This document shows positions 1 through 64,000 of a DNA stretch of 64,000 nt, piece by piece. The stretch lies in contig CAKOTK010000003.1 of the NCBI GenBank assembly GCA_934120135.1, positions 8,746-72,745 on the forward strand, written 5' to 3'. Numbering within the stretch: position 1 is the first letter of the stretch; the number at the start of each line of letters is the position of its first letter. The translations under genes were made by a program, and so were the position numbers. This DNA comes from an uncultured Clostridia bacterium. Its GTDB lineage: Bacteria; Bacillota; Clostridia; TANB77; CAG-508. The notes beneath the pieces were generated by a model, which did not search any database, was not told the origin of the DNA, and saw only the letters and a list, made by a program, of their open reading frames with translations.

Positions 1-205
1 GAGAAAAATAAATAAAAAAACTATTTGTATAATTTTACCCACATATTTTTAAATTGAAGGAAAGGATAAAAATGATTTAGAAAACATATTAAATATTCTA
101 GGTTATTCATTTACAGATACTATTTCATGCACTGTTGATGAAATATATAAAGAAAAGGGAATAGATATAAATAATATAAAAGAACTTAAGTTTTAAGAGG
201 TAGAT

Positions 206-550
206 ATGGAAAAGATATATAATAAATTAGTAAGAGATAATATACCAGACATTATTAGAGATGATAACGAAACACCTGTTACAAGAATTTTGACAGATGG
301 TGAATATGAAATAGAATTGTATCGAAAATTAGTAGAGGAATGTAAAGAAGTTTTTGAAGCGGAAAACGATAATGAAACATGTAAGGAATTAGCAGATGTA
401 TTAGAGGTAATAAGAGCCATTGCAAATGTAAAAGGAAAAAGCCTAGAAGATATTATAAAACTAGCAAATGATAAAAGAGATAAAAGAGGAGGTTTTTCCA
501 AAAAAATATATTTAGAAAAATCAATAAAGAAAGAAGAAATTGAGAGATAA
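206..550 (+). CDS. MazG-like / phosphoribosyl-ATP-PPase-like nucleoside triphosphate pyrophosphohydrolase (house-cleaning NTPase)
   Basis: 114-aa ORF with 'aagagg' SD 5 nt upstream. The all-alpha sequence 'KLVRDNIP...ELADVLEVIRAI' resembles small MazG-superfamily NTP-PPases (recognised by eye only). Confidence 0.55.
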   Translation: MEKIYNKLVRDNIPDIIRDDNETPVTRILTDGEYEIELYRKLVEECKEVFEAENDNETCKELADVLEVIRAIANVKGKSLEDIIKLANDKRDKRGGFSKKIYLEKSIKKEEIER

Positions 551-617
551 ATTGTATACAAAAATTATTATTTAATATATAATAAATATAATCAAAAGAA
601 AAGAGAGGTTAAATTTT

Positions 618-1559
618 ATGGAAAAGAAATTAGAAGAGTTGAATGGATTTAAAGATTTAAGGATTGTTGATAACTTTTATCAAACATCAAGCTTTTTTCC
701 AATGCCAACAACAGAAATTGGAACATTAAGTGAATCTGGTCAAACTAATTTAGGTTCATATTCATTATGCTTTCCATACTATATTGCAGGAAAGGATTAT
801 TATGCAATGCTTCTTTGTTGCAGAAACAGTTCAAATACTGCTAAAAATATTTTAAGAACAGGTAAGTGTAGTATAAACTTTATAACTGATAAGAGAAAGT
901 ATTTTAAAGAAGCGGTAAGATTAGGCTACCCAGGAGAAACAACAGAAGAAAAGATGAAAGACTGTATATTTACTTTAGTAGATGGAAAAAGAGCTAGAGA
1001 AAATCCAAATGAAGCATATCCTAAAATTATTCAAGAAGCATTTCAAGTATTTGAATGTACTTGGGTAAAAGAGTTAGATGGAGCAGAAAATGATGTGGTT
1101 AAAGATGAATATTTACCACCATACCATCAATTTAATGGTATTACAAGTCAATATGGTGCGCATTTTATTTTGAAAATTGATAATATTTTAATTAAACCAC
1201 AATATTATGATGCTATAATAAATGGAGTAAATTCATATAATTTTCCACAAGTACCAGTTGACTATGGTTACAGAGATAATAAAAACTTCTGGTATACAAA
1301 ATTCAAAAGACCTGTATCAGAACCAATACCAGCAAGTAAAGGTATTAGCTTAGATACTGTTAAGTATGCAGCTTCAAGAATTGATCCAGATGTAAAATTT
1401 ACAGATGAAGCTTGTGCTAAACTTGTAAAAGTACCAAGAGTATTTTTAAGTACTGTACTAAAGGGCTGTGTAGCATGGGCAAAAGAAAATAATGTTTCAT
1501 TGATTACAGAAAAAGAAATGGAAATTATACAAGATAAACGTAATAAAGAAAAGAAATAA
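618..1559 (+). CDS. hypothetical protein, possibly FMN-binding split-barrel / flavin-reductase-like
   Basis: 313-aa ORF with 'gagagg' SD and host-like codon usage. The domain guess is weak. Confidence 0.5.
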   Translation: MEKKLEELNGFKDLRIVDNFYQTSSFFPMPTTEIGTLSESGQTNLGSYSLCFPYYIAGKDYYAMLLCCRNSSNTAKNILRTGKCSINFITDKRKYFKEAVRLGYPGETTEEKMKDCIFTLVDGKRARENPNEAYPKIIQEAFQVFECTWVKELDGAENDVVKDEYLPPYHQFNGITSQYGAHFILKIDNILIKPQYYDAIINGVNSYNFPQVPVDYGYRDNKNFWYTKFKRPVSEPIPASKGISLDTVKYAASRIDPDVKFTDEACAKLVKVPRVFLSTVLKGCVAWAKENNVSLITEKEMEIIQDKRNKEKK

Positions 1560-1714
1560 AAACTCAAATGGTCTAATATATTTATATTAGGCTGTTTTTA
1601 TATTCTAGGAATTTTATCATAGTATGATAAAATTCTGTAGAAGATAAATATGCGAATTATTAGAATTTCTAGCAGTTTGCACTGCGTAGAAATTCTTAAA
1701 ATCCGTTTTTTTTA

Positions 1715-2251
1715 TTGGAGGAAAGAGTGAGTAATCAAATTATAAAGGTAACTAATATTAGTGGAAGTGAAGCAATATTGGATTTTTTTGATAACAATGT
1801 TAAACTTTTTACTACCAAAGCTTTTATAGGCAAAAATGGAATAACAAATGATAAAAGAGAGGGAGATGGCAAAACACCAATTGGTAAATATAATTTAGGT
1901 GTAGCTTTTGGAATGCATGATGAAATCGAATTTAGCAATTATGTTAAAATAAATGAAAACTTACATTGGGTAGATGATGTAAATTCAAAATTTTATAATC
2001 AGCTCGTAGATATTACGAAAGTAAAAAAAGACTGGAATAGTAGTGAACATTTAATAGAATATCAAAAACAATATGAGTATGCTATAGAGATAAAAACAAA
2101 TCCAAAAAATATACCAGGTAAAGGAAGTGCAATTTTTTTACATTGTAGTGCAGAAAAGCCAACGGCAGGGTGTATTGCTATAGAGGCTAAATATATGAAA
2201 TTTCTATTAGATAAAATTGAAAATGATACAATTATATGTATTGAAATATAA
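1715..2251 (+). CDS. L,D-transpeptidase (YkuD-fold) family protein
   Basis: The motif 'GSAIFLHCSAEKPTAGCIAI' matches the His...Cys catalytic signature of YkuD domains. Start is TTG 1715 or GTG 1727, next to 'ggagga'. Confidence 0.7.
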   Translation: MEERVSNQIIKVTNISGSEAILDFFDNNVKLFTTKAFIGKNGITNDKREGDGKTPIGKYNLGVAFGMHDEIEFSNYVKINENLHWVDDVNSKFYNQLVDITKVKKDWNSSEHLIEYQKQYEYAIEIKTNPKNIPGKGSAIFLHCSAEKPTAGCIAIEAKYMKFLLDKIENDTIICIEI

Positions 2252-2294
2252 AATGATATGTGGTAAAATTTCTTCTATTAGGAGGCGATTATAT

Positions 2295-2870
2295 ATGAAA
2301 AGAGAAGAAGCATTTGAAATATTAAAAAAATATAACAAAGATGAATTTCATATAAGACATGCTTTAACAGTTGAAGGTGTTATGAGATACTTTGCTAAAG
2401 AATTAAATGAGGATGTTGAATATTGGGGTAACATAGGACTACTACATGATGTGGATTTTGAATTGTATCCAGAAGAACACTGCAAAAAATGTATTGAATT
2501 ATTAAGAGAAAATAATGTTGATGAAAGCATTATTCATTCTATATGTAGCCATGGATACGGACTATGCACAGATGTTAAGCCAGAACACATAATGGAAAAA
2601 GTATTATTTGCAACAGACGAATTAACAGGGTTAATTTGGGCAGCAGCAAAAATGAGACCATCAAAAAGTGTAATGGACATGGAACTATCAAGTTTGAAAA
2701 AGAAATTTAAAGATAAAAAATTTGCAGCTGGATGTTCAAGAGATGTAATAATAAAAGGAGCAGAACAACTGGGCTGGGATTTAGACACATTACTAGAGAA
2801 AACTATTTTAGCAATGAGAGAAGACGAAGCAAAAATAAATGAATACATAGAAAAAGAATATAATCGTTAA
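2295..2870 (+). CDS. HD/HDIG domain phosphohydrolase
   Basis: 'HIRHALTVEGV...GLLHDVD' gives the H..HD motifs. ATG 2295 is preferred over the track start because 'aggagg' lies 8 nt upstream. Confidence 0.75.
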   Translation: MKREEAFEILKKYNKDEFHIRHALTVEGVMRYFAKELNEDVEYWGNIGLLHDVDFELYPEEHCKKCIELLRENNVDESIIHSICSHGYGLCTDVKPEHIMEKVLFATDELTGLIWAAAKMRPSKSVMDMELSSLKKKFKDKKFAAGCSRDVIIKGAEQLGWDLDTLLEKTILAMREDEAKINEYIEKEYNR

Positions 2871-2989
2871 ATTCAAAAAAATACACTTTTTAACTGTAGT
2901 TAAAAAGTGCATTTTTTGATTGTTAATTTTTTTAAGTTTACACTAAAAGATTTTTTGACCCGAAACTAAAAAGTTATCTAAAGTCAACC

Positions 2990-3424
2990 TTATAAATATT
3001 TTTTTAGTGTTTCTACGCTGTCTTCTTGCATAACTACAAAGTCATTTAATATGTTTTTTACATCTGCAGCAGCATTTTCATTTTGATTAAGTAAACGTCT
3101 TCCTTCAATAATTCCCATATTAGTACCTTGCATTAAAAGTTCAGAAAGCTTTGATGTACTATCATCATTCATGGTTTTCATTTGAATTCCATACCATGTC
3201 ATCATTTTTGTCATTGCATTAGTTTCATGAGGCTCTTTACTACTGTAATTTGCATATAAGTCATTTACTCTGGTAGAAATGTCCTTGTATTTGTTATATT
3301 CTGTATCTAAAACATTTTTAAATTTACTATCTGTAACTTTTTCAGAAACATATGAAATAGCGTTCATACCCATAGTTGCACCTTTATTAACTTCATCTAA
3401 AATATTTAAATTTTGATTTTCCAT
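2990..3424 (-). CDS. small helical protein (DUF2383/ferritin-like four-helix bundle guess)
   Basis: ORF with 'aggagg' SD 9 nt upstream of ATG 3424. A convergent hairpin terminator lies at about 2880-2915. Confidence 0.5.
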   Translation of the reverse strand: MENQNLNILDEVNKGATMGMNAISYVSEKVTDSKFKNVLDTEYNKYKDISTRVNDLYANYSSKEPHETNAMTKMMTWYGIQMKTMNDDSTSKLSELLMQGTNMGIIEGRRLLNQNENAAADVKNILNDFVVMQEDSVETLKKYL

Positions 3425-3542
3425 TTTCAAATTCCTCCTAAATATATAATTGACTAAATAAAGAAAAAATATTCAAAAATCTTGAGAAATGCGTGTAAAT
3501 ATGTTAAAATATATTTGTTGAAATAATGGAGGGACAAATTAT

Positions 3543-4061
3543 ATGGCAAAAGTTGAAAAAGAAAAAATAAATAAAAAAATGAAAGATGAAATGAAAAAAG
3601 CTCAAAAAGACGCAAAAAAAGAAATGAGTGAGTTTAAAAAATTTATTTCAAAAGGTAATGTTGTTGATATGGCTGTCGGCGTTATTATTGGTGGAGCTTT
3701 TGGAAAAATAGTTACAAGTTTAGTAAATGATATAATTACACCTGCAATAGGAATAATAATTGGAGGTTTGGATTTTAGCAACTTAAGCATACAAATAGGT
3801 GAAGCTAAAATTATGTATGGAAATTTTATACAAACAGTTATAGACTTCTTGATTATAGCTATTTGTATATTCTCAGTAATAAGAATATTTGAGAGAGTAA
3901 AAAATAGAAATAAAAAAGAAGAACCAACGCCAGAAGCTCCTAAAAAGAGTGCTGAAGTGGTGTTATTAGAAGAAATTAGAGATTTGATGAAAAAAGATGC
4001 AAATGAAACTGATGAAATAGAAGGACAAGAAAAAATAGAAGAACCAATAACAAAAGGATAA
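3543..4061 (+). CDS. mscL: large-conductance mechanosensitive channel MscL, with Lys-rich N-terminal and acidic C-terminal extensions
   Basis: '[37 protein letters not shown]' is the canonical MscL TM1 region. 'ggaggg' SD supports the long start. Confidence 0.85.
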
Positions 4062-4122
4062 TGTATTGACATTTGTTAAAACTAAGACTATAATAGTAAT
4101 ATAGTGATAAAAGGAGAAAGTT

Positions 4123-4284
4123 ATGTTAGCTAAAACATGGAAAAAAATATTATTATTTGTTTTAATAATAGCATGTCTATTTAATATAGTAAATAAACTT
4201 GTTCATAAAGCGTCTATGAAGCAAGAAATAGAAGCTTCAGCAGAATATGTTGAACAACAACAAAAAGCAAATGAACAAAAATAA
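4123..4284 (+). CDS. 53-aa single-TM microprotein (below the ORF-track cutoff)
   Basis: 'aaaggag' SD 6 nt upstream of the ATG. Translation is MLAKTWKKILLFVLIIACLFNIV... with a hydrophobic helix. Hand-translated. Confidence 0.4.
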   Translation: MLAKTWKKILLFVLIIACLFNIVNKLVHKASMKQEIEASAEYVEQQQKANEQK

Positions 4285-4368
4285 TAATAAAAACTTGAAA
4301 AAAAATTTAAACTGTGTTACAATAAATAACAGTTTGTTAATAGATATTAAGGGAGAGGTGAATACAAA

Positions 4369-4569
4369 ATGAAAGAAGGAATACATCCAAATTATACAGA
4401 AGCAACAATTACATGTGCTTGTGGAAATGTAATGAAAACAAATTCAACAAAAGCAGATATGAAAGTTGATGTTTGTTCAAAATGTCATCCATTCTGGACA
4501 GGTAACTTAAAAAGAGAGACAACTGGTGGTAGAGCAGATAAGTTCAAGAAAAAATATGGAATTCAATAG
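4369..4569 (+). CDS. rpmE: 50S ribosomal protein L31 (Zn-ribbon type A)
   Basis: 'MKEGIHPNY...CACGN...[10 protein letters not shown]' is unmistakable L31. Strong 'gggagagg' SD. Confidence 0.95.
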
Positions 4570-4576
4570 AAACATA

Positions 4577-4616
4577 AAAAGTGTTGTAAATGTAAATTTA
4601 CAGCACTTTTATTTTG
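4577..4616 (+). terminator. Rho-independent terminator after rpmE
   Basis: 14-bp stem 'aaaagtgttgtaaa'/'tttacagcactttt' followed by a T-rich tail. Confidence 0.6.
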
Positions 4617-4690
4617 CATAGCACTTGAAAAAAATGCTCGATTATTGTAGAATATATTAGATTTATAAAGAAAATATCGGAGGAAGTATT

Positions 4691-6103
4691 GTGGCAAAAA
4701 TAGAAGTAGATAAACAATTAGAAGATATAAAAAAAGTAGCTTCATTAAATGAAGGAAAAAACTTAAAATATTGTATTTTGACAATGGGATGTCAATTAAA
4801 TGAAAATGATTCAGAGAAACTATGTGGAATGATGGAAAGTATGAATTATACTAAAACTGATAAACTATCTGACGCCGATTTAATTGTATTTAATACTTGT
4901 TGTGTTCGTGAAAATGCAGAGGATAAGTTGTTTGGTAAATTAGGCGAAGTAAAAAAATATAAAGAAGCCAAAGGCACTATAATAGCAATTGGTGGATGTA
5001 TGATGCAAGAAAAGCATATTGTAGATAAGTTAAAACAAAGTTATCCATTTTTTGATATTGTATTTGGTACACATACACTTCAAGAATTTCCAACAGATTT
5101 ATACAATGTGTTATGCAACAAAAAAAGAATAGAAGATGTATTAGATATTGATGGAGATGTCATTGAAGGCTTACCGATATCAAGAGAAGATAAAATAAAA
5201 GCATCTGTAACAATTATGAATGGATGCAATAACTTCTGTAGCTATTGCATAGTACCTTATGTAAGAGGTAGAGAAAGAAGCAGAGAGCCAAGAGATATTA
5301 TAAATGAAGTAAAAAAATTAGCAGAACAAGGTTACAAAGAAATTACTCTTTTAGGTCAAAATGTTAATTCATATTTGAGAAATGAAAAAGAAAAAGGTAT
5401 TGAATTTGAACAATATGAAGGAGTTAACTCATTTGCAACTTTATTAAGAGCTATAAACAAAATAGATGGAATAGAAAGAATACGTTTTGTATCTCCACAC
5501 CCAAAGGACTTTACAGATGATGCTATAGAGGCAATTAGAGACTGTGAAAAAGTTTGTAAATTAGTTCATTTGCCACTTCAATCAGGAAGTAGTGAAATTT
5601 TAAAAGTAATGAATAGAAAATACACTAAAGAACAATACTTAAGATTAGTAGAAAAAATGAAAAATCAAATTCCAAATCTTACCCTTTCTACAGATATAAT
5701 AGTAGGATTTCCAGGTGAGACAGAGGAGAATTTCGAGGATACTTTAGATGTTGTTTCAAAAGTAAAATTTGAACAAGTATATATGTTTATTTATTCAAGA
5801 AGAGTTGGAACTCCGGGCGATAAAATGGAGAATCAAGTTCCAGAAGACATTAAACATAAAAGATTTGACAGATTAAAACAATTAGTAGAAAGTCAAATTG
5901 CAGAAAGAAACAAGGAGTATGTTGGAACTGTTCAAAAAATTCTAGTAGAAGGTAGAAGCAAAACAAATGACAATATGCTTACAGGAAGAACTGACTCAAA
6001 CAAAGTAGTAATACTAGAAGGCTGCGATGAGTTGATAGGCAAAATGGTTGAAATAAAGATAGTTTCAGAACATATGTGGTATTTGAAAGGGGAAATAGTA
6101 TAA
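4691..6103 (+). CDS. miaB: tRNA-2-methylthio-N6-dimethylallyladenosine synthase (radical SAM methylthiotransferase)
   Basis: It has the UPF0004 N-domain 'TMGCQLNENDSE', the radical-SAM 'CNNFCSYC' motif and a TRAM C-terminus. GTG start. Lies in the conserved position upstream of mutS. Confidence 0.9.
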   Translation: MAKIEVDKQLEDIKKVASLNEGKNLKYCILTMGCQLNENDSEKLCGMMESMNYTKTDKLSDADLIVFNTCCVRENAEDKLFGKLGEVKKYKEAKGTIIAIGGCMMQEKHIVDKLKQSYPFFDIVFGTHTLQEFPTDLYNVLCNKKRIEDVLDIDGDVIEGLPISREDKIKASVTIMNGCNNFCSYCIVPYVRGRERSREPRDIINEVKKLAEQGYKEITLLGQNVNSYLRNEKEKGIEFEQYEGVNSFATLLRAINKIDGIERIRFVSPHPKDFTDDAIEAIRDCEKVCKLVHLPLQSGSSEILKVMNRKYTKEQYLRLVEKMKNQIPNLTLSTDIIVGFPGETEENFEDTLDVVSKVKFEQVYMFIYSRRVGTPGDKMENQVPEDIKHKRFDRLKQLVESQIAERNKEYVGTVQKILVEGRSKTNDNMLTGRTDSNKVVILEGCDELIGKMVEIKIVSEHMWYLKGEIV

Positions 6104-6104
6104 A

Positions 6105-6839
6105 ATGAAAGAGATAACAGATAGTGAATTCGAACAATTGATGTTAGAAGTTATAGAAGGTAAAAAATCTAGAGTTAAACTTGCAGAAGAATTACAAACA
6201 GATTGGAGAACTTTAAATAAAAAAATTCAATTATTATCAATGACTAACCCAGAATTATACAAGAAATTTGTTGAAAAATATCCATATAAGCCAAAAGAAA
6301 TAACAGCTATTCCTTTGAAGACTATGTTATATGAATTTTTAAAGACTGGAATAAAAATGCAAGATTTGGCCGATAAATATGGAATAGGTGAAAGGACTTT
6401 ACGAAGAAAAATAGATGCATTAAAAAAATCAGATGATCCTAAAGACAGAGAGTTACATGATATTTGTAAACAAACAGCTTATAACCGAGCTCATGGAAAA
6501 AAGATGCATTTTGAGCTTCAAAGAAAGATTGATGAATTAGAAATACAAGAAGAAGAAATAAAACAAGATGACAAGGAAAAAAGAAGACAACAATTACTTC
6601 AAATAGAGAAAAATTATAACGAATTGTGTAGAATAATGTCAAAGGAAAAAGCAGCAGAGGCAATGGGATATACATACAATAGAGTATATAAATTGCTAGA
6701 CGAACTCTATTGCATGGAAATTCAAAATAATGCAATTAAAGGTTTTAAGGAAGGTATAAAAGTAAATCAAAAAGAGATAAATCAAGTTTTAGATGAACAA
6801 ATAACAAAGCCAACAACTGAAACAGAAAAGGAGAAATAA
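6105..6839 (+). CDS. hypothetical HTH-containing protein between miaB and mutS
   Basis: 244-aa ORF tightly coupled to both neighbours. Repeated helix-turn-helix-like segments ('LADKYGIGERTLRRKI'). Confidence 0.6.
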   Translation: MKEITDSEFEQLMLEVIEGKKSRVKLAEELQTDWRTLNKKIQLLSMTNPELYKKFVEKYPYKPKEITAIPLKTMLYEFLKTGIKMQDLADKYGIGERTLRRKIDALKKSDDPKDRELHDICKQTAYNRAHGKKMHFELQRKIDELEIQEEEIKQDDKEKRRQQLLQIEKNYNELCRIMSKEKAAEAMGYTYNRVYKLLDELYCMEIQNNAIKGFKEGIKVNQKEINQVLDEQITKPTTETEKEK

Positions 6840-6841
6840 AC

Positions 6842-9454
6842 ATGGCAGAATATTCACCTATGATGCAACATTATTTACAAACAAAAGAAGAATATAAAGA
6901 TTGCATTTTATTTTATCGTTTAGGCGATTTTTATGAAATGTTTTTTGATGATGCAATTACAGCTTCAAGAGAATTAGAGTTAACACTAACTGGCAAAGAC
7001 TGTGGACAAGCTGAAAGAGCTCCTATGTGTGGTATACCATATCATGCTGCAGAAACATATATTGCAAGGTTAATTGAAAAAGGATATAAGGTTGCAATTT
7101 GTGAGCAGCTTGAAGATCCTAAACAAGCAAAAGGAATTGTAAAAAGAGATGTTATAAGAGTCGTAACACCTGGTACTGTAATGGAAAGCAACCTTCTGGA
7201 AGAAAAGAAAAACAATTATATAATGTCAATATATAAAAATGGAATTTATTATGGAGTAGCAGTTTGTGACCTGACAACAGCAGATTTCAAAACTACACAA
7301 ATTAAAGACCAAAATAATTTTATTACATTAATGGATGAAATTTCGAGATTTTCACCGGCTGAAATTGTTGTAAATACTATGATGTATGAATCAGTACAAG
7401 AAATTAGTAAGATACGTGAAAGATTTAATATATACATATCAAAACTAGATGATGAAAAATTTAATACTGATTATAATGAATTTAAAATTAAATATGACAT
7501 ATTAAATGAAAATGAGCAAGAAGTTGAAGATATATCTGATAGTGTATTATGTGTTGCAGCAAGTAATGGATTATTAAATTATTTGAAAGATACTCAAAAA
7601 AGTAACTTAGACTATATTCATAAAATTGTGTTATATTATACAACACATTATATGAATTTAGATATAAATGCAAGAAGAAACTTGGAAATAACAGAAAAGT
7701 TAAGAGACAAAAGCAAAAAGGGGACTTTACTTTGGGTTCTTGATAAAACTTCAACATCAATGGGAGGAAGATTATTAAGAAGATGGCTTAACGATCCTTT
7801 AATAGATGTATGCAAGATAAATGAAAGACTAGAAGCTGTTAAAGAATTAAAAGAAGATATAATTTTAAGAGGAGATGTTATTGATAGCTTAAAGAAAGTG
7901 TATGATATTGAAAGATTAGCAGGAAAAATATCTTATGGTAGTGCAAATGCGAGAGATTTACTTTCATTAAAAAACTCTGCTAAACAATTACCTGATGTAA
8001 AGAAAACACTTTCACAAACAAAATCTCCATTATTAACTCAATTATATGATGACTTAGATACCTTAGAAGACGTTTATCAAATAATTGAAGACTCAATTAT
8101 TGACGATCCACCTATAAGTGTAAAAGAAGGTGGAATAATAAAATTAGGATATGACGAAGAAATAGATCACCTAAAAAAGGCAACAACAGAAGGCAAAAAT
8201 TGGGTTCTAGATATAGAAGCAAAAGAGAGAGAAGCAACAGGAATAAAGGGTTTAAAGGTTGGATTTAATAAAGTATTTGGATATTTTATTGAAGTAACAA
8301 AATCTAATTTATCAATGGTTCCAGATAGATTTATTCGTAAGCAAACTTTAGCAAACTGTGAAAGATATATAACAGAAGAACTAAAAAAAGTTGAAAATGA
8401 AATTTTAGGTGCAGAAGAAAAAGTTGTAAATCTAGAATATAATGCCTTTTGTGAAATAAGAGAAAAAATAGAGAAGCAAATATTAAGAGTTCAAAAATCA
8501 GCAAGTATCATAGCTACATTAGATGTTCTAACATCTTTAGCAACAGTGGCAGATGATATGAATTATGTTATGCCAATAGTTGATAATAGTGGAATGATAG
8601 ATATTAAAGATGGACGTCATCCTGTTATTGAAAAAATATTACCAGGTGGAAGCTTTGTTGAGAATGATACATATTTAGACAAAAATGATAACCGTTTAGC
8701 AATTATTACAGGACCTAACATGGCTGGTAAATCTACATATATGAGACAAGTTGCATTGATAACACTTATGGCACAAGTTGGAAGTTTTGTACCAGCATCC
8801 TATGCAAAAATTGGTGTAGTTGATAAAATATTCACTAGAGTTGGAGCATCTGATGATTTAAGTATGGGACAAAGTACTTTTATGGTTGAAATGATGGAAG
8901 TGGCAGCTATATTAAAGGAAGCTACATCAAATAGTTTAGTAATTTTAGATGAAATAGGAAGAGGAACTTCAACTTATGATGGACTTTCAATTGCATGGGC
9001 AGTAGCTGAATATATTTCAGATAAAGAAAAATGTGGAGCTAAAACTCTATTTGCAACACATTATCATGAGTTAACCTCACTGGAAGAAAAACTAGAAGGC
9101 GTTAAAAATTATTCTGTTGCTGTAAAAGAAAAGGGAGAAGATGTTATTTTCTTAAGAAAAATTGTACCAGGGGGAACTGATGAAAGTTACGGTGTACATG
9201 TTGCAAAATTAGCAGGAGTTCCTCAAGTGGTAACAAAACGTGCAAATGAAATTTTGAAAACTTTGGAAAGAAAAAGTGTACTCGGGGAAAAGGCACAAGA
9301 AAAAGAAAACAAAAAAGTTGCAACAGGACAATTAGATTTATATAATTATAAATTGGCTGAGATAGCTCACGAATTGGATAAAGTAGATTTAAATGAGCTA
9401 ACACCAATTGAGGCATTGAACACTTTAGTTAATATGAAAGAGAAAATGAAATAG
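6842..9454 (+). CDS. mutS: DNA mismatch repair protein MutS
   Basis: N-terminal 'PMMQHYLQTKEEYKDCILFYRLGDFYEMFFDDA', Walker A 'GPNMAGKST' and 'TLFATHYHELT'. Confidence 0.97.
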   Translation: MAEYSPMMQHYLQTKEEYKDCILFYRLGDFYEMFFDDAITASRELELTLTGKDCGQAERAPMCGIPYHAAETYIARLIEKGYKVAICEQLEDPKQAKGIVKRDVIRVVTPGTVMESNLLEEKKNNYIMSIYKNGIYYGVAVCDLTTADFKTTQIKDQNNFITLMDEISRFSPAEIVVNTMMYESVQEISKIRERFNIYISKLDDEKFNTDYNEFKIKYDILNENEQEVEDISDSVLCVAASNGLLNYLKDTQKSNLDYIHKIVLYYTTHYMNLDINARRNLEITEKLRDKSKKGTLLWVLDKTSTSMGGRLLRRWLNDPLIDVCKINERLEAVKELKEDIILRGDVIDSLKKVYDIERLAGKISYGSANARDLLSLKNSAKQLPDVKKTLSQTKSPLLTQLYDDLDTLEDVYQIIEDSIIDDPPISVKEGGIIKLGYDEEIDHLKKATTEGKNWVLDIEAKEREATGIKGLKVGFNKVFGYFIEVTKSNLSMVPDRFIRKQTLANCERYITEELKKVENEILGAEEKVVNLEYNAFCEIREKIEKQILRVQKSASIIATLDVLTSLATVADDMNYVMPIVDNSGMIDIKDGRHPVIEKILPGGSFVENDTYLDKNDNRLAIITGPNMAGKSTYMRQVALITLMAQVGSFVPASYAKIGVVDKIFTRVGASDDLSMGQSTFMVEMMEVAAILKEATSNSLVILDEIGRGTSTYDGLSIAWAVAEYISDKEKCGAKTLFATHYHELTSLEEKLEGVKNYSVAVKEKGEDVIFLRKIVPGGTDESYGVHVAKLAGVPQVVTKRANEILKTLERKSVLGEKAQEKENKKVATGQLDLYNYKLAEIAHELDKVDLNELTPIEALNTLVNMKEKMK

Positions 9455-9464
9455 GGAGTAACAA

Positions 9465-10580
9465 ATGAAGGAAAAATCAAATAAGCAATTTATGATTTTA
9501 TCTGCAATAGGCATAATACAAGTAGTTATGTGCCATTTGGCACCAGACGTAAAATTAACTGGATATATATTTCCATATACTTCGTTTTTTATGCCTATGT
9601 TTGTATTTATATCAGGATATTTTTATTCAGTAAAAAAGGAAGAACATATATTTAAAACTATATGGGAAAAATTTAAGAAAATAATGTTACCATTTTTGAT
9701 TATAAATTTATGTTATGGAATAATAAATACAATATTAAGAAATGCAGGAATTATAAATTATGGAAGAGATATTAGCTTATACACATTATTTATACAACCA
9801 TTTATAAATAATAGCCAATTTATTTTTAATTTCCCATCATGGTTTATACCAGCATTTTTCACAACATATATTGTTTATCTGCTAATACATAAATTAACAT
9901 CAAAAATAAAGCTAAATGAATATATCTTGTTGCTAGTACTATTAGTTGGAAATATGATAGCAGTGTATAATCAGGAAATTGCTAGATTAGAAGATATAAG
10001 GTCTTTACTATTAAGGATACTATTCTTCTTGCCATTTTTTCAAATGGGATATTTATATAAAATAACTTGGCAAAAATATGAAGAAAGAGTAAAAAATTGG
10101 ATTTGCATACCGATAGTGATAATAATAAATATTATTTTAATATCAATTTTTAAAGATATTGAATATGATTTACATGAATTTTCAGGATTTATACAAAATG
10201 CATATTATTTGCCAATATTAACATTTGTAACAGGAACTTTGTTCTGGCTTAGAATTTCTAAAATTCTTGAAAAATGGATAGGAAATAATAAATTAGTAAA
10301 TTATATTAGCAATAATACATTTTCAATAATGTCACATCATTTATTTTATATATTTATACTTAACTTTATACTATATTTAATAAATGTTCCATATTTCGAT
10401 TTGTCAAATTTTCAAAATGGGTGGATATATAGATACCAAATACCAGGTTGGGAGATTCCATTACAAATTGTATATTTACTACTTGGAGTACTCGCACCAA
10501 TTGGCATGAAACATTTATATGATAAGATTAACATAAAACTTTACAAAAATAAAGAAAAGGTGTATAATGATAAGAACTAG
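9465..10580 (+). CDS. acyltransferase family 3 integral membrane protein
   Basis: 371-aa polytopic membrane protein. N-terminal 'ILSAIGIIQVVMCHL' resembles Acyl_transf_3. Confidence 0.6.
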   Translation: MKEKSNKQFMILSAIGIIQVVMCHLAPDVKLTGYIFPYTSFFMPMFVFISGYFYSVKKEEHIFKTIWEKFKKIMLPFLIINLCYGIINTILRNAGIINYGRDISLYTLFIQPFINNSQFIFNFPSWFIPAFFTTYIVYLLIHKLTSKIKLNEYILLLVLLVGNMIAVYNQEIARLEDIRSLLLRILFFLPFFQMGYLYKITWQKYEERVKNWICIPIVIIINIILISIFKDIEYDLHEFSGFIQNAYYLPILTFVTGTLFWLRISKILEKWIGNNKLVNYISNNTFSIMSHHLFYIFILNFILYLINVPYFDLSNFQNGWIYRYQIPGWEIPLQIVYLLLGVLAPIGMKHLYDKINIKLYKNKEKVYNDKN

Positions 10581-10609
10581 TTGGCTAAATGCTGACAAAT
10601 ATATTATAA

Positions 10610-10823
10610 GGAGAATTCGCATGGTAAATAACGCACGGACAGTAAGAAAAGGAAACTCCAATGTTTGCCTGAAAATTGAGCATTGTATGCTCAGCTGGAA
10701 AGGCGGAAAAAAGTGTTCCAAGAATAAATGCAGAAGTTATACAGACCCAAGGAACTCGAAAAATAAAAAGAAGTGAAATTTTCCGACGAGCAGATCAGAA
10801 GTATGGTCTGTTCGTTTTTTATT
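10610..10823 (+). ncRNA. candidate structured small RNA (class unassigned; 6S-like end-to-end pairing)
   Basis: A GC-enriched ~210-nt segment that is non-coding in a credible sense. Candidate promoter 'ttggct'-17-'ttataa' at 10581-10609 (or 'tgtataat' at 10561). The 5' 'ggagaatt' (10610-17) can pair with 'aattttcc' (10777-84). Internal 7-bp hairpin at 10677-10693. A strong terminator at 10787-10823 precedes the separate promoter of the next gene. Confidence 0.35.
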
Positions 10824-10908
10824 CATAATAACCAGTTGACTAAAATAGATATAAGATATAAAATACTATTGTTAAATTTAAAGAATTTTAGAGAGGAATG
10901 TTGCTAAT

Positions 10909-12546
10909 ATGAATATAAAACTAAATACCGAAATATTAGAAGTAGAAGAAAATAAATCAATTATAGAATTGTTTAATAAAGAAATTGGAGAAAACAAAAA
11001 GATTATTGCATGTGATATAAATAACGAAATTAAATCTTTAAATTTTATTCCAAAGGAAAATGACAATGTTAATTTTGTAGATGTTACTAGTAGAGATGGA
11101 AGAAGAACATATATTAGAGGACTTTTATTTATAATGAGTATGGCTTTTAATAAATGTTATCCAGAAGCTTTTCTATCTGTAAATTATCAATTAACAAATG
11201 CTATGTATTGTGAGGTAGATAATTTAGAAGTTACAAAAGAAATGATAGAAAATGTTAATAACAAAATGAAAGAATTAGTAGCTAAAAGTTTACCAATAAA
11301 AAAAGTTGAAATGACAAAAGAAGAGGCAATTAAATTCTATGAAAAGGAAAATAGTTTAAGAGGAATATTACAATTAGATAATGAGCAAAAGAAAGGGGTT
11401 TCTCTATACTTTTGTGAAGATTATTATAATTACTTCTATGGAGTAATGCCTATAGATACAAGCTATATAAATGTATTTGATATTATTCCATATAATGATG
11501 GATTCTTATTACGTTATCCAGATAAAGAAAATCCAGAGGTATTAGAACCTGGGCTAGTAAGTAAAAAAATGATATCAACTTTGGACGAATATAAAGATAT
11601 TCATAGAGTATTAGATGTAAATACAATATATAAATTGAATAAACAGATTAGAGAGGGAAAGTCAGCTGAGCTTGTATTATTAGCAGAAGCTTTACACGAA
11701 AAAAAGATTTCTGATATAGCAGATAATGTTGTAAACAGAAAAAATGTAAAAGTAATTCTAATTGCGGGACCATCATCATCTGGAAAAACTACATTTGCTA
11801 AAAGACTGGGAATTCAATTAAGACTAAATGGCTTAAAACCAGTAACTATATCTGTTGACGATTACTTTGTTGAAAGAGAACAAACACCTCTAGATGAAAA
11901 TGGAAAATATAATTTCGAATGTATAGAAGCAATTGATTTAAAACTATTTAATGAACATCTAACGACTTTATTAAATGGTGGAGAAATACTTTGCCCAACT
12001 TTTGATTTTAAAGAAGGAAGCAAAAAGTATACAGGCAAGAAAATGAGATTAGCAGAAGATGAAGTTCTTGTAATTGAAGGAATTCACTGTCTAAATGATA
12101 AACTAACAGAATCAATTCCAAAAGAATTAAAATACAAAATTTACATTAGTGCGTTAACTGTTCTTAATGTTGACTACTACAATAGAATATCTACAACAGA
12201 TAGCAGATTAATTAGAAGAATGGTAAGAGACCATAATTTTAGAGGCTATACTGCTATGCATACCTTACAAATGTGGAATTCTGTAAATAAAGGTGAAAAT
12301 CAATATATTTTCCCATTCCAAGATGAAGCAGATAGCATGTTTAATACTTCTTTAATATATGAACTATGTGTATTAAAAAAATATGCTTTACCAATGTTAC
12401 AAGAAATTGATAATTCTTATGTAGAATATGCAGAAGCTAAGAGACTATGCGAATTTTTGAAGTATTTTGAAGATGTTGAAGATAAGTATGTTCCTCAAAA
12501 TTCATTGCTTCGCGAATTTATTGGAGGCAGTATTTTTGAATATTAA
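10909..12546 (+). CDS. uridine kinase / phosphoribulokinase-family nucleoside kinase with N-terminal TGS-like domain
   Basis: P-loop 'IAGPSSSGKTTFAKRL'. Own promoter 'ttgact'-17-'taaaat' at about 10835-10863. Confidence 0.7.
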   Translation: MNIKLNTEILEVEENKSIIELFNKEIGENKKIIACDINNEIKSLNFIPKENDNVNFVDVTSRDGRRTYIRGLLFIMSMAFNKCYPEAFLSVNYQLTNAMYCEVDNLEVTKEMIENVNNKMKELVAKSLPIKKVEMTKEEAIKFYEKENSLRGILQLDNEQKKGVSLYFCEDYYNYFYGVMPIDTSYINVFDIIPYNDGFLLRYPDKENPEVLEPGLVSKKMISTLDEYKDIHRVLDVNTIYKLNKQIREGKSAELVLLAEALHEKKISDIADNVVNRKNVKVILIAGPSSSGKTTFAKRLGIQLRLNGLKPVTISVDDYFVEREQTPLDENGKYNFECIEAIDLKLFNEHLTTLLNGGEILCPTFDFKEGSKKYTGKKMRLAEDEVLVIEGIHCLNDKLTESIPKELKYKIYISALTVLNVDYYNRISTTDSRLIRRMVRDHNFRGYTAMHTLQMWNSVNKGENQYIFPFQDEADSMFNTSLIYELCVLKKYALPMLQEIDNSYVEYAEAKRLCEFLKYFEDVEDKYVPQNSLLREFIGGSIFEY

Positions 12547-12558
12547 GAGGTAAAATAT

Positions 12559-12867
12559 ATGGGAAGAAAATTTACAAAAATAGATGAAGCATTTGTATGT
12601 GAAAATTGTGGAAAGCAAATAAAACCACTTGGATATACTTGTAGAGACCATTGCAATTATTGCTTACACTCAAAACATGTAGATATAAATCCAGGTGATA
12701 GGGAAGAAGAGTGCCATGGAGACTTAGAACCTATCAGGGTTGAACTTGATAGTAAAAAGGGTTATGTCATAATTTATAAATGCAAGAAATGTGGAGCAAT
12801 ACGCAAGAATAAAGCAGCAGAGGATGACAATATGGATTTGATAATTGAATTAACTACAAAACAATAG
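12559..12867 (+). CDS. RNHCP-domain zinc-ribbon protein
   Basis: 'CENCGK...CRDHCNYCLHSKHVD...CKKCG' matches the RNHCP motif pattern. Confidence 0.6.
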   Translation: MGRKFTKIDEAFVCENCGKQIKPLGYTCRDHCNYCLHSKHVDINPGDREEECHGDLEPIRVELDSKKGYVIIYKCKKCGAIRKNKAAEDDNMDLIIELTTKQ

Positions 12868-12874
12868 AGAGGTT

Positions 12875-15325
12875 TTAAACCTCTCTATATAAATTTCCAT
12901 TAGTATATTGTAATCCTTCTAATTTTTCTCTGTTATAAGCTTTGTCTACAGCTTCATTTATTTCATCAATACTCTCATCAAGTATATCAAGTCTAACAAA
13001 ATTTACAGGTAAGTCTTTAGTTGAAACTGAAAGAGTTTTACTATTACAAATCAATGTTACAGTTTCAATGCTATTTGGCACGACTCTGAAATTAAAGCCT
13101 AATCTGTCTTTTAAATAGTATTTATTATTCTTCTTGCAATTAGTTCCACAGTCTGGATAGCATTTATTAGTCTTGCCTAAAAAACAATAACTACTTGACA
13201 TAAGAGGCAGATTACCATATACAATCATTTCAGTATTGATATTAGCGTTAGCCAACATTTCTTTTATAAGCTCTTGATTAAGCTCTCTAGATAAAGTTAT
13301 TCGTGAAAGACCTAATTTTCTGTATTCTTCCATTGTATTATTATTGAACACATTAAGAGTATAATTTCCTATAAACTCATAATCTTTACTATATTTTTTT
13401 AATAGCTCAAAATCACCAATATTAGAAATTACAAAGCCTTTTATATTATAAACCATAATTGCTTGTTCTATTGTACTTAAAGCTATATTTTTATAATTTG
13501 TTTTTATTATACTTGGAACATATATGTATAAGTTATAATTATCACTAAAATATGAAATTACTTTAGAATATTTTTTACTAATAAATAATTCTAAAGATAC
13601 ATAAATATTAGTAATTTTTTCTTTGTCTAGTTTAGTATAATCAAAATCTAAATCCAATTGCCTAAACAAAACAGAAATTTCAGGATTTTTTACATTAGGT
13701 GTATATGTTATACTTTCCTTTGATTTTTTTGACAAGTCTAATAAAGTTCTCTTTGCTCTAGATAAAATTTCTTGTTCAACTTTTTCTAAGGCAGTTCTTC
13801 TTAATTCATTCAATGTACTAATACTCGGAACATAAAGTCCATCATCCAAAAGAACTGTGATGTTCTCAAAAGAAAATGGGGTATTAGTAGTTTTGGAAAT
13901 TTGTTTTACAACTCGCTCAACACTAATTGGTGTTTTTAGAGCATCAATAGGTATCATATTTGAAATTTCTTTAACATAAATACTTGAATAAAGTTCATTA
14001 TAGCAAGTATTTTTATTTGTAGAAATTTCCATACTAATAGGTGTATTCTTTTTGATTGTAACAGTACAATTTAAAGGTATTTTTTTATTTTCACAATTAT
14101 CATAAGATGCTTTAGCAAAATCGCTTAAAGTTTTACTAGAAATTCTGTAAACTTTATCTCCAACTTTGATATTGCCTTTCATACGTCCAATTGTAACTTC
14201 AGTATTAGCTGAAACTTTCTTTTGATTTACATTCTTAATCATAAGCTCTGATACTAAGTATTTAGAAGCTTCATTAGAAACAGAAACAGAGTCTCCGAGT
14301 TCTAAGTCTTCTTCTAGTTGCAAGGTAATATGACCTTTATTAGAATTGTATTTTTTTATAGTTCCTAAATAAATTCCCATATTACTTGGTTTTTCAGAAA
14401 ATATTAAGTTCCTATTATGTTTAGAATCTAAATGTCCATCTGAAAATCCACCTCTATTAAATACTTGCATTAAGTCATTTATATCTTTTTCGTCAATAAT
14501 AAAGTCATCATTATTTAATACCATATCAATATATCTTCTGTAAATTCTAGTAACAGTGGCAACATATTCCGGACTTTTCATACGACCTTCGATTTTAAAA
14601 CATTTGACACCAGCTTGTATTAAACGTGGGAGATAGGCAATACCACATAAATCTTTAGTACTTAATAAATAGCCTTTATCTATTGATTTACGCTCATGAG
14701 TCTCAGCATTTTCACTAATTAGTTCATAAGGTAACCTACAAGGACCAGCGCATTTACCACGGTTTCCTGAACGACCACCAACAATACTTGAAAATAAACA
14801 TTGACCTGAATAGCAAATACATAATGCACCATGAATAAAAGTTTCAATTTCAACTTTACAGTTTTTACAAATGTACTCAATTTCGTCACAAGAAAGTTCC
14901 CTTGAAAGAACTACTCTATCAAAACCAAGTTTTTCAAGCTTCAATACTCCTTGCAAGTTGTGTACTGTCATTTGAGTACTAGCGTGTATAGGTAACCCAG
15001 GAATATTATCGATTAGATATTTTGCCAAGCCTAAATCTTGAACAATTATTGCATCAACTCCTGCTTTATAAGCCTCTTTAGCCAAATCAACTGCATTATC
15101 AAATTCACAATTCTCAAGAAGAGTGTTTAAGGTTAAGTTCGTTTTTACATTCCTTAATTTACAATAATCTATAACTTGTTTCATATCTTCAATATTAAAA
15201 TTAGCTGCGTACATTCTAGCATTAAACTGTTCTACACCAAAATATACTGCGTCTGCACCGTTTTGCACAGCTGCTTTTAAACAATTCCAGTCTCCAACAG
15301 GAGCCAAGAGTTCTACTTTTGTCAT
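12875..15325 (-). CDS. peptidase U32 family protein (double-domain, collagenase/RlhA-like)
   Basis: 'VELLAPVGDWNCLKAAVQNGADAVYFG' is the U32 N-terminus. ATG 15325 is chosen because of the 'ggaggt' SD; the track start adds 21 implausible residues. Confidence 0.85.
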   Translation of the reverse strand: MTKVELLAPVGDWNCLKAAVQNGADAVYFGVEQFNARMYAANFNIEDMKQVIDYCKLRNVKTNLTLNTLLENCEFDNAVDLAKEAYKAGVDAIIVQDLGLAKYLIDNIPGLPIHASTQMTVHNLQGVLKLEKLGFDRVVLSRELSCDEIEYICKNCKVEIETFIHGALCICYSGQCLFSSIVGGRSGNRGKCAGPCRLPYELISENAETHERKSIDKGYLLSTKDLCGIAYLPRLIQAGVKCFKIEGRMKSPEYVATVTRIYRRYIDMVLNNDDFIIDEKDINDLMQVFNRGGFSDGHLDSKHNRNLIFSEKPSNMGIYLGTIKKYNSNKGHITLQLEEDLELGDSVSVSNEASKYLVSELMIKNVNQKKVSANTEVTIGRMKGNIKVGDKVYRISSKTLSDFAKASYDNCENKKIPLNCTVTIKKNTPISMEISTNKNTCYNELYSSIYVKEISNMIPIDALKTPISVERVVKQISKTTNTPFSFENITVLLDDGLYVPSISTLNELRRTALEKVEQEILSRAKRTLLDLSKKSKESITYTPNVKNPEISVLFRQLDLDFDYTKLDKEKITNIYVSLELFISKKYSKVISYFSDNYNLYIYVPSIIKTNYKNIALSTIEQAIMVYNIKGFVISNIGDFELLKKYSKDYEFIGNYTLNVFNNNTMEEYRKLGLSRITLSRELNQELIKEMLANANINTEMIVYGNLPLMSSSYCFLGKTNKCYPDCGTNCKKNNKYYLKDRLGFNFRVVPNSIETVTLICNSKTLSVSTKDLPVNFVRLDILDESIDEINEAVDKAYNREKLEGLQYTNGNLYREV

Positions 15326-15427
15326 ATAAATAATAACCTCCAAATAATTTAACCTTATTAATTGTAACACAATTTTTGTCTTTTGCATACTAATATTATA
15401 TAGAAAAGTAAAAAGGAGGAGATCAGT

Positions 15428-15583
15428 ATGCCAGAAGAATCTAGAGACTGTGGATGCGGCCGTAATAATGGTTGCGGTTGCTTAGGTAACTTATTTGGAG
15501 GTTGCGGATGTGGTGATAGTAGTATTTTATTCTTTATAATAATATTTTTATTACTATTTTGTAATTGCGGAGGCAACAGATAA
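15428..15583 (+). CDS. YjcZ-like tiny Cys/Gly-rich transmembrane (sporulation-type) microprotein, 51 aa
   Basis: 'aaaggagga' SD. Translation is MPEESRDCGCGRNNGCGCLGNLFGGCGCGDSSILFFIIIFLLLFCNCGGNR. A hairpin terminator follows at about 15594-15625. Below the ORF-track cutoff. Confidence 0.5.
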   Translation: MPEESRDCGCGRNNGCGCLGNLFGGCGCGDSSILFFIIIFLLLFCNCGGNR

Positions 15584-15700
15584 CAACATATTAAAGGCAG
15601 CATTTGACAAATGTTGCCTTTTTTCTATTTTATCTTGACGGAAAATATCAAGAATGATATACTAAGCTTGTAGAAATTTATCACTTTTTAGGAGGAAAAA

Positions 15701-17867
15701 ATGTTATTAAAAAACATTTTCAATATACGAAAAATAGTAAGTATCATTCTAATAATTTTAATATTATCAAGTTTAATTACACTATTTATAAATAACGAGG
15801 TAAAAGCTACATATAGTAGCAAGTTTTCAAATTATCCTCGGATACGAAAAACTATTAAAAGAATTACAAGAAGCTCATCCAAATTGGGAATTTGAAATAT
15901 TAGAAACCGGTTTGGATTGGTCAGAAGTAATTATTGCTGAATCTACAAGATATCACGGTAGAAATGTTGTACCATCAACAAGAGCAGATGCTTGGAAATG
16001 TGCTTGCAACAAAACTGTAGAAGATGTTTGGAAATGTGCTTCAACAGCAGCAGTAGCATATTATATGGATCCAAGAAATTCATTGAACGAAAATTATATA
16101 TTTCAATTTGAACAATTGACATATGACGAAAAAAATCAAACAAAAGAAGGAGTAGAACTTATACTTAAACCTTGTAATTATGCACAAGGTAAAGTTACAT
16201 ATTATGATTCAAAAGGCAACAAAAAGACGTTAGACAAAACTTATGTAGATGTAATAATGGAAGCTTCAAAAGAATACAATATAAGTCCATATCACTTGGC
16301 TTCTAGAATAAGACAAGAACAAGGAGCTGGAAATGCAGGTTCAATGATTTCTGGAACTTGGACAGGCGGTGACGGAAACTATAAAGGCTTATATAATTTC
16401 TTTAATATTTGTGCTTATGGAAAAAACATTGTACAAAACGGTTTAAAGTATGCTAAATCACAAGGATGGACAGATCCAGAGAAATCTATTAAAGGTGGAG
16501 CTAAAATATTAGCATCAGGATATATTTCAATAGGACAAGATACATTATATCTAGAGAAATTTGACGTTGTAAATGGTGGAGATGGATATTATTCACACCA
16601 ATATATGACAAATGTATCTGCTTCTAAAACTGAGGGATATACAATTCGTAATACATATACAAATATGGGATTATTATCATCAGAGTCTAAGATAAAATTT
16701 AAAATTCCAGTATATAAAAATATGCCTGAGCAAATATGTCCACAACCAGGAACAGAAAAACCTGTTACACAAGATGTTGAGATAACTGAAAATAACGTGA
16801 GAGTTAGAAAAGGCAAAGGAACTAACTATGATATAGTTACAACATTAAACAAAGGAACTAAAATTTTAAGAATTGAATTAGACAATTCTAAAACAGGGGG
16901 ATATTACTGGGATAAAGTTGTATTAGCAGACGGAACAAAAGGATATGTTGCAAGAAACTATTTGAAACAAATAGATTTACAAAGTAACTGCAATGAACAA
17001 TATATTACTACTAAATATACAGACTTTAGAAATGGTCCTGGCACATCAAAAACAACGGTTCTCAAAGTATTATCAGCAGGACAAATAGTAACAATTGTGG
17101 AAAAAGATAAATACAAAGCTTTAGATGACAATGACTGGTGTAGAATTAAATTAAGTGATGGAACTTATGGATATGTTACATCAAATAGTTTTGAAGCATA
17201 TGACCCTACTAAAGTTGACCAATTAAGAATAATCTGTACTGATGGACTAACTGTCAGAAAATCGCCAAGTACAAGTGCATCAGCACTAGCATCACTATAC
17301 AAAGGAGCTATAGTAACAAGAACAGAAAGAAATGTAGAAAGCACAAACAAAAACTATATATGGGATAAAATAATTACATCTAGTGGAATTACCGGATATA
17401 TAGCAACAAGAGATATAAAAAATAATGAAGACTGGGCTGAGGTTATAGGTTCGAACAATCCAACTGATACAACAACAGAAATAAAAGGTAATGGATTTAA
17501 GACGAGTGAAAATAATATTGTTTGTCAACCTAAAATTACAGTAAGCAATATAAAAGCTGTAGCAAAAGATGCAATTATCAAAAAAGGTAATACTGTAATA
17601 GAGGACACAGCAAATGTAGGTACAGGATATACATTAACATCAGACGGAAAAACATATACAATTGTAGTTTTAGGAGATGTTAATGGAGATGGAAAGGCTT
17701 CAGCAGGTGATTATGTATTAATCAAAAATCACATAATGCAAACTAACTTGATAAAGGATTCTGCAAACCAAAATGCAGCCGATGTAAATAAGGATGGTAA
17801 GATTTCAGCAGGTGACTATGTACTAATAAAAAACTATATAATGAAAGGTACTGAATTTTCACTATAA
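15701..17867 (+). pseudogene. secreted GH73-type glucosaminidase / 3x SH3b / C-terminal dockerin protein, interrupted by a +1 frame change
   Basis: The signal peptide (15701-15895) is in frame 2 and the enzyme body is in frame 0. Reading across 'cct c gga tac' gives ...SNYP|GYEKLLKELQEAHPNWEFEILETGLDWSEV. Other motifs: 'ISPYHLASRIRQEQG' (glucosaminidase) and 'DVNGDGKASAGDY'/'DVNKDGKISAGDY' (dockerin). Confidence 0.7.
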
Positions 17868-17888
17868 TTATAAAGGAGATTAAAACAA

Positions 17889-19181
17889 ATGAATAAGAAA
17901 ATATTAAAAATTAATTTATGTTTAATAATGTTATTTATATTTATATCTTGTACAACACAAGTTTTTGCTGCAGGAAGTTTTTCATTAAGCAAATCTAGTT
18001 CTAGTATAACAGAAGGCAAAACAGATAGCTTTACTATAAACGGAAGTAATGCAACAGGAAGAGTAGATATTACATCTTCTAATACAAGTGTTGCGACAGT
18101 TAGTTCAAGTAGCCAATGGCTTGAAAATAACTCTGCAACCGTAACTATAACAGCAAAAAAAGCTGGAACTGCAAAAATAACTGTGTCTGGTACAATAGCT
18201 GACAAAGATGGAAATGAGGCAACAGTTACTAAAACAATAAGTGTAACAGTAAAAGCTAAATCAACATCAAGTTCTAGTAACAATAATTCGAATTCAAACT
18301 CAAATTCAAATAGTGGAAGTACTAAAAAAGAACCTAAATTTACAAGTGTTAATCAAACAATGTATACAACAGGAGAAGTAAATATAAGAAAAAGCTATTC
18401 AACATCTAGTGCAATAATAAAAACAGTAGAAAAAGGAACTAAAATTACTAGAGTAGGAATAGGAGATAATGGTTGGAGTAAAATTACATATAATGGTCAA
18501 ACAGCCTACATTAGTAGTTCACTATTAACTAAAACTAAACCAGCTGAAGATAAACCAAAAACAGAAGAACCAAAAAGCAATACAACAACAAATCAAACTA
18601 CAAATAATGAAACAATAAACAACGAGAATACTAATAACATAACAGAACCTGTTAATAATGAAGTTGATAATTCTAACACAGACAATACAAATGCAATATT
18701 AGGACTATCTAAGTTAGAAATTGCAGGAGTAAACTTTTCAGAAGGATTTGACCCTTCAATACATTCATACACTTTAAAATTAAATTTCTTTGTAAAAGAC
18801 TTAAATATCACAGCAGAAGCTAATAAAACAGATGCTAAAGTTGAAATAATAGGAAATGAAAATTTTGAAGCAGGGGAGAATAATGTTACAATATTAGTTA
18901 GTTCAGCTGATAACAAAGAAACAGCAACATATCAAATAAAAGTAACAATACCATCAGAAGTAGCAAGTTCACCACAAAATAATATTCAATTTTATCTAAT
19001 GTGTGGAACTATTATATTAGCAGCAATTGTGGTAATTGGAATAATCATTTCAATATATAAAAAGAAAAATAAAAGTGAAGTAGATTATAAAGAGACCAAA
19101 ACAGATAATGATATGATAGACTCCTATACAGATATAAAACCTAAAAAAGAAAAAGTAAAAAGTGGTAAACACTCAAATTAA
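17889..19181 (+). CDS. membrane-anchored surface protein with Big_2-like, SH3b and cadherin-like beta-sandwich domains
   Basis: Signal peptide, 'ATVTITAKKAGTAKITV' (Ig-like), an SH3b segment, 'FDPSIHSYTLKL...TATYQIKVT' (cadherin-like) and a C-terminal TM helix. Confidence 0.7.
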   Translation: MNKKILKINLCLIMLFIFISCTTQVFAAGSFSLSKSSSSITEGKTDSFTINGSNATGRVDITSSNTSVATVSSSSQWLENNSATVTITAKKAGTAKITVSGTIADKDGNEATVTKTISVTVKAKSTSSSSNNNSNSNSNSNSGSTKKEPKFTSVNQTMYTTGEVNIRKSYSTSSAIIKTVEKGTKITRVGIGDNGWSKITYNGQTAYISSSLLTKTKPAEDKPKTEEPKSNTTTNQTTNNETINNENTNNITEPVNNEVDNSNTDNTNAILGLSKLEIAGVNFSEGFDPSIHSYTLKLNFFVKDLNITAEANKTDAKVEIIGNENFEAGENNVTILVSSADNKETATYQIKVTIPSEVASSPQNNIQFYLMCGTIILAAIVVIGIIISIYKKKNKSEVDYKETKTDNDMIDSYTDIKPKKEKVKSGKHSN

Positions 19182-19223
19182 AATATAATGTGGAAAAGAA
19201 ATTTTTCTTTTCCACAAAAATAT

Positions 19224-19299
19224 GCTGGTATAGCTCAGTTGGTAGAGCAACAGATTCGTAACCTGTAGGTCGGCGGTTCGATTCCGCCTACCAGCTCCA
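19224..19299 (+). tRNA. tRNA-Thr (anticodon CGU), CCA encoded
   Basis: Hand-folded cloverleaf: acceptor 'gctggta'/'taccagc', D-arm 'gctc...gagc', anticodon loop 'ttCGTaa', T-arm 'ggcgg ttcgatt ccgcc'. A terminator hairpin follows at about 19306-19338. Confidence 0.9.
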
Positions 19300-19384
19300 A
19301 ATCAAAAGAGAATGGATAGACATAATTTTCTAGCCATTCTCTTTTAATTAGATAAATTAACATATTATGGAACATCAACAAAGA

Positions 19385-19493
19385 TTGCAAAATTATGTAA
19401 ATAGTGATATAATAATTTTATTATTGTTCGTAGCTATGCGAACTATAATAAAATAGCCAAGTGGCAAATTCTCAAAAACAATTGTTAGGAGGA
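19385..19493 (+). promoter_or_regulatory. promoter + conserved 5' leader module, copy 1 (drives orphan A)
   Basis: 'ttgcaa'-17-'tataat', then a ~15-bp 5' hairpin, the palindrome 'aacaattgtt' and 'aggagg'. Near-identical to 25146-25252. Confidence 0.55.
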
Positions 19494-19500
19494 TTGAACT

Positions 19501-19863
19501 ATGCAAGTTGAGGATAAACTTCTTTGTCATTGGGATTTAGTACGGTTCGTTACAGAGGAACAATTACGCCAGAAAAATGGAAAGTTTTTCACTCTTTCTG
19601 TTTGCTGCACTAACAGTTTAGAACTTATGATTTATTTGAACAAACGTTGGTTCAGCTATGAAGTAAGAGTCTATAAAGATTTACCAAGTGATAAGTACGT
19701 TCCACATCAATATGACAATGTAAAGAGATTTAAAGAAAATGATGAATATGCAACATTTTTCTTTAAAAAGTTTGAACAAGCACGGAACTTTGTGGCATTG
19801 TTAGGCTATAGACATCCTGAGTACCGAGTAAGACCCACTAGAAAAATAGGCGAAGACACTTAA
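19501..19863 (+). CDS. orphan protein A (120 aa), GC-enriched, no recognisable family
   Basis: Strong SD, own promoter and own terminator (19908-19939). Codon usage (cag, ctg, cgg) is unlike the host's. Confidence 0.55.
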   Translation: MQVEDKLLCHWDLVRFVTEEQLRQKNGKFFTLSVCCTNSLELMIYLNKRWFSYEVRVYKDLPSDKYVPHQYDNVKRFKENDEYATFFFKKFEQARNFVALLGYRHPEYRVRPTRKIGEDT

Positions 19864-19934
19864 CTTGCAGTCAACTAGTTACGTTATTTTGTAACTGGTT
19901 AATCAATAAAAAGTCCTGTCAATAAAGACGGGAC

Positions 19935-20029
19935 TTTTTATGTGATAATATATAATTTCAAGACAATGTAAACTAAGCATTGTCTTTCTCGATTTTATAC
20001 ATTAATTTTGCGTATATGGGGGCAAAAAT
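19935..20029. repeat. 95-bp perfect direct repeat, copy 1 (contains a duplicated 3' end of the transporter gene)
   Basis: Letter-for-letter identical to 23736-23830 by eye. Confidence 0.9.
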
Positions 20030-20117
20030 TATAAAAATTGTTGACCTTTTACTGAAAATATTGTATAAATAATTTGAAATAGTTTTGCAATTAATCTAAA
20101 AATGAATGAGGAATTAT

Positions 20118-20918
20118 ATGAATAAAGAGAGTAATAAAAAGTTTAATAGCTTAATTAACTATATAGAGGAAAATCTTTGTGAAGAAATTAGTTATAAAAA
20201 GCTATCTCAAATACTAGGTGTTAATGAATATACATTACATAGAATATTTTTGTTTGTAACTAATTATACTTTAGCTGATTATATTCGAAAAAGAAGATTA
20301 AGTATGGCTGCTTTAGAGTTACTTGAAGAAAAGGAAAAAATAATTGATATTGCAATAAAATATAATTATGAATCTTCACAGGCTTTTTCTAGAGCTTTTA
20401 AATCTATGATGGGATTTACCCCAAGTGAAATAAAAAACAATAGAAATAATATAAAATTCTTTTCACAATATGAATTGATAGATAATGAAGAAACAACAGA
20501 TGAGTTTCATTATCATATAGAAAAGAATGTAAAATTCAACCTATATGCTATTTTCAAAAAGACAACAATAAAAAATTGTCATAATGAAGCGCCAATATTT
20601 TGGAAAGAAAATTACAAATATATAAAAGGAAAGCCTGAATATGGACTGCTTGAATATGATAAAACTTGTAGTACAGATGAGGCGATTTATTATATAGCGT
20701 CTACAGAAAAATTTGAAAATGCAACAGAGTTAGATCTAAAACCCAGTAATTATTTAATATTCGAATATGACTATATAAATTCCACTTATTTATATGAATT
20801 TTGTAAAAAAATTTACAGAACAATTATTCCTAGCTCTGGATATGAATTAGAAGATTTACCGGATATTGAAGAATATTTACCAAACAATAAGTTGAAATTA
20901 TATATTCCTATAAAGTAA
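20118..20918 (+). CDS. AraC-family transcriptional regulator with GyrI-like effector domain
   Basis: The HTH 'YTLADYIRKRRLSMAALEL...GYESSQAFSRAFKSMMGFTPSE' is typical AraC. The C-terminal half is GyrI-like. Confidence 0.8.
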   Translation: MNKESNKKFNSLINYIEENLCEEISYKKLSQILGVNEYTLHRIFLFVTNYTLADYIRKRRLSMAALELLEEKEKIIDIAIKYNYESSQAFSRAFKSMMGFTPSEIKNNRNNIKFFSQYELIDNEETTDEFHYHIEKNVKFNLYAIFKKTTIKNCHNEAPIFWKENYKYIKGKPEYGLLEYDKTCSTDEAIYYIASTEKFENATELDLKPSNYLIFEYDYINSTYLYEFCKKIYRTIIPSSGYELEDLPDIEEYLPNNKLKLYIPIK

Positions 20919-21023
20919 AATAATTAAGTAACTTTTTTGATATTAAAAAGGTTACTTGATTTGTTTTTTTTAGAGTTACAATGTATAATATAAACTTATT
21001 TGAATTTGATAGGAGGATATGAG

Positions 21024-22007
21024 ATGAATGAATATTTAACTCGTGAAATCTGGAAAATGCGGAGGAATATTAGAACAGAAAAAGGGAACCCTAAAGTTTC
21101 ACTTGTCAACGTAGAAGGAAGAATTTATCAATTACTTTTTCTTTCATGTGGATGCGAAAATGCCTGTACGTTTTGCAACTACGGTTTTGATTACGCTCTT
21201 ACCTTAGAAACGGTTCTGCCCGAACTTGAGAAAATAAAATTTGAGGGTTTAGACATATTTGAGCTGGAACTCGAAGCCAACGGTTCTTTTCTTTCAGAGA
21301 GAGAAATTCCTTATAACTTGTTTATTGCAATACTGCAATTTATAGCAAAGAAAGATATTCCCACAATAACAATAGAAACTCATTATAATACGATCACTGA
21401 AAGAAAACTTCAAGACATTAGACAAATACTTGGAGATGAGCAAAGAATACAAATTGAAATGGGATTAGAATCAGCAGATGAAGATGTTAGAAGAATCTAT
21501 AATAAGGACATTGATATTGATGGGTATCTTGAAACAGTTAAATTATGCGAAAAATATAGAATTGGCCTTCAGATCAATGTTCTATTAGGTGCTCCATTTT
21601 TAACTCGTCAGGAACAAATTCAAGATTGCTTAGATTCTCTTGATTTTATTTACCAAAAAATGCCAGAAGGAACATATGCAGTCTTATTCCCAATAAACAT
21701 TAAGAAAAACACAATGTTACAACACTGGCAAGACATTGGTGTTTATGACCAAATTTCGTCGTGGGAATTAGTGGAACTTTTGCATAATATTCCGGAGGAA
21801 TATTTAGATAAGTTCACAATTGCCTGGTGGGGAAATAGAGAGAATACTTTTACAAAAGGCATTATTCAGTATCCGAAAACATGTGATAAATGTAGAGATA
21901 GACTAATGAGATTCTACAGTGATTTTTATTGTAATTGGGATCCTATTTACAGAAAAAGAATACTTGATGAAATATGGAAAACAAGATGTGAATGTGATAG
22001 AAATTAG
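21024..22007 (+). CDS. radical SAM protein (possibly COG1244/TIGR01210-like), GC-enriched
   Basis: 'CENACTFC' is a CX3CX2C motif. 'aggagg' SD. A bidirectional terminator lies at 22022-22049. Confidence 0.7.
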   Translation: MNEYLTREIWKMRRNIRTEKGNPKVSLVNVEGRIYQLLFLSCGCENACTFCNYGFDYALTLETVLPELEKIKFEGLDIFELELEANGSFLSEREIPYNLFIAILQFIAKKDIPTITIETHYNTITERKLQDIRQILGDEQRIQIEMGLESADEDVRRIYNKDIDIDGYLETVKLCEKYRIGLQINVLLGAPFLTRQEQIQDCLDSLDFIYQKMPEGTYAVLFPINIKKNTMLQHWQDIGVYDQISSWELVELLHNIPEEYLDKFTIAWWGNRENTFTKGIIQYPKTCDKCRDRLMRFYSDFYCNWDPIYRKRILDEIWKTRCECDRN

Positions 22008-22056
22008 TCTTCCACAAGTATAAAGCAGGTAGTAATTACTACCTGCTTTGTACTTA

Positions 22057-22608
22057 TTAACTTAGTAATAAATCTTTTAAATCTTTTTTTATCTTAGGTG
22101 GATAATTATATACTGGATATCCAATAATAAACCCACATATTTGTTCAAAATTATCTATCTTGAGATATTCATTAATTTGGTCTTCTATATATAAAGTATC
22201 ACATAAAATACAACTACCCAAACCTAAATTTACAGCTTGTAGACTCATATTCTCTATAGCACAACCTAAGGATATATAATCTGGTTTCTTGTAATTTTCA
22301 TTTTTTGATTTAGACTTATAACTATCAGTATAAATCATTATCATTTTATTAGCTGTACGTATCTGCTCTGCTGAACCTTTTACGCTAGTTTTCTCTTTAG
22401 GATTCAATCTATCCCATTCAAAAAGCATATTCATAATATCATTTTTTTGAGTATCACTTAAAATATAAAATTTCCAAGGTTGCCTATTTCTTGCAGAAGG
22501 TGCTAGACTTCCACTTAATAAAATCTTTTCCAACTGTTTTTTAGAAACATAATCATTTGTGAACAATCTAGCAGAACGCCTATTATCAACTATTTCATCA
22601 AAATTCAT
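22057..22608 (-). CDS. nitroreductase family protein
   Basis: 'RRSARLFT...SLAPSARNRQPWKFY' is the classic nitroreductase N-terminal motif. Confidence 0.8.
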   Translation of the reverse strand: MNFDEIVDNRRSARLFTNDYVSKKQLEKILLSGSLAPSARNRQPWKFYILSDTQKNDIMNMLFEWDRLNPKEKTSVKGSAEQIRTANKMIMIYTDSYKSKSKNENYKKPDYISLGCAIENMSLQAVNLGLGSCILCDTLYIEDQINEYLKIDNFEQICGFIIGYPVYNYPPKIKKDLKDLLLS

Positions 22609-22704
22609 ATCAATACCTCATAAAAAATATTTTATAAGATTTGTAATAACAAAGAGTAATTTTATTGATATTAATTTTGTTTATATAAATTAATCAAAAA
22701 TTTA

Positions 22705-22908
22705 CTATGGTTTAATTATACTATCTAAATTAGGATTATGAATTTCTTCCCAAATTCCTAAAAACTCAATAGTATTTCTGTTTCTTAACCAATCTGAAAC
22801 AAAAAAATCACCATCTTTAGACTTTAACATATCAGTAATAGATATATAATCCTCGTTTTCGATTTTTATATATGATATTTTTTGATCTAAAACACTTAAT
22901 TCTGCCAT
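22705..22908 (-). pseudogene. truncated KilA-N domain protein fragment (67 aa)
   Basis: 'YISITDMLKSKDGDFFVSDWLRNRNTIEFLGIWEEIHNPN' resembles KilA-N N-termini, which are normally about 250 aa. It stops abruptly. Confidence 0.55.
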
Positions 22909-22988
22909 ATTTTAACCTCCTCTTTCAAATAATTCAGCGATTATTTTAAACATTATATCAAACAAACGAAAAAATATTTACCATAAAA

Positions 22989-23017
22989 TTTGCAATATTA
23001 TGTAAAATATAGTATAA
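22989..23017 (+). promoter_or_regulatory. sigma-A type promoter for orphan B
   Basis: 'ttgcaa'-17-'tataat'. The spacer 'tattatgtaaaatatag' resembles the A/C module promoter. Confidence 0.5.
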
Positions 23018-23090
23018 TAAAAAAGTATTATCGAAAAGATACAATCTGAAACAGGAAATCTAACGTTTGAACATTTAAGGAGGGCAAATT

Positions 23091-23666
23091 ATGAGTTACG
23101 ATTCACAGTTAGAAGGTATGTTAGCAGTGGCTATTGCTATGGGGTCTAGAAATGCAGCCAAAGGACTCGAAACGGTTCAGAATGATGAACAGAGCAGAGT
23201 AAAAAATTCAAGCAGACTGCCTCGAGATATGAGTCCGAATCAGGCAACTTTTGAAGCACTTGGATTTACTTTCACTGATATTGGTGATAATGTTCTGTTT
23301 GAAGCAACTTTACCTGAAGGGTGGTCAACCCTAGAAACTCCTGGCTCAAGTATTTTATGGGAAAACTTGGTTGACGATAAAGGGCGCGTACGTGGTAATT
23401 ACTGCTATAAAGGAGCATTCTATGATCGATCTGGTCATATGAGTCTGTTTTGCAGGTATCACGCAACCTATCAGCATACTGATCCTGATAACTATGACAG
23501 TCCCATAAATGTTGTTGTTACAGACGCAGATGGTTCTGTTATCTTTAATGCTGGTCAGTGCCAAAAAGTTTATTCAAAAGACTATGATAAGCTTGTAGCA
23601 AAAACTGAGGAGTACCTTAAGTCTAACTATCCTGAGTGGGAAGATGTTACGAAATACTGGGACTAA
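23091..23666 (+). CDS. orphan protein B (191 aa), GC-enriched, no recognisable family
   Basis: 'ttaaggaggg' SD, own promoter and a strong terminator at 23696-23741. Confidence 0.6.
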   Translation: MSYDSQLEGMLAVAIAMGSRNAAKGLETVQNDEQSRVKNSSRLPRDMSPNQATFEALGFTFTDIGDNVLFEATLPEGWSTLETPGSSILWENLVDDKGRVRGNYCYKGAFYDRSGHMSLFCRYHATYQHTDPDNYDSPINVVVTDADGSVIFNAGQCQKVYSKDYDKLVAKTEEYLKSNYPEWEDVTKYWD

Positions 23667-23735
23667 CTAGTCTCTCCTTGTAACCTTTCTATCTAAAAAC
23701 TACCACCACCAATTGAAAAACTGGTGGTGGTTAGT

Positions 23736-23830
23736 TTTTTATGTGATAATATATAATTTCAAGACAATGTAAACTAAGCATTGTCTTTCTCGATTTTATA
23801 CATTAATTTTGCGTATATGGGGGCAAAAAT
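23736..23830. repeat. 95-bp perfect direct repeat, copy 2 (overlaps the genuine 3' end of the transporter gene)
   Basis: Identical to 19935-20029. Positions 23774-23830 encode ...IFAPIYAKLMYKIEKDNA* on the minus strand. Confidence 0.9.
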
Positions 23831-25000
23831 AGCAACAACTACAAGTAAAACTTTAAATATAATTAGGTTATTAAATATTCCTGCAATTAGCATTAGAAGG
23901 TATCCTAAAACTCTACCAATTGCTATGTATATTTCTACAAACGCCAAATATTCTATTTTCCATTTTTCTATATTACATTCATTTACTAAATTGCCTTTTT
24001 TAGTATTATAAATTACATTTAGAATTACTATAGTAACAGTATATAAAAAGTTATATATTATTAGAGTAGTTTTATTAATATCAAATATTAATCCTATAAC
24101 ACTGATTAATATCAATGATGCACAGGAGTATAAAACAAACTTTGAATTTTTTGAAGTATAATATTTTTTATATAAGTATAATGACAGCATTGAACACAAA
24201 TAGAATATACTTGTTAATACTCCGAGATTAAGAGATGTTTTAAATGTCATAATAGTTATTATTACCACCAAAGTTCCTGTTGAGCTTTCAACAACACCAA
24301 AAGCAACCATTGATTTTACAAATGTCTTTATTTTGGTTTTAGATTCTTTATCTAAACTTTTTATAAAGTTACTAATACTATATTTCTCAATTTTTTCGTT
24401 TTTGAATTTAACATCGTTTGTAATCTTTAAAGATGCTATAATTTGAATCAATGATATTACGAAAACATATATTGCTATTTTACTAAATGAAGATAGCTCT
24501 ATTGAAGCACCTAAAATAATAGGAACGATTATTTCTATTATTCTACTAAAAATTGTTTCCAAAGAATTGTAATCTTTTCTATTTGCATTTGTTGTCACAT
24601 TGATTAAAAGTATTTCATGTGCCGTCCAATAAAAAGCTTCAGCAATTGCATATAAAATTGCAATTAAAGGAAAATATGTAGCTATTTTTTCCTTTAGTAC
24701 TACAATAAGTAGAATAAATAGTGCTCTTAAAAATGTTCCAAAGGATAAGAGCTTTGTCATATGTTGAGGATTATTCTTTACAAAATTTCCAAGTAATAAG
24801 CTTACTAGGCAAAGCAAAGAATATATAATCATATAAAATATAGAAACTTGAACTATACTCTCATTAGTTATTTCTAGAAAATATGCAACTAGAAAAGTAT
24901 TTACAAATATTCCGGTTGTTGAATACATTAAATCACAAATTAGTAAAAATTTAGAGTCTTTGCTAAATTTATTTTTACCTACTAACTTTAAATTTTCCAT
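23774..25000 (-). CDS. MFS-type polytopic membrane transporter
   Basis: About 12 predicted TM helices. ATG 25000 has an 'aaggtg' SD. Confidence 0.65.
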   Translation of the reverse strand: MENLKLVGKNKFSKDSKFLLICDLMYSTTGIFVNTFLVAYFLEITNESIVQVSIFYMIIYSLLCLVSLLLGNFVKNNPQHMTKLLSFGTFLRALFILLIVVLKEKIATYFPLIAILYAIAEAFYWTAHEILLINVTTNANRKDYNSLETIFSRIIEIIVPIILGASIELSSFSKIAIYVFVISLIQIIASLKITNDVKFKNEKIEKYSISNFIKSLDKESKTKIKTFVKSMVAFGVVESSTGTLVVIITIMTFKTSLNLGVLTSIFYLCSMLSLYLYKKYYTSKNSKFVLYSCASLILISVIGLIFDINKTTLIIYNFLYTVTIVILNVIYNTKKGNLVNECNIEKWKIEYLAFVEIYIAIGRVLGYLLMLIAGIFNNLIIFKVLLVVVAIFAPIYAKLMYKIEKDNA

Positions 25001-25145
25001 TTTTATCACCTTTTATTTACTATATATCGAATTTGAATATGACAAAATTATACTATAATTAACATATTTTTCATATACTTTTTGTAGAGAAATTAACAAT
25101 ATTATGGAACGGCAATAATGAAAAATGGCAACATATTAACAGCTG

Positions 25146-25252
25146 TTGCAAAATTATGTAAATAATGATATAATAGTTCATATTATTCGTAGCTATGCGA
25201 ACTATAATAAAATAGCCAAGTGGCAAATTCTCAAAAACAATTGTTAGGAGGA
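25146..25252 (+). promoter_or_regulatory. promoter + conserved 5' leader module, copy 2 (drives DUF1737-like ORF)
   Basis: Same 'ttgcaaaattatgtaaata.tgatataat', hairpin, 'aacaattgtt' and 'aggagg' as 19385-19493. Confidence 0.55.
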
Positions 25253-25258
25253 TGAAAA

Positions 25259-25426
25259 ATGCAGTACCAAGTTGTTATTGACAAGGCTTTAATACTACCT
25301 GCCGCAGTAGAAAGACTGGAGATGAATGTGCAAAAAATGTGCGATGAAGGTTGGCAACCTCAGGGAAGTATCTATATATTCAACGATGGAAAATATATTT
25401 GTGTCTGTCAGGCAATGGTAAAATAA
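25259..25426 (+). CDS. DUF1737-like small protein (55 aa), GC-enriched
   Basis: Hand-translated as MQYQVVIDKALILPAAVERLEMNVQKMCDEGWQPQGSIYIFNDGKYICVCQAMVK. SD lies 7 nt upstream and a terminator at about 25441-25480. Below the ORF-track cutoff. Confidence 0.5.
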   Translation: MQYQVVIDKALILPAAVERLEMNVQKMCDEGWQPQGSIYIFNDGKYICVCQAMVK

Positions 25427-25589
25427 CTGCAAAATGAAAAAAGAGAAGGTATAGAAAATTATTTCTATATCTTCTCTTTTTGTAGAGAAATTAACATATT
25501 ATGAAGCCGTGAAAAGTAATAAAAGGTTGCCATTTTTTGCAAATTATGGTACAATATAAAAGGATTTAAACAAAAGAGAGGTTGATTTT

Positions 25590-26495
25590 ATGGGATTTTT
25601 TGATAAATTAAAAAATGGTTTGAGTAAAACCAAAAATTCATTTGATGAAAAGATAAATAATGTATTTAGTAATTTTAGAAAAGTAGATGAAGAACTTTTA
25701 GAAGAATTAGAAGAAGCTCTAATAATGTCAGATGTAGGAGCACAAACATCTACGAAAATTATTTCTAATTTAAGAGATAGAATAAAAAAAGAGAAAATTG
25801 AAAATGAAGAAGATGTAAGAAATGCACTAAGAGAAGAAATAAAAGCTATTTTAGATGAAGTTGATAATGGTTTAAAATTAGCAACTCATCCTTCTGTTAT
25901 TTTAGTAGTAGGAGTAAATGGAGTTGGCAAAACCACTTCTATAGGTAAAATAGCTAATCGTTTAAAACAAGATGGTAAAAAGGTAGTAATTGCTGCAGCA
26001 GATACATTTAGAGCAGCAGCAGTAGAACAATTAGAAATATGGGCTAACAGAGCCAGTTGCGATATAGTAAAAAAAGAAGAAGGTACAGACCCTGCGTCAG
26101 TTGTTTTTGATGCAATTCAAATAACTAAACAAAAGAATGCAGATGTTTTGATATGTGATACAGCTGGAAGATTACACAATAAAAAATATTTGATGGACGA
26201 GCTTGTAAAAATAAAAAAGGTAATAGATAAAGAACTACCAGAAAGTTCAAAAGAAGTTTTGATGGTTCTTGATGCAACAACAGGGCAAAATGCTATTTCA
26301 CAAGTAAAAGCATTTAAAGAAACAGTTGATATAAATGGTTTGATATTAACTAAACTAGATGGAACAGCTAAAGGTGGAGTTGTAGTTGGCATAGTTGCAG
26401 AAAATCAAATGCCAGTTAAATTTGTTGGTGTAGGCGAACAAATTGACGATATGGAAATTTTTAATAGTACAGACTTTGTAAATGCTTTAATTTAA
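25590..26495 (+). CDS. ftsY: signal recognition particle receptor FtsY
   Basis: 'VILVVGVNGVGKTTSIGKIA', 'DTAGRLHNK' and 'LTKLDGTAKGG' are the SRP GTPase motifs. Confidence 0.95.
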   Translation: MGFFDKLKNGLSKTKNSFDEKINNVFSNFRKVDEELLEELEEALIMSDVGAQTSTKIISNLRDRIKKEKIENEEDVRNALREEIKAILDEVDNGLKLATHPSVILVVGVNGVGKTTSIGKIANRLKQDGKKVVIAAADTFRAAAVEQLEIWANRASCDIVKKEEGTDPASVVFDAIQITKQKNADVLICDTAGRLHNKKYLMDELVKIKKVIDKELPESSKEVLMVLDATTGQNAISQVKAFKETVDINGLILTKLDGTAKGGVVVGIVAENQMPVKFVGVGEQIDDMEIFNSTDFVNALI

Positions 26496-26506
26496 TGGAG
26501 GTTTAA

Positions 26507-29326
26507 ATGGAAGAACAAGTAAAAACAAATGCAACAGAAGATAAAAACATTCATAAAAAAATTAGCAAAACTAAAAAATGGGTGGTCTTAATATTTCTTG
26601 CTTTAGTGTTATTAGTTACATATGTGAATTATAGAGGAGAGTATTTAGAAATATTAGAATTAGGAGAAAACTACTTAAGCATATTTTGGCAAAATTCAAC
26701 TAATTACCTAATTACGTTTGTAGTTAATTTTATAGTAATTTATTTACTTATTCGAATTACAAACAGAAGAATAAAAAAAGGTTTAGTACCATTTTTTGAA
26801 AAAGAAAACAAAACAATGCCTAAAATGCCTAATAAATCAATTGCATTTATTGGTGCTATAATCGTTAGTTTTGTAATAAGTGGAACAGTACTTGAAAAAT
26901 TTATGTTATGTATCAATGCTACTAACTTCGGAGTTACAGATGTTGTACTAGGATATGATATAGGATATTTTATCTTTGTACAACCATTAATACAATATGT
27001 ATTATATTATATTGTATATGCTATAGTTGGTTTAACAGCATATGCTGTGTTATATTATATTGCAGTATTCAATTTATGCTTTGAAGGAGTGGACAGAGAA
27101 GTATTAAGTAAAGGAACATTATTAAAACAATTATGCACAAATATAATGTTTGCTGCTATATTTATAGCTATGATTATATTTGTAGAAACACAAAATGTTG
27201 GACTTCAAAAGATTTTAACTCTTCAAAACGGTGAAGAACCATATGTACTTTGGGGAGCAGGAATTTCTGAGGTTACTATTAAATTATGGGGATATAGAAT
27301 ATTAGCAGTATTAGTAATTATTTCTATTGCAATGGGAATACACTATTTAAAGAAAAAATCAACTAAAAAAACTATAATTTCTTTAGCAATAGTTCCAACA
27401 TATTTAATAGCAATGCTTATAGTTTTAGTTGGATTTAACACAATTTTTGTTAATCCAAATGAATTAGATAAACAACAAAACTATATCAAAGCTAATATAG
27501 ATGCAACTAAACAAGCTTATGGAATTAATATAGAAGAAGTTAATTTGTCCGGAAATGAAACAATAACATCAGAAATTATACAACAAAATAAAAATGTAAT
27601 AGACAACATAGCGTTAATAAATAAAGATATTGTTTTGAAAAATTTAAATATAGTTCAAACTAGCAAGGGATATTATACATATAATTCAGTACATCCCGCT
27701 ACATATAATGTAAATGGTGAGCAATCATTAGTATATGTTGCTCCAAGAGAAATTTCAAATTCATCAAGTACATATAACCATAAAACATATGAATATACTC
27801 ATGGTTATGGAACAATTATTACTTCTGCAACGTCAACAGACAAAACTGGAAATGTAGAATATTTACAAAAAGATTTTAATTCAAATGAAGTAGTAAGCAT
27901 ATCTCAACCACGAATATATTTTGGATTAGAAACAAATTATACAGCTGTAACTAATAGCAACAAAGTTGAATTTGATTATCCTATTACAAGTTCAACAAAA
28001 GCTGAAAATGAAGAAAATGTATATGATGGACAAGCAGGACTTTCTTTAAATTTCTTTGATAGATTAATTTTAGCAATAAAAGAAAATGACTTACAATTAG
28101 CATTTTCAAATAAAGTAAATTCAGAAAGCAAAATATTGATAAATCGTAACATTATAAAAAGAGCAAAAACTTTAATGCCATATGTTTCATATGACGAAAA
28201 TCCATATTTAGTAAATACAAACGAAGGAAAATTAGTATGGGTAATAGATGGTTATACCATATCTGAATGTTATCCATATTCTCAAAAATTAACCTTGGAA
28301 GATGGAATTATAAATAAAAAGCAAATAAATTACATTAGAAATTCTGTTAAAGTTTTAGTAGATGCATATGATGGCACTGTTAAATTTTATATTACAGATA
28401 GAAATGATCCAATAATTATGGCATATCAAAAAATGTATAAAGATTTATTTGTAGATAAAGATGAAACAATACCAGAGGACATTAGCAAACAATTTATATA
28501 TCCTGAATATTTATATAAAATACAAGCAGAAATAATGAAGAGATACCATAATATTCAAACTGATGTATTATATCGTGGAGACGATATTTGGGAAATAGCA
28601 ACACGTAATACAACAAAGTTATTAAACAAATCGGGAATTGAAATAGAGCCTTATTATACAATAGTAAAAACTGTAGATAACCAGAATACTACACTAGGAC
28701 TAGTTTTACCATACACACCATATAATAAGCAAAATTTAACATCATATCTAATTGGAAGCTATGAAAACGGACAAGCAAAACTTTCTTTATATAGATACCC
28801 TTCTGATAGTAACGTTTTAGGCACAATTCAATTAGATACACAAATAGAACAAGACGAAACTATATCTAAAGAATTAGAAACTTTAAATATAACAGGAACT
28901 AAAGTTATTAGAGATATGGTAGTTGTTCCTATAAACAATACTTTATTATATGTAGAACCAATTTATCAACAATATATGAATGAAGAAAATTCTACTCCAA
29001 TATTAAAGAAAGTTATAGTTGCATCAGGAAATAAAGTAGCTATTGGAAATGATATTACAGAAGCATTAAGAAATCTTGTTTCTCAATCTGCTGTTGATAT
29101 TGAAGTTGAAGATACTGAAACTATTGAAGGCTTAATACAAGCTATAATAAAAGCAAATAACAATTTAAAACAGTCTAATAGTAACAATAATTGGGAAATG
29201 GCTGGAAAAGATATGACGAGATTACAAGCACTTATTACTAAATTAGAAAAACTACAAAAGCAAAACCAAAAGGTGCAGACTAGTAATCCTGTAGAAATTT
29301 TAACAAATCAAGAAAATAATGAATAA
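26507..29326 (+). CDS. UPF0182 family large membrane protein
   Basis: 939 aa, with an N-terminal polytopic region and a large extracytoplasmic domain. Size and architecture are typical of UPF0182 (COG1615). Confidence 0.75.
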   Translation: MEEQVKTNATEDKNIHKKISKTKKWVVLIFLALVLLVTYVNYRGEYLEILELGENYLSIFWQNSTNYLITFVVNFIVIYLLIRITNRRIKKGLVPFFEKENKTMPKMPNKSIAFIGAIIVSFVISGTVLEKFMLCINATNFGVTDVVLGYDIGYFIFVQPLIQYVLYYIVYAIVGLTAYAVLYYIAVFNLCFEGVDREVLSKGTLLKQLCTNIMFAAIFIAMIIFVETQNVGLQKILTLQNGEEPYVLWGAGISEVTIKLWGYRILAVLVIISIAMGIHYLKKKSTKKTIISLAIVPTYLIAMLIVLVGFNTIFVNPNELDKQQNYIKANIDATKQAYGINIEEVNLSGNETITSEIIQQNKNVIDNIALINKDIVLKNLNIVQTSKGYYTYNSVHPATYNVNGEQSLVYVAPREISNSSSTYNHKTYEYTHGYGTIITSATSTDKTGNVEYLQKDFNSNEVVSISQPRIYFGLETNYTAVTNSNKVEFDYPITSSTKAENEENVYDGQAGLSLNFFDRLILAIKENDLQLAFSNKVNSESKILINRNIIKRAKTLMPYVSYDENPYLVNTNEGKLVWVIDGYTISECYPYSQKLTLEDGIINKKQINYIRNSVKVLVDAYDGTVKFYITDRNDPIIMAYQKMYKDLFVDKDETIPEDISKQFIYPEYLYKIQAEIMKRYHNIQTDVLYRGDDIWEIATRNTTKLLNKSGIEIEPYYTIVKTVDNQNTTLGLVLPYTPYNKQNLTSYLIGSYENGQAKLSLYRYPSDSNVLGTIQLDTQIEQDETISKELETLNITGTKVIRDMVVVPINNTLLYVEPIYQQYMNEENSTPILKKVIVASGNKVAIGNDITEALRNLVSQSAVDIEVEDTETIEGLIQAIIKANNNLKQSNSNNNWEMAGKDMTRLQALITKLEKLQKQNQKVQTSNPVEILTNQENNE

Positions 29327-29357
29327 AAAGTAATAAAATCTTCCATCATTAATATAG

Positions 29358-29657
29358 ATGGAGGATTTTATTTTGGATAAAGATAAATTAGAAAAAAAAT
29401 TAAATAATAACCTAGAAAAATTAAATTATTCTTTGGAAAAAAGCAACATATTTGATTTAATGGAACTGTTGGGAAGTAAAAGAAAATTGTTTGTTAGGAA
29501 CTTTATTTCTGGAATTTCAAAGGGAATAGGGATAGGTATAGGCTTTACAGTATTAACTGCAATTTTAATAATAATTCTTCAAAAAATTGTGACTCTTAAT
29601 ATTCCAGTTATTGGAGATTATATAGCAGATATTGTGGACATTGTGCAGTCAAAATAA
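29358..29657 (+). CDS. small membrane protein (DUF5665-like)
   Basis: 'FVRNFISGISKGIGIGIGFTVLTAILIIILQKIV'. The true start may be TTG 29373, 7 nt after 'ggagga'. Confidence 0.5.
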   Translation: MEDFILDKDKLEKKLNNNLEKLNYSLEKSNIFDLMELLGSKRKLFVRNFISGISKGIGIGIGFTVLTAILIIILQKIVTLNIPVIGDYIADIVDIVQSK

Positions 29658-29801
29658 ATTATATTTTCCCTCAAAACTACTTGACAGTTTACAATAATCA
29701 ATATAAAATAGTAGTGTAGGAAAATATATTTTAATAAAATTTTTATAATTAGTTATATATATTTAGTACATTGAAAATTTAATAGAAAGAGGTGTAAGAT
29801 T

Positions 29802-31346
29802 ATGGATAATATCCTAATTGGAATCGCCGTTTTTCTAGTCTCAGCAGTAATTTTCACATTTGTAGGTATGTACATAAGAAAGAAAATTGCTGAATCTAAA
29901 ATGGAAAGTGCAGAAGCTCAAGCAAAAAAAATAATCGAAATGGCAAACGTAGACGCTGAAAATAAGAAAAAAGAGGAAATCTTTAAGGCTAAAGAAGAAA
30001 TTATGAATGCTAGAAAAGATTTAGACCAAGAGATTAGGGAAAGAAGAGGCGAAGTTCAAAATCAAGAAAGAAGATTAATTCAAAAAGAAGAAAACTTAGA
30101 AAGAAAACAAGACATTGTTGAGAAGAAGGAAAAGGATTTAGACAAAAAATACCAAGAATTAGACAACAAAAAAGCTGAAGTTCAAGATTTGTTTAATAAG
30201 CAAATGAGTGAATTACAAAGAATTGCAGGTATGTCTAAAGAAGAAGCAAAAAAAGTTTTATTAGCTGAATTTGACAAACAATTAACAGTTGAAAAAGCTA
30301 ACTTATTAAGAGATATGGAAGCTAAAGTTAAAGAATCAGCTGATAAAAATGCAAAAGAAGTAATCGGATATGCTATTCAAAAATGTGCAGCTGACCATAC
30401 TTCTGAAACAACAGTATCTATAGTAACTCTTCCAAATGATGATATGAAAGGTAGAATTATTGGTAGAGAAGGTAGAAATATAAAAACTCTAGAAACATTA
30501 ACAGGAATTGATTTAATTATTGATGATACTCCTGAGGCAGTTGTTATTTCAGGCTTTGACCCATTAAGAAGAGAGGTAGCAAGAATTGCTATTGAAAAAC
30601 TAATTGAAGATGGAAGAATCCATCCTGCTAAAATTGAGGAAATGGTTGAAAAAGCTAAAGAAGAAGTAGCAAATGTTATAAAAGAAGAAGGAGAACGTGC
30701 AGTAATGGAAACTGGTGTAATTGGATTACACCCAGATTTAGTTAAACTAATTGGAAAGCTAAAATATAGAACAAGTTATGGACAAAATGTTTTAAATCAT
30801 TCTATTGAGGTTTCTAACTTAGCTAGAATAATGGCTGAAGAATTAGGGTTAGACGCTAAACTTGCTAGAAAAGCCGGATTATTACACGATATTGGTAAAG
30901 CATTAGATCACGATATGGAAGGAACACACGTAGAATTAGGTGTTGAAGTATTGAAAAAATACAAAGAAAACGAAAACGTTATCAATGCGGTTCAAGCACA
31001 TCATGGTGATGTAGAGCCAAAAACTATTGAGGCAGTTTTAGTACAAGCTGCTGATGCAATTTCTGCATCAAGACCGGGCGCAAGAAGAGAAACTCTAGAA
31101 GCATATATCAAGAGATTAGAGCAACTAGAAGGAATTGCAGATTCTTTTGAAGGTGTTGAAAAATCTTTTGCAATTCAAGCTGGTAGAGAAATTAGAATTA
31201 TCGTAAAACCTGATAAAATTGACGACAACCAAATGAAATTGATGGCAAGAGATATAGCAAAAAGAGTAGAAGACGAGATGGAATATCCCGGCCAAATAAA
31301 AGTTAATGTTGTAAGAGAAACAAGAGTAATTGATTACGCAAAATAA
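29802..31346 (+). CDS. rny: ribonuclease Y
   Basis: N-terminal TM helix, coiled coil, KH domain '[15 protein letters not shown]' and HD domain '[10 protein letters not shown]'. Confidence 0.95.
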
Positions 31347-31373
31347 TTTTTTTAAAACGTTCAAGTAAATTGA

Positions 31374-32453
<1,080 letters not shown>

Positions 32454-32516
32454 TATGGAAAGATTGAATTACAGAGTTAATCTGTTCAATATATAATAAT
32501 TTTAGGAGGATTTAAA

Positions 32517-33710
32517 ATGAAAGTTTTAGTAGTAAACTGTGGAAGTTCATCAATTAAATATCAATTGATAAACATGGAAAATGAAAGCGTTATGGCAAAA
32601 GGATATTTGGAGAAAATTGGATTACCAGATTCATTTTTAACACATACTGTAAATGGTGAAAAACGCAAAATTGAAGAGCCTATAAATAATCATGAAGAAG
32701 GAATAAAATTAGTTTTAGCTCAATTAACACACCCAGAATATGGCGTAATTAGTAGCTTAGACGAAATTGGAGCTGTTGGACACAGAGTTGTTCACGGTGG
32801 AGAAAAATTCAGTTCTTCTGTTTTAATAGATGATGCTGTTATGGAAGCAATGAAAGAATGTATTCCACTAGCACCTTTACATAATCCAGCTGGAATTACA
32901 GGAATTGAAGCTTGTAAAAAAGTATTACCAAATGTTCCAATGGTTGGAGTATTTGATACAGCTTTCCATCAAACATTACCAGAAAAAGCATATATTTATG
33001 CTATTCCTTATGAATATTATGAGAAATATGGAATAAGAAAATATGGATTCCATGGAACATCTCATAGATTCGTATCAAAAAGAGTAGCTGAAGTTATGAA
33101 TAAACCAATTGAAGATTTAAAAATTATAACATGCCACTTAGGTCAAGGTGCAAGTTTATGTGCTGTTGACGGTGGAAAATCAGTTGATACTTCAATGGGA
33201 TTAACACCTTTAGCAGGAATTCCAATGGGAACAAGATCAGGAGATATTGATCCATCAATAGTAACATTTTTAATGAACAAAGAAAATTTAACACCAGACC
33301 AAATGGATAATATACTAAACAAAAAATCAGGTAAATTAGGAGTTTCAGGAGTTAGCTTTGATGATAGAGATATTGAAAAAGCTATGGCAGAAGGAAACGA
33401 GAGAGCAAAACTTGCAATAGATACATTTGTATATCAAGTAATTGGATACATTGGTAGATTTACTGCTCAAATGAATGGTGTAGACGCTATTACATTTGCT
33501 GGTGGTGTTGGAGAAAACGGAATTGATGTAAGAAAACAAATATGTGAATCACTTTCTTTCTTAGGTGTAAAAATCGACGAAGAGAAAAACAATTGCAGAG
33601 GAAAAGAAGTTGAAATTTCAACACCAGATTCTAAAGTAAAAGTATTTGTTATTCCAACAGACGAAGAATTAACAATAGCAAGAGATACTATGGAAATAGT
33701 AAATAAATAA
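32517..33710 (+). CDS. ackA: acetate kinase, copy 1
   Basis: '[17 protein letters not shown]', 'HRVVHGG' and 'GFHGTSH'. Confidence 0.95.
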
Positions 33711-33728
33711 TTAAAAGAGGAATGAAAA

Positions 33729-34922
33729 ATGAAAGTATTAGTATTAAATTGTGGAAGTTCGTCAATTAAATATCAATTAATTGATATGGAAAATGAAAAT
33801 TTGATGGCAAAAGGATATTTAGAGAAAATTGGGTTACCAGATTCTTTCTTAACACATACTGTAAATGGTGAAAAACATAAAATTGAACAAGTTATAGAAA
33901 ACCATGAAGAAGGAATTAAATTAGTATTATCTCAATTAACACATCCAGAATATGGCGTAATCAAAAGCTTTGACGAAATTGGAGCTATTGGCCATAGATT
34001 AGCTCACGGAGGAGATAAAATTAGTGAGCCAACTTTAATAGACGAAAATGTTATAAATGTATTAAAGGAATTTACACCTTTAGCGCCTCTACATAACCCT
34101 GCTGAAATAGTAGGAGTAGAAGCTTGTAAAAAAGTATTACCAGATGTTCCAATGGTTGGAGTATTTGATACAGCTTTTAATCAAACTATTCCTGAAAAAG
34201 CATATATGTATGCAATTCCATATGAATATTATGAAAAATATGGAATCAGAAAATATGGTTTCCACGGAACATCATATAAATTTGTTTCAAAAAGAGTAGC
34301 TGAAATTATGGATAAACCTTTAGAGGATTTAAAAATCGTTTCATGTCACCTTGGTCAAGGAGCAAGTGTATGTGCAATAAATGGAGGAAAGGCAGTTGAT
34401 AACTCATTAGGATTTACTTCATTAGCAGGTCTTCCTATGGGAACAAGATGTGGAGATATTGATCCATCAATAGTAACATTCTTAATGAAAAAAGAAAACT
34501 TAACTACAGAACAAATGGACAAAATATTAAATAAACAATCTGGTAAACTAGGAATTTCAGGAGTTAGCTTTGATGATAGAGATATTGAAGTCGCTGCAGA
34601 AGAAGGAAATGCAAGAGCAAAACTTGCAATAGATGTTTTTGTATATCAAGTAGTTGGATATATTGGTAGATTTGCTGCTCAAATGAATGGTGTAGATGTT
34701 ATTACATTTGCCGGTGGAATTGGAGAAAATGCAATAGATGTAAGAAAACAAATATGTGAATCACTTTCTTTCTTAGGAATAAAAGTTGACGAAGAGAAAA
34801 ACAATTGCAGAGGAAAAGAGGTTGAAATCTCAACATCTGATTCTAAAGTAAAAGTATTTATAGTTCCAACAAATGAGGAACTAATGATAGCAAGAGACAC
34901 TATGGAAGTAGTTAGTAAATAA
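33729..34922 (+). CDS. ackA: acetate kinase, copy 2 (tandem paralogue, same length)
   Basis: 397 aa and colinear with copy 1 with no indels. Roughly four-fifths of residues are identical by eye. Confidence 0.95.
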   Translation: MKVLVLNCGSSSIKYQLIDMENENLMAKGYLEKIGLPDSFLTHTVNGEKHKIEQVIENHEEGIKLVLSQLTHPEYGVIKSFDEIGAIGHRLAHGGDKISEPTLIDENVINVLKEFTPLAPLHNPAEIVGVEACKKVLPDVPMVGVFDTAFNQTIPEKAYMYAIPYEYYEKYGIRKYGFHGTSYKFVSKRVAEIMDKPLEDLKIVSCHLGQGASVCAINGGKAVDNSLGFTSLAGLPMGTRCGDIDPSIVTFLMKKENLTTEQMDKILNKQSGKLGISGVSFDDRDIEVAAEEGNARAKLAIDVFVYQVVGYIGRFAAQMNGVDVITFAGGIGENAIDVRKQICESLSFLGIKVDEEKNNCRGKEVEISTSDSKVKVFIVPTNEELMIARDTMEVVSK

Positions 34923-35012
34923 AATTTTGAAGGGTTTCGAAAAGAAACCCTTTTTTCTACTTGTATAACTTAAAATTTAATGATATTATATATGCGAAAG
35001 GAGATTTAGCAA

Positions 35013-35987
35013 ATGATAGATTTAAAAGAAAATCCAACATTTTTAAATTCATTTTTAGAATATCTAACAGGTATTTTAAATAAATCAGTTAACACAGTAA
35101 AAGAATATAACTATGATTTAGCTCATTTTCTAAAGTTTATATCTCATCATTTTGGCTTATCTTCTGAAGAAAATATAAAAGAGATAGATATTCATGATAT
35201 GAGTATAGAAACAGTCAAACAAATTAAATTAGAAGATATACATGCATTTTTATATTATTTAACAGAAACATATCACAGTAAAGCTGCCACACGTGCAAGA
35301 AAAGCTGCAAGTATCAGAATGTTTTTTAGTTATCTAACTCAAAAGGCCCATTTATTAGAAATAAATCCTGCACAAGGACTCGAAACACCTAAGCTAGACA
35401 AAAGGCTTCCTAAATATCTAACTTTAGAGCAAAGTAAAGAATTACTAGAAGTTACAAAAGCAGAATCTGGTGATTTTAAAGAAAGAGATTATGCAATAAT
35501 TACTTTATTCTTAAATTGCGGAATGCGTTTATCTGAGCTAGTGAATATAAATATAAAGGATATAAATTTTTACGACAATAAATTAAATGTAGTAGGTAAG
35601 GGAAATAAAGAAAGAACTATTTACTTAAACAAAGCTTGTATTGATTCCATAAACTCATACTTAGCTGTAAGACCACATGATGGCGTAAAATTCGATTCTA
35701 GAGACGCTCTATTCTTAAGCAAAAGAAAAGAACGCATCAGTAACAGAATGGTCCAAGAGATAGTAAAAAGAGAGTTAGCAAAGGCTGGACTAGATATAAG
35801 TAAATACTCTGTTCACAAATTAAGACACACTGCCGCAACCTTAATGTATCAGTATGGTGATGTAGATATTAGAGCTTTGCAAGTGTTATTAGGACATGAA
35901 AGTATATCTACTACTGAAATATATACACATGTAGAAAATAAACAAGTAAAAAATGCTGTTGAAAGCAACCCTTTAGCAAATGAATGA
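35013..35987 (+). CDS. tyrosine site-specific recombinase, XerC/XerD family
   Basis: 'NCGMRLSEL...', 'HKLRHTAATLM...' and 'LLGHESISTTEIYTHV' give the R..HxxR..Y catalytic signature. Confidence 0.85.
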   Translation: MIDLKENPTFLNSFLEYLTGILNKSVNTVKEYNYDLAHFLKFISHHFGLSSEENIKEIDIHDMSIETVKQIKLEDIHAFLYYLTETYHSKAATRARKAASIRMFFSYLTQKAHLLEINPAQGLETPKLDKRLPKYLTLEQSKELLEVTKAESGDFKERDYAIITLFLNCGMRLSELVNINIKDINFYDNKLNVVGKGNKERTIYLNKACIDSINSYLAVRPHDGVKFDSRDALFLSKRKERISNRMVQEIVKRELAKAGLDISKYSVHKLRHTAATLMYQYGDVDIRALQVLLGHESISTTEIYTHVENKQVKNAVESNPLANE

Positions 35988-36858
35988 AATGGAGAAATAT
36001 AATATGGAAAAAGAAGTAGAAGTTAAAGAGAAAAAACACATAAAAATAGCAGGAATTACACTCTGGAGAATTGTTGCATACTTTATAATTTATAGTGTAG
36101 TAGGATTTATTATAGAAACAATATTTGGAGTATTAACTAAAGGTGTACTTGAAAGTAGAAAGAGCTTTTTGTACGGCCCTTTTTGCAGTATATATGGACT
36201 TGGTGCAGTTTTAATGATATTGCCTTTACAAAGATTTAAGAAGAATAACTATACTTTATTCGCAGCAGGTTTTGTAATAGGTTCTATTATTGAATATCTT
36301 GTAAGTCTAATAGGAGAGTTAATATTTCACATTAAATGGTGGGATTATTCAGATCAGATACTAAATCTAAATGGAAGAATTTGTGTACTATTTTCACTAT
36401 TTTGGGGATTACTTGCAATATATTTAATGTCAGATATTAATAAAAGAGTAGACAAACTAATAGACTTCTTAAAGAAAAAGATATCAATAGGAATCCTAAA
36501 AACTATAGTTGTTCTTGTCAGTATATTCCTTGCATTTGACCTAGGAATTACAGCATATGCCTTACAAATGTTTACTATAAGAATAGTACATGACAACAAT
36601 TTAAATGTTGCAAATAAACAATATATTGATGAACAATATGAAAAAATATATATTAAAGATACTAAACAAAAAGAATTTATTTTGAAATATTTTAACGATG
36701 AAAAAATGATAAAGACATTTCCAAATATAAAAATAGAAGATGTAGATGGAAATATATTATTTTATAGGAAATATGTTAAGGACATAAAACCATATTATTA
36801 TAATTTTAGGTCAAACTCACATTTAAAGCTAAGATATCTTGAAGAAGTAGATTACTAG
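35980..36858 (+). CDS. polytopic membrane protein (PF06541 'putative ABC-transporter type IV'-like)
   Basis: 'FIIYSVVGFIIETIFG...LYGPFCSIYGLGAV'. The start may be ATG 36004. Confidence 0.55.
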   Translation: MNEMEKYNMEKEVEVKEKKHIKIAGITLWRIVAYFIIYSVVGFIIETIFGVLTKGVLESRKSFLYGPFCSIYGLGAVLMILPLQRFKKNNYTLFAAGFVIGSIIEYLVSLIGELIFHIKWWDYSDQILNLNGRICVLFSLFWGLLAIYLMSDINKRVDKLIDFLKKKISIGILKTIVVLVSIFLAFDLGITAYALQMFTIRIVHDNNLNVANKQYIDEQYEKIYIKDTKQKEFILKYFNDEKMIKTFPNIKIEDVDGNILFYRKYVKDIKPYYYNFRSNSHLKLRYLEEVDY

Positions 36859-36938
36859 AATTGCTTTACTTCCAGGCTTTTTCGTGATATAATGAGCATA
36901 CATTCTAAACGGAATGAATAATTTAAGGAGGTTGCTTT

Positions 36939-37334
36939 ATGAAACGGGCAAATCTTGTAGGAAAGTACAGCACAGAGATGACATTACCCTGCGAGATGGA
37001 GGATGTTGACATCTGCTCAAAGATGGCTTGTATTAAGAAGCCGAGGTCAGATATCTGGTATTCTTCATTAAAAGCTCGAAAGGTAAGAGTAGGTTGGCCA
37101 TCAATTGTTACTTATCGGACCATCGAAAGATGGAAATTGGTACAAAATCAAGAGGAAGAAATGGTGTTATTTTACAGAGAACATCGAATGCCTATGCTCT
37201 TACCTCAAATCTATGTGGTACGGTATGACGAGGAGAAGGGATATTTTCTGAAGAATATATCCACCAAATATCGTAAGTTGGAAAGACTAAAAAAATTCTA
37301 TGAGGCAACTACACGTTTTGACCTTAATTCCTAA
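36939..37334 (+). CDS. orphan protein D (131 aa), GC-enriched
   Basis: Extended -10 'tgatataat' (36885-93), 'ttaaggagg' SD and a terminator at 37346-37380. Confidence 0.55.
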   Translation: MKRANLVGKYSTEMTLPCEMEDVDICSKMACIKKPRSDIWYSSLKARKVRVGWPSIVTYRTIERWKLVQNQEEEMVLFYREHRMPMLLPQIYVVRYDEEKGYFLKNISTKYRKLERLKKFYEATTRFDLNS

Positions 37335-37484
37335 AGCACAAACTCAACAAGGCACCAATTATTTGGTGTCTTGTTTATTTACTTATTTATGACCAAATTC
37401 TACTCGCATTATTTATTGGAATTCGGTAATAAAAACTCTACAATGTAATATATATTTATATAAAATATATTGTGAGGTAGAAGA

Positions 37485-37932
37485 ATGATAAATATTAATG
37501 ATACAACGGTTGCTGTTGAAACATCAGCTGAATTAAAAAATGTATTAGAGGGAAATAACAATATTACTCTCATTTATTTAGCAAATGATATTACTTTATT
37601 ACAAGGAATTACTATTCTTGGAACCAAGCCAGAAGTGACAATAGATGGATTTTATCCATTAGATGGCACAGGCAAAATACATACATATACAGATATGAAT
37701 AGTGCTTCAAGATTCACTAATTTTTATGGATGAAAATAAAAATATGACCACATTAAGTAACAAGCCAACATTGATTTATTCAGGAACAGGAAATGACGGA
37801 AACACTAAAACTACTGATATTGCATGGAATGAAACAACAGGTATTTTATTTACAGTTATCGATCCTTTGTATAATGGTGAGACTTATTCTACTTTAATTA
37901 ACTGGAAACTTACAAATGAATTATTAGATTAA
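37485..37932 (+). pseudogene. short remnant of a beta-helix/tail-fibre-like surface protein, split by a +1 frame change at a T5 run
   Basis: Two overlapping ORFs (37485-37733 and 37702-37932). Removing one T from 'aatttttatgg' joins them. The N-terminus 'TVAVETSAELKNVLEGNNNITLIYLANDITL' looks like the start of much larger proteins. Confidence 0.35.
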
Positions 37933-38096
37933 AAAGAATCAAGAGAAAATCTTGATTCTTTTTGCTGTATATAATATCAACTCTTAAAAGTTGTTTTATA
38001 TACACAGTCTTTATAATGGTACATGTTGTAACAAAAATTTCTTTTAAGACATACAATATATAAAGAATAATAGCATAGGAAGGAGAGATTTAGTAC

Positions 38097-38303
38097 TTGA
38101 AACAAGCATGGAAAGATTTGAAAAGTTTTGTAACTGTAGCATTTACAATTACAATAATAACATTAGTATTTACTACTGTGTTTATATCTGAAGAAATGTT
38201 CAAGCTAGTTTTTGTACTATTTACAAATGTAACAACAGCGGTTTTTACGTATTATTTCACCCAGAAAAAACAAATGAAAAATGATGAAAGTGAGGAAAAA
38301 TAA
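38097..38303 (+). CDS. phage-type holin (two TM helices, charged C-tail)
   Basis: 68 aa, TTG start 9 nt after 'aggagag', located immediately upstream of a peptidoglycan hydrolase. Confidence 0.55.
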   Translation: MKQAWKDLKSFVTVAFTITIITLVFTTVFISEEMFKLVFVLFTNVTTAVFTYYFTQKKQMKNDESEEK

Positions 38304-38398
38304 AATGGAAGATGAAGAACTTGAAGTAATGAAGCCTGTAGAAGAACCTACAGAGGAAATTTTTGAAGAAATAAAAGACGAAATAGAGGTGCCAGAAG

Positions 38399-39067
38399 AT
38401 GAGTAGAGTCTTTAAAAATAAAGGCAATGTAATCACACAAGCATTTAAAAAAGGAGTTCACAATGGCATTGACTTGGTTGGCACCGGCTATACCCTAGAC
38501 TATATTACAGCACACTCAGAAGGAACTGTAGTGTCTGTTAGAAATAATTATAAAACAAATGACAAAACTGGTTCCTCTTATGGGAATTACGTTAAAATAA
38601 AACACAATGGATATTATACTTTATATGCGCATATGAAATATAATAGTGTAACAGTTAAATTAGGACAAAAAGTATCAAAAGGACAAATTATTGGTCATAT
38701 GGGAAACACTGGTCATAGCTTTGGAGCACATTTGCACTTTGAAGTAAGAGACAAAAATGACAATTTTATAAACCCAACAAAATATATAAATGCAAATTTA
38801 CCTTCAAATGATAGCAAGAAATATAGTAAAGGCAGATATAAAATTGACTGTGATGTTTTAACAGTAAGAACTGGACCAGGAACAAATTATGACTGGAAAA
38901 AATTTAATCAGCTAACATCAAACGCACAAGCACAAATAAAAGAATTAGTAGGATATAAAGCAAATGGATTAGTAAGAAATTGTATCTGTGATGTATCAGA
39001 AGTAAAAGGTGAATGGGGAAAGATTCCATCTGGCTGGATTAGTTTAAAATATTGTAAGAAAATATAA
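38399..39067 (+). CDS. M23 family peptidoglycan endopeptidase with C-terminal SH3 domain (endolysin-like)
   Basis: 'HNGIDL', 'GHMGNTGHSFGAHLHFEV' (M23 metal site) and an SH3-like tail 'VRTGPGTNYD...GWISLKY'. Confidence 0.8.
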   Translation: MSRVFKNKGNVITQAFKKGVHNGIDLVGTGYTLDYITAHSEGTVVSVRNNYKTNDKTGSSYGNYVKIKHNGYYTLYAHMKYNSVTVKLGQKVSKGQIIGHMGNTGHSFGAHLHFEVRDKNDNFINPTKYINANLPSNDSKKYSKGRYKIDCDVLTVRTGPGTNYDWKKFNQLTSNAQAQIKELVGYKANGLVRNCICDVSEVKGEWGKIPSGWISLKYCKKI

Positions 39068-39125
39068 AATATAAGGGCTAGGCTTACCTAGTCCTTTGGT
39101 TATTTTAGGTTTTTATAAAAAATAA

Positions 39126-39154
39126 TTGACAAAGTAAACATAACGTACTATAAT
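39126..39154 (+). promoter_or_regulatory. consensus sigma-A promoter for orphan E
   Basis: Perfect 'ttgaca'-17 nt-'tataat'. Confidence 0.6.
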
Positions 39155-39208
39155 ATAAATGTCCGATTCGTTAGTAACTTTGAAAGCAACTGCTTAAGGA
39201 GGAAAAAA

Positions 39209-39451
39209 ATGAGATTCTTTGATCCGTCGACAGTGTCCGATGACCAGCTTGACAAAGATGTAGCAGAAGGTAGAATGGACTCTTACAAGAGGACAAGCAA
39301 TGGTGGTATCCAGAAGTATTATGAACGGAATAGTGGTACATTGATTAAAGATGTAGAACCTGCAGGCAATGCTAAGGGACATAATACTACCGAGTTCACC
39401 ATCAGTGGAGGATTCATTACCAGTATCAATCCGCATTCTACCAACGAATGA
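39209..39451 (+). CDS. orphan protein E (80 aa), GC-enriched
   Basis: 'ttaaggagga' SD. Followed by a perfect 18-bp hairpin at 39463-39504. 27 of the first 60 nt are G/C by hand count. Confidence 0.55.
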   Translation: MRFFDPSTVSDDQLDKDVAEGRMDSYKRTSNGGIQKYYERNSGTLIKDVEPAGNAKGHNTTEFTISGGFITSINPHSTNE

Positions 39452-39585
39452 CAACTGAATAACCAGAAAAGGAACTTATCAAAAATGATAAGTTCCTTTT
39501 CTGGTACATTTTGACTTGAGTTTAAGTTTATGATATAATTTGTGCGTAAATACACAATAATATGACTTTTAAGGTGATTTTAATT

Positions 39586-41161
39586 ATGGATATTAAATAC
39601 AAAGATATTGATGATTTTTTCTATAAAATGTTGGGAAGACCAGAAATTATTTATACAGAGTCAGATTCAACTTTGCAAGATACAAGAGGCAAAGGAATAC
39701 TATATTATCCAGAAAGCTTTTGGCACTTGATAAATAGCAAACCAGTAAAGAGAATGGCTAGAATATTTCAACTTGGAACAAAAATATATTCCATAGACAA
39801 TCTTAATCATACAAGATTAGAACACAGCAAAGGCTGTTATTATCGAACACTTGAATTACTTCAAAGATTGTATTCAGATGAAAAAGTAGGCAAATTAGTA
39901 GATGATAATGGATATCAAAAATATATGTTAGCTGAATTAGTAAGAGCACTTCTACATGACATTGGTCATGGTCCCTTCTCACATACAATGGAAACAGTGT
40001 GCAATTTACCAAAGGGATTTCATGAGGAAATTCGGTTTGAGAATGATAAAAGAAGATGATGAATTAAGACAAGCATTAAATAACATATATCCTGAAATGA
40101 TAGATGCATATATGGAAACTATAAATAGAAACTTTTTAGGATTAAATAGATTATTTGAAGGACAAGTAGATCTTGACAGAGCAGATTTTATAGTTAGAGA
40201 TAGTTTCTTTGCTGGTGAGAATTTTTCTGAAAATTCAAGAATAGTATCAGAACTATTTGATAATGTATCACTGGAAAAACTAACTGATGAGTCCGGCAAA
40301 TCAAGAATTGTTCCTGTATTTGCAAATAACCAACTTAGAAACTTAGAAAGATTTTTTACTAATAGATTTAATGCATATAAAAATTTATATTATTGTACGG
40401 ATGGATTTACTAGAGACTATGTGATGAAAGCTTTTTCTAAAAGACTTATTAATTCAGCCGAGGAATATACATTAAAAGATTTTTTGACTCATAATATAGA
40501 TAAGAAAGTTGATGAAGTTGATTTACAAGAATATGTAGGCTTCAATGATATTGAATTTTTGAAAGGTATTATGGAAGTTGCAGATAAAACTCAAGATAGC
40601 GTTTTAAGAAAATTAGCTCTTATGTCATTACCTTCAAGAGATAAATTTACATATTTCTATTATGGAGCAATGGTATCAATAGAGCAAGTGGATGAAAAAG
40701 GAAATAGAAAACGTAATTCAAAATCGGATGAAGATTTTATAGCTAGATTTATGCAACAGTCAGATGAGGTTAAAAAGATATATGAAGATAATTGTATACC
40801 TCTTAGAAGTTCAAAAAAGCAAGATGTAGAAACTGTCGTTGAACAAATAAAAGGCATTTTAAAACTTAAAGACGATGATTTAGAAAAACAAGGAATTATC
40901 TCTTGGAAAAACCATATCGCATCATATAAAAATAAAAGTGGAGAAGAAACATATGTAAGAGCAAAGGATGGCAATATATATGAGTATAGTCAACTCCCAG
41001 ATCGTAAAGAACCTATATTAGAAACAGACGTGCATGGTTTTTGTTTATTAATACCATTATTAGAAGAAAAAGGATATTCTAATGAAGAAATTATGAAAGT
41101 AAAAAGTTATATAGAGGAATATAATCGCAGGTTGGAAAACAATGTAGAGCATGAAATATAA
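39586..41161 (+). pseudogene. HD-domain dNTP-triphosphohydrolase-like (COG1078/SAMHD1-like) gene with a +1 frame change
   Basis: 'RLEHSKG...LLHDIGHGPFSH' then '...VDLDRADFIVRDSFFAG'. The frames join across 'gaa att c ggt ttg' (extra C at 40033) to give HEEI|GLRMIKEDDEL. Confidence 0.7.
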
Positions 41162-41347
41162 GGTAAATAGTATTTTAAATTTTGAAAATTTCAAATATTA
41201 CTACAGGCGGAAGGAAATTTGCTATTTATACAAAATCATGATATAATTAATTATATATATTCCTAATAAGGAAATATTAGCAAACCTCGTGTTTGCTTCA
41301 TAGTAACTACATTCGTGTAAAAAAATTATTTGGAGGTAAAATAAAGT

Positions 41348-41638
41348 ATGAACATGAATTTACTAGCGGAAGTCACTCAAACTTTGCGGAGAACCAAGTC
41401 AGAAGGTACTAATCTTAAACAAAAAGAAATTTATCTGCAGATGACAAATCAGCTAAATCATATGATTCAGTCCATGCAGGAAGAACAATCTCGTTTCAGA
41501 AGACTGGCTAACATGGCATTCGAAGCAGGCAATCTTAGATTAGCTGAACAGTTCCAGCAGATGGCAACTAAGATGAATCCGGAACTCGATGCAATGGATG
41601 ACCTGAGAAGAACAACTCGCAGTATTGCGAATCAGTAA
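41348..41638 (+). CDS. orphan protein F (96 aa), helical/coiled-coil, GC-enriched
   Basis: Promoter 'ttgcta'-17-'tataat' (41219-47) with a TG extension. Terminator at 41661-41695. Confidence 0.55.
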   Translation: MNMNLLAEVTQTLRRTKSEGTNLKQKEIYLQMTNQLNHMIQSMQEEQSRFRRLANMAFEAGNLRLAEQFQQMATKMNPELDAMDDLRRTTRSIANQ

Positions 41639-42476
41639 TTATTTTATCATGTTCGAACAGAAGGCAGTTCACATTTAATGTGAGCTGTCTTTTGCATATA
41701 ATTAATTATATTATAAAGTTTTAGAGCGGGAGAGAGATAGTTTAGAATAATAGTATTCTTTCAGTAGGGAATAGAGGAATAGATTGTTTTTAGAAAGGTA
41801 TAAAAATAGAAATTTAAAATATTAAAATGAATTTTAAAACGGAAAAATAAATATATGAAAAATTTATTCTACTAAAGCAAAAATGAAACTAAAATTTGAA
41901 GTTAAAAATTTTTGTGTAAAATTAAATTTTTAATATATATTTTTATAAGTGAACATTAAATTCTTTGTATAAATATTATATAATTTAAATTCACAAATCC
42001 ATAATATAATTTTATAATTATGATACATTAAAATCCATTTTAAGACACTTTTATATTTAATTAAACAAGTTTAATGTGCAAATTTATAGGTCTAGTGTTT
42101 ATTATATAATTTTCAGTAGTTTTAATACTTTTAAAAAAGTGTTAAAAAAATAACGCTCTAAAATCGATTTTAAGGCGTTTTTATTTTTTAGACAACAAGT
42201 TATATGTCTAAAAAATAGCTTAATATTGAAGATATAAGCAGTAAGCAAATATTTATAAAAAAGTTATACAATTTAGATAAAAATATATAATGACAAAATA
42301 TTTGAAATGAAATTATATGAATAAAAATTCTAAAAGGCTTAGAATCGATTTTAGAAGGTCAAAAATAAGTAAGTAATAGATAAGATTATAAATATAATAA
42401 ATAGAATATAAAACGATTGTATTATAATAATGGAGATAATAGCTAAAAGTAGCAGGAGAGGAGCTGTATTGCATAT

Positions 42477-42519
42477 ATAAGCAAATTTCCCTCCACTCAA
42501 TTGCACAAAACTTTGATTT
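42477..42519. repeat. left copy of prophage-flanking direct repeat (att core candidate)
   Basis: 'ataagcaaatttccctccactcaattgcacaaaactttgattt' differs at 3 positions from 49050-49092. Confidence 0.65.
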
Positions 42520-42739
42520 GGCCTTGTTTTGGTTATATATACAGTTATTGGAAAAAATGGATGTAATAATTGTTATTATTTAATTTTAGTAAAATAAAAA
42601 AGTAACACAAAAATTGATTTTATGTTACTAATGTTCGAATTTAACTCATATATAATTATAAATATAAAAAAATAATAGCTTTTAATGTTATAAAATGGTA
42701 TTAAAGGCTATTATTTTACTCTTGATTACATAATATTGG

Positions 42740-43021
42740 TTATTCTTGGTCGTTTCTTATATCTTCAATCATATTATAAATATCTAGTTTCATTTTCATT
42801 TCTTCTACTTTACATTGTTTGTTAATATAATATAAATATCCAAATAAAATTCCAATTAACGCTGCAATTGCTATTACTTTTATTATATCTGTTTTAAATA
42901 TAAAATGATTTAGTAATATAGATATAACTATTATTAAAACAAATAATCCTACTGTTTTTATTTCTATAATTCCTTCTAGTGTTTTTATCTTATTATAATA
43001 TAATCTTTTATCAAATAACAT
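42740..43021 (-). CDS. small two-TM membrane protein co-transcribed with the repressor
   Basis: 93 aa, lying 12 nt downstream of the XRE gene. Confidence 0.5.
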   Translation of the reverse strand: MLFDKRLYYNKIKTLEGIIEIKTVGLFVLIIVISILLNHFIFKTDIIKVIAIAALIGILFGYLYYINKQCKVEEMKMKLDIYNMIEDIRNDQE

Positions 43022-43033
43022 TTTAAATTCTCC

Positions 43034-43243
43034 TTATTCTTTTGTTTGTATTGCGATTTTTCTTATATGTTCTCCAATTTCTTCATTTGTCATATCTAGT
43101 GCTATTACTATTTTTGCATAGTTGCTTATCTTAGGTGTTACTAAATCGTTTTCTATTCTAAATATTGTTTTTCTATCTATACCAGAAATGTCTGCTAGTT
43201 TTTCTTGTGTTATTTTTTTTCTTTCTCTGTATTCTCTTAACAT
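43034..43243 (-). CDS. XRE-family helix-turn-helix repressor
   Basis: 'LREYRERKKITQEKLADISGIDRKTIFRIEND' is a canonical Cro/C1 HTH. Confidence 0.85.
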   Translation of the reverse strand: MLREYRERKKITQEKLADISGIDRKTIFRIENDLVTPKISNYAKIVIALDMTNEEIGEHIRKIAIQTKE

Positions 43244-43290
43244 TTAACTCACCTTCTTATATATTTTATAAAAATTTTTTTAAAAAGTCA

Positions 43291-43345
43291 TTGACATTTA
43301 TGCCCCATTTTGTTATATTATTGTTGTGAGGCAAATATGCCCCAT
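43291..43345 (+). promoter_or_regulatory. rightward phage promoter with two 'tatgccccat' operator-like repeats
   Basis: 'ttgaca'-17-'tatatt'. The decamer occurs at 43299-43308 (inside the spacer) and at 43336-43345. Confidence 0.5.
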
Positions 43346-43432
43346 AAACTATCCTAAATTATAGTGGTGTCATACGGGGGTTACCGACTTTGCCCCCAAG
43401 TATGCTTTTAAAATTAAAGGAAGGTGTTTTTT

Positions 43433-43654
43433 ATGGAGGATAGATTAGGATTAACAGAAGAGGAAATCGCAGATGTTGTTTACATTTTAAGTAATAGAAA
43501 AGAAGAGTTACTTAATAAAGTGCTATTTTATAATAGTATGATAAAAGACAATTGTGTTAAAAGACTAGATATGTTGACAAATGTTATTACTAGTGTAAAT
43601 GCTGAAATATTAAAAATAGATTTAATTATTATGAAATTAAAAAAATTATTATAA
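43433..43654 (+). CDS. phage hypothetical protein (73 aa)
   Basis: 'ggaaggtg' SD 6 nt upstream of the ATG. Confidence 0.5.
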   Translation: MEDRLGLTEEEIADVVYILSNRKEELLNKVLFYNSMIKDNCVKRLDMLTNVITSVNAEILKIDLIIMKLKKLL

Positions 43655-43671
43655 AGGAAGGTGTAAAAAAT

Positions 43672-43965
43672 ATGAAATGTGAAGGAAATGTAGTATTTAA
43701 AAGTATTGAAAAGAGAGAGGGTGGCAGTTTTAAAAATCCAAATGGAGAAGTGGTGAATTATGAACCAGCTTATGTTGTGAGATTTGACGAAAATGCAGAT
43801 GGAAAAATTAGCGAAAGAAAAGCAAAGTTCGCACATACAAATGTTACTTTATATACTAAATTTAAAACATTAGAGCCATATGCTAAAATTAACTTAATAG
43901 GTAATGTTGTTTTTCAAAACTCTGGCTGCAAATTAGAAATACTTGATTTTAATGTTATTAAATAG
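43672..43965 (+). CDS. phage protein, positional candidate for ssDNA-binding (gene V-like) protein
   Basis: 97 aa and beta-rich, located immediately upstream of the coat-like gene. The function is inferred from position only. Confidence 0.4.
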   Translation: MKCEGNVVFKSIEKREGGSFKNPNGEVVNYEPAYVVRFDENADGKISERKAKFAHTNVTLYTKFKTLEPYAKINLIGNVVFQNSGCKLEILDFNVIK

Positions 43966-44006
43966 AAATATTTAATATAAAAAATACTTAAGAAAGGGGA
44001 ATGGTT

Positions 44007-44207
44007 ATGGAGAATACTGTTTCAAATGCCTTAGATTTTAGTGCTATTAGTACAGCTTTGACAACTGCAGTTACGCCAGCGCAAATAATTACTATTATAG
44101 CAAGTATTATTGGTGTAGGAATGACTTTCGTTCTAATGTGGTTCGGCGTAAGAAAACTTGTTTCTATATTTAGAAAAGCCGTTACTAAAGGTAAAATTTC
44201 TGTTTAA
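44007..44207 (+). CDS. inovirus major coat protein-like (66 aa)
   Basis: Amphipathic N-terminus, TM 'IITIIASIIGVGMTFVLMWFGV' and basic C-terminus 'RKLVSIFRKAVTKGK'. Followed by GC-rich hairpins. Confidence 0.55.
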   Translation: MENTVSNALDFSAISTALTTAVTPAQIITIIASIIGVGMTFVLMWFGVRKLVSIFRKAVTKGKISV

Positions 44208-44366
44208 TTTAATGATTAAAAGTCGGGTGTTGTGGGGGGATTTTATCTCCCTATTTTTATATTAAAAGGGCTAGTAGTTTAAAGTGGTAGAATATCAAGG
44301 TTTAAGTACTGTTGAGAAGATGAGAGTTCAACTCTCTCCTGGTTCTTGTTTTGTATGGGGGATTTT

Positions 44367-44537
44367 ATGGAATTTTGGTTGAATTTTTTAAATTTTGTAA
44401 TTGTAGTTTTATATGGTTTAATGTTTTTTAAGTTGTTAAATGTTTTAGGTGAAAAAAATATATTGAATGATGACGATATACATTGTGTTTCTTCTTTTTC
44501 TTTTGAACATAAACAATATTTGAAGAAAAAAATATAA
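44367..44537 (+). CDS. phage small TM protein (56 aa)
   Basis: 'ggggga' SD 4 nt upstream. Translation begins MEFWLNFLNFVIVVLYGLMFFKLL... Confidence 0.4.
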   Translation: MEFWLNFLNFVIVVLYGLMFFKLLNVLGEKNILNDDDIHCVSSFSFEHKQYLKKKI

Positions 44538-44561
44538 GAAATAACTTGAAAGGGGAATTTT

Positions 44562-44717
44562 ATGTGGAATATGTTAGCTATAATAAAAAGAATTATGAGA
44601 AAATTGATTTACAAGATAAGAAAAATTATAAATGCTTTGAACATTACCTCAGGTGCTGTTCTCAAAACTATAATGATTTTCTTAATAATTATTTTGTTGT
44701 TGAGGGGGGTGTTTTAA
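44562..44717 (+). CDS. phage small TM protein (51 aa), not in the ORF track
   Basis: 'aagggga' SD 5 nt upstream. Hand-translated as MWNMLAIIKRIMRKLIYKIRKIINALNITSGAVLKTIMIFLIIILLLRGVF. Preferred over the overlapping track ORF 44546-44752. Confidence 0.4.
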   Translation: MWNMLAIIKRIMRKLIYKIRKIINALNITSGAVLKTIMIFLIIILLLRGVF

Positions 44718-44720
44718 CAA

Positions 44721-45446
44721 ATGAGTTTAAATTTGTCGATGTTAGAAGGTAGTTTAAATCCTAAAAATATATTTAAAACTATTAAACATAATATTAAATT
44801 TGCAAGAGAGCATCCTGATTATTTTGACCCAGATGGCTTACTTGTTTTTTGTGGTCCTCAGGGCTCTGGAAAAACTTTGTCTGCTGTTCAATATGTTAGA
44901 AAATTGTGTATTGAATATCCTAGAGCTATTCTTTGTACTAATTGTAAGATAAATAATCTCCCAGCACATACTGCAGTTGTACCCTATGACGGTATAGAAA
45001 GTCTCACAAAATATGAAAACGGAGAATTCGGGGTTATCTATTTTATTGACGAGATACATTTAGAATTTAATTCTTTGGAAAGTAAAAATATTCCTATTGA
45101 GGTTATGGTTGAGATTTCGCAACAAAGAAAGCAGAGGAAACATATTGTAGGTACTTCTCAAGTTTATACTAGAATGGCTAAACCTCTAAGAGAACAAATT
45201 AAGAATGTGGTTATTTGTAAAAAATGGCTTAATTGTATTCAATTTAATAGATTAGTTGATGGCGAGAGTTCTCACGAAGTTGATGGAGAACTTAAATTTG
45301 ACACAAGTAAAGTATGTTTATGGTTTCACTCGCCTGAACTTTATAATTGTTATGATACTTATGCAAAAATGAAGAGGTATCGTAAAGAATGGAATGGAGT
45401 TTCAAGACAAAATTTATATGAAGGGGGGAATAGTAATGGATTTTAG
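44721..45446 (+). CDS. Zot / pI-like inovirus assembly ATPase
   Basis: Walker A 'FCGPQGSGKTLSA' and Walker B 'IYFIDEIH'. Confidence 0.75.
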   Translation: MSLNLSMLEGSLNPKNIFKTIKHNIKFAREHPDYFDPDGLLVFCGPQGSGKTLSAVQYVRKLCIEYPRAILCTNCKINNLPAHTAVVPYDGIESLTKYENGEFGVIYFIDEIHLEFNSLESKNIPIEVMVEISQQRKQRKHIVGTSQVYTRMAKPLREQIKNVVICKKWLNCIQFNRLVDGESSHEVDGELKFDTSKVCLWFHSPELYNCYDTYAKMKRYRKEWNGVSRQNLYEGGNSNGF

Positions 45447-45570
45447 TACAGTTATACCACTTGCCGCAGATGTTTTAAAGGCTGCTTTGCCTTTAGGTAT
45501 AGTTTTTGTTTTAACTGAGCGACTTACTCAAATGTTTTTAAATTTAGCTTTCCCAAAAAGTAATAAGTAG
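45436..45570 (+). CDS. phage small TM protein (44 aa), not in the ORF track
   Basis: 'aagggggga' SD. Hand-translated as MDFSTVIPLAADVLKAALPLGIVFVLTERLTQMFLNLAFPKSNK. Confidence 0.4.
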   Translation: MDFSTVIPLAADVLKAALPLGIVFVLTERLTQMFLNLAFPKSNK

Positions 45571-45581
45571 GGGGAATTATT

Positions 45582-45737
45582 ATGGATTATAGTGTTGTTT
45601 TAAATGAAATAAATAATAATCAAGCTTTAATTTTAGAAAAGCTTATTAATATTGATAAAGGAATTGCAGTTGTTGTTTTTTTACTGGGGGTTTCTCTTAT
45701 TTATATTTTTGCTGGAAATCTTACAAAGGTTAAATAG
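45582..45737 (+). CDS. phage small TM protein (51 aa), not in the ORF track
   Basis: 'ggggga' SD. Hand-translated as MDYSVVLNEINNNQALILEKLINIDKGIAVVVFLLGVSLIYIFAGNLTKVK. Confidence 0.4.
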   Translation: MDYSVVLNEINNNQALILEKLINIDKGIAVVVFLLGVSLIYIFAGNLTKVK

Positions 45738-45746
45738 GTGTAATTT

Positions 45747-47246
45747 ATGAAAAATAAAATTTTATTAAGTTTATTATTTGTTGTGTTTTTTATTTTATTA
45801 ATAAGTGTTTTTGATACAGTGAGTGCTAGTAGTAGTACTTTTGATTATAATGGTAAAACTTATGAATATCCTACTAATTATTTTTTTGATTATAGTGTTA
45901 TTGTTTATTGGTATACTGATAATAATGGTAATTGTGTTTTTTTGGCTTTTTCTTCTAATAAAGCTTTTTATTGTAAGAATGTTGATGTTGTTGGAGAAAA
46001 TATTTTGCATGTTCCACCTGATACGTCTTTTAATAAGATGTATTTAATATATGATAATGAAAATACAGATGTTTCTTCTCCTTCGGTTACTGTTTATAAT
46101 AGATCTTCAGGAGATAGTGAGGTTTATCTTAGCACTGATATTGCTCTTTTTGGTGCATTGCGTGTTAAGTCGTTAGAGGAAAGGTGTGTATATTGTAGTC
46201 ACGATATTTGTAATGTTGATGGGTCTGTTTTATTCAGTAGTACGGTTGAGGTTGTTGATTTAAATCTTACTGTTACGCCAGATTATGATACGAAGGATGT
46301 GCCTATTAAGATTAGTACTGATTTTTATAGTCTAAAGGTTTTTGAAGATATTTTGGTTCAATATAGTACTAATCAACAAGATTGGGAAACTTGTAAGTGG
46401 GGTAGAATTACAGATGGTAATAGTTCTAATAATGGAAAATATAATTTTTATTTAGATGTGTATCGTAATGGAACTTATTATTTTCGTCTTTGGAATGCTG
46501 CAGATAATACATATATATATAAAACTGTTGTTATTAGTAATATTGTTTATAGTCCAGACGATGTCAATAACTATGTAAATGGTGTTTTTGATCCAACGCC
46601 TTTTTTAACTTATGAATATATAAATGATAATAAAATAAATATAATAACTCAAAAATTTTTTATTGACCAAATCATTGATTTGCAATGTTTTTACGCAAAA
46701 GATATAAGCAAAGAAGATTATAATAAAAAAGAAAAATGGACTAAAGTAGAGGCTAGAACTATGATTGACCAGCTTACTCAAAGAGATGTATATCAGTTTT
46801 GTTTTGAGGTAGATAATAATACTTTTGATGCCGATGGTACTTATACGGTTTGCTTTTGGAATGTGTTTCTTGATAAATATACTTATAGCGAGATAGTCAT
46901 AGATTTCGACGAAATTTTGAAAGTTGATGGTTCTATGATTTGGAAATATGTTCATTTTTTTAAGGAACGTTTTGGCTTTTTAATATATCCATTTGACTTA
47001 ACTGTAAATACTCTTAAGAGAATAGCAGCAATAAATTATGGCGAACCAAAATTTAATATTCCAGATATTTATGAGCCTACAACAAATAAAAAATTAATAT
47101 CTGCAGTTACTTTTAATTTTAATGACTATTTAGAAAATAATACTTTTAAGACAGTTCATAATACTTATTTAATTATAGTAGACGCGGTAATTATTTTTGC
47201 TCTTTTAAATTTAGCTTGGAAGAAGATTTCGGGGGTGTTTAAATAA
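45747..47246 (+). CDS. pIII-like secreted minor coat / adsorption protein candidate
   Basis: Signal peptide 'LLSLLFVVFFILLISVFDTVSA' and a C-terminal TM anchor 'IIVDAVIIFALLNLAW'. It is the largest phage ORF. Confidence 0.5.
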   Translation: MKNKILLSLLFVVFFILLISVFDTVSASSSTFDYNGKTYEYPTNYFFDYSVIVYWYTDNNGNCVFLAFSSNKAFYCKNVDVVGENILHVPPDTSFNKMYLIYDNENTDVSSPSVTVYNRSSGDSEVYLSTDIALFGALRVKSLEERCVYCSHDICNVDGSVLFSSTVEVVDLNLTVTPDYDTKDVPIKISTDFYSLKVFEDILVQYSTNQQDWETCKWGRITDGNSSNNGKYNFYLDVYRNGTYYFRLWNAADNTYIYKTVVISNIVYSPDDVNNYVNGVFDPTPFLTYEYINDNKINIITQKFFIDQIIDLQCFYAKDISKEDYNKKEKWTKVEARTMIDQLTQRDVYQFCFEVDNNTFDADGTYTVCFWNVFLDKYTYSEIVIDFDEILKVDGSMIWKYVHFFKERFGFLIYPFDLTVNTLKRIAAINYGEPKFNIPDIYEPTTNKKLISAVTFNFNDYLENNTFKTVHNTYLIIVDAVIIFALLNLAWKKISGVFK

Positions 47247-47551
47247 TGGGTGGTAGAGAAGGGATAGATTGGTTTAGTGGTTTTTTTGATAATATAAGCG
47301 AAGGGTTATATAAAATAATACAATTTGCGTTTGGCTGGATTAACATTCCTCAAATGCCAACTGAGATTACAAATTCGATAGATAGTTTTTTAAATTTAAT
47401 TTTTGATAATTTAAGTTTATTAGGTTTTTTTGTTAGACCAATGACTTTGAAAATAGTAATACCTGTTTTGATAATACTTTTGAATTTTGATTTAATTTAT
47501 AAAATTGTGATGTGGCTGGTACATAAAATTCCATTTTTTAATATTAAATAG
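47246..47551 (+). CDS. phage membrane protein (pVI-like position)
   Basis: 101 aa and hydrophobic, with start/stop overlap with the upstream gene. Confidence 0.5.
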   Translation: MGGREGIDWFSGFFDNISEGLYKIIQFAFGWINIPQMPTEITNSIDSFLNLIFDNLSLLGFFVRPMTLKIVIPVLIILLNFDLIYKIVMWLVHKIPFFNIK

Positions 47552-47559
47552 TATTATTT

Positions 47560-47850
47560 GTTAGTGAATAGTTCTTACAGCGCTAGCTCTGTTATGCGGG
47601 GGTTGCCTATTTTCCGTTCAGGAAAATAGGCAAGAGGGGGATAGTCCCCCTAAAGAATAGCCGAACGGCGCTTGAGTGGGAAAAAAGAAAAAAGTAAAAA
47701 TCCCGCTCTATCTAACAAGCGGGATTTTTGGTCATATTTGGCCATTATTTTTACTCGAAAAATTAAGGAAACGGCTGTTGCTCTAAGGTAAAAGTCGGGT
47801 TTACCGGTAAAATTGAGCTAATTTCCAATTTTTAGTAAAAATTTAAAGCC
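47560..47850 (+). other. phage intergenic region rich in GC hairpins (candidate origin / packaging signal)
   Basis: Perfect 13-bp hairpin 'ttgcctattttcc gttca ggaaaataggcaa', then 'ggggg atagt ccccc', then the 12-bp 'aaaaatcccgct...agcgggattttt'. Confidence 0.5.
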
Positions 47851-47862
47851 GGAGTGATAAAA

Positions 47863-48777
47863 ATGGACATTGAAAATTTGTATAATGAGAAAAAACAAGA
47901 ACATAATAATATGACTTATAGTATTGATATGCTTAGACTGAAAACTTATATATCATATAGCAAATTTAGTCAACTTGAATTTAGATTTAAGACTTGCTGG
48001 AAGGATTTTGTTAAAAAGGAATTTTGTTCTTCTAAGATAAGCAACTTTTTTTATAACTATGTTATAACTGACGAAGCAGACAATAGTTTTTGGGTAGGCT
48101 TTTTACATAATACGGAGAAAAGACAAGGGGAAGTTATTTCTAGATTTGGAAGAGTAGTGGAGGACACTTATAATTTAACAATAGAATTTAATCCTAATAA
48201 ACTAAAGAAAAATGACATAATATTTTATATTTTATCTCTAGGTGAGGATTGGTATATAAAGTCATTTGATTTAGCAATAGATTTAAAGATAAGTATATTA
48301 GATTTAATATGGGACTTATCTGGAAGGTCGCTCGAGAAAATAGACAATAGGGGTTATGACAAGAAAACTATTTATATAGGCAAAGGCGACGGGAGAATTA
48401 AAATATATAACAAAAAACAAGAAAGTTCGCTTAATATAGTGGGAGAATTAACAAGAATAGAAATCAGTAGAGAATTAGAAGATTTTGAAGTTAGAAGAAT
48501 TAAGTATTATGAGTATGATAACATCTTCCCTACTATTTATACTAATAATTATATATACAGCTTAGGCGACTACAAAGATAAAACACTTTTAGGACTGTTA
48601 TATGCTGTACAGAATGGTTTTCCGTTAAGAGATTTAACAAAAACTTATAGAGCTAAAATAAAAAAGCTTCTGCAAGGTGGCTATAAAATAAAATTTGATA
48701 ATAATACAGTAACTCATTTATTAAAACAAATAATTTTTTATTATTTTGTTGGTTTTAGTAATATTCATTGGTGTTGA
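47863..48777 (+). CDS. rolling-circle replication initiator, Rep_trans family
   Basis: 'RGYDKKTIYIGKGDGRIKIYNKKQE...LTRIEISRE' matches the YDK / RxE pattern of Rep_trans proteins. Confidence 0.75.
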   Translation: MDIENLYNEKKQEHNNMTYSIDMLRLKTYISYSKFSQLEFRFKTCWKDFVKKEFCSSKISNFFYNYVITDEADNSFWVGFLHNTEKRQGEVISRFGRVVEDTYNLTIEFNPNKLKKNDIIFYILSLGEDWYIKSFDLAIDLKISILDLIWDLSGRSLEKIDNRGYDKKTIYIGKGDGRIKIYNKKQESSLNIVGELTRIEISRELEDFEVRRIKYYEYDNIFPTIYTNNYIYSLGDYKDKTLLGLLYAVQNGFPLRDLTKTYRAKIKKLLQGGYKIKFDNNTVTHLLKQIIFYYFVGFSNIHWC

Positions 48778-49049
48778 TAAAAAACAAAGCAAATAAATCG
48801 ATTTTAAGACGTTTTTATATTTTAGATAACAAGTTATATGTCTATAAATATAATATAATATCTAAAATATAATTATAAAGTAAATATTCATAAAAAATAT
48901 ATTAACTGTATAATAAAATAATATTGGGAATAAAATTATATGAACAAATTATAAAAATGTCTTAAAATTGATTTTATGAGTTTAAAAAGATGTAATATAT
49001 GTAACGACTAAAATGTAGGAGAGGATATTTGTAACAATACATAAGCAAA

Positions 49050-49092
49050 TTTGCCTCTACTCAATTGCGCAAAACTTTGATTTTGTGCAATT
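49050..49092. repeat. right copy of prophage-flanking direct repeat
   Basis: 'ataagcaaatttgcctctactcaattgcgcaaaactttgattt'. Here it continues into the hairpin 'ttgcgcaaaa...ttttgtgcaa', downstream of rho. Confidence 0.65.
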
Positions 49093-49155
49093 ATATATTT
49101 ATATTTTAAGGCATCTCCTCTATATGCCCTAAAATATAAATATATAACAATTGTC

Positions 49156-50508
49156 TTATTTTGCATTTTTTAAAAAATATGCCATTTTATCTAAAAATTC
49201 ATTATTATTTTTTGTTGCAACCATTTGTGTAATTAATTCTTCAGTAACATCTGCAACAGACATTGTTGACATTGCCTTTCTTAATGCAAATACTGTTTCT
49301 AATTCTTTTGGAGTTAATAATAGTTCTTCTCTTCTTGTTCCAGATTTGTTTATATCAATTGCTGGGAAAATTCTCTTTTCTGATAATTTTCTATCTAAGT
49401 GAACCTCCATATTACCAGTACCTTTAAATTCCTCAAATATAACATCGTCCATTCTACTTCCTGTTTCTATTAATGCAGTAGCTAAAATCGTTAAGCTCCC
49501 CCCATTTTCTATATTTCTAGCTGCTCCAAAGAATTTTTTTGGTTTATGTAATGCACTTGGATCTAAACCACCAGATAATGTTCTTCCTGAAGATGGTATA
49601 GATAAGTTGTATGCTCTTGCTAAACGAGTGATACTATCTAATAGTATTACTACATCTTTCTTTTGCTCTGTTAATCTTTTAGCTCTTTCTAGTACCATTT
49701 CTGCTACCTTAACATGATGTTCAGGTAACTCATCAAAAGTAGAATATATAACATCTCCTTTAATGCTACGTCTCATGTCTGTAACTTCTTCCGGACGCTC
49801 ATCTATTAAAAGCACTATCAACTCTATTTCTGGATTATTTGTTGTAATGCTGTTTGCTATTTTCTTTAATAATGTAGTTTTTCCAACTTTAGGTGGAGCA
49901 ACTATCATTCCTCTTTGACCTTTTCCAATTGGTGACATTAAGTCAATAATTCTCATTGCATATTCATTTGGAACTGTTTCTAATCTGATTCTTTCGTCTG
50001 GATAAATAGGGGTCAAATCATCAAATTTTTGCCTTCTATATGCTTTTTCTGGAGATTCTCCATTAACTTCACCAACATAAATTAGTGCTGGAAATTTTTC
50101 TCCCTCTTTTGGTAATCTAGCTATTCCTTTTACTTTGTCACCTTTATCTAATTTGAATCTTCTAATTTGTATAGGAGATATATATACATCTTTTGGAGTT
50201 GATAAATAATTTTCTCCTCTTAAAAATCCATATCCATCTGGTAATACTTCTAATATTCCTTCAACAATTTGATCATCTGCATTTGTCAATTTATATGATC
50301 CGTTTGAAGGCTCAGCAAGAGTGCTTGTAGTTACATCTGTTGCGACGTAGCTTCCATCATATTCAATTTCTTCTGATTCAGTTGGTTCATTGTCTAATTT
50401 TAATAGTTCTTCTATGATTTCTTCTTTTTTTAGCTTTGAAGTGTTTTTTATTCCTTTTTCTTTTGCAAGTTGACGCAATTCAACTAGTGTATAATTTTCT
50501 AAATCCAT
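49156..50508 (-). CDS. rho: transcription termination factor Rho
   Basis: 'LPDGYGFLR', '[20 protein letters not shown]' and '[25 protein letters not shown]'. Confidence 0.97.
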
Positions 50509-50696
50509 ATAATTTCCCCCATTATTAAATTTATATAAACAGACAAAATAAAGCTTGTCCGTGTTTTTAATTTTATTTTACTAATTCTTTTGGATTTTAA
50601 AGTTAGAATTAAAATAATTGAATAAATATAAATTGTGTATGATAATGAGAAAGAATAAACTTTCTCATTATATAAGTGCATTTATTGGTATATAAA

Positions 50697-50984
50697 TTAT
50701 TTACTAATATCTATGTATACTTTTTCATTTGGCAAATACATATCTAGTTTTTCTCTAGCTACTTCCTCAATATATTCTTTTGAATTTATATTTGCCTTTG
50801 TTTCAAGTAATTGCTCCTTTTTTTCTTCTTCGGCAGCAATTTGTTCTGTATATCTTTTGCTATCTGCTTTATATGCATTTAACTCTTTTTGTTGAACAAA
50901 AAATGTATAAACTACATAAATTAGTATAGCAATAATTATAATTCTTTTAAAATTTATTTTCTTGTTTTTCATCTGTAATTTCAT
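50697..50984 (-). CDS. divIC: septum formation initiator (FtsB/DivIC family)
   Basis: N-terminal TM helix plus coiled coil, in the conserved yabP-yabQ-divIC order. Confidence 0.7.
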   Translation of the reverse strand: MKLQMKNKKINFKRIIIIAILIYVVYTFFVQQKELNAYKADSKRYTEQIAAEEEKKEQLLETKANINSKEYIEEVAREKLDMYLPNEKVYIDISK

Positions 50985-51041
50985 TCCTTAATTAATTTCT
51001 TGTAATATTATAACACACTATAATTATTTTTTCTACAAATT

Positions 51042-51527
51042 TCATAAAATTCCTTCTTTTTCTTGCAATTTAATTTTATTTTTTTCTTTTTTCTTCATAA
51101 TTTTTGTCGTATTTTGAAATATTTTTTTGAAAAATGTATATAATTTTTGTGCTAAAAATTTTATAGGATTAATAAGTAAAAAATTAAATATTTTTAAAAT
51201 TAAATTTACCGGATAGGATATTATCTTTTTAATAAATTTTATTATAATAACTGAATATTTTACTATATATTTACTAAGCGTAAGAATATAAATCAGTACT
51301 CCTAGTGCAATTCCAACAAATATGTAACTTCTAATTTCTCCATTATTAAATTTAAATATAGAAAATAATATGACAAAACCCGCTAATATCCAAAACAAAA
51401 TATCTTGCAAAGTTGTTAGCCAATCAGCTGTTTTAAAACTTCTACGTAATATTCTAAAAATATCAAATAAACCCCCTATAACTATTCCTGTGGTTGTAAA
51501 AGCAATTAAGCAAAGTAGTTGCTCCAT
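51042..51527 (-). CDS. yabQ: spore cortex biosynthesis protein YabQ
   Basis: Polytopic small membrane protein directly downstream of yabP. Confidence 0.6.
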   Translation of the reverse strand: MEQLLCLIAFTTTGIVIGGLFDIFRILRRSFKTADWLTTLQDILFWILAGFVILFSIFKFNNGEIRSYIFVGIALGVLIYILTLSKYIVKYSVIIIKFIKKIISYPVNLILKIFNFLLINPIKFLAQKLYTFFKKIFQNTTKIMKKKEKNKIKLQEKEGIL

Positions 51528-51590
51528 TTTAAACTCATTCCCTTCACATTGAGCTTGATGCAGTGAAAATTCTAATTATTTTTCAATGCA

Positions 51591-51902
51591 CTATTTGAAG
51601 ATTTTGCCTAAAAGTCCTCCACCCTTCTCCATACTATCTTTTTCACTATATGCAAGTTGATATATTGTGCCATCTATTGTCACTTCTGATGTGTCCAAAC
51701 TTAATTTATTTATTCTCAAATTTTCTCCTTTTACTGTAAGCAAGCCTAACTCTGTTTCTAAAATAACTATTTGATCATCAAAACTAAGTACATCTAATAC
51801 TCCTGTAATATTTAATTTTTCTCTATTTTCTAAAACAATATTTTGAATAACATTTGTCATACTTGACATTGATTTTCTTTCTTCTAATGGCATATCCATC
51901 AC
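51591..51902 (-). CDS. yabP: sporulation protein YabP
   Basis: 'LENREKLNITGVLDVLSFDDQIVILETELGLLTVKGENLRINKL' is typical of YabP. Confidence 0.8.
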   Translation of the reverse strand: MMDMPLEERKSMSSMTNVIQNIVLENREKLNITGVLDVLSFDDQIVILETELGLLTVKGENLRINKLSLDTSEVTIDGTIYQLAYSEKDSMEKGGGLLGKIFK

Positions 51903-51975
51903 TCCTTAAAAACAAGTCTATTTATATATATTCAGGTCTTGTCTCATTTAGAACAAAATTAAAGGAAAGTATTTA

Positions 51976-52698
51976 TTACTTTCCTATAATTGTTCCTATT
52001 TCATCATTAAATGTATTTTTAACTATTATTTTTACACCGTATTTTTTGGCTAATATTACACATCTATCATGTAAGACTTTAGCTCCATTTTTAGCCATTT
52101 CTTCCATATCATCATAAGAAATATAATCTAACTTTTTAGCATTTTTATACTTATATGGATCTTTATCATAAACACCATTTGTATCTGTAAAAATATAGCA
52201 TTCTTCCTGCTCTAAAGCAGCTGCAATTGCTATAGCTGTCGTGTCTGAGCCATTTCTTCCTAATGTTGTTATATTGTTATTTTCATTTATTCCTTGAAAT
52301 CCTGTTATAACCACAACATCATTAGTCTTCAGTTCACTCCAAATCATTTTAGGGTATATGTCTTGAATTTTAGCTTCTGTATAATTTGAGTCAGTTACTA
52401 TTCCAGCTTGCCATCCTGTTAAAGAAACAGCTTTATAGCCTAAGCTATGTAATAATATTGCAAACTTGCTACACGCCATTTGTTCTCCAACAGACATTAA
52501 AACATCTAGTTCTCTTTTATTTGGCTCATCTGTCAATTCTTTTGCTTCTTTTATTAAATTATCTGTTGTTTTACCTTGAGCCGACAAAATGGTAACTACC
52601 TTTTCCCCACTTTCTAAAAATGAAATAGTCTTTTGTGCAGCTAATCTTAATTTATTAGTGTCAGCAATTGAGCTCCCTCCAAATTTAATTACTTTCAT
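51976..52698 (-). CDS. aspartate kinase-like amino-acid kinase, catalytic domain only (no ACT domains)
   Basis: 'MKVIKFGGSS...', 'GRNGSDTTA' and 'IFTDTNGVYDKDP'. Confidence 0.7.
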   Translation of the reverse strand: MKVIKFGGSSIADTNKLRLAAQKTISFLESGEKVVTILSAQGKTTDNLIKEAKELTDEPNKRELDVLMSVGEQMACSKFAILLHSLGYKAVSLTGWQAGIVTDSNYTEAKIQDIYPKMIWSELKTNDVVVITGFQGINENNNITTLGRNGSDTTAIAIAAALEQEECYIFTDTNGVYDKDPYKYKNAKKLDYISYDDMEEMAKNGAKVLHDRCVILAKKYGVKIIVKNTFNDEIGTIIGK

Positions 52699-52872
52699 AA
52701 GAACCACTAATCCTTATATAAAAAATACAAGCCAATTTAATTTTAAACTTGACTTGTATATAATATGTTTATTGCTCCTTTTTGTTACACATATAACATT
52801 TTCCAAACATTGACAAAATACGACGCAGAGGTTTATAATAATATATATATAATAAAAGGAGGAAAAATACTT

Positions 52873-54252
52873 ATGAAAAAGTTTTTAAAAAATGCAATAG
52901 TGTTCTTTATTGCACTTATTATGTTTGTATTGTTGTCAAATACAACTAAAGCAGTGGAGGTAACTGATGCGAAGAAAAGTAAAATATTAGAATTTCTAGA
53001 AGCTAATAACATACTTTCTTATTACAACTATGACAAGGTTGAAAATATTTATATCACAAATGAATTATTACATGAAATCGGTGGAAACCCTGTAACCGAA
53101 GAACAACGTAAAAATGCTGAAATATATGAAATGGTTAATGATATGAAAGAAGGCTTTGTAATTACAAGAGATTCTATAAACAATTATTTGCAGAATACCA
53201 TTGGGCTAACCGTGGATAAATTAAAAAATTACGACCAATTCTTGAATCAAACAACAACATCTGATAACAAAAACCAATTTTACTATTTTACAATAACCAG
53301 TCCAGCAGATTATAGTGATTATGCAATAACTAAAGTAGAAGAAACATCTGCTTCTACAATTAAAGTTACTATAACAGCAAAAATGAACAAAGAAGAATTC
53401 TCAAATGTAATAGAATTAGTTAAAAAAGGTGACTCGTATAATTTTGTATCATCTACAAGTGCAGATGGAAAAAGTAGACCACTTACTGTTGGCTCAGACT
53501 ATCAATTTAATGATAAGAAATCTAACACTTCAGATACAAATAAAATACTAGAATTTATAAAGGCTAATAAAGTACTTTCTTATTACAATTACGATAAAGT
53601 TGAAAACATTTATATCACACGTGCATTGTTGTGTGAAGTTGGTGGAAGTCCGGTAAGTGAAGAACAACGTAAAAATACTGGTATATATGAAATGATTGGA
53701 GATTTAAAAGAAGGTTTTGTAACTACAAAAGATGCGGTAAATCAATATTTACAAAACACACTTGGTATAACAGTGGATAAATTAAAAAATTATGAACAAT
53801 TCTTAAATCAAACAACAACATCTGATAACAAAAACCAATTTTACTATTTTACAATAACAGGACCAACAAACTATAGTGATTATGCAATAACTAAAGTGGA
53901 AGAAACATCTGCTTCTACAATTAAAGTTACTATAACAGCAAAAATGAACGAAGAAGAATTTTCAAATGTAATAGAATTAGTAAAAAAAGGCGACTCATAT
54001 AATTTTGTATCATCTACAAGTGCAGATGGAAAAAACAGATCACTTGTTGTAGGTTCAGAAAATGAATTTAATAATAAAACAACAAAAACTATAAATCCTA
54101 CAGATAAAACAGATAAAGACAACATCACTGCAGACACTAAAATTCCACAAACAGGAATTACAAAAAATATAATAATTATTTCAATACTTAGTGTATTAGG
54201 AATTATAATAATTATATCATTAGTTAAATACAATAAAAGCAAAAATGATTAA
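52873..54252 (+). CDS. sortase-anchored surface protein with a 187-aa internal tandem duplication
   Basis: Signal peptide. Two repeats with a 561-nt period (52981 vs 53542). C-terminal 'IPQTG' followed by a hydrophobic segment and a KSKND tail. Confidence 0.7.
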   Translation: MKKFLKNAIVFFIALIMFVLLSNTTKAVEVTDAKKSKILEFLEANNILSYYNYDKVENIYITNELLHEIGGNPVTEEQRKNAEIYEMVNDMKEGFVITRDSINNYLQNTIGLTVDKLKNYDQFLNQTTTSDNKNQFYYFTITSPADYSDYAITKVEETSASTIKVTITAKMNKEEFSNVIELVKKGDSYNFVSSTSADGKSRPLTVGSDYQFNDKKSNTSDTNKILEFIKANKVLSYYNYDKVENIYITRALLCEVGGSPVSEEQRKNTGIYEMIGDLKEGFVTTKDAVNQYLQNTLGITVDKLKNYEQFLNQTTTSDNKNQFYYFTITGPTNYSDYAITKVEETSASTIKVTITAKMNEEEFSNVIELVKKGDSYNFVSSTSADGKNRSLVVGSENEFNNKTTKTINPTDKTDKDNITADTKIPQTGITKNIIIISILSVLGIIIIISLVKYNKSKND

Positions 54253-54286
54253 TAAATAAAGCAACTATTATATAAAAATAGTTGCT

Positions 54287-55391
54287 TTATTTTAAATTCT
54301 TTTTCAAATAACTATCAATAAATCCGTTTAAGTCTCCATCCATTACAGCTTGAACATTTCCAACCTCATAATTAGTTCTATGGTCTTTTACTAAAGTGTA
54401 TGGACAAAATACATAAGAACGAATTTGGCTTCCCCATGCAATATCCATTTGCATACCTTTTAATTCGTCAATTGTATCTTTTTGTTCCTTTTCTTTTAAA
54501 TTTAATAGTTTAGATCTTAGCATTTTCATTGCAGTATCTCTGTTTTGAAATTGTGAACGTTCAGTTTGACATGCTACAATAATTCCTGTTGGAATATGTG
54601 TTAGTCTTACTGCAGATGATGTCTTATTTATATGTTGACCACCTGCACCAGACGCCCTATAAACATCCATTTTTATATCGTCAGGGTTGATATCTAATTC
54701 AATATCATCTGTTATTTCTGGTAAAACCTCAACAGAAGCAAAAGATGTGTGTCTTCTTCCGCCTGCATCAAATGGTGAAATTCTAACTAATCTATGTACT
54801 CCCATTTCGCCTTTTAAGTATCCATAGGCATAATCACCATTAACAGAAAATGTAACACTTTTTAGCCCTGCTTCATCACCTTCAAGATAATCAAGTTCTT
54901 TTACTTCATAACCATTAGCATTCGCCCATCTTGTATACATTCTATATAACATTTCAGCCCAATCTTGAGCCTCTGTTCCTCCTGCACCTGGATGAATAGT
55001 TAGTATTGCATTATTGTTATCATACTTTCCAGATAATAAAGTAGTTATTTCCAATTTTTCTATGTCTTTTTCTAATGTATATGTAGACTTTAACAACTCT
55101 TTAGCTAATTCTTCGTCTTCCTCAACTTGTAAAAGCTCACTCATTTCAAGTAAATTATTTAGTTCATTATTTAATTTTTTAAAGCCTTCTACTTTTGATT
55201 TTAAGCTATTAATTTGTTTTAAAACTTTTGAGCTATTATCTGTATCATTCCAAAAATCGTTTTCAGTTGTTTTACTTTCTAACTCTTTTAACTCTTTTTC
55301 TTTGTTTTCTACATCAAAGTGAATCACCTATCTGTTCTAAACGTTTTTTTAGTTCTTGTAATTTTTTAGAGTTTTCTTCTAAATCTAACAT
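54287..55391 (-). CDS. prfB: peptide chain release factor 2 (programmed +1 frameshift)
   Basis: ORF0 is MLDLEENSKKLQELKKRLEQIGDSL, ending at 'ctt tga'. The +1 frame continues DVENKEKELKEL... Contains 'SGAGGQHINKTSSAVR' (GGQ). Confidence 0.95.
55314..55319 (-). promoter_or_regulatory. prfB autoregulatory +1 frameshift site CUU UGA
   Basis: The minus-strand sequence is '...ataggtgattca ctt tga tgt'. An SD-like 'aggtga' lies upstream. Confidence 0.85.
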
Positions 55392-55406
55392 CTTCTCACA
55401 TCCTTT

Positions 55407-56432
55407 TCAAAAATCAAAATCCAGCCAAATATATGCTGACATATCATAATTTAACACTTTATCTATAAGCTCTTTTGCTTCCTTTTCAATCAATGTTATT
55501 CTTTTTCCATTAACTAAAGGGTTAATATATCTTTTTTTGGCTCCATGGTGAACAAAATATACATTTTCAGGTTGTTGTTGTGATATATTAACCATTTTAG
55601 CAGTTTTCCATATATCATATACTTTTGAATATTTAGAGCTTTCAATAATCCTAATTATATCACTTTCCTTTTGGCTATATAAATCATCTATTGTTATTAA
55701 CTTTTCTTCATTTAGTTTTTTAACTATATCTGCTAAAAATTGCATTGAGTATCTTGTTCTTTCTTCAAAATAAATTATAGCCAGCTTAGACATTGCTCTA
55801 ACAAATCTCATTGCAATATCTAAAGTTTTAAAGCCTAATTCTGACACATTATTTTCATTTGATTGAATTATTATATCATTATATATTTCTTCAATTTCTT
55901 GCAAGTTTAATTTATTATAGTGGAATAATGCATTTGATAAAGTATATTCTAATCTGTCAGCAGAAAGCATTGGCGTATCATTGTCTGCTATAGGATATTT
56001 ATGATAATCATTTACTTCTTCTAATTTAATATTATCTCTTTTCAATAAGCTCATTATTTCAGAGGAATTTGATATCATTTCTGTAGTTAAGTCTTCTGTT
56101 GACTCTTGAGTCATATAATCACCATTTAAAAAATCTATGCAATGTTTAAATACTGGTGTTGCAATATCATGAAAAAGTCCAGCTAGAGTTTGTTTTTTAT
56201 CATGTGTAAAATGCCAAACTATTAAAGCTACACCAATCGAATGATCTAAACTTGAATAAAAATAACTGCTTTCAAATAAATCACTATAAATTGTCCCGCA
56301 AGTAACACTTATATAGTTTTGTTTAAATAAAGCCTCTGTATTTATATATTCCCATAACCATTCTGGAAAATCTGGCTCTAATACTTTAAAGTATTCTAAA
56401 GTTCTTTTATTTACTGTATCTAAATAGTTCAT
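55407..56432 (-). CDS. HD domain-containing phosphohydrolase
   Basis: 'LDHSIGVALIVWHFT...LAGLFHDIATPVFKH'. Confidence 0.65.
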   Translation of the reverse strand: MNYLDTVNKRTLEYFKVLEPDFPEWLWEYINTEALFKQNYISVTCGTIYSDLFESSYFYSSLDHSIGVALIVWHFTHDKKQTLAGLFHDIATPVFKHCIDFLNGDYMTQESTEDLTTEMISNSSEIMSLLKRDNIKLEEVNDYHKYPIADNDTPMLSADRLEYTLSNALFHYNKLNLQEIEEIYNDIIIQSNENNVSELGFKTLDIAMRFVRAMSKLAIIYFEERTRYSMQFLADIVKKLNEEKLITIDDLYSQKESDIIRIIESSKYSKVYDIWKTAKMVNISQQQPENVYFVHHGAKKRYINPLVNGKRITLIEKEAKELIDKVLNYDMSAYIWLDFDF

Positions 56433-56438
56433 AATTTA

Positions 56439-58640
56439 CTACTTCCTTCTTAATCTTAATGCATTTATTACTACCGTTAAGCTACTAATTGTCATACTAA
56501 ACGCTGCTATCATTGGATTTAGTGTGATTCCTAATGGTTGTAAAATTCCTGCTGCAATTGGAATCATACATACATTGTAGAAAAACGCCCAAAATAGATT
56601 TTGCTTTATATTTCTTACAGTTTTACTACTAATATCTAATAAATCATTTATTCTCTCTAAGTTGTCATTCATAATAATAACTTGAGCTGAATCTCTTGCA
56701 ATATCTGTACCACTTGATACAGAAACTCCAATATTAGCAGTTACTAAACTAACACTATCATTTATTCCATCTCCACACATCATTACTAATCCTTTTTCCT
56801 TTAGTTTGTTAATAGTTTCTGCCTTTTCTTTTGGAGTAACATTTGCAACAACATTTGTTATTCCTATTTGATTAGCAATTACGTTTGCTGTTTTTTCATT
56901 GTCACCTGTTAGCATTACAACCTCAATGCTTTTGCTCTTTAATTCTGTTATTACTTGTGGAACATTCTCTTTTGTAACATCACTTACACCTAACAAGGCT
57001 ACTAACTTTTTATTTAAGCTTACAAATAAAATACTATTTCCATCACTTATTAGTTTTTGCTCATCTTCGCTATTTGTTAGTTCAACATTATTTTCTAACA
57101 TTAGTTTTTTATTACCAATTAAATAATGCTTTTCATCAGATGTTTTTCCCTCTATTCCAAATCCAGGAATAGCTTTAAAATCTTTTACATCTATCAAACT
57201 AATATTATCTTCTTGGGCTTTATTTACAATTGCTCTTGCTATTGGGTGCTCTGATTTGTTTTCTAAACTTGCTATATCTTTTAATAATTCTTTTTCATCT
57301 TCATTACTATAGTTATACATCTTAGAAACTGTTAAAGTTCCTTTTGTCAATGTTCCTGTTTTATCAAAGCAAATAGTCTTTACTTTATGTGCATTTTCTA
57401 ATGTCTCACTTGATTTTACTAATATTCCTTTTCTACTTGCATTTCCAGATGCAATAACAATTGCAAGTGGAGTTGCTAAGCCAAGGCTACAAGGGCATGC
57501 CACAACTAATATGCTTACAAATATATTTATTGCAACAGAAAAATCTTTAGAAATTATTAACCATATACCAAATATAATTATAGCAATTACTAAAACAGTT
57601 GGTACAAAATATCCACTTATTTTGTCTGCTATTTTAGCTATTGGAGCTTTTGTGCTTGTTGCTTGTGCTACTAGTTTTACTATTTCTGAAACAGTTGATT
57701 CTTTTCCTATTTTCTCTGCTCTATATTGAATAGTTCCTTCATAATTTATACTTCCTGCAATTACTTTAGAGCCTACTTCTCTTTTTACAGGTACACTCTC
57801 CCCTGTTATAAATGATTCGTTTATATGTGTAGTTCCTTGAACGACCTCTCCATCCACTGCTATTTTTTCACCTGGTTTGCAAATAACAATATCACCTTTT
57901 TTAATTTCATCTAATGTAACTTTTACTTCTTGTCCATCTTTTAAAATTGTTGCATTATTAGGAGTTATTGTCATAAGCTGTTTTAGTGCCTCTTTTGTTT
58001 TATCTTTATTTTTGTTTTCGATATATCTGCCTATTTCAATAAAAAATATAACAATTGCAGCTGACTCATAATATAAATTTTCTACGTACTGAGCATTTTC
58101 TTTTAATATTTGAATTGTGCCGTATATACTATATATGAAACTTGCTAATACTCCAATCATTACTAAAGTGTCCATATTAGGTGTTTTGTGTATTAAATTT
58201 TTATATCCATTTTTCAAAATATCTTTTCCTAAAGTTATAACAACTATAGTTAATATTAATAACGCAATTGCATAATTTACAGGATGATACATCATATTTA
58301 AAAATGAAATAGATGGTAAACCTACCATGTGTGCCATTGATATATATAATATTACTAATGATATTATTGTTATTGCAATTAGTTTATATTTCTCAGTACC
58401 TTTTTTCTTACTCTCTTTTTCAAATGTGTCAATTCCTAAACTTGTAAATCCTGCTTTTTCTATAAATTTTTCAACTTGCTCTAGTGTTAATTTTTGTTCA
58501 TCATATTCAATATTTGCATTATTCATAACTAAATTTACATTTGCTTGTTTTATTCCATCTTGTTTGTTTAAATACTTTTCTAGGCCTGATGAACATGCGC
58601 TACAAGTCATTCCATCTATTTTTAATAATACTTTTTTCAT
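56439..58640 (-). CDS. copA: copper-translocating P1B-type ATPase
   Basis: N-terminal 'GMTCSACSSGLEK', TM 'CPC', 'DKTGTLT' and 'GDGINDS'. Confidence 0.9.
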   Translation of the reverse strand: MKKVLLKIDGMTCSACSSGLEKYLNKQDGIKQANVNLVMNNANIEYDEQKLTLEQVEKFIEKAGFTSLGIDTFEKESKKKGTEKYKLIAITIISLVILYISMAHMVGLPSISFLNMMYHPVNYAIALLILTIVVITLGKDILKNGYKNLIHKTPNMDTLVMIGVLASFIYSIYGTIQILKENAQYVENLYYESAAIVIFFIEIGRYIENKNKDKTKEALKQLMTITPNNATILKDGQEVKVTLDEIKKGDIVICKPGEKIAVDGEVVQGTTHINESFITGESVPVKREVGSKVIAGSINYEGTIQYRAEKIGKESTVSEIVKLVAQATSTKAPIAKIADKISGYFVPTVLVIAIIIFGIWLIISKDFSVAINIFVSILVVACPCSLGLATPLAIVIASGNASRKGILVKSSETLENAHKVKTICFDKTGTLTKGTLTVSKMYNYSNEDEKELLKDIASLENKSEHPIARAIVNKAQEDNISLIDVKDFKAIPGFGIEGKTSDEKHYLIGNKKLMLENNVELTNSEDEQKLISDGNSILFVSLNKKLVALLGVSDVTKENVPQVITELKSKSIEVVMLTGDNEKTANVIANQIGITNVVANVTPKEKAETINKLKEKGLVMMCGDGINDSVSLVTANIGVSVSSGTDIARDSAQVIIMNDNLERINDLLDISSKTVRNIKQNLFWAFFYNVCMIPIAAGILQPLGITLNPMIAAFSMTISSLTVVINALRLRRK

Positions 58641-58643
58641 GTA

Positions 58644-58850
58644 TTATTCTCCTTTAAACCCTGCATCTTCTATTTCTTGAAGAATTGTATTTAATTCTAC
58701 CTCTTCCTCATTATATTTTATATCAGCTGATTTTTCTTCTAAGCTTACTTTAGCGCTTTCTACTCCATCTACATTATTTAATATTTTTTCTAATCTATTA
58801 GAACATCCTGCACAATGCATTCCTTCTATTTTTAATTTAATTTCTTTCAT
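58644..58850 (-). CDS. copZ: copper chaperone, heavy-metal-associated domain
   Basis: 'GMHCAGCSNRLEK' is an MxCxxC motif. Located directly upstream of copA. Confidence 0.85.
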   Translation of the reverse strand: MKEIKLKIEGMHCAGCSNRLEKILNNVDGVESAKVSLEEKSADIKYNEEEVELNTILQEIEDAGFKGE

Positions 58851-58867
58851 TTCTGAATTTTTCCTTT

Positions 58868-59113
58868 CTATTTAGCAGCACTCTCAATTTCTTGTAATTC
58901 AAACCTATACTTTTGTTTTACATTTGGATATTTATTATGATCAACTTCACTTAAAAACATATCAAGTGGTCTTATCCAAAGGCTTCCATCTCCATATAGT
59001 CTTCTATATACAACATATTTTTCTTTTGTTTCAGAATCATTTGCAACATCAACTACTAAATAATAATCTCCTTTAAAATGCTTATATACTCTATTTATTT
59101 GTATCTCTCTCAT
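58868..59113 (-). CDS. DUF1653 domain protein
   Basis: 'YKHFKGDYYLVV...YVVYRRLYGDGSLWIRPLDMF'. ATG 59113 has a 'gggagga' SD. Confidence 0.6.
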   Translation of the reverse strand: MREIQINRVYKHFKGDYYLVVDVANDSETKEKYVVYRRLYGDGSLWIRPLDMFLSEVDHNKYPNVKQKYRFELQEIESAAK

Positions 59114-59250
59114 ATCTTTTCCTCCCTTTAGATTAAATATACTAAAATTTATTGCCATCACTAGATTTTCTTTTCAATTTTACTTAGTTATAACACTTAT
59201 CTTCCAAAAGTTTAAAGTTACAACATCTTTCTGATAAATTGGAGTTAGGA

Positions 59251-59733
59251 TTATTTTCTACTCTTCTTAACTTTGCTCCATTCGTGCATTATATAAATTA
59301 CTTTTTCATCTTCTTTATAAAAATTATATATTGGAGTAAATCCTTCCTTGATATGTAAATTTAAAGAAGGAATATTTTTCTCATTTATGGCAGCATATAT
59401 TGTATAATCATTAAATTTTGTTTTTATATAATTATATATATTTGAAGCTACTCCTTCTTTTAGATGATTTTTAGAGGTTACAATTTCCCAGATATAAATA
59501 GTTTTTTTAGGCATATTTTCTATATAATTAGGATATTTTTCAATTTCACAAAAATCTTTTTTAAAATATAATACCGCATAACCATATACGTCATTATCTT
59601 TTTTACATACCACTTTTAGCATATTGTTATCTTTTATTGATCTTAAATTACAGTTATTACCTATGTATCCTGAATTATTTTCAATCCAAATTTTTCTTAT
59701 TTCTTCTAAACATTCATTTTCTACGATATACAT
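59251..59733 (-). CDS. GNAT family N-acetyltransferase
   Basis: 160 aa. 'IWEIVTSKNHLKEGVASNIYNYI' resembles the acetyl-CoA binding motif A. Confidence 0.6.
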   Translation of the reverse strand: MYIVENECLEEIRKIWIENNSGYIGNNCNLRSIKDNNMLKVVCKKDNDVYGYAVLYFKKDFCEIEKYPNYIENMPKKTIYIWEIVTSKNHLKEGVASNIYNYIKTKFNDYTIYAAINEKNIPSLNLHIKEGFTPIYNFYKEDEKVIYIMHEWSKVKKSRK

Positions 59734-59893
59734 AATATTATTTCCTCCTTGATATAGTCTATTATATCATAGTGAAACTTATTTTGAACAGTTTTATAAA
59801 ATTTAATAAAGGTGCCAGCACATTATTTTATGTTGACACCCTCATTTTGCTATATATTTTTAATATATTTTTGTTAAGATATAAAAATTTATT

Positions 59894-62638
59894 TTACTTT
59901 CCACAGCAGTTCTTGTATTTCTTACCAGACCCACAAGGACAAGGGTCATTTCTTCCAACTTTTGGCTCGTTGTTTACTATTGGTTCATTTGAGCCTGATG
60001 TTCTAGGAGCTTTTCCTCCTAATTCATTTGATACTGTATTGTCTAGTCCTTCTCCTGTGATTTTTATTGAAGATGTTCTTTGAACATTGCCTTCTCTTTT
60101 TCTTGCATTCATTAGGAATTTTACAACATCAGTTTGAATATCTAAGTTCATTTGCTCAAACATATCAAATCCTTCAATTCTGTATTGAACAACAGGGTCT
60201 TTTTGACCATAGGCTTGTAAACCAATTCCGTCTTTTAGTTCATCCATTGCATCAATATGGTCCATCCATCTATCGTCAACTATTTTTAGCATTACAACTC
60301 TTTCTAATTCTCTTAGTTGTTGTTCACCAATTTCTTTTTCTTTTTTCTCATATGCAGTATGAATTTTGTCTTTTAATTCTTCAGCAACATCATGTGCTTT
60401 AATTTTATCTTTATGAAGACTATCTAAATCAGATATTCCATAGATTTCCTTTATTTCTTGTTCAAAGCCTTCTACATTTATGTTATCAGCATTAGATAAA
60501 TACTCATTTACAGTATCTTCTGCTAAAGAGTTCATCATTTTAGTAATATGTTCTTTTAGGTCTTCTCCGTCTAGTACTTTTCTTCTCTCGTCATAAATAA
60601 TTCCTCTTTGAACATTCATGACATCGTCATAAGAAAGGACATTTTTACGAATACTAAAGTTTCTTCCTTCAACTTTCTTTTGAGCATTTTCTACTGCATT
60701 AGAAATAATTTTTGACTCAATTGGCATATCTTCATCAGCTCCTAAAGTATCATAAACTCTAGTAATCATATCTCCACCAAATATTTTCATTAAGTCATCA
60801 TCTAAGCTGATATAAAATCTTGATTCTCCTGGATCACCTTGACGTCCACTACGTCCACGAAGCTGATTATCAATTCTTCTTGATTCATGGCGTTCTGTAC
60901 CTATGATTTTTAAACCACCTGCTGATATTACTTTTTCTTTTTCGTCTTTAATTTCATTATCATATTTAGCTTTAAGTTCTTTAAATTTATTTCTAGAAGC
61001 TAAGACTTCTTGATCATCAGTCTCGTTAAATGCTGTTGCTTGTTCAATTTGGTCTTCTGAATATCCAAATTTTCTCATTTCTTGTTTTGCTAAATATTCA
61101 CTATTACCTCCAAGCATAATATCAGTACCACGACCAGCCATGTTTGTAGCAATTGTAACTGTTCCAAACTTACCAGCTTGTGCAATAATTTCAGCTTCTT
61201 TCTCATGGAATTTAGCATTTAATACTTGATGTTTGATTCCTTCTTTTTTTAGCATATTGCTTAATTTTTCAGATTTTTCAATAGAAACTGTACCAACTAG
61301 CACTGGTTGACCTTTTGCAAAGCTTTCTTTAATATCAGAAATAACTGCTCTGTATTTTGCATTTTCATTTTTGTAGATAATGTCATGATGGTCATCACGT
61401 ACCATTGGTTTATTTGTAGGTATTTCAATAACATCTAACTTGTATATCTCTTGGAATTCTGCTTCTTCTGTCATTGCTGTACCAGTCATACCTGAAAGTT
61501 TATCATACATTCTAAAATAATTTTGGAATGTAATTGTTGCTAAAGTTTTTGATTCGTCAGCTATTTTAACATGCTCTTTTGCTTCAATAGCTTGGTGAAG
61601 ACCATTATTGTATCTTCTTCCATACATAATTCTTCCTGTAAATTCGTCTACAATAAGAACTTCGCCGTCTTTTACAATGTAGTCAATATCTTTTTTCATA
61701 ATTCCATGTGCACGAAGTGCTTGGTTAATATTATGTACTAACTCAGAGTTTTCAATATCATTAAAATTCTCTAAATTAAATTCTCTTTCAGCTTTTTGAA
61801 TACCTTTTTGTGTTAATGAAGCTGATTTTGCTTTTAAGTCAACTATGTAATCATAGTTTTCATTATCTTCAGCTTGTTCTTCATCTTTTATGTCTTCTTC
61901 AACTATAACTTTTGGAGTTAATCTAGCTACAAAGCTATCAGCCTTTTTATATAAATCTGAAGACTGTGCTCCACGTCCTGATATAATTAAAGGTGTACGA
62001 GCTTCATCAATTAAAATACTATCAATCTCGTCGACAATTGCATAGTTTAATTCTCTTTGTACTAATTGGTCTTTGTATATAACCATGTTGTCTCTTAAGT
62101 AATCAAATCCAAATTCATTATTAGTTCCATATGTTACGTCAGCAGCATATGCAGCCTTCTTAGCACTTGGATCCATTCCACTAATAACTAATCCAACTGT
62201 TAATCCTAAAAATTTATATACTTTGCCCATCCATTCACTATCTCTTTTTGCTAAGTAATCGTTAACAGTAACAACATGAACTCCTTTTCCTGTTAAAGCA
62301 TTTAAATATACTGGTAGTGTTGCAACAAGTGTCTTTCCTTCACCAGTTTTCATTTCTGCAATTCTTCCTTGGTGTAATATAATACCACCAATAAGTTGCA
62401 CATCAAAATGACGCATTCCTAAAACTCTTTTTGAAGCTTCCCTTACAACTGCAAATGCTTCTGGAAGGATATCGTCAAGTGTTTCCCCTTGTGTTAGTCT
62501 ATCTTTAAATTCTGCCGTTTTATTTCTTAGTTCTTCATCTGATAATTTTTGAATTTCAGGCTCTAAACTATTTATTTTCTCTACTATTGGTCTTACTCTT
62601 TTTACTTCCTTCTCACTGTATGTTTTAAATAATCCCAT
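59894..62638 (-). CDS. secA: preprotein translocase ATPase SecA
   Basis: '[14 protein letters not shown]...', '[11 protein letters not shown]' and the C-terminal zinc finger '[14 protein letters not shown]'. The start is moved to M32 of the track ORF. Confidence 0.97.
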
Positions 62639-62776
62639 GTCTTTCTTCCTTTCTTTTTGTAAAATCTTACATCTATGATATAATATCACTTTTATAGAAA
62701 AATCGCAAGAAAAAAAGGAAAAGTTAAACATAATTTTCCAATGAATTTAATATATTGTATCAAAGGTGTGATGTGT

Positions 62777-63319
62777 ATGTTTATTTATAATTTAAAAGTT
62801 GACGGAAATAAATTAGGTAAAATATTTTTAGGAATTCTACTAGGAATTATTATTATAATAACTGCTATAGTTGTTTACCGTATTTTAGGAAATAATTTTT
62901 TCAAAACGAATGATGATACAACTTCTGTGAAAGTTCAAGAACTCACAGTTAGCAATTATACCAATGTACTAAAAACTGTGCATGATAATATAGACGATTA
63001 CGTTGGTATGAGAGTGAGCTTTTCCGGATACATACATAGAATGGTAGACTTTAAAGAAAATCAATTTGTTCTAGCTAGAGATATGGTTATCTCTTCTGAT
63101 TTGCAAACAGTAATTGTAGGTTTTTTGTGTGAATGTGACGATATAAAACAATATGCTGATAAAACTTGGATTCAAATTGAAGGAGAAATTATAAAAGGCG
63201 ATTATCACGGAGACATGCCAATATTAAAAATTACAAAAATACAAAAAATTGATAAACCTTCTGACGAATACGTGTATCCACCTGATGCTGCATTTGTTCC
63301 AACATCTGCAATATTTTAG
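62777..63319 (+). CDS. DUF1980 / TIGR03943-like membrane-anchored protein
   Basis: N-terminal TM helix. The C-domain 'VIVGFLCECDD' resembles the CCxxD region of that family. Weak call. Confidence 0.45.
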   Translation: MFIYNLKVDGNKLGKIFLGILLGIIIIITAIVVYRILGNNFFKTNDDTTSVKVQELTVSNYTNVLKTVHDNIDDYVGMRVSFSGYIHRMVDFKENQFVLARDMVISSDLQTVIVGFLCECDDIKQYADKTWIQIEGEIIKGDYHGDMPILKITKIQKIDKPSDEYVYPPDAAFVPTSAIF

Positions 63320-63378
63320 ACATAGATTCAAAAAGCTAGACCTCGAAGGTCTAGCTTTTTAGGCATTTTCAATATTAG

Positions 63379-64000
63379 TTATCTTTCAAATATTGATTTG
63401 AATACTCCTTTATCAATAAATGTTGAGAATATATTTTTTAATATTATTAGTATTATTGGTCCTATAAACATACCAATAACTCCTATGAATTTAAATCCTG
63501 TATACATTGCAATTAAGGTAAATATTGGATGTATACCTATTTTTCCACTCACCATTCTAGGTTCTATAAATTGTCTTACTACAGACATTATAATCCATAA
63601 AACTATAATCCATATTGCTAATGTAAAATCTCCTGAACATGCCGATATTACAGCCCATGGTATCATAAATGTTCCTGAACCAAATATAGGTAATAAATCT
63701 ACAAAACCTATAATCAAGGCCATTAACAATGGGTATTGAACATTCAAGCCTGCAAAATGAAATATATATAACCCTATTAAGCAAATAACAAATGATATAA
63801 ATACTAAAGTAACTTCTGCTTTTAAATATCCTCCTAATGATTTAGTAAGTTCTTTTATATGAATTCCTATTTTTTTAACCCAAGTTTCTGGCATATGATG
63901 TTCTAATTGGTCTATCATGTATACTTTATCTACACAAATGAAATATAATGCTAATAATGTAACAACTGTATATACTCCTATTGTTGGTATAGATGTCAAA
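63379..64000 (-). CDS. ytvI: sporulation integral membrane protein YtvI / AI-2E (PerM) family transporter, C-terminal part (5' end outside the window)
   Basis: The ORF is open to the window edge. 'LPIFGSGTFMIPWAV...IGIHPIFTLIAMYTGFKFIGVIGMFIGP'. Confidence 0.7.
   Translation of the reverse strand, partial: LTSIPTIGVYTVVTLLALYFICVDKVYMIDQLEHHMPETWVKKIGIHIKELTKSLGGYLKAEVTLVFISFVICLIGLYIFHFAGLNVQYPLLMALIIGFVDLLPIFGSGTFMIPWAVISACSGDFTLAIWIIVLWIIMSVVRQFIEPRMVSGKIGIHPIFTLIAMYTGFKFIGVIGMFIGPIILIILKNIFSTFIDKGVFKSIFER

Follow-up and report, generated by a model that had tools for sequence, protein, structure and literature searches.

The window, a 64,000-nucleotide stretch of DNA from an uncultured Clostridia bacterium, has a GC content of ca. 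28% and contains an inserted island at positions 19302 to 25517. The island and the repeat D1 described below are given without a strand; all other features lie on the forward strand. The left boundary of the insertion is the 3' end of a tRNA-Thr(CGT) gene (19224 to 19299; called with ARAGORN, with an Rfam tRNA score of 70.6 bits), and the right boundary is the host ftsY promoter (25527 to 25555; TTGCCA, a 17-nucleotide spacer, and TG-n-TACAAT in a consensus scan), which precedes the ftsY start at 25590. The limits of the island were set by comparison with a conspecific strain (L055) whose site is empty; there, the CCA of tRNA-Thr is followed directly by AAATGGTAACCAATAAAAGGTTGCCATTTTTTGC and ftsY. 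The window departs from the empty-site sequence after position 19301 and rejoins it at AATAAAAGGTTGCC (25518), and the ftsY promoter is identical in the two strains.

None of the eight ORFs in the island encodes an integrase or a relaxase, the gene pair expected of an integrative mobilizable element (IME), and thus the island is at best a decayed, accreted remnant. Nor does it have the gene content of a prophage location, because no phage structural or lysogeny genes were found in it, save for a 67-amino-acid KilA-N fragment. The 95-nucleotide perfect repeat D1 occurs twice. Its first copy (19935 to 20029) is what remains of an MFS gene 3' end, and its second copy (23736 to 23830) contains the real MFS 3' end.

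The initial annotation reported that a promoter-plus-leader unit is present twice in this region, 5.7 kb apart. These two copies, at 19385 to 19500 and 25146 to 25258, were confirmed; a global alignment gave 107 identical columns out of 116, and the likeness ends a few bases past the Shine-Dalgarno (SD) sequence. Both copies have a 40-nucleotide core, TTCGTAGCTATGCGAACTATAATAAAATAGCCAAGTGGCA, for which the chance expectation is 0.00, and the element GCCAAGTGGC that had been described is present in the module. Both start with an extended -10 promoter of the sigma-A type, TTGCAA, 17 nucleotides, and TG-n-TATAAT (19385 to 19413 in copy 1 and 25146 to 25174 in copy 2), and in both the palindrome AACAATTGTT abuts the SD sequence AGGAGG, as had been claimed (19477 to 19486 and 19487 to 19492 in copy 1; 25236 to 25245 and 25246 to 25251 in copy 2). 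The distance from AGGAGG to the ATG is 7 to 8 nucleotides, which is optimal.

The copy 1 promoter matches 10 of 12 consensus positions in addition to the TG. The promoter call is a consensus match in a region with no excess of promoter-like sites (41, versus 43.4 expected); its support therefore comes from its conservation across loci, as the copy 1 promoter was kept across ca. 21 module versions in nhmmer/profile comparisons. From these consensus matches the module is predicted to drive the ORFs that follow it. A third promoter (22990 to 23018), upstream of ORF191 (23091 to 23666; 40.5% GC), was also found to be related, in agreement with the initial annotation. It has 23 of 29 positions in common with the module promoter, including the spacer ATTATGTAAA, which is likewise present in most module copies though not in those of contigs L026 and L072. 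The relationship is limited to the hexamers and the spacer, and the module leader is absent at this site (nhmmer E = 0.21, for the promoter part only).

The ORFs downstream of the two module copies are unrelated (BLASTP E = 1.4), as had been proposed. ORF120 (19501 to 19863) is an orphan with no Pfam match and just ten homologue clusters. A structure prediction for its product was uninformative with respect to function (AF2 pLDDT of 69; best PDB match, to generic alpha/beta folds, with E = 0.1). ORF55 (25259 to 25426) had been considered DUF1737-like, an assignment that proved weak: the Pfam match scored 18.3 bits (E = 0.002) versus a gathering cutoff of 24, and among its four homologue clusters none has a precomputed Pfam domain. 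The further suggestion that both ORFs are richer in GC than the host was borne out. The GC content is 34.4% for ORF120 and 38.1% for ORF55, versus 26 to 30% in host genes, and the respective third-position values (GC3) are 30% and 36%, versus 11 to 12% in the flanking host genes.

Each of these two cassettes consists of its own predicted promoter, a single ORF, and a terminator hairpin with a T run. The ORF120 terminator (19913 to 19939) was read from the sequence as GTCCTGTC-aataaa-GACGGGAC followed by the T run, and the homology between the ORF120 cassettes of the window and of L006 extends through it. The ORF55 terminator is at 25442 to 25482. This build, and an ORF base composition (34 to 40% GC; GC3 of 30 to 36%) that is distinct from the host GC3 of 11 to 12%, are those of a moron, which is reportedly the autonomous promoter-ORF-terminator unit of the Juhala/Hendrix concept.

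The 5' leader was proposed to form a long hairpin. This is the case in copy 1, in which a hairpin at 19416 to 19453 comprises the core UUCGUA-GCUA-UGCGAA (19427 to 19442) and an A/U stem extension, and in which the whole leader RNA folds with -25.2 kcal/mol (z = -4.4). It does not hold for copy 2, which keeps just the 6-bp core (25186 to 25201; z = -1.1); of the two window copies, only copy 1 has the complete A/U extension. In most other versions the flanking "variable" bases GUUAU/AUAAU lengthen the stem toward the predicted transcription start. The core pairs are retained in 19 to 20 of 20 leaders, and the substitutions within them (U-G to U-A and A-U to G-U) are wobble compatible. At the equivalent position, L049 carries another hairpin, CGCGCAAAUUUGCG.

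A second helix, designated here the anti-SD helix, is predicted at 19467 to 19495, where AUUCUC pairs with GAGGAU and encloses the palindrome. Across the leaders this helix has 5 to 6 bp, (U/A)UCUC with GAGG(A/U); 95% of its cells are paired, and one pair covaries (UA in 12 leaders and AU in 4). For the proposed leader structure as a whole, pairing was found in 89% of cells, versus at most 61% with slid partners. Covariation is minimal and too scant to establish an RNA structure: changes on both sides were seen in two pairs only (five cells), probably in a single clade. The hairpin and the 3' part of the leader are conserved in sequence as well, beyond what the structure needs, and recognition by a protein or by RNA is therefore equally possible.

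The palindrome had been suggested to be an operator or a translational control element. Three of the four copies that were found without requiring the palindrome have different single substitutions in it (AACAATTATT, AACGATTGTT, and AACAAGTGTT), which weakens the case for a strict dyad operator. A comparison by eye of the leader with the CodY, Rex, and cre consensus motifs gave no convincing match. A translational element fits better than an operator, given the short anti-SD helix beside the palindrome, although just one pair of that helix covaries.

The leader does not have the build of a riboswitch or attenuator. RNA folds gave three independent small helices with no U-tract after any of them, and no alternative terminator/antiterminator fold was found in the leader. 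Attenuation via a leader peptide was considered and rejected, as the leader's 6-codon mini-ORF is not preceded by an SD sequence. A search of positions 19000 to 26000 with Rfam 15 (cmscan, E of 5 or less) gave nothing that overlaps either copy, the tRNA being the only significant match. The leader has some likeness to the 5' mRNA stabilizers of Gram-positive bacteria, such as the ermC and aprE stem-loops, the cryIIIA STAB-SD, and the element of phage SP82, in that a stem-loop lies near the predicted 5' end and the SD sequence is strong. However, there is no likeness in sequence, and the module hairpin is conserved in sequence beyond structural need; a stabilizing role for it is a prediction.

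It is possible, although rather unlikely, that the module is a regulated leader, read by a trans-acting factor so that the cargo would be coregulated, for example, after transfer or under stress. Candidate factors would be the product of the ca. 100-amino-acid gene described below, a host repressor acting at the palindrome or the spacer, and an RNA-binding protein or small RNA. This possibility would be consistent with the retention of the hairpin and the 3' leader sequence beyond pairing need (94 to 99% identity in leaders whose coding sequences are 66 to 84% identical), with the spacer shared by the third promoter and most module copies, and with an anti-SD helix that could act as a switch. 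However, the substitutions in the palindrome, the absence of the spacer motif from L026 and L072, the lack of an alternative terminator fold or of a U-tract after the hairpin, and the lack of a matching Rfam family all argue against it.

The module is not confined to the window. An exact-pattern scan of species-representative genomes found it in three metagenome-assembled genomes, classified as Clostridia, "Bacilli," and Clostridium sp., and a scan of metagenome data anchored only on TTATGTAAA and AACAATTGTTAGGAGG found it in 22 contigs. Conservation of these two anchors in the metagenome set is partly ascertainment, as the pattern required both. The hairpin TTCGTAGCTATGCGAA, or a version of it with one or two substitutions, and the mid-leader were not required by the search and yet were present in 21 of the 22 contigs. 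A profile search of a viral collection recovered one full copy, which lies beside a prophage end on contig L026. Scanning the viral contigs for CTCAAAAACAATTGTTAGGAGG gave no matches, and scanning them for the 16-mer hairpin gave seven, of which six were chance or unrelated matches and only L026 was a true module. The consensus module had no BLASTN match in plasmid and phage collections, and it is not described in the resources searched (Rfam and the plasmid and phage collections).

Altogether ca. 21 distinct module versions were found ahead of 13 mutually unrelated ORF families, for which no pairwise BLASTP match fell below E = 0.3. In all 26 instances the cargo (33 to 44% GC) was richer in GC than the module (22 to 29% GC). 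Only three cargo families have Pfam domains (LRV/HEAT, SIS, and WG repeats), with no common theme. Leaders and ORFs are combined in more than one way: homologues of ORF120 are located behind at least three different leader types, and one leader, "type B," is common to two different ORFs in L063. What is new relative to the resources searched is a conserved promoter-plus-leader unit that is reused for many unrelated foreign ORFs. These findings uphold the proposal of a cassette family in which a portable expression module precedes foreign ORFs. They also differ from what would be found if the module occurred only twice, through a simple duplication that included coding sequence. A local segmental duplication could be suspected because the copies are only 5.7 kb apart in one island, and that island also contains the perfect repeat D1. 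However, the likeness ends at the SD sequence, the coding sequences are unrelated, and the module is present in dozens of unrelated contigs and in other taxa, so this explanation, already refuted, retains a negligible probability.

The longer contigs show the setting in which the module occurs in intact elements. There it begins 14 to 30 nucleotides past the stop codon of a gene for a product of ca. 100 amino acids, which carries …KYKLVMFAMAKLMEME…LYLFN.. before the stop. This gene is always directly upstream of the module in intact elements, and it follows the gene for a Mob_Pre (MobV) relaxase. The carrier elements encode either a large serine recombinase or a tyrosine integrase and an Xis-like protein, and often they also have OLD/AAA_15 or AAA_2 ATPase genes. 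For example, L029 has the tyrosine integrase and Xis-like genes, L036 and L040 have Mob_Pre, and L061 has Resolvase/Recombinase and TnpV. One element (L030/L036) contains two module copies with different cargo. Because of this relaxase and recombinase content, the carriers are, as judged from their genes, IMEs as the term is used by Guedon et al. 2017 (PMC5704250). The available part of that review describes neither a shared promoter/leader module nor a recombination-anchor role for one, and in this respect the elements reported here differ from the accretion of IMEs and CIMEs that it covers (PMC5704250).

Other copies are solitary. Cassettes with a 126-amino-acid ORF were found in four contexts and share homology from the -35 box through the terminator and no further, and cassettes adjoin tRNA genes in four contexts (the window, L043, L049, and L074). 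In L043 a relic of the last codons of the ca. 100-amino-acid gene persists between the tRNA gene and the solitary module. Thus, the solitary cassettes look like leftovers of MobV-type elements. The position of the ca. 100-amino-acid gene in intact elements would be compatible with its product regulating the module, but solitary cassettes, including both of those in the window, lack this gene.

The association with MobV-type mobilizable elements invites comparison with DNA elements that function in single-stranded form. The Frpo/ssi elements are single-stranded DNA promoters that precede antidefense genes on conjugative plasmids. Like them, the module is a repeated, conserved noncoding element ahead of diverse small accessory ORFs, as is found in plasmid leading regions, and the loop region of its hairpin, TAGCTA, resembles TAGCGT, which we take to be the CS-6 sequence of ssoA. 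However, the module has a duplex -35/-10 promoter and no long single-stranded DNA hairpin. When copy 2 was folded as single-stranded DNA, the structure was not significant on either strand (z = +0.45 and +0.73), and both the -35 and the -10 boxes were outside any hairpin, unpaired; an element of the Frpo/ssoA type was rejected on these grounds. Furthermore, the module is invariably directed toward an ORF, with an SD sequence at its end; it is located downstream of the mob gene rather than upstream, and it persists in islands with no relaxase. The idea that it serves as an sso-like lagging-strand origin, an Frpo-like promoter, or a MobV oriT is therefore very improbable.

A further element was described initially as an upstream end motif shared by both module copies. 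The motif does occur ahead of both, as AAATTAACATATTATGGAAC at 19354 to 19373 and as AAATTAACAATATTATGGAAC at 25090 to 25110. However, it is present three times in the window, with the third copy at 25488 to 25503, and each copy follows a terminator-like hairpin. At the left of the island this hairpin (19307 to 19346) and the motif (together 19307 to 19373) correspond, in diverged form, to the 3' flank of the ORF55 cassette, the right end of which is the ORF55 terminator with the third motif copy (together 25442 to 25503). In contigs L074 to L077, which represent another genome, an ORF55 with 84% identity belongs to a cassette located directly after a different tRNA gene and is followed by the same terminator and motif, which identifies the motif as the flank of ORF55-type cassettes on their 3' side. 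The cassettes of the 126-amino-acid ORF lack terminator-plus-motif flanks, and the most plausible reading of the motif copies ahead of the modules is that they are remnants of neighboring cassettes and not a recombination end common to the family. Of the leader, the ORF55 of L074 to L077 retains just the 3' half, and neither the promoter nor the hairpin is left, so the 5' half is not indispensable. By eye, the "upstream motif" agrees with the 3' end of the ca. 100-amino-acid gene in 15 of 23 positions, which is suggestive only.

Alternatively, the cassettes might be self-mobile, moving site specifically by means of the ca. 70-nucleotide direct repeats (terminator plus AAATTAACATATTATG) or of the module itself. 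The ORF55 cassette is bracketed by diverged copies of such repeats both in the window and in L004, the same cassette occurs in different genomes, and the four cases of tRNA adjacency noted above would also fit. However, no copy of the motif or repeat is present at the empty site in L055, the unflanked 126-amino-acid ORF cassettes are homologous only between the -35 box and the terminator, and the island has no integrase. In addition, what is seen at the junctions is homologous crossover, at points that vary within the module, and tRNA adjacency is explained by element integration (PMC5704250). Self-mobility therefore seems improbable. The initial view of a small mobile cassette family is retained insofar as the cassettes look like pieces of MobV-type IMEs, but neither recombination machinery nor ends that belong to the cassettes themselves were found. 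Homologous recombination and the integration of elements at tRNA genes would have moved and reshuffled these pieces.

Two known systems share aspects of this arrangement. Like prophage-type morons, the cassettes combine an autonomous promoter-ORF-terminator build with a base composition apart from that of the surroundings and a location at element ends or hotspots, and most of the cargo is of unknown function. They differ in that one near-identical promoter-plus-leader serves at least 13 unrelated ORFs in several taxa and in that the carriers are MobV-type IMEs and tRNA-adjacent islands, not phage late regions. Like an integron platform, the module is a conserved expression platform with interchangeable, unrelated ORFs and strain-variable content. 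However, IntI is lacking, attC appears to be lacking as well, and each cassette brings its own promoter and leader. Moreover, module exchange proceeds by homologous crossover inside the module instead of site specifically, and in the island the 3' ends of the cassettes are ordinary terminators with a short motif.

The insertion site is a strain-variable hotspot. FtsY proteins with 98 to 100% identity to that of the window are encoded on thousands of gut-metagenome contigs labeled "Clostridia bacterium," and in the contigs sampled the content of the gap between tRNA-Thr and ftsY differs among strains. L004 has only ORF55 at the hotspot. L006 has an ORF120 variant in place of the KilA-N fragment and ORF191, with a third leader version that lacks 23 nucleotides. 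In L059 an AraC gene, a radical-SAM gene, and a nitroreductase gene are followed by the module and ORF55. In L061 the 3' end of the tRNA gene is the integration site of a Tn4451-like element, with a GCTCCA repeat and genes for Resolvase/Recombinase, TnpV, a NikA-like protein, and SMODS. Integration at the 3' ends of tRNA genes, decay to remnants without integrase or relaxase, and tandem accretion are features of IMEs and CIMEs in the review (PMC5704250), and both the tRNA-Thr hotspot and L061 match this pattern.

The polymorphism at the hotspot and at other loci includes hybrid modules. In L004 the sequence changes within the promoter from that of copy 1 (upstream) to that of copy 2 (downstream), and the 5.7-kb segment that separates the two copies in the window is missing. 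L059 and L073 have an L006-type promoter joined to a window-type leader, and in L050 a variant of ORF55 is preceded by a copy 1 leader. The histories of leader and coding sequence do not agree. The ORF120 of the window and that of L047 are 66% identical, with leaders that are 94% identical, whereas the comparison with L006 gives 94% for the coding sequence and 65% for the leader. L043 and L044 are 84% identical in coding sequence (75% at third positions) and 99% identical in the leader. This result demonstrates that module and cargo assort independently, with homologous exchange at variable points. High leader identity may reflect gene conversion between copies as much as purifying selection. 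Because the module is nearly identical at all sites, its copies double as portable homology, and crossovers between them delete, insert, and re-pair cargo at the hotspot.

We consider it reasonably probable that the module is the standard expression unit of a family of MobV-type IMEs in gut Clostridia, the copies of which double as crossover sites. Its wide distribution, the diversity of its cargo, its element context, the polymorphism of the hotspot, and the hybrid modules are observed, whereas transcription, a stabilizing effect of the hairpin on the mRNA, and a modulating effect of the anti-SD helix on translation are inferred. According to this explanation, a housekeeping-type promoter that is strong by consensus (TTGCAA/TTGAAA, 17 nucleotides, TG-n-TATAAT), and presumably constitutive, would start transcription at a predicted site 5 to 9 nucleotides past the -10 box, which would place the conserved hairpin at or near the 5' end of the transcript. 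The 5'-proximal hairpin would most plausibly protect the mRNA 5' end. An A-rich spacer would separate it from the SD helix, in which 5 to 6 bp, formed by UUCUC with the GAGGA of the SD sequence, would mildly mask the SD. Unrelated, GC-richer ORFs, each with its own terminator, would be fused just past the SD sequence to give moron-type cassettes. In the window, the ORF120 and ORF55 cassettes would then persist in a decayed island at the tRNA-Thr/ftsY integration hotspot, and crossovers between near-identical module copies would account for the deletion, insertion, and re-pairing of cargo.

A more speculative and quite doubtful extension is that the module serves as an address tag. A trans-acting factor would read the hairpin and the SD-proximal sequence, and the ca. 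110 bp would also be a docking site. This would permit coordinated expression of interchangeable cargo, perhaps for defense or antidefense, for example, after transfer, while the cargo would be swapped between elements and hotspots by homologous recombination at the ca. 110 bp. Such a module, if real, would be a functional analogue of the integron platform that requires no recombinase.

Whether or not the module is such a tag, the expression unit that we favor provides a searchable signature of ca. 110 nucleotides that flags cargo, nearly all of it of unknown function, on mobilizable elements of gut Clostridia that are abundant and uncultured. The 13 or more orphan families constitute a shortlist for roles in defense, antidefense, or colonization. 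The strains compared here are natural variants in which a regulatory module doubles as portable homology at a tRNA-linked hotspot. If the promoter, the 5' hairpin, and the SD sequence are as strong as their consensus suggests, the module would also supply an expression part that is ready for use in low-GC Clostridia.

In the majority of the strains sampled, L053 among them, the hotspot is occupied by a different, GC-rich cassette with an ORF of 136 amino acids. Its promoter and leader differ from the module in sequence and are alike in build, with an extended -10 promoter, a 5' hairpin, and a short palindrome that abuts AAGGAGG. In L053 the 5' hairpin is followed by GTGCAAATGCAC, which abuts the AAGGAGG.

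A second promoter-plus-leader family, designated type B (TTGAC(T/A)TTTTATGTTA..TGTGATATATT ... CCTGTTTT(T)(G)CAGG ... TTTTAAGGAGG), was found in contigs L063 (95-264 and 2007-2176) and L068-L070. Within contig L063 it is common to two different 122-aa ORFs, and a related form precedes other homologues of ORF120, the cargo gene behind the first module copy in the window. Because type B serves different ORFs, the window module is therefore not the sole shared leader module.

The tRNA-Thr/ftsY site that holds the island in the window (19302-25517) has other occupants. In most sampled conspecific strains (L053-L058 and L062; about 7250-7930) it carries a GC-rich 136-aa orphan ORF that differs from the window cargo. 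The promoter and leader of this ORF are unrelated to the module in sequence but alike in build: the -10 is extended, the 5' hairpin is GAUGaAACG...CGUUaCAUC, and a palindrome (GTGCAAATGCAC) abuts AAGGAGG. A distant relative of the module was observed in the same hotspot on the minus strand of L060 (7797-7902), ahead of a small membrane ORF; its promoter reads TTATGTAAAGTATGATATAAT, and its hairpin, which differs from that of the module, is UUCGGAGG-CACAGU-CCUUCGAA, followed by CAATTATAAGGAGG. In L061 (1000-7280) a Tn4451-like element with a GCTCCA repeat is integrated at the tRNA-Thr 3' end and encodes a 612-aa serine recombinase, TnpV, a NikA-like protein, an alpha/beta hydrolase, and a SMODS nucleotidyltransferase, the last of which suggests CBASS-type defence cargo. 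SH3_3, dockerin, and cadherin-like domains occur in two large secreted proteins encoded immediately 5' of tRNA-Thr (window 15000-19181; tandem dockerin-type repeats at 17676-17846), and both proteins were kept in every strain sampled.

ORF55, the cargo gene behind the second module copy, has an 84%-identical relative directly 3' of a tRNA gene pair in another genome (L074-L077; about 3700-4260). There the leader is reduced to its 3' half, and the downstream terminator plus motif is as in the window. In L076, the 3' end of the same tRNA carries an inserted phage-type integrase element (1825-2800).

Within the window island, a perfect 95-nt direct repeat, D1, is present at 19935-20029 and 23736-23830. 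Copy 2 contains the last 18 codons of the minus-strand MFS gene (23774-25009) and its downstream hairpin, and copy 1 is therefore the relic. This arrangement is consistent with entry of the 3.8-kb AraC/radical-SAM/nitroreductase/KilA-N/ORF191 block by Campbell-type insertion through D1 recombination; ORF191 is the island gene behind the third, module-related promoter. The match of the 67-aa KilA-N ORF (22705-22908, minus strand; 77 aa in strain L003) is confined to the N-terminal half of the domain, and the ORF is probably what remains of a truncated phage or element gene. The island's nitroreductase gene is broken by a frameshift or stop into 125-aa and 58-aa ORFs in L059 (6836-7386), which suggests that island genes are decaying.

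The small KYKLVMFAMAKLMEME gene, which directly precedes the module in intact MobV-type mobilizable elements, occurs three times in L035 (5600-8360) as a version of about 70-80 aa; two lipoprotein cargo genes and one module are interspersed among the copies. This looks like small-gene-plus-cargo units accreted or duplicated in tandem.

Both window leaders contain a mini-ORF of 6 codons (ATG CGA ACT ATA ATA AAA TAG; 19437-19457 and 25196-25216), with no SD upstream of it. It starts within the 3' arm of the leader hairpin, and its length varies across other module versions.

Follow-up and report, generated by a model that had tools for sequence, protein, structure and literature searches.

A filamentous prophage without an integrase gene in a gut Clostridia bacterium, and a palindromic Xer-type site as its probable target

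How does a phage that encodes no recombinase enter a bacterial chromosome? The question is posed by a 64,000-nucleotide stretch of DNA from an uncultured Clostridia bacterium (hereafter the window), in which a 6,564-bp prophage with 13 tightly spaced genes occupies positions 42499 to 49092. Judged by its sequence, this block is a temperate filamentous phage (inovirus) integrated in its host's chromosome. The host, an uncultured low-GC member of the Clostridia from the human gut, is closest among genome records to a Hadza MAG (CAKPNJ01) and to Clostridium sp. CAG:567. An earlier note, drawn from the letters of the DNA, had placed an inovirus-like prophage here, just downstream of rho in a spore-former, and had named host Xer or phage Rep as possible routes of integration. 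The placement is correct (the lineage has the sporulation genes YabP and YabQ), and the evidence favours Xer over Rep. The phage is best read as another member of a known inovirus type, with a variant integration system.

A compact inovirus genome

The genes extend from 42740 to 48777: 11 on the plus strand, and two, divergent, on the minus strand. The tight packing described earlier stands. All 13 ORFs are intact, with strong GGAGG or GGGGG ribosome-binding sites (RBS). Ten longer ORFs, all of more than 56 aa, gave no match to capsid, terminase, tail, lysin or recombinase families in Pfam and PHROG, as the earlier note had it. The phage has no recombinase gene of its own.

The minus-strand pair comprises a 93-aa membrane protein with an RBS and two hydrophobic segments, in a variable cargo slot (42740..43021), and a 69-aa XRE/Cro-CI-type repressor (43034..43243; Pfam HTH_3, 7e-12; PHROG transcriptional repressor), divergent from the structural operon as previously noted. 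The best promoter-like site toward that operon (43291..43319, plus strand; TTGACA-17-TATATT with TG) matches 11 of 12 consensus positions, and is identified by consensus match only. All remaining features are on the plus strand. The rightward operon opens with a 73-aa helical protein (43433..43654; RBS AAGGAAGGTG), with 91% conservation in L021, a circular variant. Because the 97-aa protein that follows (43672..43965, with an RBS) has no family match in Pfam or PHROG, it is proposed as a gV-like ssDNA-binding candidate from its position only, directly 5' of the coat gene.

The 66-aa protein (44007..44207) bears out its assignment as major coat protein: it matches phrog_2186 (virion structural protein, 4e-5), has a transmembrane (TM) core and a basic C-terminus, and shares 62% identity with a protein of coat size (67 aa) in bajarodino virus 41. 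Directly 3' of its gene lie a terminator-like hairpin with a T-run (44232..44254) and then a conserved tRNA-like element (44268..44346; 36.1 bits against the Rfam tRNA gathering score of 29). This element is kept in L014, L017, L021 and L022 (36.6-40.9 bits); ARAGORN detects it under relaxed settings only.

Two small genes were, as predicted, missed by the source annotation: a 56-aa single-TM protein (44367..44537; RBS GGGGGA), and a 51-aa protein with a C-terminal TM segment (44562..44717; RBS AAAGGGGAA), 96% conserved in L021. Next comes the pI/Zot-like morphogenesis ATPase (44721..45446), of 241 aa and without a TM segment. The sequence contains recognisable Walker A (GPQGSGKT) and Walker B (IYFIDEIH) motifs and matches PHROG 197 ("Zot-like", 6e-8). 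In tblastn, 19 circular Inoviridae records have Zot/ATPase genes with 50-68% identity to it. The earlier Zot/pI-like reading is thereby supported; against Pfam Zot itself the protein scores 16.2 bits, under the gathering score of 20.3. A 44-aa single-TM protein (45436..45570) overlaps the pI stop codon, is 47.5% identical to the ORF 3' of Zot in L001, and is possibly a membrane partner of pI. Another 51-aa single-TM protein, with an RBS, is a minor coat candidate (45582..45737). Hydropathy agrees with the single-TM reading of all four small proteins (56, 51, 44 and 51 aa).

The 499-aa candidate pIII-like adsorption protein (45747..47246) shows the predicted N-terminal signal-like segment and C-terminal TM segment (hydrophobic residues 1-31 and 469-498); its C-terminus is 37% identical to the large ORF of L001. 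A clade-conserved 101-aa membrane protein (47246..47551; identity 51% in L001, 34% in L124, 26% in L002) is a pVI-like candidate. The hairpin-rich intergenic region noted earlier is real, although 311 bp long (47552..47862) rather than 290 bp. It contains three strong hairpins, has a predicted ssDNA minimum free energy of -53.4 kcal/mol, where shuffled sequences give -31.4 kcal/mol (z = -5.8), and is a candidate origin and packaging signal.

The last gene (47863..48777) encodes a 304-aa predicted rolling-circle replication initiator. The earlier Rep_trans claim holds for the fold and fails for the profile: there was no Rep_trans match in Pfam, NCBIfam or PDB sequences, whereas the AlphaFold (AF2) model (pLDDT 87, pTM 0.85) matched RepDE (4cwe/4cwc; E 2.8e-10 for 4cwe) and RepSTK1 (4cij) in Foldseek, as well as Inoviridae Rep models in BFVD. 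The pT181-family Rep proteins (RepD/RepDE and RepSTK1; PF02486) thus share its fold (Foldseek TM 0.55-0.62), with only 12-19% identity and no PF02486 match on the phage side. Residue Y182 is invariant, within the motif G-R-x-K-I-Y-N-K-K; the wider R-x-K-I-Y-N-K-K-x-E motif with its invariant tyrosine is presumably similar to the active-site region of RepC/RepD. Of the 713 homologs in the family, the 120 listed are all without a Pfam domain and without a name given by the source.

The inovirus identification therefore stands on several supports: homology of pI, the coat, the 44-aa protein, the 499-aa C-terminus and the 101-aa protein to circular Inoviridae virome genomes; the Rep_trans-fold initiator; and a sister variant present as circular contigs of 5.76 kb.

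The prophage boundaries

The host site core is a 30-bp palindrome with two 12-bp arms and a 6-bp spacer, AATTGCACAAAA-TCAAAG-TTTTGTGCAATT. At the Rep end of the prophage, attR (49063..49092) reads AATTGCGCAAAA CTTTGA TTTTGTGCAATT: a regenerated full 12-6-12 site, the sole palindrome match within the 64-kb window (none expected by chance), and one found also in empty-site strains. At the other end, attL (42499..42528) reads as a hybrid, AATTGCACAAAA CTTTGA TTTGGCCTTGTT, made up of host arm, spacer and degenerate phage arm.

Outside attL, on the xer side, lies the host copy (S, 42145..42498, 354 bp) of a long diverged repeat; it differs by one mismatch in 354 bp from the empty-site strain L008. 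The phage-borne copy (P, 48779..49062, 284 bp) is 81% identical to S over aligned bases, and may be host sequence captured through aberrant excision. Despite some 300 bp of homology alongside, the crossover is limited to CAAAACTTTGATTT, 14 bp across the spacer (42506-42519, identical to 49070-49083); this mapping presumes a pre-integration host with the "A" allele, as in L008, while some strains (L009, L115) have "G".

The earlier note had bounded the block with a 43-bp imperfect direct repeat 6573 bp apart. The repeat exists, but it is 47 bp long, its copies are 91% identical, and they lie 6564 bp apart. Nor is it a plain direct repeat: it is the best-conserved edge of the longer one, and the attachment site is an Xer-type palindrome at the terminus.

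Empty sites, circles and relatives

Metagenome contigs with an identical Rho protein carry either the prophage or a single complete palindrome at an unoccupied site; the empty site with a single core copy that the earlier note proposed to look for in related strains is thus found. Near-identical copies of the prophage (99.98-99.99%) occur in independent samples.

A sister phage, variant B, encodes a pI protein identical to that of the window's phage, variant A. Two Logan contigs of variant B have 30-nt terminal overlaps and close into circles of about 5.76 kb, in which attP (AATTGCACAAAA TCAAAG TTGTGTAATTTA) separates the Rep stop codon from the left end of the phage. Variant B also occurs as prophages, in the orientation opposite to variant A, as predicted from its inverted spacer. 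It lacks the P region, and its cargo slot holds a DUF2726 gene where variant A has the 93-aa membrane protein. The two meet in L020, a tail-to-tail A/B double lysogen with one full site in the middle. For variant A itself, no circular form or attP junction was found in IMG/VR, JGI metagenomes or exact-protein look-ups.

Rep-homolog prophages lie directly 3' of rho in two further Rho-defined species as well. In L143-L145 the element has a degenerate junction at one end and a full site at the other; L143 contains elements in tandem array, and the element of L144 is 2.9 kb long and carries Rep only. In L147 and L148 the degenerate junction was found and the full site was not. Farther afield, the L124 prophage (pI 47% identical) abuts a full site beside xer; the IMG/VR contig L140 (pI 63% identical) has a half-site that resembles attP and shares its TCAAAG spacer; and L046 and L058 contain XRE-bearing mini-elements, with no evident Rep gene and with boundaries of the same type.

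The palindrome, the xer gene and the terminus

The proposed integrase is a host Xer-family tyrosine recombinase of 324 aa, encoded at 35013..35987 on the plus strand. It matches NCBIfam XerC (234 bits), XerD, XerA and XerS, each under the curated cut-off; its best PDB sequence matches are XerD (1a0p, 3e-36) and XerA (5hxy).

The palindrome (12-N6-12) was found at 110 loci in GTDB genomes, mostly Clostridia, where we estimate that chance would give fewer than one. In about 67 (67-68) of the 110, an Xer ortholog (45-70% identity) lies directly 3' of the palindrome, at a median distance of 74 nt and within 150 nt in 46/67. Within the window's own lineage xer is not adjacent to the site, lying 2-13 kb off and convergent with it, so the linkage of gene and site is drawn from other species.

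GC skew is greater left of the site than right of it in 51 of 60 loci (p = 3e-8). When 35 loci are oriented by xer, 30 show positive skew on the upstream side, and only 4 show it past xer. The coding strands follow the skew in converging at the palindrome, and the window's own cumulative GC skew reaches its maximum at about 49 kb; rho (49156..50508, minus strand; Pfam Rho_N, Rho_RNA_bind, ATP-synt_ab) is the nearest gene on the negative-skew side. Convergence of skew and gene orientation is what is expected of a replication terminus. The palindrome thus appears to be the chromosome's dif.

A different role is conceivable. The palindrome shares bases with a TTGACA-17-TATAAT promoter in many species, with the -10 box on the left arm and the xer RBS after the right arm, so its main role may be that of an operator. 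An Xer-like enzyme would then recombine a site that serves as xer operator and landing pad for mobile elements, the true dif lying elsewhere. The recombinase falls under every curated XerC/D/A/S cut-off, and a 64-kb window leaves room for a conventional XerCD/Bacillus-type dif in the rest of the genome. Yet the site marks the convergence of GC skew and coding strands in dozens of species and in the window, and in single-recombinase XerS/XerH systems dif is normally linked to the recombinase gene. We give this account a small but real chance. The site also stands beside xer in genomes with no phage gene found inside the 8-kb locus. No description of such a palindromic site or dif-Xer-like module was found in the literature that could be searched.

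How the phage may integrate

The explanation that best fits these observations, and one we consider likely, is that of an IMEX-type Gram-positive inovirus that integrates via host Xer at the terminus palindrome. The phage would replicate as a rolling circle from the hairpin-rich intergenic origin with its Rep_trans-fold initiator, assemble and cross the membrane with its short pI/Zot-like ATPase and small membrane proteins, and maintain lysogeny through the divergent XRE repressor. Its attP would consist of one consensus arm and the 6-bp spacer of the host site, with a degenerate second arm. The host Xer (35013-35987), which presumably catalyses integration, would exchange strands inside the spacer, regenerating the full site at the Rep end and leaving a crippled hybrid at the other. 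The sense of the spacer would set the orientation of insertion; variants A and B carry opposite senses and sit in opposite orientations. The regenerated site would be open to further elements, and this would explain how tandem arrays, satellites and double lysogens arise elsewhere.

Is the phage still active? The block might be cryptic, a fixed remnant unable to excise or to form particles, given that no variant A circle was found and that the degenerate attL arm may render integration irreversible, as for CTX-phi. Against this stand the 13 intact ORFs with their ribosome-binding sites; presence or absence that differs between strains of identical Rho; the 99.98-99.99% identical copies from independent samples; and the circles of the sister variant. 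Moreover, the similarity between variants drops out over 45828-46254, the N-terminal third of the adsorption protein, as expected under host-range selection. Fixation is accordingly improbable, and virions are presumably made.

Could homologous recombination have done the work of Xer? A RecA-type exchange through the P/S homology of about 300 bp has in its favour the 284 bp of variant A, 81% identical to host S and right beside the junction. However, the exchange falls in 14 bp at the extreme edge of that homology, within the palindrome spacer, and the entire host S copy is intact. The P-less variant B uses the same site in the orientation that its spacer predicts, and unrelated small elements and phages of other species have half-site junctions at the same site. 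This makes RecA a very unlikely agent. That the phage Rep nicks and joins the phage genome into the chromosome is scarcely credible: Rep is the phage's sole DNA-breaking enzyme, and some rolling-circle elements do integrate by means of their own Rep, but the junctions are reciprocal exchanges inside a two-arm palindrome with a 6-bp spacer (the signature of a tyrosine recombinase), the L046 and L058 mini-elements are bounded alike without an evident Rep gene, and the site is conserved beside xer where the 8-kb locus shows no phage gene.

Comparison with known systems

Close relatives are bajarodino virus 41 (PQ006142) and porcine "Inovirus sp." genomes, with identities of 68% (pI), 62% (coat), 51% (101-aa protein), 47.5% (44-aa protein) and 37% (499-aa C-terminus). 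In bajarodino virus 41 the homologs of coat, pI and the 44-, 499- and 101-aa proteins follow the same order. These genomes differ in having no XRE or cargo module and an unrelated replication gene at the sequence level, Rep giving no tblastn match; PQ006142 has no half-site within two mismatches of the consensus arm.

With the IMEX phages of Vibrio (CTX-phi, VGJ-phi, TLC-phi and the RS1 satellite), the phage shares the lack of an integrase; an attP that mimics the host Xer target with a good arm, a centre and an imperfect arm; and integration at the terminus with a usable site regenerated, tandem arrays and Rep-only satellites (PMC5357621). It differs in its host, a Gram-positive-type Clostridia bacterium; in its target, whose sequence, a perfect 12-6-12 palindrome, bears no relation to that of the 28-bp XerCD dif; and in having two variants with opposite spacer senses and opposite orientations. 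That the two arms are identical points to one recombinase acting alone, not to a XerC/XerD pair.

Single-recombinase systems offer a second parallel. Linkage of the recombinase gene to its own site, the norm for XerS and XerH according to PMC5357621 and the abstracts of PMC2731167 and PMC3325230, recurs here, as does a site at or near the terminus, known for XerS/difSL, XerH/difH and XerL/dif (PMC9765430, PMC5357621). The Legionella XerL/dif system was likewise exposed by a mobile element with a dif mimic, LME-1 (PMC9765430). The predicted recombinase here nonetheless falls under the XerS, XerA, XerC and XerD curated cut-offs and is far nearer XerD and XerA than XerH by sequence; its site is different in sequence, fully palindromic, and overlaps the xer promoter.

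Finally, known inoviruses of Gram-positive hosts (Enterocloster prophages; Clostridium and Propionibacterium phages) have the same general plan: about 6.5-8.5 kb, a pI gene, direct-repeat flanks and a home in gut Clostridia. Secretion has been demonstrated for the Enterocloster prophages (PMC10061712), in a paper whose main text contains neither "integrase" nor "Xer". Compared by description, the element here is smaller, and its 241-aa pI has no TM segment. Its attachment site can be assigned to an Xer-type palindrome.

The prophage and its genes

The prophage (42499–49092) forms a 6,564-bp unit, variant A, whose size fits the Inoviridae/Tubulavirales (4–12 kb). It carries 13 ORFs in 42740–48777, 11 on the plus strand and two divergent on the minus strand, each preceded by a GGAGG/GGGGG-type ribosome-binding site, which bears out the compact same-strand gene block described in the earlier note. 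The expectation that standard annotation would miss genes holds for two, a 56-aa ORF (44367–44537) and a 51-aa ORF (44562–44717); the source caller found 11 of the 13. A human-gut metagenome contig (L003; ena:ERZ27287014:k141_53740) is 100% identical to positions 39156–60508 of the window, whose GC content is about 28%.

Several features first noticed in the sequence were confirmed: a divergent XRE repressor (43034–43243, minus strand; Pfam HTH_3, 7e-12); a 66-aa major coat protein (44007–44207), with a match to phrog_2186 'virion structural protein' (4e-5), a hydrophobic transmembrane core, and a basic carboxyl terminus; four small single-transmembrane proteins of 56, 51, 44, and 51 aa; a 499-aa protein (p499) with both a signal-like amino-terminal segment and a carboxyl-terminal anchor; and a hairpin-rich intergenic region (47552–47862, 311 bp). 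The latter contains three long hairpins, and its predicted ssDNA fold is −53.4 kcal/mol versus −31.4 for shuffled sequence (z = −5.8). A terminator-like hairpin (44232–44254) directly follows the coat gene.

The Zot-like ATPase pI (44721–45446) contains Walker A (GPQGSGKT) and Walker B (IYFIDEIH) motifs. Its assignment stands by PHROG 197 'Zot-like' (6e-8) but not by Pfam Zot, for which it scores 16.2 bits against a gathering score of 20.3. In tblastn, 19 circular genomes ('bajarodino virus' and porcine 'Inovirus sp.') have Zot/ATPase genes with 50–68% identity to pI, and these Inoviridae records are the only phage records matched. One of them, bajarodino virus 41 (a 5,427-bp circle), carries homologs in the same order as the prophage: coat, 62% identity; pI, 68%; p44, 47.5%; the p499 carboxyl terminus, 37%; and p101, 51%.

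Pfam and PHROG scans of the ten longer ORFs (all above 56 aa) matched no capsid, terminase, tail, or lysis gene, as the earlier note had it, and no integrase, recombinase, or transposase family. The gene content is that of an inovirus, and predicts a filamentous ssDNA virion released without lysis. Thousands of Gram-positive gut inoviruses have been predicted (PMC6813254), and secretion has already been documented for such phages (PMC10061712). The phage itself adds another member to this known group.

The replication initiator is a more subtle case. No PF02486 match was found at E ≤ 0.1 (RepD-like_N alone appeared, E = 0.076); searches of NCBIfam, PDB sequences, and PDB profiles gave no match; and neither did tblastn against 50,697 phage records. 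Homologs number 713, and none of the 120 listed has a Pfam domain or a source-given name. An AlphaFold2 model built from 40 homologs (pLDDT 87, pTM 0.85) nevertheless found its top PDB matches by Foldseek in staphylococcal RepDE (4cwe, 2.8e-10; 4cwc, 1e-9; TM 0.55–0.62), along with Geobacillus RepSTK1 (4cij, 9e-7), at probability 1.00 for all three; Inoviridae Rep models in a viral structure library also were matched. Residue Y182 is invariant across the 40 homologs, within G-R-x-K-I-Y-N-K-K-x-E, which we take to resemble the RepC/RepD active-site motif. Sequence and profile searches found nothing, and the fold was identified only through structure prediction and Foldseek. Thus, the earlier assignment as a Rep_trans-type initiator fails by HMM and succeeds by fold: the modeled protein folds like Rep_trans, yet the Pfam criterion places it outside the family.

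A conserved tRNA-like element lies just past the coat-gene terminator (44268–44346, plus strand), and recurs in loci L014 (9497–9575), L017 (6615–6693), L021 (1710–1788), and L022 (2357–2435), all of the sister phage described below. It scores 36–41 bits against the Rfam tRNA model (gathering score 29), with a perfect T-arm, an acceptor stem whose pairing persists across G-U to A-U changes, and an abnormal 19-nt anticodon arm (13 nt in the model). Default ARAGORN calls no tRNA here, so we do not term the element a bona fide tRNA; under relaxed settings the call is tRNA-Ile(tat) with a 2-nt 'intron'. The element may be a degenerate tRNA or serve as an RNA-processing signal.

Attachment sites

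Look-up of the exact Rho protein retrieved contigs from other samples with the same flanks. The prophage is absent from L004, L005, L006, L008, L009, and L012, providing the empty site that the earlier note had sought in related genomes. That note's 43-bp repeat at a spacing of 6573 bp requires correction: the repeat is 47 bp, with 91% identity and a spacing of 6,564 bp. Moreover, a longer diverged repeat, S (42145–42498) and P (48779–49062), with 81% identity over aligned bases, contains it as its best-conserved end. The left copy, S, is host DNA (one mismatch in 354 with empty-site strain L008), and the right copy, P, is phage-borne.

A perfect palindrome of 30 bp marks the exact point at which the homology between S and P stops; in the rho orientation it reads AATTGCACAAAA-TCAAAG-TTTTGTGCAATT. 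The right junction, attR (49063–49092, plus strand), is AATTGCGCAAAA CTTTGA TTTTGTGCAATT, the sole match in the window where none is expected by chance. The left junction, attL (42499–42528, plus strand), is AATTGCACAAAA CTTTGA TTTGGCCTTGTT, in which the spacer separates the host arm from a degenerate phage arm. An identical 14-bp sequence, CAAAACTTTGATTT, occurs at 42506–42519 and 49070–49083 and spans the spacer; comparison of attL, attR, and attB places the exchange within it. Two identical arms, a 6-bp spacer, and crossover in the spacer: this, read from the aligned junctions, is the architecture of a tyrosine-recombinase core site.

The predicted variant A attP joins 48779–49083 to 42520 onward, with core AATTGCGCAAAACTTTGATTTGGCCTTGTT, and the predicted attB joins 42145–42519 to 49084 onward. 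Exact-pattern scans of IMG/VR and JGI metagenomes found no match to the predicted attP/attL core, and exact-protein look-up of the variant A-specific 93-aa gene (p93) returned integrated or partial contigs only.

Both repeat copies contain several direct and inverted copies of an TTAAAATCGATTTTAAG-centred palindrome (42015–42355 around S; 48795–48976 in P), flanked by GC clamps and T-runs (repeat families D1, I2, and I9). These probably are bidirectional terminators. Another reading, in which the 47-bp repeat is the 5′ end of a type I toxin or small hydrophobic ORF (42351–42506, minus strand), was dropped, since the palindrome and its conservation next to xer account for the repeat.

A conserved palindrome upstream of xer

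We scanned one genome per GTDB species for the pattern AATTGCRCAAAA-N6-TTTTGYGCAATT, and found it at 110 loci, one site each, against a chance expectation of less than one in 596 Gb by our own estimate. Nearly all are in Clostridia: Oscillospiraceae, Acutalibacteraceae, Ruminococcaceae, Eubacterium/Clostridium CAG bins, and others. The spacers are AT-rich and differ between species. A 1.64-Mb contig, ERZ27273322:contig_3057, bears the CATTGCACAAAA arm variant.

A xer ortholog, encoding a protein 45–70% identical to the window Xer (324 aa; 35013–35987), is immediately downstream of the site in 67 loci, at a median distance of 74 nt (46 of the 67 within 150 nt). The site is upstream of xer in every one of these, never on its 3′ side. 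In the window lineage the two have been split, and xer is convergent with the site at a distance of 2.2 kb in L009 and about 13 kb in the window. In L074, L046, L114, L081, L083, L124, and others, the −10 box of a TTGACA-17-TATAAT promoter extends into the start of the palindrome (taTAATTGCAC), with the xer ribosome-binding site after the right arm. The recombination site, by this overlap, probably doubles as the xer promoter/operator.

Cumulative GC skew in the window climbs to about 49 kb and falls thereafter, and gene orientation converges there too. Across loci, skew to the left of the site exceeds that to the right in 51 of 60 (p = 3e-8). When loci are aligned by the direction of xer, 30 of 35 have positive skew upstream but only 4 of 35 have it beyond xer, and coding strands converge at the site as the skew does. 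Skew and strand convergence thereby support a terminus position for the site.

Elsewhere in the window, two tandem acetate kinase paralogs (32495–34922; about 84% identical in DNA) lie beside xer. The 459-aa ORF that separates the RF-1 and aspartokinase-like genes is strain-specific, and contains a tandem direct duplication of about 570 bp with 84% identity (52977–54109); other strains have an unrelated 285-aa gene there.

A sister phage in the opposite orientation

A second phage, variant B, encodes the exact pI protein of the window phage. It lacks the P region, and a DUF2726 gene occupies the position of the variant A 93-aa gene. The two ends of each of two variant B contigs from Logan (L021, 5,800 bp; L022, 5,788 bp) overlap by 30 nt, which marks these contigs as circles of about 5.76 kb. 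In both, attP reads AATTGCACAAAA TCAAAG TTGTGTAATTTA and lies past the Rep stop, ahead of the phage left end. When read along the phage genes, the variant B spacer is the reverse complement of the variant A spacer. With respect to rho, the variant B prophages (L014 and L016–L018) are inserted in the orientation opposite to that of variant A, and the regenerated full site is again at the Rep end. L020 is a double lysogen, with variants A and B tail-to-tail around one full site.

Two routes other than site-specific exchange in the spacer were weighed. Homologous recombination would act through the P/S repeat, which variant A has and variant B does without; it is disfavoured. So is Rep-mediated integration, which the earlier note had named beside host Xer. 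Integration in a tRNA gene or beside an integrase was dropped, as neither is present.

Strains with variant B have a PP2C-like gene in place of the rho terminator region (L014, 6480–8246; L017, 2739–5365), beginning 30 bp past the rho stop; L017 adds a NERD-domain gene. DUF2726 sits in the cargo slot of the phage, and defence-like genes gather around the site.

Other elements at the site

Long contigs from two other Rho-defined species carry Rep-homolog prophages directly downstream of YabP-YabQ-DivIC-Rho. One prophage (L145) has a full site at one end and a degenerate junction, CATTGCACAAAA TCAAAG TTGTGTAAAAAG, at the other. A tandem array (L143) consists of a 2.9-kb Rep-only element (8098–11033) and then a full phage, and the 2.9-kb element stands alone in L144 (8146–11033). 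Its entire content is an HTH_26 regulator, a 95-aa ORF, the Rep homolog, and a 40-aa ORF. In L146 (6512–7284), two full sites (CATTGCACAAAA TCAAAG TTTTGTGCAATA) lie 743 bp apart around a single 101-aa gene, and a Xer-like gene is about 0.6 kb beyond. In L147 and L148, the only boundary found is a degenerate junction, AATTGCGCAAAA TGTAAG TTGCGTAATATA.

There are further examples. An inovirus with 47% pI identity (L124, UMGS214) abuts a full site next to xer, and an IMG/VR contig with 63% pI identity (L140) has a half-site with the same TCAAAG spacer. Elements of 1.7–2.4 kb (L046, 36–1710; L058, 3666–6073) lie between a half-site and a full site beside xer. Here the half-site comprises the good arm, the same spacer, and a degenerate arm, and the cargo is XRE-type regulators and small ORFs. 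Directly beside the site, each has an ORF of about 76 aa; the two are weakly homologous (E = 9e-6), and might encode a recombination accessory factor. We rejected the idea that ORFs of about 75 aa beside the site encode one shared Xer-activation factor: only those of L046 and L058 are weakly related, and the window p73 and the L124 78-aa ORF are not.

The full palindrome is missing from one strain with the identical Rho protein (L007, 4937–8080), which has a different element, with two adjacent Phage_integrase genes, downstream of rho. Its sequence ceases to match the other strains within the right arm of the site.

A model for integration

Comparison of attL, attR, and attB, along with the variant B attP from circular contigs, reveals that attP mimics the host Xer target. 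The aligned sequences contain a reciprocal junction in a Xer-type spacer, an empty site, a circular variant B attP, and a regenerated site with arrays and satellites (L143, L144, and L020). We infer that integration is by host Xer, and that the site plays the role of dif. Host Xer would bind both arms, and strands of attP would be exchanged with those of the chromosomal site inside the spacer.

The degenerate phage arm would leave a crippled hybrid site. This arm recurs as TTGYGTAA, the consensus arm shifted by 2 nt. By analogy with some Vibrio IMEXs (integrase-less elements that use host Xer), the crippled site may slow or block excision. Host-like DNA flanks the good arm of each variant: the 284-bp S-like region (variant A) or about 40 bp of the rho side (variant B). 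Most simply, P would have been captured as host DNA when the phage excised aberrantly from an earlier host; the order S-attL-phage-Rep in a circle would reproduce the variant A layout exactly. Finally, the phage end in L124 places a promoter-like TTGACT-17-TATAAT before the regenerated site, with xer directly following. A phage-end promoter could keep xer expressed where the gene directly follows the site.

With the corrections described, the earlier interpretation is supported overall. Its larger setting is as follows. We lean, by a modest margin over even, toward the view that the 12-6-12 sequence AATTGCRCAAAA-N6-TTTTGYGCAATT and the adjacent xer form a single-recombinase dif/Xer system of uncultured gut Clostridia (Oscillospiraceae, Acutalibacteraceae, Ruminococcaceae, CAG-type lineages, and others); that the site also is the xer promoter/operator; that it is parasitised by integrase-less inoviruses, Rep-only satellites, and XRE mini-elements, a guild that would give Gram-positive-type bacteria their first described IMEXs; and that flipping the attP spacer switches the orientation of insertion. 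The whole case rests on comparative sequence evidence.

Significance and relation to known Xer systems

How do integrase-less inoviruses enter and exit the chromosomes of Gram-positive gut bacteria? Xer is not mentioned in the main text of the global inovirus survey, and neither integrase nor Xer in the main text of the Enterocloster inovirus paper (PMC10061712). This locus gives a testable answer, with exact attB, attL, attR, and attP sites, a specific enzyme as candidate, and natural variants from which orientation can be predicted. Were Xer not involved, the phage would be merely one more of many predicted Gram-positive inoviruses. The interest lies in the integration system, that is, an IMEX-type inovirus in Clostridia with orientation variants, satellites, and arrays, at a site that is a hotspot of phages, satellites, and defence-like cargo (DUF2726, NERD, and PP2C-like genes).

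Across a large group of uncultured gut Clostridia, the palindrome also provides a candidate terminus site, with its Xer; such a site helps in finishing genomes, analysing replichores, and building tools for site-specific integration. An earlier dif survey modeled Firmicutes on Bacillus dif, and failed for two Clostridium genomes. The searchable literature yielded no description of the palindromic site or of a clostridial single-Xer system, and searches for the arm sequences, clostridial single-Xer/dif, and Gram-positive IMEXs returned nothing relevant. The conserved xer-linked palindromic terminus site apparently is undescribed.

The window Xer has its best PDB sequence matches in XerD and XerA (XerH only 2e-17), but scores below every curated cut-off: XerA, 205.6 vs. 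220; XerS, 160 vs. 267; XerC, 234 vs. 335; and XerD, 213 vs. 330. It therefore lies outside the XerS and XerA equivalogs. The arrangement, with a terminal site linked to the recombinase gene, is that of the single-recombinase systems XerS/difSL and XerH/difH. A mobile element that exposes a dif site has precedent in Legionella XerL/LME-1 (PMC9765430). The two-site layout of L146 resembles dif-module cassettes, and the 2.9-kb Rep-only element resembles the RS1 satellite of CTX-phi. Half-sites, site regeneration, arrays, and satellites, the hallmarks of the IMEX elements CTX-phi, RS1, and TLC-phi, are all seen here.
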